Shown here: piece after piece, positions 1-37,370 of the stretch
How positions within the stretch are numbered: position 1 is the first letter of the stretch
How the letters are laid out: every line of letters starts with the position of its first letter
Assembly (NCBI GenBank): GCA_031276685.1
Contig: JAISMQ010000071.1
Location: 1-37,370, forward strand
DNA from: Treponema sp.
GTDB taxonomy: Bacteria > Spirochaetota > Spirochaetia > Treponematales > Breznakiellaceae
Direction of reading: 5' to 3'
Length of the DNA: 37,370 nucleotides
Notes under the pieces: model-generated
Told to the model about the DNA's origin: nothing
What the model saw: the letters and a program-made list of their open reading frames with translations, nothing else
Database searches by the model: none
Translations under genes and position numbers: made by a program

Positions 1-1737
1 AGCCTGGGGGCGGAGCTTACGGTTAAGTCCTACATCGCGTATATGGAGAAGGCGAAGCCCAAGACCGTCATCGCCCAGCCCTGTCCCACCCTGGTGTCCT
101 TTATCGAAATGTACCGGCCAGAGCTGATTCCCTACCTGGCCCCCGCGGACAGCCCCATGATGCACACCATGAAGATGATCCGCCGCTTCTACACCGAATA
201 TCAAAACCACAAGATCGCCGTTATCTCCCCCTGCTATTCCAAGCGCCGGGAGTTTGATGCCTGCAAGCTGGGGGACTACAACGTGACCTTCCGTTCCCTG
301 GAAGATTATATAGACGCCCATGCCGTTGACGTGGCGCGGTTCCCCGCCGTGGAATACGACAATCCCCCTGCGGAGCGGGCGGTGCTTTTTTCTTCGCCCG
401 GCGGGCTTATGCGGACCGTGCAGCGCTACGATCAGGACGTGATGAGCCGTACCCGCAAGATTGAAGGGGTGAACGAGGTGTACCATTACTTTGCCCACCT
501 TGCCCAGGCCATTCAAACGGGGAACGCCCCGGTTTACCAGCTTATTGACTGCCTTAACTGCAGCATGGGCTGCAACGGCGGGCCGGGGACCCGGAACCGT
601 ACCAAACATCTGGACGATGTGGAATTCCTTGTGGAGAGGCGCCAAAAAGAGGCGCGGGCAAAGTACCAGAAGGGGGGCCGGCTACGGCGCTATCTGGGCC
701 GGAAAAAGCTTGAGAAAATGCTGGACAAGTACTGGACGGCGGATCTGTACAAGCGCGGCTATGTGGACCGTTCCTCGGTTTTCAAGAACCTGGTTCACGA
801 GCCCAACCGGCAGCAGATAGACGAGATATACGTTAAGCTTCATAAAACCGACCCCAGCCAAATACTTAACTGCGGGGCCTGCGGTTACCGGAGCTGCGAG
901 CAGATGGCGGTGGCGATCTTCAACGGCCTTAACAAGCCGGAAAACTGCGTCCACTACATGGAGGTAATTGCCGCCCAGCAGAGCGAAAGCGAGACCCGGC
1001 AGAAGCTTAACGCGGTGTACGACCGCACCCTGGTGGAACTGCACAAAAACCTGGACGGGATCAGCTCCCTTTCGTCAAGCATCACCGAAACCGCCAACTA
1101 TGTGTTTTCATCGACCTCCCAGATCGAAAAGATGGTGGAGGGGACCCAGGGTATCCATTCCACCCTGGAAAAGAACGCCGAGACGGTACTCCGGCTGAAT
1201 GAATCTTCCCAGGACAGCAAGGCGCGTTTCCACCGGATCGCAGAACTGATCGACGATGTGTCCGCCCAGGCGGACGAGCTGATCGAGGCATGCAGCGTTA
1301 TCGGGGACATCGCGGACCAGACCAGCATACTGGGGATGAACGCCGCCATTGAGGCCGCCCACGCCGGGGAGGCGGTGGGCAAGGGTTTCGCGGTGGTGGC
1401 GGGCGAAATACGGAAGCTGGCGGACAATTCCGGCAAGCAGGCGGTGGATATTCAAAACAGCCTGAAGAACATCAAGGTCCTGATCGACAGCTCCAAGGAA
1501 TCTTCCTCTCAGGCGGAAAACCAGTTCAACACCATTGTCGAACTGATCGCCCATGTAAAAACCGAAGAAATACGGATCAAGGGGACCATGGAAGAGCAGA
1601 CCGCCGGCAGCGCCCGGGTGATGAATTCCCTCCAGGAAATCAACAAGCTAATTTCCAAGGTAAAGGACGAATCGTCGAGCCTGCGGGAATCGGGCGAGCT
1701 GATAATCAACGACATCGGCGCGCTCAAGGTCATGTAG
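1..1737 (+). CDS. Sensory-type [FeFe]-hydrogenase-like domain fused to methyl-accepting chemotaxis (MCP) signalling domain; 5' end cut by window edge
   Basis: Frame 1 is open from nt 1, so the gene starts upstream of the track Met at 43. Degenerate H-cluster motifs are present: QPCPTL (cf. TSCCPxW), SPCYSKRRE (cf. MPCxxKxxE), [10 protein letters not shown] (cf. MxCxxGCxxGGGQ). A Cx2Cx4Cx16C motif follows (aa 277-302 of the track ORF). The C-terminal half has the invariant MCP hairpin [35 protein letters not shown]. No TM segment is visible. Confidence 0.8.
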
Positions 1738-1746
1738 GGGTTCCCA

Positions 1747-2322
1747 ATGATGACGAGCCTTTTTGGGGATCGCATGGTCTCCAAGGCAGACGGGCGGATA
1801 CGCTTCCGGGGCCTTATCGATTCGCTTGAGTCGGAAACCATCGAGGCCCAGGTGCTTGCCAATTCCCTGGGGGAACAGTACTACTGCGCGGCCCTGGGGG
1901 ACGTGCTTGGCTGTTTGCGCGCAATCATGTCGGCGGAGGTACGGGAGGCGCCCTTTGCCATGCCCTGCCTGTTCGGCCTTTCGGCGGACGAACTGCACCG
2001 CCAGACCCACGATGTAAAGGGGGCCTTTGGCCTTGCGGAACACCCGCTGCCGGATTACCGCCAGGGCCCGCTGGCGGCCCGGCTTAACACGCTGCGCGCC
2101 CGTATACGGGAAGCGGAACTCTGCGCCGTGCGGGTTTTTATCGAAGGCGGCGGCGCGAACCACGCCGACTCCGCGAACCAGGTTGGCCTCGCGAGCCAGA
2201 GCGGCCCCGCATGCTGCCGCGCCCCCCGCCGGGAAGACCTGCCCCTGGCCCTTAACCGGCTTTCCAGCGCCCTGTACTGGCTTTACTGCCGGCTGGTGGC
2301 GGGGTCACGGCCCCGCCCCTGA
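1747..2322 (+). CDS. PduO/EutT-like ATP:cob(I)alamin adenosyltransferase family protein
   Basis: N-terminus MTSLFGDRMVSKADGRIRFRGLIDSLESE resembles the (H)MT(H)L.G..LV.K.HPRI.FRG.LD.L motif of Cob_adeno_trans-type proteins. A C-terminal NRLSSALYWL-like segment is also typical. It starts 9 nt after the MCP stop. The antisense ORF 1648-2163 has an Arg/Gly/Pro-rich artefact composition. Confidence 0.55.
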   Translation: MMTSLFGDRMVSKADGRIRFRGLIDSLESETIEAQVLANSLGEQYYCAALGDVLGCLRAIMSAEVREAPFAMPCLFGLSADELHRQTHDVKGAFGLAEHPLPDYRQGPLAARLNTLRARIREAELCAVRVFIEGGGANHADSANQVGLASQSGPACCRAPRREDLPLALNRLSSALYWLYCRLVAGSRPRP

Positions 2323-2327
2323 CCGCC

Positions 2328-3164
2328 CTATTCTTTGACCGCCGCGCCGCCCATAGCCGTTACCAGCATCTGCTGGGTTATCATAAAAAAGATGACAAAG
2401 GGAACCGAGACAATAACCGACCCGGCGGCAAAATTCGTAAATTCGTTTTTCCTGTCGGTAACAAAGCTAAAGAGCCCCAGCGCCAGGGTCTGGTTTTCGC
2501 TGGAACGCAGTACCATTTTGGGAAAGATAAAGTCCATCCAGGGCGATGTAAAGCTTGAAATGGCAAGAAAGATAAGGATGGGCTTTATTACGGGCAGGAT
2601 AATCGTAAAGAAGATGCGCAGGTTGTTGGCGCCGTCAATGCGGGCCGCCTCGTCAAGGGAGACCGGGACGGTGTCAACGTAACTCTTTACCAGCCAGGTG
2701 TTGTAGGGGATATTGCCGGCCAGGTATACCAGTATCAGGCCCCACAGCCGGTCCAGCCCGCCGATGCGGTACAGGATGACATAGATGGCGATCATCCCGA
2801 CAAACGAAGGGAAGATCTGGAGTACCAGCAGGCTCATCATCATGCTTTTCTTAAACGTAAAGAAAAACCGCGAAAACACGTAGGCACCCAGGGACGCCAC
2901 CAGCACGGTCAGGGCGGACGTGGCAACGGCAATGAGCAGGGTGTTGCGGAACCAGAGGCCGTAGTTGGTTTCCATGAAAAGGTGCCGGAAGTGTTCAAAG
3001 GTTATGCCTTTGGAAAAGGGGACAATCGCCATATCGGAAATTGAGTTCCCCGGCGACACGGCCCCGCTTAGTACATACACCAGGGGGTAAAGCACGAAGA
3101 ACGTTACCACCGAAAGAAAAACTATCAGGATGGTTTTGTTTACAATTTTTACGGCCTTGTACAT
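2328..3164 (-). CDS. CUT1-family sugar ABC transporter permease (MalG-like)
   Basis: Six-TM-like hydrophobic profile and EAA loop EAARIDGANNLRIFFTIILPVIKP. The ATG overlaps the upstream permease stop (TAATG), and the SD GGGAGGA lies upstream. Confidence 0.9.
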   Translation of the reverse strand: MYKAVKIVNKTILIVFLSVVTFFVLYPLVYVLSGAVSPGNSISDMAIVPFSKGITFEHFRHLFMETNYGLWFRNTLLIAVATSALTVLVASLGAYVFSRFFFTFKKSMMMSLLVLQIFPSFVGMIAIYVILYRIGGLDRLWGLILVYLAGNIPYNTWLVKSYVDTVPVSLDEAARIDGANNLRIFFTIILPVIKPILIFLAISSFTSPWMDFIFPKMVLRSSENQTLALGLFSFVTDRKNEFTNFAAGSVIVSVPFVIFFMITQQMLVTAMGGAAVKE

Positions 3165-4495
3165 TATATCCTCCCTTCCCTGAAAGACTTGGTGCGTCTG
3201 AAATTGAAAATGGCAAAAGGCGCCAGAACGGCAAAGATCATAACCGCCAGAACCGATGCGTATTTATAATCCATCAGGGTAACGGTTAGTTTGTAAATCC
3301 AGGTGACAAGAATGTCCGTGCCTGCGGCGCTGGTAGTGGTGGTGTCGGCGACAATGGGCTGGCCTCCGGTAAGGAAGAAAATTGCCCCAAAGTTATTTAT
3401 GTTAAACGTAAAGGACATGATGATAAGCGGCATGGTCTGGTAAAGCACCAGGGGCAGGGTGATTCTGGTAAAGGTCTGGAACTTGTTGGCGCCGTCTATG
3501 CTGGAAGCTTCGTAAATATCCTTGGGTATGGCGGTAAGGGTCCCCGTTACCAGCAGCATAAAGTAGGGGACGCCGGCCCAGAAGTTCACCAAAACGCAGG
3601 TGAATTTGGCCATCCACTGGTCGGAAAGCCAGGGTATTACGGCGCCCGGTTTAAGAAAGCCCAGGGCGATAAGGGTCTGGTTGACGGTCCCAAAGGATCC
3701 GTTAAGCAGGTTTTGCCAGACCAGCATGGAAACTACCGCCGGCACCGCGTAGGGCAGGATAAAAACCGTTCTGAAAAAGGGGATAATTTTTATCTTGCTT
3801 TCGTGCAGCACCACCGCCAGTATGGTACCGCCGAAGTAGCAGGTAAAGGTGGCCAGGGCGCCCCACGCAAGGGTCCACGCGGCAACCCGGCCAAGCGCGC
3901 CGGTCCAGGTTTTTTCGCCGCCGAACATGGCGGCAAAATTCCTGGCCCCCACCCAGTCGACCGTATTATTGGGAGGTATGTGGTCGGGGGTAGAATAATT
4001 GGTAAAGGCCACAAGGACCGAAAACACCAGGGGTACGATGACAAAGAAAACTATCATCAGCACCGCCGGGGCCAGGCCGAAGATTGGGAAGGCCCGGTTA
4101 AGAAGCTCGCCGAAAGGGTTCCTGCTTTTCGGCATTCTTCCGGTAACCTTGTATTCGTCCCATGTTCTTAGGGCGCTGCGCGCCGTTATGGCATACATGG
4201 CGGCGTAGATGCCGATGACGGCGAGTACCATAACCCCGTCTATAAGCATAAAAACCGAATTGTCCCGCTGCCGTATGGGAAGCTGCGGTTTTGGGTCCCC
4301 CAGGGTGATAAGGTGGTACAGTACCGTTACCAGCCGGGGCGAAAGGACGATCATCACAACTTCGATAAGGGCAAGCAGGACACCTTTAAGGTACTGCTTC
4401 AGGAAGATGATGTGCCCCAGGCCCATAAAAGCCAGCGATGCGATTAGTACGCTGAGCCGATCCTTGTCTTTGCCCTTCTCAGTCATCTGCTGCAT
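3164..4495 (-). CDS. CUT1-family sugar ABC transporter permease (MalF-like)
   Basis: Long multi-TM protein with EAA loop EASSIDGANKFQTFTRITLPLV. Its length and N-terminal extension are typical of MalF/MdxF-type permeases. Confidence 0.9.
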   Translation of the reverse strand: MQQMTEKGKDKDRLSVLIASLAFMGLGHIIFLKQYLKGVLLALIEVVMIVLSPRLVTVLYHLITLGDPKPQLPIRQRDNSVFMLIDGVMVLAVIGIYAAMYAITARSALRTWDEYKVTGRMPKSRNPFGELLNRAFPIFGLAPAVLMIVFFVIVPLVFSVLVAFTNYSTPDHIPPNNTVDWVGARNFAAMFGGEKTWTGALGRVAAWTLAWGALATFTCYFGGTILAVVLHESKIKIIPFFRTVFILPYAVPAVVSMLVWQNLLNGSFGTVNQTLIALGFLKPGAVIPWLSDQWMAKFTCVLVNFWAGVPYFMLLVTGTLTAIPKDIYEASSIDGANKFQTFTRITLPLVLYQTMPLIIMSFTFNINNFGAIFFLTGGQPIVADTTTTSAAGTDILVTWIYKLTVTLMDYKYASVLAVMIFAVLAPFAIFNFRRTKSFREGRI

Positions 4496-4550
4496 GGTTT
4501 ACCGCCTTTTATGACAGGCAGCCCCGGATCAGCGGGAACCCCGGGCTGCC

Positions 4551-4587
4551 CAAAGAAAAAGGCCGCCCGTTTAATTCCGGACGGCCC
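4551..4587 (-). terminator. Intra-operon rho-independent terminator/attenuator between binding-protein and permease genes
   Basis: The minus strand reads GGCCGTCCG-gaattaaa-CGGGCGGCC followed by TTTTTCTTT, immediately after the binding-protein stop (4593). Confidence 0.5.
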
Positions 4588-4592
4588 GCTGC

Positions 4593-5789
4593 TTAATTGG
4601 CCGCGATGATAACGTTGTTGCAGGCGTCAAGTTCCCGTTTGACATTGGCGCCGTTCCAGATATTCGCGCTGGCCGCGTTCATGGCGTCCCAGAATTTCGC
4701 CATGGGCGGAATCGAGGGCATGGGGAAAGCGTAGTTAAGCTGTTCTATAAAACCGGCGGCGTAGGGGTTGTTCGTGGAAACGTCAATGGCCGGCAGGGTA
4801 TTGGTGATATTGGCCCGGAGCTGCTGCATTTCCGGCGTCATAAGAAAAGCGCCAAAGTCGTTGGCCTCGTCGGGGTGGTTGGAATAGGCCGAAACGAACA
4901 TCACCCTGGTGCCGGAGAACGAAGCGGCGGGGGTGGTTTCCCCGGGCAGGCTTGGCAGGGGCGCGATGCCGATATCAAGGCCCGCGTTCACAAAATTCAT
5001 CACGTTCCAGGGGCCGGAGATGTACATGGCGGCTTTCCCGGACTGGAAGAGGCCGTCCGCCCTTGCGGTGTTAATGTCGGCGGCCGGCACGTTCAAAGCC
5101 TGCCGTATGCTCTGGAAGAACTCCATCCCCGTAACTGCGGCTTCGGAGTTCAGGTGGGTGTTCTGCGTATCGGTACCGCTGGGGCCAAAGAGCCGGTTCC
5201 CCCCCTTGGTGGTAAAGATGATGCTGTAATAGGCGTTGCCCACGTCCATAAGAAACGCATAGGTGTCCTCTTTCTTGAAGCTTTTTATGTAGGTAAGCAT
5301 AGCCGGCCAGGTCTTGGGCACTTCGCTTTCCTGGATAAGGGCCTTGTTGTAGAACAGTGCGTAGGTTTCCGCCGATACGGGGTAGCCGTATTGTACGCCC
5401 CCGTAGGTGGAGGCGGTACGGCAGGCGCCCAGAATGTTGCTGTTGACCGATTCGGTATTGGCCGTGGGCAGGACATGGCCGTTGGTTACCAGTTCCCCCA
5501 GGCGGTCGTGGGGCGCCGCGAAAAGGTCCGGGCCCACATTGGCGGGGCCGTCCAGGGCGATCTGGTTAACCGAATCGCCAAGCTCCACATTGACAAATTT
5601 GATCGTTACATTGGGGTGCAGTTTGGTGTAGGCCTCCCCCGCCTGCCTGACGAACTCATCGGGCCCATTGGTGGATTCCCACACCGTCAATTCAACTTTT
5701 GCCGGACCGGACGAGGCGGCCCCATCCTTCTTGCTGCATCCGGCAAAATCCAACAGTCCAAGAACTATCAAAAGAAGTCTTTTGAACAT
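4593..5789 (-). CDS. Sugar ABC transporter substrate-binding lipoprotein (MalE/maltodextrin-binding-like)
   Basis: Signal peptide with lipobox (LLDFAGC), and MalE-like family-1 solute-binding sequence throughout. SD GGGAG lies 6 nt upstream of the ATG. Confidence 0.9.
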   Translation of the reverse strand: MFKRLLLIVLGLLDFAGCSKKDGAASSGPAKVELTVWESTNGPDEFVRQAGEAYTKLHPNVTIKFVNVELGDSVNQIALDGPANVGPDLFAAPHDRLGELVTNGHVLPTANTESVNSNILGACRTASTYGGVQYGYPVSAETYALFYNKALIQESEVPKTWPAMLTYIKSFKKEDTYAFLMDVGNAYYSIIFTTKGGNRLFGPSGTDTQNTHLNSEAAVTGMEFFQSIRQALNVPAADINTARADGLFQSGKAAMYISGPWNVMNFVNAGLDIGIAPLPSLPGETTPAASFSGTRVMFVSAYSNHPDEANDFGAFLMTPEMQQLRANITNTLPAIDVSTNNPYAAGFIEQLNYAFPMPSIPPMAKFWDAMNAASANIWNGANVKRELDACNNVIIAAN

Positions 5790-5868
5790 TTTTGATCTCC
5801 CTTACGTGGTGATAATCGGTCCAGGCCAAAACCGCCCGGTTTTGGGTATAGATCGACTTACATATGAA

Positions 5869-5877
5869 AGTATAGCA
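5869..5877 (-). promoter_or_regulatory. Candidate extended -10 promoter (TGcTATACT) for the sugar ABC operon
   Basis: The minus strand reads TGCTATACT about 80 nt upstream of the binding-protein ATG, in an AT-rich intergenic stretch. No good -35 is present. Confidence 0.3.
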
Positions 5878-6015
5878 CTAATTGCGTAAAGAATTTCAAA
5901 TAGCAGGAAAATTTTGTTCTGTCCGGCCGGTGTGGGCGGAAGATTGTTCAGAATTCTGTAATAAACGCCACAGAATTACGCGAAAACGCGGCGTTTCGCT
6001 GCCCGGCAAGCGGCT

Positions 6016-6435
6016 TCATTTTTTGGCGGTAGTAAAACCGTTGCCGATCATCTCGGCAATGGGGACGCCCAGATCGTCGCTTACGCTGATCCGGTAGACC
6101 GCCATGTTCTTTCCCCTGGACAGGCACACGGACCTGGCGGTAAGGCGTTTTCCCCTGGTGCTTTTCAGGTAGGAGATGCTGCAGGACTGGCCCACGGTAA
6201 TCCCCACATCGGCGCCGCAGACCATGTCCAGGTTCGAGTGTACCGCAAAGGCCAGATCCGCCAGCGTAAAGATGGCGCCCCCCTGGACCCCCCCGCCGGC
6301 GTTCCGGTGGGTATCGGTAATCTCCATGCTGCACTCCACCAGGTCTTCCCGTACCGAGTCGATGACCGCCCCCGCAGCCGCGGCCCAACGGTCGGCGGAA
6401 AAAAACGTCCGGAATTTGTCCAAGTCAATGTCCAC
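6016..6435 (-). CDS. PaaI-family hotdog-fold thioesterase
   Basis: HRNAGGGVQGGAIFTLADLAFAVHSN matches the PaaI/4HBT core. I place the start at GTG 6435, which is preceded by a perfect AGGAGG (6441-6446). The track start (TTG 6483) would abut the divergent rpoN ATG. Confidence 0.8.
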   Translation of the reverse strand: MDIDLDKFRTFFSADRWAAAAGAVIDSVREDLVECSMEITDTHRNAGGGVQGGAIFTLADLAFAVHSNLDMVCGADVGITVGQSCSISYLKSTRGKRLTARSVCLSRGKNMAVYRISVSDDLGVPIAEMIGNGFTTAKK

Positions 6436-6482
6436 GGGATCCTCCTGCGAATTTACGGTAACATGGCATTTTTGGTCCGTCA

Positions 6483-7862
6483 ATGTTACAATTAGGCACT
6501 GTGCAATTGCGGCCGGTCTTAATTCAGGAACAGCGCCTCAAAATGAACCCCCAGATTATCCAGGCGGTTAAATTGATCGAACTGCCCCTTCTGGACCTGC
6601 GCGGGCGGATTCAGGAGGAGCTTGAGCAGAACCCGGCGCTGGAGATGCTGGAAGACAGATCCACCGTTTCCCTGGAAGGGGCGGAAAAGCCTGTACGGGA
6701 GGAAGACGAGTACTTCGAGGCCAGCTCCGATCCGGGTTTTACCCGCCGGCAGGGCATGGAAGCCTCCGACGAGCGGCAGCGCTTTATGGAAGGGGTCCTT
6801 ACCCGTGCGGAAACCCTGCAGGAACACCTGCTGCAGCAGATCCAACTGGAACCTATCGACGGCGAGCTGCGCGGGATCTGCGAAACCCTGATCCAGAACC
6901 TGGACACCGACGGCTTCCACAAGGAACCTGTGGGGACCCTGTTCGCGGACCCTCCCCCCCGCCTTGAAGAAGCCATGAACCTGGTCCGTTCTCTGGACCC
7001 CTGCGGAACCTGTACCTCCGGCTACCTTGAGTCGCTGCGGGTCCAGGCGGGCTTTTTGGACAATCCCCCCCCGGGCATCGAGGAAGCCCTTGGCTGCCTG
7101 GAATCTCTGCAGGGGGAGGACCTGGGCCGGGGGACAACGGCGGAAATCGCCATGAAGCTGGGCAAAACCGAGGAGGAACTACAGCTTTGCCTGGACAGTA
7201 TCCGGGATCTTTCCCCGTTTCCGGGCCGGCAGTTTGCCTCCGGCGAGGTCCGCTACGTGATTCCCGATATACAGGTACTCCGCCGGGACGGGGATCTGGT
7301 TATCGTGCTGAACGAGGAAGAGATCCCCGTCCTGGGGATCAGCCACGATTTCCGCAAGCTTGTCTCCAGAACCAGCAAGGACACCCGCGAATTTGTCCAG
7401 AAGACCATCCAGGAGGCCCGCTGGTTCATCAACTCGGTCAACTTCCGGAACCAGACGCTGCTGCGGGTTTCGCGGGCGGTGGTGCTTTTCCAGCGGGATT
7501 TCTTTGTCCGGGGCCCCAAATTCCTGGCCCCCCTTACGCGGCGGGACATTGCCCAGGAACTGGAGCTTAACGACACGACCGTGTCCCGTATTGCGCGGGG
7601 GAAGTACATGCAGACCGAATGGGGGGTTTTCGAGATCCGGTACTTCTTTACGAATTCCATCAGCGGCCCCGGATCGGGGGGCTCCCAACATTCCAAGGGG
7701 GGCGTCAAGGAGGTGATCCGGGAGATCATCGATGCCGAAAAGGGGAAGCTTTCCGACCAGAAGATCGTGGAGCTTTTGTCAAAGCGGGGCATCAGCCTGG
7801 CCCGGCGGACGGTTGCCAAGTACCGGGCCGAGCTTGAACTGGGGTCGTCCTACGAACGCTAA
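6483..7862 (+). CDS. rpoN: RNA polymerase sigma-54 factor
   Basis: Region I (LQL..QL....Q.L.M.PQ..QA..L.ELP..DL), an acidic region II, and a C-terminal HTH plus RpoN box (ARRTVAKYR). Confidence 0.95.
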   Translation: MLQLGTVQLRPVLIQEQRLKMNPQIIQAVKLIELPLLDLRGRIQEELEQNPALEMLEDRSTVSLEGAEKPVREEDEYFEASSDPGFTRRQGMEASDERQRFMEGVLTRAETLQEHLLQQIQLEPIDGELRGICETLIQNLDTDGFHKEPVGTLFADPPPRLEEAMNLVRSLDPCGTCTSGYLESLRVQAGFLDNPPPGIEEALGCLESLQGEDLGRGTTAEIAMKLGKTEEELQLCLDSIRDLSPFPGRQFASGEVRYVIPDIQVLRRDGDLVIVLNEEEIPVLGISHDFRKLVSRTSKDTREFVQKTIQEARWFINSVNFRNQTLLRVSRAVVLFQRDFFVRGPKFLAPLTRRDIAQELELNDTTVSRIARGKYMQTEWGVFEIRYFFTNSISGPGSGGSQHSKGGVKEVIREIIDAEKGKLSDQKIVELLSKRGISLARRTVAKYRAELELGSSYER

Positions 7863-7906
7863 CTTTTTCCGGGGTAGTGTGGTAGTATGGGACGCTGGAG
7901 GCTGCC

Positions 7907-8197
7907 ATGAATATTGACGTTAGGGCCGTGCATTTTAGCCTGAAGGATGAATCCAGACAGTACCTGGACCGGAAGATCGCCCGTATTCACAATGCGGAGA
8001 ACATGATCGTGGATCTGCTTATCACGCTGACCCACGACAAAGATTTTCAGGCGGAGGCGACGGTGAACTTCCGCTGGGGTGTTTCCGTCCACGTCAAGGA
8101 AACCGCGTTCGAAGTTAATCCGGCAATTGACAAGCTTATGGACGTGCTTGATCAGAAGATCACCAAAGAAAAAGAAAAGGCCGCGGCAAAGAGGTAG
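7907..8197 (+). CDS. hpf: Ribosome hibernation promoting factor / sigma-54 modulation protein (short form)
   Basis: 96 aa and S30AE/YfiA-like (MNIDVRAVHFSLKDESRQYLDRKI...). It sits in the classical position directly downstream of rpoN. SD GGAGG is present. Confidence 0.9.
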   Translation: MNIDVRAVHFSLKDESRQYLDRKIARIHNAENMIVDLLITLTHDKDFQAEATVNFRWGVSVHVKETAFEVNPAIDKLMDVLDQKITKEKEKAAAKR

Positions 8198-8293
8198 GCC
8201 GGCCGGCTTACCGGGAACTTCCGGGCCGGGGCTAAAGCCAGCCTGCGGACGCCGGGGGTAATTTAACGCACGACAGGCCGCTAGGAGCGCACT

Positions 8294-8818
8294 ATGGTCA
8301 ACGCTATTGTAACCTTCGCCAAGTACAACCAGGAGGCGAACAAAAAAATCCTGGACCTGCTAAACGGGATTTCCAACGACGAACGGGAAAGGGAGCGGGG
8401 CTCCTACTACCACAGCCTGTCCGGGCTGGTCCGCCATATCGGAAGCGGGACATTGTTCTTTGCCGGGCTTTTTCGCGGCGCTTTGGGCTCCGCGCCGGCG
8501 GCCAAACCCCTGGCGGCCCTGGAGAAGATCAGCTTTCCCCCGGACGCCCTGGACGAAGCCCAGTGGGACAGGACGGCCGCCGGCTTGGAAAGCGTGGACC
8601 AGGCCCTGGCGGACTTTGCCGGGGCCCTGAACGATGCCAGCCTTGCCGCCCCGGTAAAGCTCGACTGGTACGGCGGCGACCCCGCGGACGTGCCCCTGTC
8701 CTTCATGTTCTACCAACTGACCGTCCACAACACCCACCACCGGGGGCAGATATCCCAGATCCTCGATGAACTAAAAATCGACAACGACTATTCGGCAATC
8801 AACGTGGCCTTCCGCTAG
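8294..8818 (+). CDS. DinB-family protein
   Basis: DinB/YfiT-like four-helix pattern with conserved His residues, including the C-terminal HNTHHRGQISQIL. SD AGGAG is present. Confidence 0.8.
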   Translation: MVNAIVTFAKYNQEANKKILDLLNGISNDERERERGSYYHSLSGLVRHIGSGTLFFAGLFRGALGSAPAAKPLAALEKISFPPDALDEAQWDRTAAGLESVDQALADFAGALNDASLAAPVKLDWYGGDPADVPLSFMFYQLTVHNTHHRGQISQILDELKIDNDYSAINVAFR

Positions 8819-8882
8819 GCCGCCGCTGGCCCTTCCCCGCCGCCCGGGGCCAGCGCCTATATAAGGCCGTTTTGCATCCCTG

Positions 8883-9689
8883 TTACGCCTTAACTTCCCC
8901 AAAAAGACCGTCCCGGTAAGCGCCGATGTACTCCATGCACATCTCGTCCTTGCCCAGCAGGGCTTCGGCGGCGTAGATAAGGCCCAGCATGTCCTCGTTG
9001 GTGGGGTCGATAATGGCGCTGTCCATGCCGGCGCCCATGCAGAGGATGATAAAGCTGCGGTTGACAAACTTCCGCATCGGCAGGTTGAACGAGATATTGC
9101 TGGCGCCCGATGTGATGTGTACGTCGGGGCAGATTTCTTTTACCGTTTTGATGGTTTCGATGATCTTGGCGATACCGTCTTCGGAGGTGCAGAGCATCTC
9201 CACCACGGGGTCGACAAAGAGGTGGGACGGGTCGATCCCGTACTCCTTTGCCTTCGCGAGGATGCCCTTGAAAACGCCGATGCGCTGCTCCGCCGACTGG
9301 GGGATGCCCGTGTTGTCGCACAGCAGGGCGATGCAGTTCCATTCGGTACCCGCGATAACCGGGAAGATCTTCCCGATCTTGTCGCCTTCCAGCGACACCG
9401 AGTTTACCAGGCCCGGTTTTTTGCAGAATTTGACGGCTTCGGCAAAAACCCCGGGGTTGGGGCTGTCCAGGCAGATGGGGAGATCCGATTCCTGCTGGAC
9501 CAGATCGACCAGCCATTTAAGGGTTTCAATTTCCTGTTCGGGGGAAACCGAGGCGCAGACATCAAGGTAGGACGCCCTGGCGGCTGTCTGCTTCCGGGCC
9601 AGGCTTTTAATGAATTTTTCGTTCCGTTCGGCAATGGCGGCGCCGGTTTTGGGAATGGATCCGTTGATCTTCTCACCAATGATAATCAC
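8883..9689 (-). CDS. acsE: Methyltetrahydrofolate:corrinoid methyltransferase (AcsE/MeTr-like, pterin-binding domain)
   Basis: From GTG 9689 the protein begins (M)IIIGEKINGSIP, the same N-terminus type as MeTr (MLIIGERING...). SD GAGGTG lies 6 nt upstream. The pterin-binding TIM-barrel pattern continues throughout. The track start at 9752 adds 21 unsupported residues. Confidence 0.85.
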   Translation of the reverse strand: MIIIGEKINGSIPKTGAAIAERNEKFIKSLARKQTAARASYLDVCASVSPEQEIETLKWLVDLVQQESDLPICLDSPNPGVFAEAVKFCKKPGLVNSVSLEGDKIGKIFPVIAGTEWNCIALLCDNTGIPQSAEQRIGVFKGILAKAKEYGIDPSHLFVDPVVEMLCTSEDGIAKIIETIKTVKEICPDVHITSGASNISFNLPMRKFVNRSFIILCMGAGMDSAIIDPTNEDMLGLIYAAEALLGKDEMCMEYIGAYRDGLFGEVKA

Positions 9690-9723
9690 AGTGATCACCT
9701 CGCGTAGAATATTTGTAAGTCCT

Positions 9724-9750
9724 GCGGAAATTCCACTGTGGAATTTCCGC
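9724..9750. promoter_or_regulatory. Perfect 13-1-13 palindrome, candidate operator in the acsE / metF divergent intergenic region
   Basis: GCGGAAATTCCAC-T-GTGGAATTTCCGC was read directly. It abuts a TAATAT hexamer (minus strand, 9751-9756) and lies about 35 nt upstream of the acsE-like GTG. Confidence 0.5.
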
Positions 9751-9922
9751 ATATTACCCCGCGATCCTAGATAGCCTTACCTTCCCTGTCAATTGAAAAC
9801 GGCCGGAAACGCCAAAGTGAGCAACATAAGGCTATTTTTGAGCATAAAAATCATGGTATGACAGTAAAATCTTGCCTATAACTGACAGGGTAACTGGTAA
9901 AAACAACCGGAGGTGTCAGTCG

Positions 9923-10720
9923 ATGCAGCATCACATTCAAAATAAAATATACCACGTAGAGATTCTTCCGCCCAAGCAGGCTACCGAAAAACTGCGGGAA
10001 GATTTGAAAAGCTTTACGGACAAGTACGAAAAGGTCCGGCAGAGCGGCAGGTGCGCCTGTATTACCGACAACGCCATGGGCCTGCTGGCCTTTCAGGGCG
10101 CCGAGTGTATTGAGGAGCTGGGCCTTGCGGTGAACAAGGGGCAGGTGATGATACACCTTAACACCTTCCACACCAAAGAAAATCTCCACGAGATACTGGA
10201 TTCCTGTAAAAAGCTGGGGATCGAATACCTCCTGGTGGTGTCGGGCGACGGGTCCGACCGGCTGCCCAAGCTCCAGCCTGCCGATGTGGGCGCGGGGGAC
10301 GCGCAGTCGGTAACTTCGGTGGAGCTGCTGCGTTACATCGGCCGGGAATACCCCGGGGTCTTTACCATGGGGGTGGCCTTTAACCCCTACGAGCCGCCGG
10401 AACACGAGTTTGAAAAGCTTAGGCGGAAATTTGACGCCGGGGCGTCTTTTATCATCACCCAGCCGATTATCGAGAAAAACGCCGTCATTGACGAAATGCT
10501 TGCAAAGTACCCCGGCGTGCCGGTGATTATCGAAGCCTGGATGAGCAAGAAGATAAGCCTGCTTTCCGACGCGGTGGGCTACACCATTCCGGAAGACACC
10601 CCCTTCGATCCCATCGCAACGTTAAAGCAGATCCACCAGGACTACCCCGGCTGCGGCGTGTACCTTTCGCTGCTGGGATTTAAAACCCAGTACCCGCTGA
10701 TTTCTGAAACCTGGAAGTGA
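9923..10720 (+). CDS. metF: Methylenetetrahydrofolate reductase (MetF family)
   Basis: MTHFR blocks are present: VEILPPK (cf. FEFFPP), LVVSGDG (cf. ALRGD), FDAGASFIITQP (cf. VDAGANRAITQF), VPVIIEAWM. I set the start at ATG 9923 with SD GGAGGTG 7 nt upstream. Confidence 0.85.
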   Translation: MQHHIQNKIYHVEILPPKQATEKLREDLKSFTDKYEKVRQSGRCACITDNAMGLLAFQGAECIEELGLAVNKGQVMIHLNTFHTKENLHEILDSCKKLGIEYLLVVSGDGSDRLPKLQPADVGAGDAQSVTSVELLRYIGREYPGVFTMGVAFNPYEPPEHEFEKLRRKFDAGASFIITQPIIEKNAVIDEMLAKYPGVPVIIEAWMSKKISLLSDAVGYTIPEDTPFDPIATLKQIHQDYPGCGVYLSLLGFKTQYPLISETWK

Positions 10721-10730
10721 GGAACCAATC

Positions 10731-11519
10731 ATGAAAATAGTCGTTTGCATCAAACAGGTCCCCGGAACAACGGACGCGAAAATTGACCCGGAAACAAAGC
10801 GCATTGTCCGCGAGGGCATTGCCGCGACCATCAACCCCTTCGACACCTACGCGATAGAGGAAGCGGTGCTGTTACGGAAAAAGTACGGCGGCGAGGTTAT
10901 CGCCCTTTCCATGGGGCCGGAACGCGCCCAGGCCGTTATCCGGGAGGCCATTTCGGTGGGCGCGGACCGGGGCCTGCTGCTTTCGGACCGGGCGTTTGGC
11001 GGTTCCGATACCTGGGCGACAAGCTACGTGCTTGCCAGGGTTATCGAAAAAATAGGCGGCGTGGATCTGGTGCTGTGCGGCAGGCAGGCGATTGACGGCG
11101 ACACCGCCCAGGTGGGGCCCGGCATCGCGGCCCACCTTGACTGGCAGCTTGCCGCGCATGTCATGGCCGTGGACGCCGTGTCCGGTACGACTATTACCGT
11201 GCGGCGCATGCACGAGGACGGCTGCGATATCTGCGAGTTGGATTTTCCGGCGGTAGTTACCGTGGTAAAGGGTATTAACACGCCGAGGATCCCCACCCTT
11301 AAAGGGCGGCTGGCGGCGGAAGAAGCCGAAATTCCCGTGTGGAAGCCCGCCGACATCGGCGCCGATCCCGGCAAGATCGGCCTTGACGGTTCCCCGACCA
11401 GGGTGGTGAAAACGGAGCCGCCGCCGCCCCGGGGCGGGGTGTCCAAAAAGATAAGCGGAACCCCCGGCGGCTGCGCGGCGGAACTTTTCAAAGAACTGAA
11501 ACAGCGCGGGATACTTTAA
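10731..11519 (+). CDS. etfB: Electron transfer flavoprotein beta subunit (EtfB/FixA-like)
   Basis: MKIVVCIKQVPGT... N-terminus and the DLVLCGRQAIDGDTAQVGP segment. It starts 10 nt after the metF stop. SD GAGGAA is present. Confidence 0.92.
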   Translation: MKIVVCIKQVPGTTDAKIDPETKRIVREGIAATINPFDTYAIEEAVLLRKKYGGEVIALSMGPERAQAVIREAISVGADRGLLLSDRAFGGSDTWATSYVLARVIEKIGGVDLVLCGRQAIDGDTAQVGPGIAAHLDWQLAAHVMAVDAVSGTTITVRRMHEDGCDICELDFPAVVTVVKGINTPRIPTLKGRLAAEEAEIPVWKPADIGADPGKIGLDGSPTRVVKTEPPPPRGGVSKKISGTPGGCAAELFKELKQRGIL

Positions 11520-11536
11520 GGAGACAGGCAAACAAA

Positions 11537-12556
11537 ATGCTGATTACCAACGATAGCGACAAGCAGGATTTTTCAAACGTATGGGTCATGGCAGAGATCT
11601 CCCAGGGGAAGCTGCACCCGGTTACCCACGAGCTTTTAGGCGCCGCCCGGCGTCTCGCTTCCCTGCGGAACAAGAAGGTCGGCGCGGTACTCTTTGGCGC
11701 CAAGGTTAAGGATCTTGCGGCCTCTCTTATCCCCTACGGCGCGGACCTTGTCATTGTTGTCGAAGATCCGCGCCTGGACGGATTTAACGACGAACTGGAA
11801 GGGCGGCTTTTGAAGCGGCTCATTGAAAAGTACAGGCCCGAGACCGTGCTTTACGGCGCGACCACGCGGGGAAGGGCCCTGGCGCCCCGGGCGGCGGTCA
11901 TGTGCAACTGCGGCCTTACCGCAGACTGCACCGGGCTCGATATCGATCCGGAAAACGGCGACCTACTCCAGACCCGCCCGGCCTTTGGCGGCAACATTAT
12001 GGCTACCATCCGCTGCTCAAAACACCGCCCGCAGATGGCCACCGTAAGGCCGCAGGTTATGAAGGCCCCCGCCCCGGATTCAGGACGCCGGGGGGAGATC
12101 CTTACCGAATCCGTAGACACATCCGAGGCGGAAAAGATCAAACGGATTCTCAAATACATCCGCAGCACCGAAGCGACGGTGAACCTGGCGGAAGCCCGGA
12201 TCATCGTTTCCGGCGGCCGGGCCATGAAGGGGAGCGAAGGCTTCAAGGTCCTTGAAGCCCTGGCGGCCCAGTTTGGCGGCGCGGTGGGCGCGAGCCGCGC
12301 GGCGGTTGACGCCGGGTGGATCTCTTACGCCCACCAGGTAGGCCAGACCGGGCAGACCGTACAGACCAAAGTCTACATCGCCTGCGGCATCTCCGGCCAG
12401 ATTCAGCATCTGGTGGGCATGCAGTCCTGCGAGACCATTATCGCCATCGACAAGAACCCGGACACCCCGATGATGCAAATGGCGGATATCGCGGTTTCCG
12501 GCGATCTTTTTGAAGTTGTCCCCGCGCTGACGGAACTTCTGAAAAAAAACTCATAG
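11537..12556 (+). CDS. etfA: Electron transfer flavoprotein alpha subunit (EtfA/FixB-like)
   Basis: GLTADCTGLDI, TRPAFGGNIMATI, and the C-terminal FAD-binding block VYIACGISGQIQHLVGM. Confidence 0.92.
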   Translation: MLITNDSDKQDFSNVWVMAEISQGKLHPVTHELLGAARRLASLRNKKVGAVLFGAKVKDLAASLIPYGADLVIVVEDPRLDGFNDELEGRLLKRLIEKYRPETVLYGATTRGRALAPRAAVMCNCGLTADCTGLDIDPENGDLLQTRPAFGGNIMATIRCSKHRPQMATVRPQVMKAPAPDSGRRGEILTESVDTSEAEKIKRILKYIRSTEATVNLAEARIIVSGGRAMKGSEGFKVLEALAAQFGGAVGASRAAVDAGWISYAHQVGQTGQTVQTKVYIACGISGQIQHLVGMQSCETIIAIDKNPDTPMMQMADIAVSGDLFEVVPALTELLKKNS

Positions 12557-12565
12557 GAGGCTGCC

Positions 12566-14239
12566 ATGTTAACCGACGCTGAAATCGCCCGGGCGGCGGC
12601 TCTGCAGCCGATTGCCGGCATAGCGGAAAAAATCGGCATCGCAAGCGACGATCTGGATTTTTACGGGAAGTACAAGGCCAAACTTTCGCGGGCGCTGCTC
12701 TCCCGGCTTTTTGCGAAACAGGAAAGCGGCAGGCTTATCCTGGTAACGGCTGTCAACCCTACGCCGGCGGGGGAAGGCAAAACTACCACCAGCGTGGGCC
12801 TTGCAATGGCCCTTAACCGCATCGGCAAGAAAACGGTCCTAGCCCTGCGGGAGCCATCCCTGGGGCCCGTGTTCGGCGTAAAGGGCGGCGCCGCCGGCGG
12901 CGGCTACTCACAGGTGCTGCCCATGGAGGAGATCAACCTTCACTTTACCGGGGACTTCCACGCCATTACCAGCGCGAACAACCTGCTTTCCGCGATGATC
13001 GACAATTCCCTCCAGCAGGGCAACCCTTTGGGGATCGATCCCAAGCGCATCCTCTTTGCGCGGGTCCTTGACATGAACGACCGCGCGCTGCGGAACGTTA
13101 TCGTGGGCCTTGGCGCAAAAGCTGACGGCGTTACCCGGCAGGAACGTTTTACGATCACGGTGGCGTCGGAAGTTATGGCGATACTGTGCCTGGTGACGGA
13201 TCTTGCGGATCTGAAAAAGCGCCTGGCGGGGATCCTGGTTGGCTATACCTACGAGGGGAAGCCCGTGTACTGCCGGGACCTGGGGGCGGAAGGATCCATG
13301 GCGGCCCTGCTGCGGGACGCCCTGCAGCCGAATCTGGTGCAGACCATCGAGGGGACCCCCTGCCTTATCCACGGCGGGCCCGTCGCCAATATCGCCCACG
13401 GCTGTAACTCGGTGCTTGCCACCAGGGCGGCCCTTAAGCTTGGGGACTACGCCATTACCGAAGCGGGTTTTGGCGCGGACCTGGGGGCGGAAAAGTTTAT
13501 CGATATCAAGTGCCGGTCGGCGGGGCTTGCCCCTTCCGCCGCCGTCCTGGTAGCCACGGTGCGGGCGCTCAAGTACAACGGCGGCGTGTCCAAGAATCAC
13601 CTTAAAGAGCCGAACCCCCAGGCCCTGCGGAAGGGTCTGCCGAACCTCCAGGCCCACCTTGAAAACCTTGCCAAGTTCGGCGTACCCGTCGTGACGGCTA
13701 TCAACCACTTCTACACGGACACCGATGAGGAGATCGACATTGTAAAAAAAGCGGCGGAAGCCGCCGGCTCGGAAGCGGTGGTGTCCAAAGCCTTCGCCGA
13801 AGGCGGCAAGGGCGCCGAAGAACTGGCGAAGGCGGTCGTCCGGGCGGCCGAGTCGGGCAAGGCCGCCTGCCGCCAGCTCTACGATACGGCGCTGCCGGTA
13901 AAAGAAAAAATCGCCATACTCGCCAAAGAGATCTACGGCGCGGGCGACGTTGTGTACAGCGCCGATGCCGAAAAGGGCGTCGCGGAGATCGACAAGCTCG
14001 GCCTTTCGGGGCTTCCGGTCTGCGTGGCGAAAACCCAATACTCCCTTTCGGACGATGCCGCGCTTCTGGGCCGCCCGCAGGGCTTTACCCTCCACGTCCG
14101 GGAACTGCGGCCCTCGGCGGGCGCGGGCTTCCTTGTGGCCGTTACCGGGGAAATCATGACCATGCCCGGCCTCCCCAAGCGTCCGGCGGCCCTGGACATT
14201 GACGTGGACGAAGCGGGAAATATCCTCGGTATCTTTTAA
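12566..14239 (+). CDS. fhs: Formate--tetrahydrofolate ligase
   Basis: Full-length FTHFS (557 aa) with the [15 protein letters not shown] nucleotide-binding motif. SD GGAGG is present. Confidence 0.97.
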
Positions 14240-15060
14240 TGGCTATTCTGTCCCCGGCGCAGATCTTCGATCACGCCGTTGCCGCCGGGGTGGCGAAAAC
14301 CGGCAGGAAGTTTTTAAGCACCCTTGTGCTGGCCTTCCTTGCGGGGGCCTTTATCGCCTTTGGCGCGGAAGGTTCCAACATGGCGGCCTTCAACCTCCTT
14401 TCAAAGCCCGAAACCTACGGGCTGGGCCGGGCCCTGGCGGGCGCCGTTTTCGGTATCGGTTTGATGCTGGTTCTGATCGCCGGGGGCGAACTTTTTACGG
14501 GCAACTGCCTTATCATCGCGGGGGTTCTTGACCGCAAAGTAAGCTGTTCAAAAATGCTCCTTAACTGGCTCGTGGTGTACGCGGGCAACTTCGCGGGCGC
14601 CCTGTGCATCGCTTATTTTATGAACGTATCGGGGTTGTTTTCCGGGGGCGGCGGCCTTTTGGGCGGCATGACCATAAGAATAGCCGCCGGAAAAACGGCC
14701 CTTTCGTTCTGGCCCGCCTTTGTCCTGGGGGTCCTGTGCAATTGGATGGTGTGCCTTGCGGTGTGGGTTTCATACGCGGCGGACGAACTTCCGGGGAAAC
14801 TTCTGGCCTGTTTTTTTGTCATCTTCCTCTTTGTCACCTCGGGCTTTGAACACAGCGTCGCCAACATGTACTACGTGCCCGCCGGCATTTTCGCAAAGGC
14901 AAACGGCGCCTGGGCCGCCGTTTCGGGCGTCCCGGCGTCCCAGCTTGAATCCCTTAACTGGGGCAATTTTGTGGTAAAAAACCTTTTCCCCGTTACCCTG
15001 GGGAACATTGCCGGCGGTTCCGGTATGGTAGGCGCGCTGTACTGGCTTGGATTGAAATAG
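14239..15060 (+). CDS. fdhC: Formate/nitrite transporter family channel (FdhC/FocA-like)
   Basis: FNT family: six hydrophobic helices and the FEHSVANMYY motif. The ATG overlaps the fhs TAA (TAATG). Confidence 0.9.
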   Translation: MAILSPAQIFDHAVAAGVAKTGRKFLSTLVLAFLAGAFIAFGAEGSNMAAFNLLSKPETYGLGRALAGAVFGIGLMLVLIAGGELFTGNCLIIAGVLDRKVSCSKMLLNWLVVYAGNFAGALCIAYFMNVSGLFSGGGGLLGGMTIRIAAGKTALSFWPAFVLGVLCNWMVCLAVWVSYAADELPGKLLACFFVIFLFVTSGFEHSVANMYYVPAGIFAKANGAWAAVSGVPASQLESLNWGNFVVKNLFPVTLGNIAGGSGMVGALYWLGLK

Positions 15061-15095
15061 GATAAACTGGATGAACGAAAAGGAGGGCAGATACC

Positions 15096-15962
15096 ATGGC
15101 GATTATCATTGACGGCAAGGCCATAGCCGCAAAAGTCCGGGACGATGTGAGGCTCCGCACGCAAAAACTAACGGAGCGGGGGATACGGCCCTGCCTGGCG
15201 GTGATCCTTGTCGGAGAAAACCCCGCGTCGGTATCCTACGTGACCGGCAAAGAAAAAGCCCTGGCGGAAGCGGGAATGGACGGGCGGGACATCAGGCTTC
15301 CTGCGGCCACCAGCGAAGCGGAACTCCTTGCCCTTATCGCCGCCCTGAACGCCGACAGCGCGGTACACGGGATTCTTGTGCAGCTCCCGCTTCCCCCGCA
15401 CATCAGCGAGGACCGGGTAATAAACGCCATCAGCCCCGAAAAAGACGTGGACGGTTTTCACCCCGTGTCGGTGGGGAACATGGTCCTGGGCAGGCCCGGC
15501 TTCCTGCCCTGTACGCCCAACGGGATCGTGTACCTGCTCAAGGAGATGCAGATCAAAACCGCCGGGGCCCACGCGGTTATCCTGGGCAGGTCGAACATCG
15601 TGGGGAAGCCCCTGGCCAGCCTGCTTATCAGGCGGGACGTGAACGCCACGGTCACCGTCTGCCACACGGGGACGCCGGATTTTTCACTCTACACAAAACA
15701 GGCGGACATCCTTATTGCCGCGGTGGGAAAGCCCGGCCTGGTGACCGCCGGCATGGTAAAGCCCGGCGCGGCGGTTATCGATGTCGGCGTCAACCGCGTG
15801 CCGGATTCCTCCCGGAAATCGGGCTTCGTCCTCCGGGGCGATGTTGACTACGACGCCATCGAAAAAATCGCGGGCTGGATCACCCCCGTGCCCGGCGGCG
15901 TCGGCCCCATGACCATCGCCATGCTCATGCGGAACGTAGTCGAAGCCGCCGAGACCCCGTAG
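15096..15962 (+). CDS. folD: Bifunctional methylene-THF dehydrogenase / methenyl-THF cyclohydrolase
   Basis: Typical FolD sequence (SYV.GKEKA, GILVQLPLP, DVDGFHP, GRSNIVGKP, PVPGGVGPMT). Confidence 0.95.
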   Translation: MAIIIDGKAIAAKVRDDVRLRTQKLTERGIRPCLAVILVGENPASVSYVTGKEKALAEAGMDGRDIRLPAATSEAELLALIAALNADSAVHGILVQLPLPPHISEDRVINAISPEKDVDGFHPVSVGNMVLGRPGFLPCTPNGIVYLLKEMQIKTAGAHAVILGRSNIVGKPLASLLIRRDVNATVTVCHTGTPDFSLYTKQADILIAAVGKPGLVTAGMVKPGAAVIDVGVNRVPDSSRKSGFVLRGDVDYDAIEKIAGWITPVPGGVGPMTIAMLMRNVVEAAETP

Positions 15963-15997
15963 CGCCGGGGCCGCATGGCGCTGAAGCGCGACAGTCT

Positions 15998-16978
15998 TTA
16001 AGACACCCCGCCCGGTTCGCGGATCGCAAGCTTGTCGCAGCGCCGGAAGCCGTGTTCCGCCATGTACAGGGCGATGCCGTCGATAATTTCCGTCATGGCG
16101 CAGGGATTGGCGAAGGTTGCCGATCCAACCTGGACAGCCGCAGCCCCGGCCAGAAGAAATTCCAGGGCGTCCTCCGCGTTGGCAATGCCCCCCATGCCCA
16201 CGATGGGGACGGGCGGCCGGGGGGCGCCGGGGGGCCGCAGGGCTTCCCACAGTTCCCAGACCATACGCAGGGCGATGGGCCTGACGGCGGGGCCGGAAAG
16301 GCCGGCGCTGGTGTTGTCGAAAACAGGCCGCCGCAGGCGGGTATCAATCGCCATGGCTTTGAAGGTGTTTACCAGTGAAAGGGCGTCCGCGCCGGATTTG
16401 ACGCAGGCGCGGGCCACCGCCGCCAGGTCCGGGGCGTTGGGGGAAAGCTTTACCATAAGCGGCTTGTCCGGGGCCGCCCCGCGCACCCGTCCGGTTACAA
16501 GCGCGGCGGCCTCCGCCTCCAGGCCAAAGGCCATGCCCCCGGCTTTTACGTTGGGGCAGGAAATGTTGAGTTCGATCATGTCAATCGCCGCATGGTTAAG
16601 GAGGGCCGCCCCCTCCGCGTATTCCTCCGCCGTGGAACCCGAAAGATTGGCGATAACCGCCGGGCCCAGGCTGCGGAGGGCGGGGAGTTCGTGTTCGATA
16701 AAAGCCGGAATACCGGGGTTCTCCAGGCCGATGGAATTCATCAGCCCCGCCGGGGTTTCGTGGAGCCGCTGCCCGCCGTTGCCCGGCCGCGGATTAAGGG
16801 TAAGGCCCTTGGTGCAGATACCGCCAAGCCGGGCAATATCCAGGAGCCCCGCGTACTCCCTGCCGTAACCAAAGGTCCCGGACGCGGCAATCACGGGGTT
16901 TCTGAACAGGACCCCTGCGATGGTAACCGACAGGTCGGGGCCGGGCCGGCCGGGAAGAGGCGGGGTAGGATCCGTCAC
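15998..16978 (-). CDS. pyrD: Dihydroorotate dehydrogenase 1B catalytic subunit
   Basis: NPVIAASGTFGYG and the class-1 DHOD pattern. I set the start at GTG 16978, which overlaps the pyrK TGA (GTGA). The track extension to 17167 runs inside pyrK. Confidence 0.9.
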   Translation of the reverse strand: MTDPTPPLPGRPGPDLSVTIAGVLFRNPVIAASGTFGYGREYAGLLDIARLGGICTKGLTLNPRPGNGGQRLHETPAGLMNSIGLENPGIPAFIEHELPALRSLGPAVIANLSGSTAEEYAEGAALLNHAAIDMIELNISCPNVKAGGMAFGLEAEAAALVTGRVRGAAPDKPLMVKLSPNAPDLAAVARACVKSGADALSLVNTFKAMAIDTRLRRPVFDNTSAGLSGPAVRPIALRMVWELWEALRPPGAPRPPVPIVGMGGIANAEDALEFLLAGAAAVQVGSATFANPCAMTEIIDGIALYMAEHGFRRCDKLAIREPGGVS

Positions 16979-17820
16979 GGGTTCGCCCCCGTCGATGCGC
17001 TGAGGCCCGCCGCCGGAAAAATATCCGCCGCCGGGAAGATCGGGCCGTCGGCGCAGCAGCGCCGGTTCCCCGCCGCCGTCTTGACCGTGCAGCCCAGGCA
17101 GGCCCCCACGCCGCAGGCCATGGATCGCTCCATGCTGACATAGCAGGGGACCCCCGCAATCCGGCACTGTTCCGCCACCGCCCGGAGCATGGGCAGGGGG
17201 CCGCAGGCGAACACGCAGGGACGGCCCCGGTACTCCGCAAAATCCGGTATCCGCCCCCGGCGGCCCTCGCTCCCGTCCTCGCTGGCGACCAGCAGGGACG
17301 CCGCCCGGTCCCGCAGTGATTCCAGCCCAAAGGAAGCGGACCTGAACCCGGCGTACAGATCGAACCCGCCGCCCAGCTCGTCCCCCAGGGCCGCCAGCGG
17401 GGCAATGCCGATACCCCCGCCCACCAGGGCCGGGGCCCCGCCCAGGACCGCTTCGCCTGGCGGGGTATCCCCGTCCCCGGTTTCGCCGCGCGGAATGGCC
17501 TGCGGCAGAAAATCCTTCCAGCGGTTACCCAGAGGCCCGGTAAGGGCCGCCCCTTCCCCCGCCCGCAGTTGGCCAAGCTCCCCGGTCCCCCGGCCTTTTT
17601 TCAGCACCAGAAAACTAAGCCGGCGGGAAACCCCGTCCCAGCGGTAGACGCTGATGGGCCGGGGGAGAAAGGGGCTCCCCCTCTGTGCCCTGATCATGAA
17701 AAACTGCCCCGCCGCCGGCGCCGGGCCGGGCCATTCAAAATCGAGGCGGAAAACGGCGGCGCCAAGATCGGCCCTGGCGATCAGCGGGCAGATTAGGTAG
17801 CGCCTGGGGGAAGGAGCCAT
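16975..17820 (-). CDS. pyrK: Dihydroorotate dehydrogenase electron-transfer subunit
   Basis: FNR-like fold plus a C-terminal 2Fe-2S cysteine cluster (MACGVGACLGCTV...C). Confidence 0.9.
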   Translation of the reverse strand: MAPSPRRYLICPLIARADLGAAVFRLDFEWPGPAPAAGQFFMIRAQRGSPFLPRPISVYRWDGVSRRLSFLVLKKGRGTGELGQLRAGEGAALTGPLGNRWKDFLPQAIPRGETGDGDTPPGEAVLGGAPALVGGGIGIAPLAALGDELGGGFDLYAGFRSASFGLESLRDRAASLLVASEDGSEGRRGRIPDFAEYRGRPCVFACGPLPMLRAVAEQCRIAGVPCYVSMERSMACGVGACLGCTVKTAAGNRRCCADGPIFPAADIFPAAGLSASTGANP

Positions 17821-17829
17821 AGGCCAAAT

Positions 17830-18795
17830 CTAGTGAAAAGCCCGGGGCCGGACAAGGCCGGCGGCCCGGATGGCGTCCCGCATGGTTATGGCGGCCCGGC
17901 GGGCCGCTTCTGCGGCAAAGCGGTTGTCCGCTTCGCAGCCCGGCCCTTCGCAGGCCCCGCCTGCGGCCTTGAGTTCGGCGGTCCAGGCCCGCAGGATGGA
18001 ACGGGAGGCGTTTACTACCCCGCCGTTGCCGTCCCGCAGCAGCAAAGCGGCGTCTTCCGCCGCGCCGCCCTGGGCGCCGTAACCGGGAATAAGGAAAAAC
18101 AGATTGGCGTAGCGGGACCGGATCGCCGCCGCTTCTTCGCGTTCGGCGCCGGACTTGGGGTCCGCGCCTACCACCGCCCCAAATGCGCCGTAGCCGTGGC
18201 GTCCCGGGCGGGCTTCCGCCAGGGCGGAAAGTTTGGCCCCCACCGCGTCGTACAGGCGGAACGGGGCTGCGTTGTCCGTACCGGGGGGGGGCTTTAGTTC
18301 AAGGTACTCAAAGTCCCGCATCCCCCCGTTGCTGGTACGCATCAGCACAAAGGCGCCTTTTCCCGATTCTTCGGCGCAGGAAACCCAGGGTTCTACGGAG
18401 TCCATCCCCATGTAGGGGGAAAGGGTGACAAAGTCCGCCTCAAAATCGCCCTGGAAATGGGCCTGGGCGTAACGCCGGGCCGTATCGGCAATGTCCCCCC
18501 GTTTGATGTCGGCAATTACCAGCGCGCCCCGGTCCCGGATACAGCGCAGGGTTTCCGCGTAGACCCCAAGCCCCGCAAGGCCCATCGCCTCGTAGTAGGC
18601 GATCTGCACTTTGTAGCAGGCCGCCGCGTCGATGGTGGCGTCGATCAGGGCCTTGTTGTAGGCCAGCACGGCGGCGGCGTCCGAAGCGGCGCTGCCGCGC
18701 TCCAGGGGCGGCACGTATTCCGCGGCGGTGTCCAGGCCCACGCACACGGGGCCCCGGTCCGCGACCGCTTCGTAAAGTTTGTCCATGTTGTACAT
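17830..18795 (-). CDS. pyrF: Orotidine 5'-phosphate decarboxylase (long, type 2)
   Basis: VCVGLD..., ADIKRGDI motifs. I set the start at ATG 18795 with SD AGGAGG (18801-18806). The track start at 18954 overlaps pyrI. Confidence 0.88.
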   Translation of the reverse strand: MYNMDKLYEAVADRGPVCVGLDTAAEYVPPLERGSAASDAAAVLAYNKALIDATIDAAACYKVQIAYYEAMGLAGLGVYAETLRCIRDRGALVIADIKRGDIADTARRYAQAHFQGDFEADFVTLSPYMGMDSVEPWVSCAEESGKGAFVLMRTSNGGMRDFEYLELKPPPGTDNAAPFRLYDAVGAKLSALAEARPGRHGYGAFGAVVGADPKSGAEREEAAAIRSRYANLFFLIPGYGAQGGAAEDAALLLRDGNGGVVNASRSILRAWTAELKAAGGACEGPGCEADNRFAAEAARRAAITMRDAIRAAGLVRPRAFH

Positions 18796-18836
18796 CGGGC
18801 CCTCCTGTGATCCGCAGTTTTGCAAAACCCGGCCCG

Positions 18837-19271
18837 CTACCGGAAATCCCCCGCGAACCTGATCTCGTCGCAGTATTCGCAGCGGTAGGTCCGCTGCCGG
18901 GGATTCTCCAGGTGGAAGATGTGGGGGGCGTAGCTTTCCGTAGAGGTGATGCACCGGGGGTTTTTGCAGATCAGCACATTTTCTACCCGTTCGGGCAGTT
19001 TAAGCTTGATCTTTTCGGTGATAACTTCGTTTTCGATGATATTCACCGTGATATTGGGATCGATAAGGCCCAGCACGTCAAAGTTAATGCTGATCGTGTT
19101 ATCGATCTTGATGATGTCCTTTTTCCCCATCTCCCTGGAATTGGCGTTTACCACAAAGGCAACGCCGTAACATGCTTTGTCCAGCCCCAGCCAGTTGAAT
19201 ATTTTGATTCCCAGGCCCGCCTTGATATGATCGATAACGATACCGTTTTTTATTTGGTCTATGTTAAGCAT
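18837..19271 (-). CDS. pyrI: Aspartate carbamoyltransferase regulatory subunit
   Basis: [11 protein letters not shown]-terminal domain and a C-terminal Zn domain CKNPRCIT...CEYC. It overlaps the pyrB end by 8 nt. Confidence 0.92.
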
Positions 19272-20214
19272 GGTTTACCCCCAATACGCTGGAAATTAAG
19301 GCCATCCGGATATACATGCCGTATTTGGCCTGCCTAAAGTACGCCGCCCTGGGGTCCGCGTCCACCTCGACGGCGATTTCGTTAACGCGGGGCAGGGGGT
19401 GCAGGATAATAAGATCGTCCTTCGCCTTTTCAAGCTTGTCGGGGCTTAAAACGTAGGTATCTTTCAGGCGTATGTAGTCTTCCTCGTTAAAGAAACGTTC
19501 CCGCTGCACCCTGGTCATGTACAGCACATCCAGGACGGGCATGGCTTCCTCGAAACTGCCGATTTCCCGGTAGGCGATGCCCTGCTGTTCCAGAAGCCGG
19601 GTGATGTACTCAGGCAGCCTGAGTTCGCCGGGGGAAATAAAAATCATGGTAAGATTCCCGTAGCGGGCCAGGGCCTTTGCCAGGGAGTGAACCGTGCGGC
19701 CAAACTTTAGGTCTCCGCAAAAACCCACCGTAAGGCCCTGGAGCGTGTCCCGTAATTTTTCCTCCCCTTTCCCCCGGAGCCGTTTGATGGTCAAAAGATC
19801 CGTCAGGGTCTGGGTTGGGTGGTGGTGGCCGCCGTCCCCGGCGTTGATGACCGGAATATCCGCGCAGCGGGAGGCCAGCAGGGCCGCCCCCTCCTTGGGA
19901 TTCCGCATGACGATAAGGTCCGCGTAACAGGCCACCGTCCGTACCGTGTCCGCCAGGCTTTCCCCCTTGGCGGCGGAGCTGGAACCCGGCTCCGCGAATC
20001 CCAGGCAGCTCCCCCCCAGGCGCAGCATCGCCGCTTCGAACGAAAGCCGGGTCCGGGTGCTGGGTTCAAAGAACAGCGTGGCCAGAACTTTTCCCCGGCA
20101 GCTTTGCCGGAGGAAGCCCTTGTCTTCCTCGATCCGTTGCGCCAGGTTAAACAGGCCTTCCATCTCCTCAAGGCTAAAGTTCCCCGGCTCCACCAGGGAT
20201 CGTCCTTCAAGCAT
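19264..20214 (-). CDS. pyrB: Aspartate carbamoyltransferase catalytic subunit
   Basis: STRTRLSFE and HPTQ motifs. I set the start at ATG 20214 with SD AGGAGGGG directly upstream. The track start at 20292 runs through a terminator hairpin. Confidence 0.93.
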
Positions 20215-20222
20215 CACCCCTC

Positions 20223-20375
20223 CTAGCAGTTTGCCGCAGCAGGCCGCTTTGGCATAAAAAAAAGCCGCCCAAAGGCGGCTTTCCTGCAACACAAAATAGA
20301 AGCTTTTTCAAAACCGGCCGGGTTTTGAAACCGGCCCCGCAGACAAAAAATTCCATGGTCCTTGTGGTTCTTCAT
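20223..20375 (-). CDS. Candidate 50-aa pyrBI leader peptide (hypothetical)
   Basis: ATG-to-TAG ORF ([50 protein letters not shown]) that crosses both leader hairpins. It stops inside the pyrB SD. No good SD of its own. An alternative frame runs 20356 to 20207. Confidence 0.3.
20256..20280 (-). terminator. Rho-independent terminator (attenuator) in the pyrB leader
   Basis: The minus strand reads AGCCGCC-TTTG-GGCGGCT followed by T8, ending about 40 nt upstream of the pyrB ATG. Confidence 0.7.
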
Positions 20376-20481
20376 GTTCTGTTTTTACCCGCGCCCCTCG
20401 CGGGACCCGCAGTACAGGTACTTTAGCGGGAATGGCGAAAACTTACAAGCGGGGAACGCCATTGTCCGGCTTGACCCGTTA

Positions 20482-20511
20482 TTGACATTTCCTGCGGCAT
20501 GGGTCAAAAAT
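20482..20511 (+). promoter_or_regulatory. Candidate sigma-70-type promoter for the riboswitch-controlled rfu operon
   Basis: TTGACA-N18-AAAAAT. The predicted start falls a few nt before the riboswitch P1 strand. Confidence 0.35.
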
Positions 20512-20520
20512 AAGGCGAAG

Positions 20521-20665
20521 TTTTCAGGGCGGGGTGAGCCCGGCAGACCCGGAAGGGTCCCGGCAATTCCCCACCGGCGGTATAGCCCGCGAGTCCGGCC
20601 CCGGCGGGGCAGGATTGAACCGGTGGAATTCCGGCGCCGACGGTACAGTCCGGACGGAAGAAAAA
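20521..20665 (+). promoter_or_regulatory. FMN riboswitch (RFN element) aptamer
   Basis: Conserved RFN blocks were read directly: CAGGGCGGGGTG...AATTCCCCACCGGCGGTATAGCCCGCGAG...AGGATTGAACCGGTGGAATTCCGGCGCCGACGGTACAGTCCGGACGGAAGAAAA. P1 pairs TTTTC (20521-20525) with GAAAA (20660-20664). Confidence 0.85.
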
Positions 20666-20705
20666 CGACGACCGCGTACAGGCGATCTTGAATTTCCGAA
20701 GACAG

Positions 20706-20739
20706 GCCCTTGAGGAGCGATCCTTGGGGGCTTTTTTTT
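20706..20739 (+). terminator. Riboswitch expression-platform terminator
   Basis: GCCCTTGAGGA-GCGA-TCCTTGGGGGC (11 bp including G-U pairs) followed by T8, located 40 nt before the rfuA-like start. Confidence 0.8.
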
Positions 20740-20778
20740 GGGCTTGCGGGCGCGGCGGGCGGCATCAGGAGGTGCATT

Positions 20779-21810
20779 GTGAAAAGGGGACTGCTGACGG
20801 TCATGGCCCTGCTTGCGGCGGGGCAGGTTTTTGCGGCGGGAATGAGGGAAGACAGGGGGGAGGGGGATTTTTCGGTGCTGGTCTACATCACCGGCGTGGT
20901 GGCCGGCAGCCCCCCCTACGAACTGCTGGTAGAGGGCGCCCAGGAATTTGCCGCGTCCCATTCCGGCGTTACGATCAAGGTCTACGAGGCGGGCTTTAAC
21001 CAGGCGGAGTGGGTAGAACAGCTTACCTCGCTGGTGGCGGGGGGCGCGTTTGATCTGGTCCTTGGCTCCAACCCTTCGCTGCCCGACATTTGCGTAAACG
21101 TGGGGAAGAAATTCCCCGGTCAAAAATTCGTCATTACCGATGCGGAGTTCCGGGGCAACCCCCAGATCAGCACCTACCTCTACAACCAGTACGAACAGTC
21201 CCTCTACCTGGGCTACCTGGCGGGGCTTGTAACCACCAGTTCCATGCCCCATGCGAACCGGACGAAAAAAATCGGGGTTATCGCCGCCCAGGAGTACCCC
21301 ATCCTGAACAAGCATATCGTCCCCGGTTTTCTGGACGGGGCCCGCCTGGCGGACCCGGCGATAGAGCTTGACTTCCGGGTTATCGGCAACTGGTTCGACG
21401 CCAGCAAAGCTGCGGAACTTGCCGGGGGCATGATCGATGCCGGCGTGGACGTGTTCGCCTCCATCGCGGGCGGCGCGGCCCAGGGGCTGATCCGCAGCGC
21501 CGCCGGGCGGGGGGCCTACATGGTGTGGGACAACACCAACGAGTACCGGCAGGCGCCGGGGATCATCGTGGGCTGCGGGTTTATGGCGCAGAAAAAACTG
21601 GCCGAGGAGATCCTTGCCGATGCCGTCGCGGGGAAGATCAGCTACGGGTCTTCCCGTACTGTCGGCGTGAGGGAAGGCTACCTGGATTTTATCGGCGGCG
21701 ATCCTGATTACATCGCCTCCCTGCCCCAGGATATTCGGGACAAGTTCGGCGCTTTTATGGACGATATTCGCGCCGGGCGGGTTGGGTACACGGTCCCTCC
21801 CCTGCGCTGA
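20779..21810 (+). CDS. rfuA: BMP-family ABC substrate-binding protein, predicted riboflavin-binding (RfuA-like)
   Basis: BMP/PnrA-like pattern (GFNQ, DLVLG, FVITD, IGVIAAQEYP, NWFD, DVFASIAGGAAQG). I set the start at GTG 20779 after SD AGGAGGTG. Signal peptide MKRGLLTVMALLAAGQVFAAG has no Cys, so it is not a lipoprotein. An FMN riboswitch lies upstream. Confidence 0.8.
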   Translation: MKRGLLTVMALLAAGQVFAAGMREDRGEGDFSVLVYITGVVAGSPPYELLVEGAQEFAASHSGVTIKVYEAGFNQAEWVEQLTSLVAGGAFDLVLGSNPSLPDICVNVGKKFPGQKFVITDAEFRGNPQISTYLYNQYEQSLYLGYLAGLVTTSSMPHANRTKKIGVIAAQEYPILNKHIVPGFLDGARLADPAIELDFRVIGNWFDASKAAELAGGMIDAGVDVFASIAGGAAQGLIRSAAGRGAYMVWDNTNEYRQAPGIIVGCGFMAQKKLAEEILADAVAGKISYGSSRTVGVREGYLDFIGGDPDYIASLPQDIRDKFGAFMDDIRAGRVGYTVPPLR

Positions 21811-21823
21811 CCGGGCGGACGGC

Positions 21824-23382
<1,559 letters not shown>

Positions 23383-23386
<4 letters not shown>

Positions 23387-24591
23387 GCGGCGATAGCGGC
23401 GGTCTGGGGGGCTGGCGTACCAGGCAGCCTTCGCCGGGGCTGGGGGGCCAGCGGGGGCCGCCGGGAACGGCCCGGGCGAACACGACCGCCCCCGGCCTGC
23501 GGAGTCCGGAGTTCCCCCGCTACCCAAGCCTCTACACCGCTGCCGGAATGGCCCTTATCCTTGTCATTTCCCTTGCCCTGGTTGTCGCCCTGGCCTTCCT
23601 TTTCAGCAAGAGCCCCGGCAGGACGCTGTGGTTTTTTTTCCTGGGCCCCCTGCAGAATCGCTACCAGTCCGGCAATATGCTCAACGGCGCCGTGCCCCTG
23701 ATCTTCGGCGGCCTGGGGGTCTGCATCGCCATGAAGGCGAACAGCTTTAACCTGGGGGGCGAGGGGCAGATCTACGCCGGGGCTTTTGTCTCCACCCTTG
23801 CCGCGGTCGCCCTGGGGGACTGGGCCGGGCCGGCGCTGCCAGGCATGCCTGCGGCCCTGTCCGCGATCCTGGGCTGGTTCGCGGTTGCGGCGGCCCTGCT
23901 GGCGGGGGCGGTCTTTGCCGGCGCGGCGGCCTGGGTTTCCGGTTTCTGCCGGGCCAAATGGAACACCAGCGAGCTGATCACCAGCTTTCTTGTTTCCGGC
24001 TCCCTGGTCCTGATCGTCAACTACCTTGTAACCGGGCCCTTTATGGATCGGGAAACCAACCTCCTTTCCACGGAAAAAATACCGGAGCTTTTCCGGCTCC
24101 CGCTGATTCTTCCCCCCTCGAATTTAAGCGCCGCCCTTTACGCCGCCCTGGGGGCGGTAGTCCTGGTTTCGCTGTTTTTGTCGCGGACCCGGACGGGTTA
24201 CGAGATCCGCATGACCGGAAGCAACGAGCTGTTCGCCCGCTACGGGGGCATCGAGACGGGGCGGATCACCATGCTTGCCATGTTTCTCAGCGGCGCCTTC
24301 TACGGCCTGGCGGGGGGCATTTCCGTATACGGGACCTACTACGCCACGATAAAGGAATTCTCATCCGGCCTGGGCTGGAACGGCCTGGCGGCGGCCCTTA
24401 TCGCCCGGTTCCGCCCCGCCCTTGTTATCCCTGCGGCGGTGTTCTTTGCCTGGATCAGCGCCGGCGCCCGTATGGCTATGCAGTTCTCCGATGTCACGCT
24501 GGAACTGGCCTCCATCGTGCAGGGGCTTATCCTGCTGCTGGCGACAAGCCAGGTGCTGCTGGATCTTTTTAAAAGGAGTAGCCCCCGGTGA
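23383..24591 (+). CDS. rfuC: ABC transporter permease (RfuC-like)
   Basis: BMP-type permease with multiple TM helices. GTG 23383 overlaps the rfuB TGA (GTGA). The first 55 aa are Gly/Pro/Arg-rich, so ATG 23548 (347 aa) is an alternative start. Confidence 0.8.
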
Positions 24592-25463
24592 GCTTCCCCC
24601 TGCTGCACAGCGCGGTGAATATCATGACGCCCATCCTCTTTGCCGCCCTGGGGGGGCTTTTTACCGAGCTGTCCGGAATGCTCAATATCGCCCTGGAGGG
24701 CCTTCTCCTGACCGGGGCCTTCGCGGCGGCGGCGGGGGCCTATTACACCGGGAGCCTTGCGGGGGGGCTTGCCGCAGGGATTCTAAGCTCTGTACTGCTG
24801 TCATGTCTGCTGGGCGCAGTAATTCTAAGACTCCGCGCCAATGTGTTTGTCGCGGGGCTTGCGGTAAACCTGCTTGCCGGGGGGCTTTCGGTTGTTCTGT
24901 CCTTCCACCTTTTCGGCAAACGGGGGGTAGTAAACCTGCCGGGCCTCCCCCCGCTTCCCTCGCCGCATATTACCTCCATCCCGATCCTGGCCGAACTGTT
25001 TTCGGAACACAGCCCGTATATGTACGCCGCCCTGCTGGCCCTTGCCGCAAGCGCCGTGATCCTCCGCCAAACCCCCTTTGGGTTCCGGCTGCGCTCCTGC
25101 GACCGTTACGCAAGCGCGATGGTTTCGCTGGGGCTTAATCCTGACCGCTATCGGTTTTGCGCCTATCTTATATCCGGGCTGTGCTGCGGTATCGGCGGCT
25201 CTTCCCTTTCCCTGGGGCTTGGGGCCTTTGTCCCCAACATCTCCGCCGGAAAGGGCTGGATCGCCCTGGTGGTTATCTTTCTGGGAAACCGGAAACCCCT
25301 GGGGCTTCTGGGGGCGGCCTTTGTCTTTGGCCTGGCGGAAGCCTTTTCCAATTACGCGCAGGGGATCTTTCAAATCAGCGCGGATTTTATCCTCGCCATT
25401 CCCAACATCTTTACCCTGCTGGTCATGATCGGCATGTCGGTATACACGGGCCGCCGGGAATAG
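24588..25463 (+). CDS. rfuD: ABC transporter permease (RfuD-like)
   Basis: Second BMP-type permease. GTG 24588 overlaps the rfuC TGA (GTGA). Confidence 0.85.
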   Translation: MSFPLLHSAVNIMTPILFAALGGLFTELSGMLNIALEGLLLTGAFAAAAGAYYTGSLAGGLAAGILSSVLLSCLLGAVILRLRANVFVAGLAVNLLAGGLSVVLSFHLFGKRGVVNLPGLPPLPSPHITSIPILAELFSEHSPYMYAALLALAASAVILRQTPFGFRLRSCDRYASAMVSLGLNPDRYRFCAYLISGLCCGIGGSSLSLGLGAFVPNISAGKGWIALVVIFLGNRKPLGLLGAAFVFGLAEAFSNYAQGIFQISADFILAIPNIFTLLVMIGMSVYTGRRE

Positions 25464-25501
25464 AGCGTTGCTGCAAATATAGTTGGCCGGTCCCCGTCCC
25501 T

Positions 25502-26125
25502 TTAGCCGTTTTCCGCCAGAGTGTTTTGCAGCGCCGTGTTGCAGTTTTCCCTGTTCCGTTTGTCGCTTATGTGGTCATTGTAGTAGTAGGTAACGCTGCT
25601 GTCTATTTTGCCCAGGACATTCATAAGCGTTCTTTCCGTGTTTATCCAGGCCCTCCCTGACGCGGCGGATGACGGGGTTATTTCTTCTACTTCCCATTCG
25701 TTGGCCCCGTATCTGAAACTATAATACGATGCCAGGTCTGTTTCCGAATTTATAATCCAGGCCCCTTCGGAGTAAAACGATTTTGAAGTTCCGCTAAAAC
25801 TCAGCGTAAGGAACCGGTCTTCGCTGCTGCCTGCCCCGCCGCTGTTTGTCCCGTTGCTGCTTATGACATAAAAACTATGAAAAAGCGCCGGTGTTCTTTT
25901 TATATGCGCCGCTATGGCGCGTCTGGTGTAAGCCGACATGGCGTACTGTTCCGGTGACGCAAGAATCTCTTCCAACTGTTCTTTTACCGCAGGCTCTTTG
26001 CTTAAAATTTCTTTGCCATCGAAATCCAGCGTTAATACGTACATGCCCGCCTGGAACGTTGCGCATGCGCCTTCCAGCAGAAGAAACAGCCCTGTCAAAA
26101 CCAATGCCGCCCCGTGGGTTTTCAC
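25502..26125 (-). CDS. Hypothetical lipoprotein
   Basis: GTG 26125 overlaps the malic-enzyme TGA (GTGA). The N-terminus (M)KTHGAALVLTGLFLLLEGAC looks like a signal peptide plus lipobox. Amino-acid composition is normal and the DNA is visibly AT-richer than its neighbours. I recognise no family. Confidence 0.55.
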   Translation of the reverse strand: MKTHGAALVLTGLFLLLEGACATFQAGMYVLTLDFDGKEILSKEPAVKEQLEEILASPEQYAMSAYTRRAIAAHIKRTPALFHSFYVISSNGTNSGGAGSSEDRFLTLSFSGTSKSFYSEGAWIINSETDLASYYSFRYGANEWEVEEITPSSAASGRAWINTERTLMNVLGKIDSSVTYYYNDHISDKRNRENCNTALQNTLAENG

Positions 26126-27573
26126 AGTTCCGCCAGCGTTTGCCGCAGGACCTCGTTCAGCAGATCCAGCGGGGGCTCCCGGATATAGCCGAGTTTTTTC
26201 ATTTCCTCGGCAAGAGAACGGGCGGCGCGAATGTCGGCCCCGGCCTGCCGGTAGACATCGTCCCAACTGCGGTTAAGCCGGGCCAGCCCTTCGGCGACGG
26301 CCTGGGCGGCTACGTCGGCGGCTTCCCGGGCAAAAATATCGGTCTCCTCGATGGTGGCGATGATATTGTCCGGGGAAATGCCCCGGCCTTCCGAAAATTC
26401 CGCGATGGAATGGGCGCAGCGAATCGCCATGGTATCGCTTATCTTTTTGGAGCGCACCGCCAGCACCCCTTTAAGGATGCCGGGAAAACAGACCGAGTTG
26501 TTTACCTGGTTGGGAAAATCGCCGCGGCCGGTGGCTACGATGTAGGCTCCTTCCTCTTTGGCGGCGTAGGGCCAGATCTCCGGGACCGGGTTCGCGCAGG
26601 CGAACACGATGGCCCCGGAAGCCATGGAGCGGACCCATTCCCGTTTAACGGTGTCCGGGCCGGGGGACGAAAGGGCGATAAGCGCGTCCGCGCCCTTTAC
26701 GGCGCGGTCAATGGAATCGACGCAGCCGGGGTTGGTCAGCCCGCACAGTTCCCACTTGCGGTAGGCGCCGGGGTTGTTCCGCAGATCCTCGCGGTTCCGG
26801 TGGAGGGCCCCCCGGTTGTCAAAAACGGTTATGTTTTCGCCCCGGCCCCCGTCGGCAAGGATAAAGCGGGCGATCGTGCTGTTGGCGGCACCCGCCCCCA
26901 GCAGCACGATTTTTGCCTGGTCTATGGGCTTGCCCGCCAGCTTGAGGGCGTTGACAAGGCCCGCCAGGGTAACGCAGGCGGTGCCCTGGGCGTCATCGTG
27001 CCACACGGGGATATCGCAGGTTTCCCGCAGCGCGTCCAGAACCCGGAAGCAGTTCGGCTGGCTTATATCCTCCAGGTTAACGGCCCCAAAGGAGTGTTGG
27101 ACCATTTTTACGAATTCAATAAGTTTTTCCGGATCGTTGCGCCCCGCCGCGTCCCGGGAATCCACGCAGAGGGGGACCGCGTCGATCCCCCCCAGGTACT
27201 TCATGAGCAGGGCCTTCCCCTCCATCACCCCCAGGCCGCCTGCAGGCCCGCAGTCCCCGTCCCCCAGGACCCGCGTCGAATCGGACACCACCGCCACCAT
27301 GTTTCCCCTGCCGGTCAGATCGAAGGAGGCGTCCTGGTTTTCGCGGATAGCGGTAGAAATTTTCGACACCCCGGGGGTGTACCACAGGTTAAACCAGTTT
27401 AGCCCGAAGACGCCGCAGCGGGGCAGGGTCTGGATCTTGCCCCCGTAGTAACGGTGCAGGGCCAGGGAAAGGTTTTTGAAAAAGGCCGTCTTTGCACGGG
27501 CGATCTCCCCCTCCCCGAATCCGGCGGGGAACATGGCCTCGATGTTGTCAAGACTCAGATCGTCAAAGGGCAT
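26122..27573 (-). CDS. NAD(P)-dependent malic enzyme (no PTA-like domain)
   Basis: Malic-enzyme blocks LYTPGV, VVSDSTRVLGLGD-like (VVSDSTRVLGDGD), GVMEGKALL, and the Rossmann motif LLGAGAA. SD GGAGGAATT is present. Confidence 0.93.
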   Translation of the reverse strand: MPFDDLSLDNIEAMFPAGFGEGEIARAKTAFFKNLSLALHRYYGGKIQTLPRCGVFGLNWFNLWYTPGVSKISTAIRENQDASFDLTGRGNMVAVVSDSTRVLGDGDCGPAGGLGVMEGKALLMKYLGGIDAVPLCVDSRDAAGRNDPEKLIEFVKMVQHSFGAVNLEDISQPNCFRVLDALRETCDIPVWHDDAQGTACVTLAGLVNALKLAGKPIDQAKIVLLGAGAANSTIARFILADGGRGENITVFDNRGALHRNREDLRNNPGAYRKWELCGLTNPGCVDSIDRAVKGADALIALSSPGPDTVKREWVRSMASGAIVFACANPVPEIWPYAAKEEGAYIVATGRGDFPNQVNNSVCFPGILKGVLAVRSKKISDTMAIRCAHSIAEFSEGRGISPDNIIATIEETDIFAREAADVAAQAVAEGLARLNRSWDDVYRQAGADIRAARSLAEEMKKLGYIREPPLDLLNEVLRQTLAEL

Positions 27574-27625
27574 AATTCCTCCGGGCTGTACGTGTCGTTA
27601 TATTCAGTAAAACCGCCGCCGGGGC

Positions 27626-28111
27626 TCATCTCCCGTGACAGTATTTATATTTTTTACCGGAACCGCAGGGGCAGGGATCGTTGCGCCCCACTTTGGGGAC
27701 CGATCGGACCACGGTAACCGGCGCTACCGCGCCGTCCTCGTAGATCCAGCGGCCCTCCTGTTTTTTGAAGCGGGCCCGTTCGTGGTGCAGGTCCTTTAGG
27801 CCGTTGCGCTCGTAGGACGCTTCAAACTCGACCATGCCCTCCGAATCGCCGCTCCCGCCCTTTTCCACGGCGATAATTTTAAGCCCCAGCCAGGTTGATT
27901 GTTCGCTCCAGGCCGTGGTTTCCCGGCGGTCAATGTCGGTTTTGCCGTTGTACAGGCAGGTATTCATAATATAGTCGATGTTGTGGACCGCGTAGGCGGT
28001 ATAGCGGCTGCGCATCAGCGCTTCCGCCGTGGGCGGGTCCTTCGCGCCGGAAAGGTAGGGGCCGCAGCACTCCTCGTAGGGAAGGCCGGAAAGGCAGGGG
28101 CAGGTACTCAT
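27626..28111 (-). CDS. ychJ: YchJ-family (UPF0225) protein with SEC-C motifs
   Basis: N-terminal CPCLSG...CC and C-terminal [20 protein letters not shown] metal-binding motifs flank an NTF2-like core. Confidence 0.85.
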
Positions 28112-28198
28112 CTCATCGTTCCTATTGCCATTAAAACAAAATTCGGGTTAAGTGTAAAGGTTCCGGAAAAATCCGCGACAAAAAACAGGAGGCTGCGC

Positions 28199-28855
28199 AT
28201 GAATCGTTATGTGGGTGAAAAATCGCGTGTTCTTTTTCAGGGGGATTCCATTACCGACTGCGGCAGATCAAGGACTGACGGAAACGACCTTGGCGAAGGG
28301 TATCCCGCCCGGATCGCGGGGCTGTGGCAGAATCTGTTTCCCGGTTCGGGGGCAACGTTTCTGAACCGGGGGGTTTCGGGGGATCGGGCCAAGAACCTGC
28401 TGGAACGCTACGATGCGGATTTTAAGGCACTGAAGCCGGATCTGGTTTCCATCCTTATCGGCATAAACGACACCTGGCGCCGTTACGATTCCAATGATCC
28501 GACCTCCGTGGAAACTTACGAAAAGAACTACCGTACCCTTCTTGAAAATTTGAAGCGGGATCTGCCCCGCGCGGTTATCGTCATCATCGAACCCTTCCTG
28601 CTCAATTCCGATCCCGCCAAAGCCCTGTGGCGCGAGGATCTGGACCCCAAGATCCAGGCCGCGCGGCAGCTTGCAAAGGAATTCGCCGATATCTTTATCC
28701 CGATGGACGGCATCTTTGCCCGCTACGCGGTAGGCGGGTTGCGCGAAACGGACATGTCCGCCGACGGCGTACACCCGACCCCCTGCGGCCACGGCATTAT
28801 CGCGGCGGAGTGGGTAAAGGCGCTGGATATAGGGTTTTCAGCCCCTGCCCTTTAG
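28199..28855 (+). CDS. SGNH/GDSL-family hydrolase
   Basis: Blocks FQGDSITD (I), GINDT (III) and DGVHPT (V). I set the start at ATG 28199 after SD AGGAGG. The track ORF start at 27899 is antisense to ychJ. Confidence 0.85.
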   Translation: MNRYVGEKSRVLFQGDSITDCGRSRTDGNDLGEGYPARIAGLWQNLFPGSGATFLNRGVSGDRAKNLLERYDADFKALKPDLVSILIGINDTWRRYDSNDPTSVETYEKNYRTLLENLKRDLPRAVIVIIEPFLLNSDPAKALWREDLDPKIQAARQLAKEFADIFIPMDGIFARYAVGGLRETDMSADGVHPTPCGHGIIAAEWVKALDIGFSAPAL

Positions 28856-30243
28856 TCTGATTCCGCGCTGTACAGAATATCTGCCAGCGCGGGGATCTCC
28901 GCAGGAATAACGCGGCTCCGGGGGCTGCGTTCCATGGCCTTTGCCAGGGAAGGCGGGACGGGGACAGGGCCCGCAAGGGGCTCCACGGTTTCGGCGAATT
29001 TCGCCGGGTGGGCGGTGGAGAGGATCCCCAGGGGGCCGGAAACAAGGCCGCGTTCCAGCAGCTTGTCCGCCGCGGCCCAGCCCACGCCGCTGTGGGGGTC
29101 AAGGACGTAGCCCGCCGAATCACGGACCGCGCGGATGGCGGCGCGGGTTTCGTCATCGGTAACGGAAACGCCCAGAATGTGTTCCTTCATTTCCGCCCAG
29201 GACAGATGGGCGGCCATACGCTCAAAATTGCTGGGGGCCCCTACGTCCATGGCGTTGGAGATGGTAGCCAGGGAAGGCCGGGCCCGGTAGTCCCCGCTTT
29301 CCAGGTAATCGGGGATGGTTTTGTTGATGTTGGTAGCCGCCACAAAGCGCCGGACGGGGGCGCCCATCTTCCATGCGTAGATGCCGGCGGTAAGGTTCCC
29401 AAAGTTGCCGGAGGGGACCGCCAGGGTAATGGCCTCGCCCTTCCGTACCCGGTGCCCCGCGCCGCCCGTTCCCGGCGCGGCGCCCCTGCGGGGATAGGAG
29501 CGGGGGCTGGCCTCCCCGTCGGGGTCGATCCGGCCCTCCAGTGCCCTGCCTGCGGCGGCGGCGTAGTAGGCCGCCTGGGGGATAAGACGGGACACGTTGA
29601 TCGAATTGGCGGAAGAAAGACGCAGGCGCTTTTTAAGCCCGGCGTCCGCGAGGGCGGCCTTGACCATGCGCTGGCAATCGTCAAAGCTGCCCTCCACCGC
29701 CAGGGCGCTGACGTTGCCCCCCAGCCCCGCGATCTGCCGCTCCTGCAGGGGGCTTACCCGGCCCCTGGGGTACAGCACGGTAACGGAGATACCCTCCACG
29801 CCGAAAAAACCGTCCGCCACCGCGCCTCCCGTATCGCCGGAGGTAGCCACAATGATCCGCAGGGCCTTGTCTTCCCCCCGGCGGAGGTACGAAAAGGCCC
29901 GGGCCCTAAAGCGGGCGCCAAAATCCTTAAAGGCAGCGGTGGGGCCGTGGAAAAGCTCCAGCACCTGCCGGTCCCCCGCCCCGACAAGGGGGGCTTCGAA
30001 GGGATAGGCGGCGCGGACCATTTCTTCCAGCGCCGCTTCCGGTATGTCGGGGCTTACCCAGGGCTTGATGGTTTCAAAGGCGATGTCGCGGTAGTCCATC
30101 GTCCCCAGGGAAGAACGGACCGCCGCCGGATAGGGCGGAATTTCTTCCGGCACAAAAAGCCCCCCGTCCGGGGCCAGGCCGGCCAGGGCGGCGGCGGCAA
30201 AACCCGCCGCTTCCGCCGCGCCCCTGGTGCTAAAATAACGCAT
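28852..30243 (-). CDS. thrC: Threonine synthase
   Basis: MRYFSTRG N-terminus and the PLP lysine motif GPTAAFKDFG. The stop overlaps the convergent SGNH stop by 4 nt. Confidence 0.93.
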   Translation of the reverse strand: MRYFSTRGAAEAAGFAAAALAGLAPDGGLFVPEEIPPYPAAVRSSLGTMDYRDIAFETIKPWVSPDIPEAALEEMVRAAYPFEAPLVGAGDRQVLELFHGPTAAFKDFGARFRARAFSYLRRGEDKALRIIVATSGDTGGAVADGFFGVEGISVTVLYPRGRVSPLQERQIAGLGGNVSALAVEGSFDDCQRMVKAALADAGLKKRLRLSSANSINVSRLIPQAAYYAAAAGRALEGRIDPDGEASPRSYPRRGAAPGTGGAGHRVRKGEAITLAVPSGNFGNLTAGIYAWKMGAPVRRFVAATNINKTIPDYLESGDYRARPSLATISNAMDVGAPSNFERMAAHLSWAEMKEHILGVSVTDDETRAAIRAVRDSAGYVLDPHSGVGWAAADKLLERGLVSGPLGILSTAHPAKFAETVEPLAGPVPVPPSLAKAMERSPRSRVIPAEIPALADILYSAESD

Positions 30244-30254
30244 GCGCGGGGCCT

Positions 30255-31550
30255 TTATCCGGCTGCTTTTTTGGGGAACACCAGGTTAAGGACGATCCCC
30301 ACCACGGTGGCAAGGGCTACGCCGGCCAGCTCGAACTGCAGATCCTTGGTGATGGCGAAGGCCAGCTTGCCGCCGCCTATGCCGATGACGAAGATCACCG
30401 ATGAAATCGTAAGGTTCCGCTTGTCCTTGTAGTCAACGCCGCTTTCCACAATGGTCCTTAGCCCGCTGGAGGCGATGATCCCAAAGAGGAGCATGGAAAT
30501 ACCCCCCAGGACGGGGGTGGGGATGGTTTGGATAAGGGCGCCGAATTTGCGGAAGAACGAAAGAACAACGGCGATAAGCGCCGCGCCGCCGATGACCCAG
30601 ACGGAGTACACCCTGGTTATAGCCATGACGCCGATATTTTCGCCGTAGGTAGTGTTGGGGGGGCCGCCCCAGAAAGCCGCCCAGGCGGTAGCCAGGCCGT
30701 CCCCGGCAAGGGTGCGGTGGAGGCCGGGGTTTTTGTAGAAGTCCTGGCCCACGACCTTGCTGGTTACCAGCGTGTCCCCCAGGTGTTCGCAGATAGTGGC
30801 CAGGGAGACGATGACGAACGTAAAAACCGCCACCATGTTGAATTTGGGAACCTGGAACCTGGGAAGGCCGAACCAGGGGGCCTCCCGGACAACCTGGAAA
30901 TCAATGACGTGGTAGGCGGGGAAGAAAAGGCCCATGATCAGGGCGAACAGGTAGCCCGCCGCCAGGCCGATAAGTATGGGGATAACGCTAAAGAAGCCCT
31001 TGAGGAAGATATTCGCCCCCACCGTTACCGCCAGCGTAAACACCGCAATGGAAAGCAGGACCAGGCTGTACTCCCCGTCCGCGCCGCCGCCCTTGTTCAT
31101 CGCCATGGCCATGGCGGTAGGGGCCAGGTTAAGGCCGATAACCACGATAACCGAGCCGATGACCACCGGGGGCAGGGCCCGGTCCAGCCAGCCGTGGCCG
31201 GCGAATTTGACGACAAGCCCCACCGCGCAGTAGAAGATCCCCGCCGCCACGGCGCCCCCCAGGGCGTAGGGCATGTTGGCTCCCCCGGGACCGCCGGCTA
31301 TGGCGAGAATGGGCGGGATAAACGCGAAGGAGGAGCCAAGAAACGCGGGGACCTTGGCGCCGGTAAGCAGGATATAGATCAGGGTCCCCGTACCTGCGGT
31401 AAACAGCGCCGCCGCCGGATCCAGGCCCGTCAGAATGGGCACCAGAATCGTGGCGCCGAACATGGCAAACACATGCTGGACGCTCAAAGGAATCCAGCGG
31501 CCCAGGGGCGGGCGTACCCGGGGCCCCAGGGTTTCAAACTGCTGTGACAT
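30255..31550 (-). CDS. uraA: Uracil permease (NCS2 family)
   Basis: [23 protein letters not shown] and [10 protein letters not shown] closely parallel UraA. I set the start at ATG 31550 after SD GGAGG. Confidence 0.9.
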
Positions 31551-31572
31551 GATTACCTCCATACGGGGGGGC

Positions 31573-31583
31573 ATTATATACCA
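31573..31583 (-). promoter_or_regulatory. Candidate extended -10 promoter for uraA-thrC
   Basis: The minus strand reads TGGTATATAAT about 20 nt upstream of the uraA SD. The -35 is poor. Confidence 0.35.
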
Positions 31584-31618
31584 GGGCCGGCGCATGTACC
31601 ACGGTGGTATTCGCTGCG

Positions 31619-32443
31619 CTAAGGTTCCAGGCCCGCGAAGGCTCCGTCCGCCTGGGCGCTGAACCAGCCGAGGATGGCCTGGGCGCGGTTGGTAAAGGAA
31701 CTGCCTATCCGGGTCCCCAGGCCGGGAAGCGCGGCGGCTTTAGCCAGGGAGACGGCGTAGACCAGGAGGCCGTCCCCGGCGTCAACAACGGCCACCAGGG
31801 ATCGGAGCTTGTCTTTGCCCACTGCGGAGATAATGCCTATTTTAAGGGCCGTAAGGTTCCGCTGGACAAAGACAAAAAAATCGGGGCCGGCATGGTAACG
31901 GTACTCGTAGATGTTGTCCCCAAACGTAAGGTCCCGCTGGCGGGCGTAGAGGCTAAGGGCGGCGGGAAGCTCCGGGTAACGGGGATCGGCAAGTTCCCGC
32001 TTGGTATCCGGGGAATCGATAACCCGGGAATATTCGTAGAAAGTCCGCATGGCCCCCCGGCTTGCGGAGTAGTACTGAATACCCGCCAGGCTGGAAATGG
32101 CCAGCGCGCTGTTGAACAGGGCGGTCCGCTCAGCCTCGGTCCAGGCGGGCCGGGCTGCGGAGGGCGGTTTTTCGTAGAGGGCCAGGCTTTCCGCCATGAT
32201 TCCGGTCCCCAGTTCCGCCAGGGTCCCTTCCAGCAGGGCCTGGACGCTTCCGTGCCGGGGGGCAAGGGCGGGGCTTGGGTCTTTAAGCTGGACATGGGAC
32301 AAGGTTTTCCCGCCCCGCAGTTCAGCCGCAGCCTCCTCCCCGGCCAGTTCTTCCAGACTCAGAGGGAAGGCCGGGACGGAAACCAGGAACAGGGCGGCGG
32401 CCAGACAGGCACGTTGCGGCAATCCGGCGGCCCCGGGTTTCAC
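31619..32443 (-). CDS. Hypothetical exported protein
   Basis: GTG 32443 overlaps the jag TGA (GTGA). It has an N-terminal signal peptide ([18 protein letters not shown]) and normal composition afterwards. I recognise no family. Confidence 0.6.
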
Positions 32444-33174
32444 CGCGCGCCGCCCCGGTAGTAGACCCGCACCTGCTTGTAAAGCCCGTCCCCTTCGCTC
32501 TTGGTTTCCACATCGGCAATGTCGTTCAGCGTGGTGTGGATCAGGCGACGGTCAAAGGGGTTCATCGGTTCCAGAAGAATGGAACTGCGGCTTTCGCGCA
32601 CCTGGTCCGCCACCGTATAGGCAAGCCGTACCAGGGATTCTTCCCGGCGAATCCGGTAATTTTCGCTGTCCAGGAGGATCCGCATGTCCTCCCGGCCCAG
32701 GCGTCCTGAGTAAATGTTGGCCAAAAGCTGCAAAGCGTCCAGATTTCTCCCCTTTTTCCCAATAAGGATCGAGGAAAATTCCGATTCGATCTTGAGCCCC
32801 AGCTTCCGGTTCTCCCGGAACAGCACGGTTACCTTGCCGGGACAGCCCATCCGCTCAAGCAGCCCGTCCACAAAGGCGATCATGGCGGTTTCAAAGTCGT
32901 TTTTGGGATCCGGATCGCCGTAAACCGGCTGGCTGTACTCCCGTTTCTGCGGTTTTTCCACCTGGTCTTCGGGCTCCGCATCGTCCTCCGCCGGTTTTTC
33001 GGACTTTACCGGCTTTTCCGTGTGGACCTGGATTTTTACATAGCCCCGTTTGAACAGGCCCTGGCGCTGGGTTTCCAGGATTTCCACATCAAAATCGTCC
33101 TTCTCAAGCCCCAGCTCTTCCGCCGCCCGGTCAATGGCTTCCTTTTCGGTACGGCCTTCAAATTCGTATACCAT
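32440..33174 (-). CDS. jag: Jag/KhpB-type RNA-binding protein (Jag_N, KH, R3H domains)
   Basis: The Jag N-terminus MVYEFEGRTEKEAIDRAAEELG, a KH-like middle region, and R3H (RRLIHTTL). It sits in the canonical position after yidC. Confidence 0.9.
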   Translation of the reverse strand: MVYEFEGRTEKEAIDRAAEELGLEKDDFDVEILETQRQGLFKRGYVKIQVHTEKPVKSEKPAEDDAEPEDQVEKPQKREYSQPVYGDPDPKNDFETAMIAFVDGLLERMGCPGKVTVLFRENRKLGLKIESEFSSILIGKKGRNLDALQLLANIYSGRLGREDMRILLDSENYRIRREESLVRLAYTVADQVRESRSSILLEPMNPFDRRLIHTTLNDIADVETKSEGDGLYKQVRVYYRGGAR

Positions 33175-33244
33175 ATTTTCACGCTCCTCGCGGTTGAAAT
33201 TACACGTCAGCGGGGCACCGCCCCTTATCAGCAGGGCACGCCCC

Positions 33245-35131
33245 TTACTTTTTCTTTTTTTTTGGGGCGATAACGGGCCCCTTGCCGTTCCTGGGTTTAA
33301 AAACTTCGCCGCCGCCGGCCTTCCCCTGGCCCGCAGGCGCGGCTGCGGCCAGTTCCGCCCGTTTTTTGGCCAGGTACTTGTTGATGGTCAACTGCTGCAC
33401 CATCGTAAGGATATTCGACATGATCCAGTACACCAGCAGCCCGGAAGGCACATCGTACAGGACGAAGAAGAAAATAATAGGCATGGCGTACAGCATGATC
33501 TTCATCTGGGCGTTGCTCTGCTGATCGGGCGTCTGGGTAACCTTGCCGTAGAGCAGTTGGGAGCCCACGTAGATAAAGGGGAGAAGCCGTAGATCGGTCC
33601 AGCCCAGAATGGGCATGGTGAAATTTTCAAAGTGGAGCAACGATTCGGGAATCGACAGGTCCGGTATCCAGCCGGGGATAAACATGGCCCCCCGCAGGTC
33701 AAAGTGGTTGTTGAACAGGTTGTACATGGCAAGGAAAATGGGGAACTGCAGCAGCATGGGCAGGCACCCGGACAGGGGGTTGTAGCCTTCCTTCTTGTAA
33801 AATTCCGCCATGGCCATGTTCATCTTTTGGGAGTTGTCCTTGTATTTCTCCTGAATCTCCTTGATCTTCGGGGCCAGCGTCTGCATCCTCAGCGTCGATT
33901 CGGAACCTTTCTTGGTAAGCGGGAAGAGGGCCACCTTGACCAGCAGCGTCAGAAGGATAATCGCCACCCCGTAGTTGTGAACGATCCGGTTAAAAAACGT
34001 GAGCAGCACCTTAAGAAGCATTTCCAGAGGCGCCAGGAAGCCCTTGGAATTGGCGACCTCCACAAGCTGCATGTCCTTGATAAAGAAACCGTTGGCCCCG
34101 GTGTTGTAGGGCTGCAGATCCTCCTGGGTCTTGGGGCCCAGGTAGAACCTGTACACGTCCTCGTTGCGGGGGGAGTTTAGCTCCTGCCGGGAGATGTAGA
34201 GCCGGGACGCGCTGGAAAGCCCCGGTTCCGGGCGGGAAGAAAAGGCCAGATCGTACTGGGGCAGCAGGGGGATGGCGATAAGGGTAAAGTACTTCCCCGC
34301 AAGGGCGGACCAGGAGGCCCGGCTGTTGTTCAGAATGGCGGGATTTCCCTCGCTTACCTTTTCCTGTTTCCGCTTGCCGTTGGTAAAGGTAAAGTAGTTC
34401 CGGTATTCGTAGCGCTGGTCCAGCCTGTCAAAGGCCGGGCCGATCTGGGGGCCGAAGCCCAGGGTATAGGCCGCCGCCGCCGCGCCGGTGTTTCCGGGAA
34501 AACTAAAGCCCGCCATGGAATGGCCGCCGTCCAGGGTCACCGCCAGCTCGAACATGTACTCGTTGGGTTTTAGGGTATACCGCTTGGTAAGCCGGAACTG
34601 CCCCCCCCCCGGAACCGCGAAGTCCTGGGAAAAAGACACGGTGTAGGGATCCCCCGCAGGGCGATCCACCCTGAACAGGGCGCTTACCGGCTGGGCGTCC
34701 ATGCCGCCAAAGGCGACGGTAAACCCGCGCGCCTCCCGGTCACCGCCCAGCAGCATTTCCAGAGGCGCCGAATCGCTGCTGTGTTCCTTAAGCTTCCAGG
34801 AAACCAGATCCCCCCCGATATTGCTGAACTCCGCAATCACCAGTTCGGTTTCAATCGAAACGCGCTGCTCCCGCAGGTTCTCCCCCTGGACCAGCTCGGC
34901 CGGCAGCGTTTCTGCGACGGGGGAGGGCGCCTGCGGCGCCCCGGGCGCTCCAGGATCCGGCGCAAGGCCGGGCGCCGGGGCCCCGGTAACTACGGGGGCT
35001 CCGCCTGGCGTCCCGCCGGACGCGGCCGGAACAGCGGGCGGAAGGGGCGGGGAAACAAGGGCCATGATAAAATAACAGCCCAACATCACGACAACCGAAA
35101 GCACGATGGCTAGAACAGTTCGTTTTTCCAT
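33245..35131 (-). CDS. yidC: Membrane protein insertase YidC (long form with periplasmic domain)
   Basis: N-terminal TM, a large periplasmic domain, and the 60-kDa-IMP core (PLSGCLPMLLQFPIFLAMY). Confidence 0.95.
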   Translation of the reverse strand: MEKRTVLAIVLSVVVMLGCYFIMALVSPPLPPAVPAASGGTPGGAPVVTGAPAPGLAPDPGAPGAPQAPSPVAETLPAELVQGENLREQRVSIETELVIAEFSNIGGDLVSWKLKEHSSDSAPLEMLLGGDREARGFTVAFGGMDAQPVSALFRVDRPAGDPYTVSFSQDFAVPGGGQFRLTKRYTLKPNEYMFELAVTLDGGHSMAGFSFPGNTGAAAAAYTLGFGPQIGPAFDRLDQRYEYRNYFTFTNGKRKQEKVSEGNPAILNNSRASWSALAGKYFTLIAIPLLPQYDLAFSSRPEPGLSSASRLYISRQELNSPRNEDVYRFYLGPKTQEDLQPYNTGANGFFIKDMQLVEVANSKGFLAPLEMLLKVLLTFFNRIVHNYGVAIILLTLLVKVALFPLTKKGSESTLRMQTLAPKIKEIQEKYKDNSQKMNMAMAEFYKKEGYNPLSGCLPMLLQFPIFLAMYNLFNNHFDLRGAMFIPGWIPDLSIPESLLHFENFTMPILGWTDLRLLPFIYVGSQLLYGKVTQTPDQQSNAQMKIMLYAMPIIFFFVLYDVPSGLLVYWIMSNILTMVQQLTINKYLAKKRAELAAAAPAGQGKAGGGEVFKPRNGKGPVIAPKKKKK

Positions 35132-35176
35132 GCAAATTCCTTAGTGGGGTTCCTGTGTAACAGGCCCCTAGACAAC

Positions 35177-35395
35177 CTAGACGACCGGATCATAACCGCC
35201 CCGGTGGAAGGGGTGGCAGCGCAGGATCCGCTTAAGCGCCATAAAACCGCCCCGGCAGACCCCGTACTTTTCCACCGCCTGGTAAGCGTAGGCCGAACAG
35301 GTGGGGACATAACGGCAGCAGGAGGGGAAATAGGGGGAAATGGCGCATTGATAAAACCGGATCAACAACAACACCGCTTTTCGTAAGAAAATCAT
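35177..35395 (-). CDS. yidD: Membrane protein insertion efficiency factor YidD
   Basis: YQ.AISPY....CRY.PTCS.YA..A....G motif. I set the start at ATG 35395, directly after the rnpA stop. Confidence 0.9.
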
Positions 35396-35397
35396 GT

Positions 35398-35790
35398 TCA
35401 ACTTCCGTTTAGTAGAAGGCCGGCCCGGGCGCAAAGCGCGGTAAGCTGATCCATACGGGCCCTAAGCCCCCCCTGTCCGGGGCTTTTCGGCCCTTCCGAG
35501 GGCTCCGGAGGCGGATAAACCAGCAAAACCAGGTCAAAACCCCGCGCCAGACGGGGCCGCAGCAGACGGTAGGCTTCCCGCCCCAGCCGCTTGGCCCGGT
35601 TCCGCGCCGGGGCGCTGCCGAATTTCCGCGCCAGCGTAAAGCCTATCCGGTTATAGGGAAGGCCGCTTTTCATTACAAACAGCTTGGCGCCGGGACAACG
35701 GTAGGCCCTTCCCTGCTTAAAAACGTTCCGTATCCCTTCGCTCTGCTTTAACCGCTCATAAGCCCGGAACCGGAAACCGGACCCTTCCAC
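35398..35790 (-). CDS. rnpA: Ribonuclease P protein component
   Basis: Basic protein with an RNR-like motif ([16 protein letters not shown]), located between rpmH and yidD. It has a GTG start. Confidence 0.85.
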
Positions 35791-35794
35791 GCCG

Positions 35795-35950
35795 CTAATA
35801 GGGCTTCTTCTCGTCAGAAACCGTAAGCTTGCAGCGCCCCTTTGCCCGGCGGCGCTTCAAAATCAGCCGCCCGCCCCGGGTCTTCATCCGCGCCCGGAAG
35901 CCGAATTTGCGGTTCCTCTTAACCTTGCTGGGCTGATACGTCCGTTTCAT
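35795..35950 (-). CDS. rpmH: 50S ribosomal protein L34 (below the ORF-track length cutoff)
   Basis: My own translation gives [51 protein letters not shown], the canonical L34 sequence. SD AGGAG (35959-35963) is present. Confidence 0.93.
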
Positions 35951-36072
35951 GGGAACATCTCCTATATGTGAGCCGGTTTCAAAACCCGGGGGTTTGAAAC
36001 AGCCTCGTGTTAAAACACAGTACGACCGATTGTGGGCCGCCGGCAGCCCGGCGCGCTTCGCTCAGGGCCCGG

Positions 36073-36096
36073 AAAACCGGCCTTTGGCCGGTTTTT
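36073..36096 (-). terminator. Terminator-like hairpin inside the putative rpmH leader
   Basis: AAAACCGGCC-TTT-GGCCGGTTTT is a perfect 10-bp stem. On the minus strand it is followed by only U4-CC, so it would be weak or an attenuator. Being A/T-flanked, it could act in both directions. Confidence 0.4.
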
Positions 36097-36131
36097 GCCC
36101 TTGCAACAAGCCCCTGGGGCAACAAAGGGCC

Positions 36132-36160
36132 AGTATAGACAGTTCGGCGGCCCTTGGCAA
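36132..36160 (-). promoter_or_regulatory. Strong sigma-70-like promoter upstream of rpmH
   Basis: The minus strand reads TTGCCA-N17-TATACT (-35 at 36160-36155, -10 at 36137-36132). This would give a leader of about 175 nt to the rpmH ATG. Confidence 0.5.
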
Positions 36161-36466
36161 GGGGGCGTTCAGCAGGGCCGGCGCAAAGCTGCCGTTCAGA
36201 TAGCGCAAAGCTTCGGTGTAGGCCCGGAGGGTCCAGCTCCCGCCACAGGCGTTTCGTCCCCTGTCCTTGGCGCTGCCGCAACCCCCGGTCCGTGCGTCTG
36301 CCCGTACCTGCAGCCCCGAATGGCGGATATTTGGGGAAAGCGCCCGCCGCGCCAAAATTCAGCCGCCCTTTTCACAAAAAAACACAAATACTACGGTTTT
36401 TACAAAAACCCGGCCTTGAAACAGTTTTACTAAAACTAAAAATAAATTTGCGGACCGTGTACACGC

Positions 36467-36494
36467 TTGACAGGCGCTTGTTCCGGCATATCCT
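36467..36494 (+). promoter_or_regulatory. Candidate promoter for the GIN-domain lipoprotein gene
   Basis: TTGACA-N16-TATCCT in an AT-rich region about 170 nt upstream of the ATG. Confidence 0.3.
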
Positions 36495-36584
36495 TGTAAT
36501 TGGAGCTTACCCATAAATGTAAACAGTATGGGTAAATGTCTTTGATAAAACGCATTTTCGCAGCCCCGGGCGTGAAAATGCAGG

Positions 36585-36619
36585 GCCTGTCCGCAAAGCA
36601 GCCGGTTTTGCGGACAGGC
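36585..36619 (+). other. Perfect 13-bp stem hairpin directly upstream of the lipoprotein SD
   Basis: GCCTGTCCGCAAA-gcagccggt-TTTGCGGACAGGC. It ends 6 nt before AAGGAG (36626-36631). No T-tract follows. Confidence 0.4.
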
Positions 36620-36639
36620 GCCACTAAGGAGCCGTTATT

Positions 36640-37370
36640 ATGAAAAATAGCATTGCGTTCTTTCGCTTTGTTTTTATGGGGATTTTTGTACTTTTTTGCC
36701 TTGGGGGCTGCGATTCAATAAAAGGCAACGGGAATATAATAATCACGGAAGAAACCCTGCCCGCCTTTGACAAAATATATATAAACCAGCGGGGAAGCCG
36801 CCTTACCGGCACAATGGGAAAGGGCATAATACGCTTCCATTCCGATCCCGGGTACCGCGCCGTTGTCACCGTCGATTCAAATATCAGCCAATATGTCAAA
36901 CTCGAATCCAGGGGCAACACGCTGAGAATAGAAACACTGCGAAAAATATCGACCGATTATACGGTCGATGTATACGCGCCTTCCCTGTCAGACCTTACGA
37001 TAAACGGCATGGGGCATGTTAAGTTGATCGACACAATGACCGTGCCTTCGTTCAGAATGGATGTTTCAGGATACGGCAAGCTGGAAGGGACCATAGAGTG
37101 CGATAAATTTTCCACTAAAATTGCCGGGGCCGGCGAAATAAAAATTGCGGGAACCGGCGAGGAAGCGGACATAAATGTTTTTGGCGCGGGTACTTTTGAA
37201 GGGAGGGAATTCAAAATCGGCAAGGCGCATATCAGCATTGAAGGGGCCGGTAACGTAAAAACGTGGGTTGTGGACACCTTAAAGGCCGAAATCTCCGGGG
37301 TTGGCAACATAAAATACCGGGGGGATCCTAAAATAGAGTTTTCCCGGGGCGGCCTGGGGAACCTGAGCAG
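36640..37370 (+). CDS. GIN-domain (DUF2807) lipoprotein, 3' end cut by window edge; absent from the ORF track
   Basis: My own translation is open to the window end. It begins MKNSIAFFRFVFMGIFVLFCLGGC (signal peptide plus lipobox). Repetitive beta-strand units of GIN/DUF2807 proteins follow (V.V.G.G.L.G....F...I.G.G.I.I.G). SD AAGGAG lies 8 nt upstream. The two antisense track ORFs here are artefacts. Confidence 0.8.
   Translation, partial: MKNSIAFFRFVFMGIFVLFCLGGCDSIKGNGNIIITEETLPAFDKIYINQRGSRLTGTMGKGIIRFHSDPGYRAVVTVDSNISQYVKLESRGNTLRIETLRKISTDYTVDVYAPSLSDLTINGMGHVKLIDTMTVPSFRMDVSGYGKLEGTIECDKFSTKIAGAGEIKIAGTGEEADINVFGAGTFEGREFKIGKAHISIEGAGNVKTWVVDTLKAEISGVGNIKYRGDPKIEFSRGGLGNLS

Follow-up and report, generated by a model that had tools for sequence, protein, structure and literature searches.

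A putative sensory [FeFe] hydrogenase joined to a cytoplasmic chemotaxis signalling domain in Treponema: a candidate H2 receptor of the HydDB Group C2 kind

In the HydDB classification, [FeFe] hydrogenases of Group C2 are defined as 'Chemotactic (putative)' and have a methyl-accepting chemotaxis protein (MCP) domain as their output, those of Group C1 a histidine kinase (HK) and those of Group C3 a phosphatase, and a role in H2 chemotaxis has been stated there as a hypothesis for Group C2 (PMC5037454). In a second described system, TmHydS of Thermotoga maritima (Group C, M2f), an F-domain, an H-domain and a Cx2Cx4Cx16C motif are followed by a PAS output; this enzyme has lost the proton-relay Cys and both Met residues of the active site, has low activity and has been given a putative sensory role (PMC8163306, PMC10055695). 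Loss of these three residues is the published pattern of putative sensory hydrogenases, and sensory-type enzymes substituted at C299, M353 and M497 do bind the H-cluster and react with H2 (PMC8163306, PMC10055695). TamHydS of Thermoanaerobacter mathranii (Group D, M2e), which is without a fused output, has a C-terminal 4-Cys domain and uses a Glu, E252, as the Group D proton relay (PMC10407848). Its C-terminal cluster is not reduced by H2, which reduces an N-terminal cluster (PMC13104023), and in AF2 models of the TamHydS homodimer the protomers are aligned along the C-terminal helix. The regulatory [NiFe] hydrogenases (HoxBC/HupUV with HoxJ; HydDB group 2b) likewise detect H2 with a slow, CO- and O2-insensitive hydrogenase that is linked to a signalling protein, but their metal site and fold are unrelated and their output is transcription via a histidine kinase rather than chemotaxis. 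Among chemoreceptors, HemAT, Aer2 and Aer carry their cofactor in a cytoplasmic sensor domain that sits directly on the MCP hairpin; their cofactors are haem or FAD in globin or PAS folds that sense O2 or redox state, whereas the cofactor in the protein described here would be an H-cluster, and the matches of Aer and Aer2 to it are through the MCP part only. Treponemal 'hydrogen sensors' were reportedly catalogued by Ballor, Paulsen and Leadbetter in 2012. In the literature that we searched, we found no demonstrated H2-chemotaxis receptor in any organism and no biochemical or behavioural test of any MCP-linked hydrogenase, the search on the latter returning nothing beyond the HydDB definition and a single restatement. 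A preliminary description of the present gene as a candidate H2 chemoreceptor overstated its novelty, given that Group C2 was already defined by HydDB in 2016.

The window analyzed here (the whole stretch of DNA, 37,370 nucleotides) begins inside a gene encoding a hydrogenase-MCP fusion. The features of this gene and of the open reading frame that follows it are:

1..1737 (+) hydrogenase-MCP gene, the 3' 578 codons and stop (open frame; 694-aa homologues)
4..585 (+) [FeFe]-hydrogenase H-domain, region matching Pfam Fe_hyd_lg_C (also PDB alignments and the fold match of a 90% identical homologue)
73..87 (+) L1 motif AQPCP, replacing TSCCP (alignment to solved hydrogenases)
148..162 (+) DSPMM, replacing KSPQQ (alignment to solved hydrogenases)
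226..252 (+) L2 motif SPCYSKRRE, replacing MPCxxKxxE (alignment to solved hydrogenases)
547..588 (+) L3 motif, containing DCLNC (alignment and homologue conservation)
865..951 (+) C-terminal Fe-S domain (PF04060), with an exact Cx2Cx4Cx16C at nt 871-948
949..1734 (+) MCP helical hairpin, immediately following the last Fe-S Cys (Pfam MCPsignal at nt 1198-1650)
1339..1422 (+) hairpin-tip (CheA/CheW-contact) motif, with a one-residue insertion relative to the canonical tip
1591..1599 (+) EEQ of MEEQTAGS, the sole methylation-site-like motif, aligning with the Tsr stretch ASDEQSRG
1747..2322 (+) 191-aa ORF similar to PduO-type cobalamin adenosyltransferase (PF01923, E 6.1e-10)

Frame 1 is open from nt 1 through the stop codon at nt 1735-1737, and the 5' part of the gene is cut by the window edge, which is also the end of the contig. 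The 694-aa homologues align to the window protein from their residue 117, and approximately 116 first codons, predicted to encode a 2x[4Fe-4S] ferredoxin domain and the beginning of the H-domain, would lie upstream of the window. In full-length homologues (~694 aa, up to 90% identical to the window protein) that ferredoxin domain is present and its eight Cys are invariant, which accounts for the cluster ligands that the preliminary description had expected in the missing part. Profile searches recovered both the hydrogenase and the MCP domain that had been proposed from the letters, and all Pfam matches of the window protein exceeded their gathering scores: Fe_hyd_lg_C (PF02906) at aa 2-195 (E 6.7e-25, scoring 88.6 bits where 22.1 is the cut-off), PF04060 at aa 289-317 (E 3.7e-9) and MCPsignal (PF00015) at aa 400-550 (E 3.7e-24). 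TIGR04105 and TIGR02512 were matched in part. As had been noted previously, there is neither a transmembrane segment (Kyte-Doolittle means over 19 residues peaked at 0.99 for the window protein and at 1.29 for the full-length homologues) nor a Pfam match to HAMP in the window protein, and PAS was likewise without a match. The full-length order of domains is thus predicted to be 2x[4Fe-4S] ferredoxin domain, H-domain, 4-Cys Fe-S domain and MCP hairpin, and we consider it reasonably probable that the gene product works as a chemotaxis receptor (MCP), soluble and located in the cytoplasm, with a putative sensory (Group C-type) [FeFe] hydrogenase as its input.

The residues expected to hold an H-cluster are retained. 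The Cys codons at nt 82-84, 232-234, 559-561 and 571-573 lie exactly where the preliminary description had placed them, align to CpI C300, C355, C499 and C503 and are invariant in 110 homologues, as is the Q-P-C of L1. Cys28, the first of these (in IAQPCP), is the predicted ligand of the H-cluster's own [4Fe-4S] cubane. L2 retains the Cys ligand, the Glu and the Lys (K358) that binds CN, and in DSPMM the diiron-pocket Ser and Pro (S323/P324) are kept and CpI Q325 is replaced by Met. Across the 110 homologues (56-90% identity) there is no variation in the pocket residues K358, P231, S323/P324 and F417 or in the GG of the GGVM loop (P231, on the upstream side of the window edge, could be read from the homologues only), nor in the pocket motifs SPCxxK, A-P, D-S-P and F-S-S-P-G-G, a pattern that argues for purifying selection on the cofactor pocket. 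Two further Cys are invariant and look undescribed: the first, at nt 550-552, precedes the third H-cluster ligand by three residues, and the second follows closely on the first ferredoxin motif of the homologues. The PDB contained no solved HydS structure, by sequence or fold, and in the AF2 model of the 90% identical homologue (P0003) the H-domain has a pLDDT of ~90, with CbA5H, DdH and CpI as its top Foldseek matches (E in the order of 1e-15 to 1e-11, the lowest value being 4.6e-15). From these data we infer that the hydrogenase-MCP protein incorporates an H-cluster.

The surroundings of the cofactor are altered, in the manner that had been read from the sequence: C299 is replaced by Pro (TSCCP to QPCP), M353 by Ser and, in L3, M497 by Leu, and this agrees with the published pattern of sensory hydrogenases (PMC8163306, PMC10055695). 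TmHydS has Ala, Gly and Ser in these three places, and TamHydS shares the Ser/Leu pair at M353 and M497 but has Ala at C299. CpI with the change M497L does not retain its diiron site, yet TamHydS has a natural Leu there and binds it. We know of no enzyme in which a Pro at the C299 position has been studied.

The group A proton relay is lost through the replacements C299P, E279S and S319P, all three invariant in homologues (the S319-position Pro stands two residues upstream of DSPMM), and the E282 position also appeared non-acidic in an alignment judged by eye only. The group D relay is lost as well, with an invariant Leu (in PGGLMRT) at the position of TamHydS E252, which is the CpI V423 position. 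Three classes of described hydrogenase do not fit the protein: catalytic Group A, as the C299-E279-S319-E282 pathway is not kept; Group D (M2e, TamHydS type), which is ruled out by the Leu at the E252-equivalent position together with the MCP output domain; and the PAS-coupled HydS (M2f, TmHydS type), as there is no PAS match and a helix begins directly after the last Fe-S Cys. Judged by its motifs and domain content, the gene appears to be a further member of the HydDB Group C2 kind, with which it shares an H-domain without the relay Cys, a C-terminal 4-Cys motif, an MCP output and a proposed H2-chemotaxis role, and from which nothing categorical distinguishes it. In an NJ tree the MCP-coupled sensors were clustered but not monophyletic.

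The Cx2Cx4Cx16C motif, whose four Cys are invariant in homologues, was confirmed to lead straight into the MCP coiled coil, where HydS has PAS. In the P0003 model the last Fe-S Cys, residue 432, is followed at once by a helix of residues 433-515. From this Cys the hairpin tip lies 141 aa away in 101 of 120 homologues; in the window protein the N-arm, counted as far as the tip Glu, measures 141 aa and the C-arm 121 aa, lengths that suggest ~17 heptads per MCP arm. The tip motif falls inside the range of about nt 1300-1437 proposed earlier for the hairpin, and reads GEAVGKGF as opposed to the canonical GExGRGF, so that one extra residue gives a 7-residue tip; this insertion looks undescribed. 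The EEQ of MEEQTAGS may serve as a methylation site.

The same architecture was found in more than 100 homologues from 80+ genome loci, including the complete genome of T. primitia ZAS-2. The relative in the latter (P0019; CP001843.1 2700674-2702755, 693 aa), named '[Fe-Fe] hydrogenase large subunit C-terminal domain-containing protein' at NCBI, is 67% identical over the whole visible part and has the same domain order, motifs, 7-residue tip and arm lengths; it differs in having EF-G downstream, where the window has the adenosyltransferase-like gene and an ABC transporter. Some Treponema MAGs have two loci for the MCP-fused sensor, and relatives occur in Cloacimonadota. Of the 150 nearest 50%-identity clusters, the AQPCP / SPCxxK / DCLNC cassette is fused to an MCP in 68, to HK in 55 and to SpoIIE in 15, and since one cassette is joined to three outputs it appears to behave as a portable input module.

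The adenosyltransferase-like ORF starts 9 nt past the stop codon of the hydrogenase-MCP gene and is probably co-transcribed with it; it has no evident functional tie to the receptor, and a similar neighbour was seen in locus L002 and in 4 of 83 loci. When ORFs within 7 kb of the gene were clustered over these 83 loci, the commonest neighbour family, a MalK-type ABC ATPase, was present at just 12, and no recurrent che or hyd genes were found near the homologues. Based on this lack of conserved neighbours, we regard the gene as a stand-alone receptor gene. Within the 37 kb window there were no hydEFG maturases, catalytic hydrogenase or che genes. The methyl branch of the Wood-Ljungdahl pathway is represented in the window by genes for FTHFS, FolD, MTHFR, a formate transporter and a pterin-binding methyltransferase-like protein, and on that basis the host is plausibly an H2-consuming acetogen.

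We propose a mechanism in which H2 would enter the cell by diffusion and bind the H-cluster, a site that, because every known proton-relay residue is missing, would turn over slowly and could act as an equilibrium reporter of the H2 partial pressure. At high H2 the H-cluster would be reduced together with an N-terminal cluster, and a conformational change would then travel through the C-terminal Fe-S domain, the last helix of which would run on without a break into the N-arm of the four-helix MCP bundle of a homodimer, altering the control of CheA at the hairpin tip. The continuity of this helix is supported in the model of the 90% identical homologue. By analogy with TamHydS, whose C-terminal cluster H2 does not reduce, the signal is more likely to be conformational than a redox change of the C-terminal cluster. 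We infer that H2 is the stimulus, that it acts as an attractant and that the receptor adapts through methylation. A treponeme that consumes H2 by homoacetogenesis would in this way swim up H2 gradients. Several observations count against reading the protein as an H2 receptor, among them the non-canonical tip insertion, the single methylation-like motif, the lack of conserved linkage to hyd or che genes at 83 loci, the loss of the diiron site in CpI M497L and the unreduced C-terminal cluster of TamHydS.

The leading alternative is a redox or energy-taxis receptor, in which the N-terminal clusters would exchange electrons with the ferredoxin pool and the receptor would report the redox poise of the cell, the H-cluster being no more than an electron sink or source or H2 being integrated against the ferredoxin pool. 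Energy taxis is a common task of cytoplasmic MCPs, and the 2x[4Fe-4S] F-domain, which in relatives is the path of the catalytic electrons, does not vary among the homologues. Moreover, the reduction by H2 of an N-terminal cluster in TamHydS (PMC13104023) implies that the two signals are coupled. We nevertheless judge this reading unlikely, as a plain ferredoxin or PAS-FAD domain would be enough for it, the diiron-pocket residues are invariant, and the loss of all relay residues from an otherwise intact site fits a dedicated H2 reporter. That invariance, with the fusion of the module to three kinds of signalling output, also makes it highly improbable that the protein lacks the diiron subcluster and is only a Nar1/NARF-like Fe-S scaffold, or that it is a metabolic hydrogenase of low activity anchored to chemoreceptor arrays; the destabilizing effect of Leu at M497 in CpI would favour such a scaffold, whereas TamHydS, with the same Ser/Leu pair, binds a functional H-cluster.

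H-clusters also react with O2 and CO, and TamHydS has an air-oxidised H-cluster state (Hair, as named by its authors) and an altered CO affinity, such that the receptor could conceivably sense either gas as a repellent and steer cells off the microoxic gut wall. This is improbable: it has no specific support, the sensory-type enzymes studied to date are less, not more, CO-sensitive, and irreversible O2 damage would be a poor basis for a reversible chemoreceptor. An assembly chimera or pseudogene, for which the truncation by the contig end could be cited, is effectively refuted, given that the frame is open to a normal stop and that the recurrence of the architecture in more than 100 proteins at 80+ loci, including the closed T. 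primitia ZAS-2 chromosome, shows it to be the product of neither chance nor misassembly.

Beyond the assignment of the gene as a putative H2 receptor, a bolder proposal can be made, tentatively and with more doubt than conviction: the AQPCP / SPCxxK / DCLNC cassette may represent a sensory H-cluster site of a separate type (a Pro at the relay position, no group A or D path, two extra Cys), and in Treponema its MCP versions, which have the 7-residue tip and a rigid spacer of 141 residues, may assemble into a cytoplasmic array dedicated to H2 taxis. If true, no H2 chemoreceptor would have been defined at the molecular level before this one, and signal transmission in all Group C sensors would fall to the 4-Cys domain instead of PAS.

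The window contributes one more sequence and a suggestive acetogen context to the Group C2 hypothesis, and no new concept. In the food webs of termite guts and other anaerobic habitats H2 is the central intermediate and forms steep gradients, and the MCP-fused sensory hydrogenases, at 68 of the 150 nearest clusters, are obvious and abundant candidates for its chemoreceptors. With a simple coiled coil set directly on the 4-Cys domain, they also offer a cleaner system than the PAS-coupled HydS in which to ask how the state of an H-cluster becomes a signal. For the organism itself, the sequence suggests that the receptor probably lets a spirochete of the termite-gut type swim along H2 gradients.

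The preliminary description had proposed that a soluble hydrogenase-like sensor is fused to a methyl-accepting chemotaxis protein (MCP) signalling domain at the start of the window. The + strand is open in frame 1 from nt 1 to a stop codon at nt 1735-1737, so the window start falls within the receptor gene. Three Pfam domains were identified in the encoded protein (the window protein), all exceeding gathering scores: Fe_hyd_lg_C (residues 2-195, E 6.7e-25), FeS (PF04060; residues 289-317, E 3.7e-9) and MCPsignal (residues 400-550, E 3.7e-24), the first and last being the matches that the proposal called for. NCBIfam and PDB sequence searches agreed with Pfam, the N-terminal half matching [FeFe] hydrogenases and the C-terminal half chemoreceptors. 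The H-cluster Cys codons said to be kept were found exactly at nt 82-84 (IAQPCP), 232-234 (ISPCYSK), 559-561 and 571-573, the Cx2Cx4Cx16C (4-Cys) motif lies exactly at nt 871-948 as claimed, and the tip motif of the MCP hairpin was located at nt 1339-1422. In line with the suggested absence of transmembrane and HAMP segments, a hydropathy scan found no membrane segment in the window protein, and Pfam gave no match to HAMP or PAS in it.

More than 100 homologues with 56-90% identity and the same Pfam set were found in the protein database. Full-length homologues have ~690-700 aa, with two complete [4Fe-4S] ferredoxin motifs at the N-terminus. Many JGI calls of 662/663 aa (e.g. P0002, P0004 and P0006) start at an internal Met that cuts off the first motif, so domain-based surveys on such calls would miss part of the ferredoxin domain; at nt 2620-2712 of L002, a JGI metagenome contig with an 87% homologue, the open frame upstream of the called start encodes this motif and shows the true start. 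In a 110-sequence alignment the four H-cluster, four C-terminal and eight ferredoxin Cys were all invariant, as were Q-P-C (followed by Pro in 101 sequences), S-P-C-x-x-K-x-x-E, D-S-P-M and D-C-L-x-C-x-x-G-C-N; F-x-x-P-G-G-L was conserved, the last Gly of its GG being invariant and the first present in 108/110. Two extra Cys were likewise invariant: one at window nt 550-552 (DCLNC), three residues ahead of the third H-cluster ligand, and one upstream of the window, Cys33 of the 90%-identical homologue P0003 (CPAKMCNDG), four residues past the first ferredoxin motif. Both are nearly invariant across MCP-, histidine kinase- and SpoIIE-coupled relatives. The AF2 model of P0003 (mean pLDDT 76, H-domain ~90) had its best PDB fold matches to CbA5H, DdH, HydABC and CpI (E 4.6e-15 to 1e-11); the PDB holds no sensory hydrogenase structure.

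The altered catalytic context described earlier (TSCCP to QPCP, and loss of the Met of MPC and of the Met before the third motif) was upheld by phmmer alignments of a full-length homologue with the solved hydrogenases HDCR HydA2, HydABC HydA1 and DdH. Relative to the reference enzyme CpI, TSCCP is AQPCP (C299 to Pro), MPCxxKxxE is SPCYSKRRE (M353 to Ser, with K358 and the Glu retained), ExMACxxGC is DCLNCSMGC (M497 to Leu), KSPQQ is DSPMM (Q325 to Met) and GGVMEA is GGLMRT (V423 to Leu). The proton-pathway residues E279 and S319 are replaced by Ser and Pro, respectively, at positions read by eye from alignments against CpI numbering. This mapping indicates that the group A proton pathway is absent, and the group D relay is absent also, because E252 of the group D enzyme TamHydS lies at the V423 position (PMC10407848), which is Leu here. 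The Ser/Leu pair at M353/M497 is shared with TamHydS, whereas the group C enzyme TmHydS has Gly and Ser; at C299 both have Ala, in contrast to the Pro of the window protein (PMC8163306, PMC10407848), a residue found there in ~10% of HydDB sensory sequences (PMC10055695).

Searched separately against 1.84 billion cluster representatives, the sensor part (window 1-990) had 1873 relatives at E <= 1e-3, of which 420 also passed E <= 1e-30. The 150 best ones, with 39-62% identity, had these outputs:
MCP, 68 clusters
histidine kinase, often PAS-HisKA-HATPase-REC, 55 clusters
PAS-SpoIIE phosphatase, 15 clusters
PAS only or no recognisable output, 12 clusters
The first three classes match HydDB groups C2, C1 and C3, respectively, and the AQPCP / SPCxxK / DCLNC signature is common to all. 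When the sensor parts were placed on a neighbour-joining tree, MCP-coupled sequences formed clusters without being monophyletic (13 state changes vs ~41 when shuffled). Judged from these sequence comparisons, the sensor part is a portable cassette. Only one MCP fusion among the 150 contains a PAS domain, which indicates that PAS is dispensable for coupling the sensor to a coiled-coil output.

That the 4-Cys motif leads into the MCP coiled coil is supported by the P0003 model, in which a predicted helix begins directly after the last Fe-S Cys and continues into the hairpin. The distance from this Cys to the tip Glu is 141 aa in 101/120 close homologues, and the C-arm measures 121-123 aa in almost every one, placing the Fe-S domain ~20 residues above the bundle top. 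The tip, GEAVGKGF (window 1369-1392), exceeds the canonical GExGRGF by one residue. This insertion is common to 117/120 close Treponema hydrogenase-MCP homologues; canonical length was found in 42/43 more distant MCP-coupled relatives and in three other MCP genes within the fetched Treponema loci. One EEQ motif (nt 1591-1599) aligned with the Tsr DEQ stretch, and no further methylation sites were evident in the window protein.

No che or hyd genes are encoded in the 37,370-nt window, which otherwise contains the following:
1747-2322, PduO-type cobalamin adenosyltransferase-like ORF, starting 9 nt past the receptor stop
downstream of the receptor gene, sugar-type ABC transporter
downstream of the receptor gene, sigma-54 and hibernation factor
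8883-15962, Wood-Ljungdahl methyl-branch cluster: pterin-binding protein (- strand), MTHFR, ETF beta/alpha pair, formate-THF ligase (FTHFS), formate/nitrite transporter, FolD
15998-20292, - strand, pyrimidine biosynthesis: pyrD-type dihydroorotate dehydrogenase, PyrK-like Fe-S subunit, OMP decarboxylase, aspartate carbamoyltransferase
20516-20669, FMN riboswitch (Rfam RF00050, 83 bits) ahead of the Bmp/ABC operon
20524-21873, - strand, 449-aa ORF antisense to the Bmp lipoprotein gene, no family match
20710-21810, Bmp-family lipoprotein
21782-23386, double ABC ATPase
23383-25463, two permeases
25891-27402, + strand, 503-aa ORF antisense to the malic enzyme gene, no family match
32440-35950, - strand, jag, yidC, yidD, rnpA, rpmH
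36641 to past the window end, lipoprotein-like ORF

The adenosyltransferase-like ORF, also downstream of close homologues in 4/83 loci, is probably co-transcribed with the receptor gene; it has no obvious functional link to the receptor. L002 has the same order of receptor, adenosyltransferase-like, sigma-54, DinB and Wood-Ljungdahl genes, and this syntenic cluster suggests a homoacetogenic treponeme. The ETF pair, encoded between MTHFR and FTHFS, might carry electrons for MTHFR. The layout at 20516-25463 resembles that of RfuABCD, the system for riboflavin uptake in spirochaetes. The two antisense ORFs, which lie opposite well-supported genes, are probably spurious in this 60% GC genome. The rpmH-rnpA-yidD-yidC-jag genes are followed by ~700 bp of intergenic DNA, which includes an AT-rich patch at about 36360-36460; no dnaA was visible in 32440-37370.

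A total of 220 loci matched in species-representative genomes. Of the 80 best, nearly all came from MAGs of Treponema or Spirochaetaceae whose isolate names resemble termite-gut bins; MAGs from rumen and digesters were also among them, as was T. primitia ZAS-10, and certain MAGs contributed two loci each. Among 83 loci, no neighbouring gene family was shared by more than 12, and the neighbourhood in T. primitia ZAS-2 is unlike that in the window. Distant MCP-coupled relatives (P0146, P0153, P0219) came from Candidatus Cloacimonadota, Rarispira (Spirochaetia) and a MAG labelled 'archaeon', whose sensor could be a binning error or a genuine archaeal case.

An assembly chimera was considered and excluded. 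On balance we favour the window protein as a putative cytoplasmic receptor for H2 chemotaxis in an acetogenic treponeme that consumes H2; its signal would be a conformational change passed from the helix of the 4-Cys domain to the MCP bundle. The main rival, that the same module reads redox state or the ferredoxin pool (energy taxis), seems rather unlikely to us. The C-terminal cluster of TamHydS was not reduced by H2 in a 2026 study, and the redox state of that cluster is thus probably not the signal (PMC13104023). Biochemistry is confined to PAS-coupled TmHydS and to TamHydS, which lacks an output domain; in both, an H-cluster is bound, activity is low, reduced states are stabilised and CO is tolerated (PMC8163306, PMC10055695). 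Sensing of O2/CO and a cofactor-less scaffold are minor alternatives to H2 chemoreception.

Treponemal hydrogen sensors were reportedly catalogued by Ballor et al. in 2012. HydDB lists [FeFe] Group C2 as 'chemotactic (putative)' (PMC5037454; restated in PMC9431212), and reviews term the sensory role putative (PMC8924675). The concept of an H2 chemoreceptor is therefore not new, and the window protein is a further member of a catalogued class. The preliminary view that biochemical proof of an H2-sensing MCP is lacking agrees with our search of the searchable literature, which found no experiment on any MCP-linked sensory hydrogenase. The extra invariant Cys pair and the lack of either known proton relay may be previously undescribed, as may the hairpin-tip insertion and the statistics on modularity. 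MCP-linked sensory hydrogenases are, as far as that literature shows, a catalogued but experimentally untouched class, to which the window protein adds a member.

Follow-up and report, generated by a model that had tools for sequence, protein, structure and literature searches.

A recurrent metF-like–etfB–etfA gene unit points to a putative Etf-coupled methylene-THF oxidoreductase in Treponema sp. and other anaerobes

The sequence considered here, referred to as the window, comprises the 37,370 nucleotides at positions 1–37,370 of contig JAISMQ010000071.1 of Treponema sp. (GenBank assembly GCA_031276685.1). Examination of the region beginning at position 9923 revealed a forward-strand gene encoding a MetF-like protein of 265 residues, namely, a divergent MTHFR-fold TIM barrel (9923–10720; Pfam MTHFR), followed by genes for the two subunits of an Etf of the bifurcating type: the smaller, EtfB (10731–11519; Pfam ETF), and the larger, EtfA, which includes the FAD-binding domain II (11537–12556; Pfam ETF and ETF_alpha). 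These are succeeded on the same strand by fhs, encoding formate-tetrahydrofolate ligase (12566–14239; Pfam FTHFS, 875 bits), a gene encoding a FocA-like formate channel of the FNT family (14239–15060; Pfam Form_Nir_trans, 260 bits; NCBIfam FocA, 220 bits, under the model cut-off of 290), and folD, encoding methylene-THF dehydrogenase/methenyl-THF cyclohydrolase (15096–15962; Pfam THF_DHG_CYH and THF_DHG_CYH_C). The gaps separating the six genes, calculated from the ORF coordinates, are 10, 17, 9, -1, and 35 nt, as listed in the first-pass annotation of this DNA, with the start of the channel gene and the stop of fhs overlapping by 1 nt. On the reverse strand, a gene encoding a pterin-binding, MeTr/AcsE-like methyl-THF:corrinoid methyltransferase (8883–9752; Pfam Pterin_bind; NCBIfam PRK07535) is transcribed divergently from metF. 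The intergenic region between the two (9753–9922) carries a Shine-Dalgarno sequence, GGAGG, found 11 nt upstream of the metF ATG at position 9923, and homologues begin at the same residue. A single sigma-70-like match was detected in this intergenic region, on the reverse strand (9792–9764). No Rfam elements or riboswitches were found upstream of metF, while sigma-54 promoter-like matches were no more frequent than expected by chance, with none falling within the intergenic region. In general, promoter and terminator scans of the locus gave results near chance level that are uninformative as to co-transcription.

The first gene of the series had been annotated as metF. Its product scored 51.2 bits against the Pfam MTHFR profile PF02219 (cut-off 24), covering profile positions 9–186 of 287, yet only 36.6 bits against TIGR00676, the NCBIfam equivalog for NAD(P)H-dependent MetF, the cut-off for which is 293.7. 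Given such weak scores, the protein was considered to be a divergent MetF. Comparison of its AF2 model (pLDDT 90) with structures in the PDB using Foldseek yielded 15 top matches that were all MTHFRs (TM 0.65–0.73, E down to 6e-12), with structural alignments revealing 16–21% identity to solved MTHFRs; a phmmer search against PDB sequences gave E = 2e-4. When aligned with E. coli MetF, E13, T48, H78, D109, R168/K169, and Q180 correspond to its residues E28, T59, H88, D120, R171/K172, and Q183, respectively, and the canonical MetF of one related locus (L085) gives identical columns. As such, the positions of the catalytic Glu, Asp, and Gln and of the flavin-contacting Thr, His, and Lys are retained, with E13, D109, Q180, T48, H78, and K169 being invariant across the MetF-like family. 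By contrast, the position of Phe223, the residue that stacks against NADH and folate, is occupied by Ala, the Phe223 region is gone, and the C-terminal helical insert of some 40 residues seen in NADH-using MetF is absent, a pattern in keeping with an enzyme that is itself unable to bind NADH. The name MetF thus held as far as the fold and catalytic residues are concerned but not in the sense of an ordinary acetogen metF; as judged from sequence, the protein belongs to a small, isolated, and highly conserved family of 265-residue MTHFR-fold proteins distinct from canonical MetF.

Only 135 relatives of the MetF-like protein were found among 1.84 billion cluster representatives. This, together with the very low similarity to characterized MTHFRs and the presence of one 47%-identical relative in an operon with etfBA, a glycerol-3-phosphate-dehydrogenase-like gene, and glpK, is what might be seen were the protein an MTHFR-fold flavoenzyme, or a non-flavin protein, acting on some other substrate with Etf as redox partner. 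Such a scenario is nonetheless improbable, considering that the six residues listed above are kept at MTHFR active-site positions, that the top structural matches are exclusively MTHFRs, that no function other than MTHFR has been reported for PF02219 (PMC7857596), and that genes for Fhs, FolD, and a pterin-binding methyltransferase keep recurring alongside. On the basis of gene context and the three conserved residues, we infer the substrate of the MetF-like protein to be methylene-/methyl-THF.

The two segments cited in the first-pass annotation as signs of a bifurcating Etf are both present, with GRQAIDGDTAQVGP corresponding to EtfB residues 117–130 (nt 11079–11120) and GLTADCTGLDI being found in EtfA. 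Moreover, best-hit placement and motif comparison with human ETFB bore out the assignment to the bifurcating type. EtfB scored 196–224 bits against CarD, the EtfB subunits of C. difficile, T. maritima, and A. fermentans, and LctB, whereas its scores against the ETFs of human, Paracoccus, and Methylophilus did not exceed 115 bits. Likewise, EtfA scored 235–318 bits against bifurcating EtfA proteins, CarE, and LctC, but 161 bits at most against human or other non-bifurcating ETF. The best matches were CarD for EtfB (224 bits) and CarE for EtfA (318 bits), and the five solved bifurcating Etfs scored roughly twice as high as human ETF against both subunits. Indeed, CarD and C. difficile EtfB share the GRQAIDGDTAQVG segment of window EtfB without change, whereas human ETFB (118 bits, in agreement with the 114.7 bits of 1efv_B) contains GKQAIDDDCNQTG and lacks the DRAFGGSDTWATS segment. 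In EtfB, GRQAIDGDTAQVG and DRAFGGSDTWATS presumably line a second (beta) FAD in place of AMP. EtfA, for its part, includes the C-terminal FAD-binding domain PF00766 (116 bits) and, at 339 residues, is devoid of an N-terminal ferredoxin domain, its alignment with CarE beginning at CarE residue 66, past the N-terminal extension of that protein. By analogy with the solved bifurcating enzymes, the window Etf is predicted to bifurcate electrons. At the same time, the second-best NCBIfam matches of both subunits are the Etf subunits of acryloyl-CoA reductase. An Etf sequence of the bifurcating type is no guarantee of bifurcation: in Clostridium propionicum, the acryloyl-CoA reductase-Etf reportedly neither bifurcates nor reduces ferredoxin.

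The first-pass annotation had raised the question of whether metF-etfBA synteny could be found in other genomes. A search revealed the arrangement to recur across several phyla. Of 72 GTDB species-level loci that were informative, in that at least 1.9 kb of sequence follows the MetF-like gene, 71 have etfB and etfA directly downstream of it. Median gaps over these loci were 31 nt between the MetF-like gene and etfB and 20 nt between etfB and etfA. The module was found in Spirochaetota, many Clostridia (Bacillota), Erysipelotrichaceae, Atribacterota, and Lentisphaerales, with at least 70 species of anaerobes carrying it in addition to the window, and GTDB genomes that bear it number 277. Recurrence on this scale in other species means that the arrangement is not the product of chance. 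The order and tight spacing of the triad are kept while all other neighbours vary and, in a Clostridium thermosuccinogenes-type genome, the three genes stand by themselves beside glycoside hydrolases. The closest EtfB homologues, furthermore, are encoded on the same contigs as MetF-like proteins, adjoining the MetF-like gene in both of the two cases sampled. When pairwise identities were compared, the correlation between MetF and EtfB (r = 0.70) and between MetF and EtfA (r = 0.75) exceeded the values obtained for the neighbours MeTr and FTHFS (only 0.40 and 0.56, respectively). The possibility that the entire MTHFR-like superfamily is Etf-linked was considered and rejected, since more distant MetF-like relatives (41–47% identity) do not directly adjoin etfBA.

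It could be that the genes are merely co-located or co-regulated, with the dehydrogenase served by Etf being encoded at another locus and the MetF-like protein being fed directly by ferredoxin or NAD(P)H. A shared operon is, after all, no proof of a complex and, in one locus (L044), the MetF-like gene is followed by fhs, with no etf. Still, this seems highly unlikely given that, across phyla, 71 of the 72 loci maintain the same order and tight spacing amidst varying neighbours, that the Etf subunits co-vary with the MetF-like protein more strongly than other neighbours do, and that the triad stands alone in the C. thermosuccinogenes-type locus. Adjacency is, moreover, the rule in characterized EtfAB systems (Bcd, CarC, LctD), where the gene encoding the partner dehydrogenase lies next to those encoding Etf.

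Other electron-input partners of MTHFR were not seen. In agreement with the first-pass annotation, which had listed no MetV, Hdr, Mvh, or RnfC near metF, Pfam domains MTHFR_C, Hdr, Mvh, and RnfC were detected in none of the 40 window ORFs scanned. Similarly, none of the six frames of the window or of 88 related loci contained the MetV signature NGPCGG, and no HdrABC-MvhD, RnfC2, or NuoEFG module was present in the window or in Pfam-annotated related loci. As for the surrounding pathway, the description of the locus as a Wood-Ljungdahl operon stood with respect to the folate (methyl) branch and MeTr yet overstated the content of the window, since neither CODH/ACS (acsA/B) nor CFeSP (acsC/D) is encoded in these 37 kb. 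MeTr scored 339 bits against PRK07535 (cut-off 259) but 117 bits against the AcsE model (cut-off 370), while the corrinoid proteins encoded nearby in some related loci are of the MtaC type and not CFeSP; assignment of MeTr as the AcsE of a CODH/ACS cluster was accordingly rejected. Together, Fhs, the channel, FolD, MetF-EtfAB, and MeTr of the window would account for each step linking formate to a methyl group bound to a corrinoid.

Among 80 loci, 60 encode a MeTr homologue and 34 encode Fhs at a distance of no more than 6 kb from the MetF-like gene, with a formate channel next to fhs in 16 loci and FolD in 10. The proposal that the channel feeds imported formate to the pathway therefore gained support as regards the channel itself and its recurrence beside fhs, although import is only one of two possible directions. 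An MtaC-type corrinoid protein, RACo, or a URO-D methyltransferase was found nearby in about 25 of the 80 loci, the module occurs also in a non-acetogen, and one genome encodes a canonical, E. coli-type MetF beside it. Given the corrinoid-related neighbours and this canonical MetF, it is as plausible that the module acts in the methyl-oxidizing (confurcating) direction or in a methionine-related role as in acetogenic reduction.

Together, gene linkage, family placement, residue conservation, and co-variation render a dedicated MetF-EtfAB enzyme well supported at the sequence level. In our preferred reading, which the 71 of 72 linkage, the bifurcating-type Etf scores, and the co-variation of the three proteins lead us to favor with moderate confidence, the MetF-like protein, EtfB, and EtfA constitute a single dedicated methylene-/methyl-THF oxidoreductase of the dehydrogenase-EtfAB type. 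The gene arrangement suggests that NADH and, probably, ferredoxin are coupled to a one-carbon redox step. The three proteins would form a physical, flavin-containing complex, the working of which can be modelled by analogy with Bcd-EtfAB, CarCDE, and LctBCD. Accepting a hydride from NADH, the bifurcating FAD at the EtfB/EtfA interface would pass a first electron, via the FAD on the mobile domain II of EtfA, to a flavin in the MetF-like barrel, and a second, low-potential electron to ferredoxin or flavodoxin. After two rounds, the reduced MetF flavin would transfer a hydride to methylene-THF, with Glu13 serving as acid and Asp109 and Gln180 positioning flavin and folate. The net reaction would be 2 NADH + Fd(ox) + CH2-THF <-> 2 NAD+ + Fd(red) + CH3-THF. 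In the reductive (bifurcating) direction, formate would be converted to a methyl group, whereas in the oxidative (confurcating) direction, methyl-corrinoid would yield formate and ATP. Because the potentials of the CH2-/CH3-THF (-200 mV) and pyruvate/lactate (-190 mV) couples are similar (PMC5861303), the reaction should lie near equilibrium and be usable both ways, such that the enzyme may run toward methyl oxidation as readily as toward reduction in vivo.

The same linkage evidence fits equally well a complex that does not bifurcate, in which Etf would only relay electrons between NADH and the MetF flavin, with ferredoxin being uninvolved. Such a relay would be in keeping with the acryloyl-CoA reductase matches noted above, and reduction of methylene-THF by NADH is exergonic unaided (potentials from PMC5861303). 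We regard this as unlikely, however, since the conserved bifurcating-type segments of EtfB would be superfluous for a plain relay, since electron transfer from methyl-THF to NAD+ in the oxidative direction would be endergonic without a second driving reaction, and since the genome encoding canonical, NADH-dependent MetF beside the module would have little use for a further plain NADH enzyme.

The metF-etfBA arrangement is apparently previously undescribed, no account of it having been found in the searchable full-text literature (i.e., outside subscription-only papers), and a classification of MTHFRs published in 2021 includes no Etf type. More than 10 years ago, however, an EtfAB-coupled bifurcating MTHFR was hypothesized for clostridia, without gene linkage (PMC8515935). 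The three genes, which can be cloned and are conserved in hundreds of uncultured anaerobes, now offer a concrete candidate with which to test that hypothesis directly. More tentatively, in what we see as a real possibility although one falling short of an even chance, MetF-EtfAB is a sixth, unrecognized methylene-THF reductase architecture that is all-flavin, reversible, NAD(H)/ferredoxin-coupled, and horizontally spread across at least four phyla of anaerobes. If so, it would serve as the folate-branch MTHFR of termite-gut treponemes, and in non-acetogenic fermenters and Atribacterota it would allow conversion of corrinoid-bound methyl groups to formate with a gain of ATP. MetF-EtfAB may also fill the MTHFR gap of Treponema primitia, for which metF and metV are reported missing (PMC5039349); no protein named for that species was among the cluster members or the best 120 matches to two MetF-like queries. 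The electron carrier used at the methylene-THF reductase step sets the ATP yield of acetogenesis, and, when methyl groups or acetate are oxidized, the same step forms the thermodynamic bottleneck. Were the module to run in reverse, polysaccharide degraders, termite-gut spirochaetes, and subsurface Atribacterota would possess an unrecognized route for fermenting methyl groups to formate. Because MetF-like proteins score far below annotation cut-offs, pathway surveys may call the MTHFR step missing where it is present.

The MetFV-type MTHFRs of acetogens include MetFV, MetFV-RnfC2, and MetFV-HdrABC-MvhD, for the last of which bifurcation has been proposed, as well as a NuoEFG-linked 'X type' (PMC8515935; PMC5861303). 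As in the MetFV types, an MTHFR barrel unable to use NAD(P)H directly would, in the proposed MetF-EtfAB, recruit an electron-input module for the same step. Yet MetF-EtfAB includes neither MetV nor an Fe-S module, electron input instead relying on an all-flavin EtfAB, and its MetF-like protein belongs to an isolated family. The single-subunit, NAD(P)H-dependent MetF of the E. coli/Thermus type shares the fold and the catalytic Glu, Asp, and Gln but differs in the low identity, Phe223 region, and helical insert considered above. Turning to Etf-based enzymes, CarCDE (6fah) and Bcd-EtfAB (5ol2, 4kpu) provide the best Etf matches, with identical GRQAIDGDTAQVG, and likewise have a reductase gene adjoining etfBA. 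Their partners, however, present an acyl-CoA dehydrogenase fold, with substrates at -10 to -30 mV, potentials so much more positive that the reactions are strongly exergonic and effectively one-way. LctBCD of Acetobacterium woodii (7qh2), two subunits of which, LctB and LctC, rank high among the PDB matches of the window Etf subunits, differs in that the partner is a GlcD-type FAD dehydrogenase and not an MTHFR-fold barrel, and in that LctC is longer (418 residues, matched from residue 67, as compared to the 339 residues of window EtfA), owing to an N-terminal extension that we take to be a ferredoxin domain, absent from window EtfA. Still, LctBCD resembles the proposed MetF-EtfAB both in pairing a bifurcating-type EtfAB with a flavin oxidoreductase encoded by an adjacent gene and in acting on a couple of comparable potential, and its physiological direction is confurcating.

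Examination of the window (about 60% G+C) with Pfam placed six genes in succession on the forward strand, namely, an MTHFR-family gene (9923-10720; MetF-like), etfB (10731-11519), etfA (11537-12556), fhs (12566-14239), an FNT formate channel gene (14239-15060), and folD (15096-15962), with a methyl-THF:corrinoid methyltransferase gene (8883-9752; Pfam and NCBIfam) running divergently from the first of these. The intergenic gaps from metF to folD, recomputed from the ORF coordinates, are 10, 17, 9, -1, and 35 nt, and the two peptide motifs quoted in the first-pass annotation were located in EtfB and EtfA where it had placed them. The ATG at 9923 is the correct start of the MetF-like gene, as GGAGG lies upstream and all homologues begin at the equivalent residue. 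No MetV (MTHFR_C), Hdr, Mvh, or RnfC domain was detected by Pfam in any of the 40 window ORFs scanned, and the MetV signature NGPCGG was found in none of the six frames of the window or of 88 related loci. The gene order, gaps, motifs, and missing MetV, Hdr, and RnfC genes originally described were, as such, confirmed. The window also holds rnpA-yidC-jag, a sigma-54 gene, and pyrimidine biosynthesis genes (Pfam). Its nearest relatives are metagenome-assembled Treponema genomes; JAIRND010000217 (locus L003/L004) shares this gene set and order, with proteins 88-94% identical.

Elsewhere in the window, an FMN riboswitch (RF00050, 83 bits; 20516-20669) lies directly upstream of forward-strand genes encoding a Bmp/PnrA-type binding protein, an ABC ATPase, and two BPD_transp_2 permeases; the region (20516-25463) resembles a spirochaetal RfuABCD-type operon for riboflavin uptake under riboswitch control. 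A single forward-strand ORF (43-1737) encodes the C-terminal portion of an [FeFe]-hydrogenase large subunit together with a PF04060 Fe-S motif and a signalling domain of the methyl-accepting chemotaxis type, and is a candidate H2-sensing chemoreceptor, the true N-terminus of which may lie outside the window. In the longest pyrD ORF (15998-17167, reverse strand), 78 extra Gly/Pro-rich residues precede the DHO_dh domain, and the ORF overlaps that of pyrK by about 190 nt in a stretch of 69% G+C; the real pyrD start is probably internal.

The designation of the 265-residue MetF-like protein as MetF was upheld only in part. The Pfam MTHFR match reaches only 51 bits and spans two thirds of the model, the NCBIfam MetF equivalog scores 37 bits against a cut-off of 294, and the best E-value against all PDB sequences is 2e-4. 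A phmmer search covering all 1.84 billion cluster representatives recovered only 135 relatives at E <= 1e-3, of which 26 reached E <= 1e-30, with canonical-length MetF proteins surfacing only at E about 1e-5. Within this isolated family, conservation is strikingly high, at 65-92% identity across Treponema, Atribacterota, many orders of Clostridia, and others (median pairwise identity, 70%). The structures nearest to the AlphaFold2 model (pLDDT 90) are the MTHFRs of yeast, Thermus, Chaetomium, human, and Haemophilus, with TM-scores of 0.65-0.73 at 16-21% identity. Alignment with E. coli MetF and the canonical MetF of a related locus, L085, matched Glu13, Thr48, His78, Asp109, Arg168/Lys169, and Gln180 to E. 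coli Glu28, Thr59, His88, Asp120, Arg171/Lys172, and Gln183, respectively, all being invariant across the MetF-like family. E. coli Phe223, which stacks on NADH and on folate, is replaced by Ala, and the helical insert of about 40 residues that precedes the last strand in the E. coli enzyme is missing. From its predicted fold and conserved residues, the protein thus appears to be an MTHFR, yet, given the low NCBIfam score and the missing Phe223 region, not an NAD(P)H-dependent equivalog. Speculatively, the absence of the Phe223 region would be in keeping with electron delivery to the active site by a protein-bound flavin instead of free NADH.

EtfB scored 196-224 bits against solved bifurcating Etfs (CarD, C. 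difficile, T. maritima, A. fermentans, and LctB), as compared to at most 115 bits against non-bifurcating ETFs (human, Methylophilus, and Paracoccus), while EtfA scored 235-318 bits against solved bifurcating Etfs and at most 161 bits against non-bifurcating ETFs. The GRQAIDGDTAQVG stretch of EtfB recurs unchanged in CarD and C. difficile EtfB, whereas human ETFB (its 118 bits agreeing with the 114.7 bits for 1efv_B) reads GKQAIDDDCNQTG at the compared site and lacks the DRAFGGSDTWATS segment. With both subunits nearer to solved bifurcating Etfs than to non-bifurcating ETFs and with GRQAIDGDTAQVG retained, the Etf is, by sequence, of the bifurcating type, as first proposed, bifurcation by the enzyme itself being a prediction. 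The EtfA-CarE alignment begins only at CarE residue 66; CarE and LctC are extended at the N-terminus by a ferredoxin domain, which EtfA would then lack, resembling a Bcd-type Etf.

The linkage of the MetF-like gene to etfBA is the strongest result of the analysis. Two peptide patterns of the MetF-like family, searched in a single genome for each GTDB species, matched 277 genomes, and the window proteins were used as tblastn queries against the best 80 loci. The synteny recurred across genomes, the order MetF-like, EtfB, EtfA being found in 71 of the 72 loci with at least 1.9 kb of downstream sequence (the other eight end at a contig edge), with median gaps of 31 and 20 nt. In the sole exception, L044, fhs follows the MetF-like gene in place of etf. 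Going by record titles, the carriers comprise about 40 Clostridia and other Bacillota (including Saccharofermentanales, Caldicoprobacterales, Oscillospiraceae, Ruminiclostridium, and Limnochordia), about 20 Spirochaetota (six being termite-type Treponema MAGs), six Atribacterota, three Erysipelotrichaceae, and two Lentisphaerales. The linkage is reciprocal, since the source contigs of the best 120 EtfB homologues agree in length with those of the MetF-like matches; both EtfB homologues sampled adjoin a MetF-like gene. Pairwise identities of MetF-like proteins co-vary with those of EtfB (r = 0.70) and EtfA (r = 0.75), and less so with those of the neighbouring Fhs (r = 0.56) and methyltransferase (r = 0.40). 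In a Clostridium thermosuccinogenes-type genome the triad stands alone, with genes for glycoside hydrolases on one side and for PFOR on the other. The retained gene order, the co-variation, and this solitary triad mark MetF-like-EtfB-EtfA as the conserved core, with folate genes as frequent accessories. Direct etfBA adjacency was seen in none of the examined relatives at 41-47% identity, pointing to tight linkage as specific to the MetF-like clade.

L088 (1-6813) shows the wider family in another Etf setting: a 47%-identical relative is the last gene of an operon comprising etfB, etfA, and genes for a GlpA-like DAO/Fer2_BFD protein, a Pyr_redox_2 protein, DUF1667, and glycerol kinase. Window Fhs, compared across L009-L083, shares 56-65% identity with Fhs of clostridial modules but only 44-46% with that of most other spirochaetal modules, whereas MetF-like and EtfB identity to the window stays at 65-78% in both; the parts of the cluster thus differ in history, in line with horizontal transfer.

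The first-pass annotation had assigned these genes to a Wood-Ljungdahl operon. Folate-branch genes are indeed present, but the assignment calls for caution. Pfam detected no CODH/ACS or corrinoid iron-sulfur protein gene within the 37-kb window, such that the folate branch alone is represented there, nor in seven annotated related loci, and the methyltransferase matches only a domain-level model, its 117 bits against the AcsE model falling below the cut-off of 370. When all ORFs of the best 80 loci were clustered, about 25 loci, including those of Atribacterota, were found to encode an MtaC-type corrinoid protein (B12-binding_2 and B12-binding), RACo (a corrinoid activator), or URO-D-family methyltransferases accompanied by CobW. 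The MtaC-like protein is present in Atribacterota-type loci L033, L041, L046, L047, L052, L055, L063, and L064, five of which (L033, L046, L047, L063, and L064) also encode RACo, while Clostridia loci L012, L017, L030, L039, L042, and L045 encode CobW and a URO-D-family methyltransferase of 543 aa whose C-terminus is thioredoxin-like. None of the corrinoid-protein genes is present in the window. In L085 (8041-12621; contig shared with L010), a canonical, divergently oriented E. coli-type metF (286 aa, 36% identity to E. coli MetF) adjoins methyltransferase-MetF-like-etfB-etfA, such that two MTHFR-fold genes are adjacent in one genome, which suggests that they are not redundant. Three roles are possible. 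Formate-derived C1 units could be reduced to a corrinoid-bound methyl group, which in acetogenic treponemes would feed acetyl-CoA synthase, with the channel importing formate as originally proposed. Alternatively, methyl groups from methylated substrates could be oxidised via corrinoid proteins to formate, with ATP gained at Fhs and formate exported, or methyl groups could be supplied to a corrinoid-dependent methionine synthase.

A 2021 classification recognizes E. coli-type, flavin-free mycobacterial, MetFV, MetFV-RnfC2, MetFV-HdrABC-MvhD, and NuoEFG-linked 'X type' MTHFRs, an Etf type being absent (PMC8515935). EtfAB coupling, once proposed for Clostridium ljungdahlii, is deemed unlikely there given that every etfAB has another neighbour (PMC8515935). 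In the acetogenic spirochaete Treponema primitia, a pan-genome study found metF and metV missing and called the alternative unknown (PMC5039349); no named T. primitia protein was among the best 120 matches of two MetF-like queries. The openly accessible literature yielded no description of metF-etfBA. MTHFR barrels and bifurcating-type EtfABs are each known modules; it is their combination that was not found described.

The mechanisms of Bcd-EtfAB, CarCDE, and LctBCD are well established and, on their model, the bifurcating FAD at the EtfB/EtfA interface would be reduced by NADH. One electron would reach a flavin in the MetF-like barrel by way of the FAD on EtfA's mobile domain, and the other, of low potential, would go to ferredoxin or flavodoxin; after two rounds, the fully reduced MetF flavin would convert methylene-THF to methyl-THF. 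That MetF-like and EtfAB function jointly in some way is likely; that they form a dedicated NAD(H)- and ferredoxin-coupled oxidoreductase seems slightly better than an even chance. The NADH-dependent, ferredoxin-reducing MetF-EtfAB first envisaged is thus partly supported: at the enzyme level it has strong comparative backing, with bifurcation as the presumed mode, while its acetogenic context and direction are tentative. From the potentials of NAD (-320 mV), methylene-THF (-200 mV), and pyruvate (-190 mV) (PMC5861303, which also presents an overview of the three model complexes), the overall reaction would be nearly isoenergetic. The energetics would match those of lactate dehydrogenase-EtfAB, an enzyme that is physiologically confurcating, and MetF-EtfAB should therefore be reversible.
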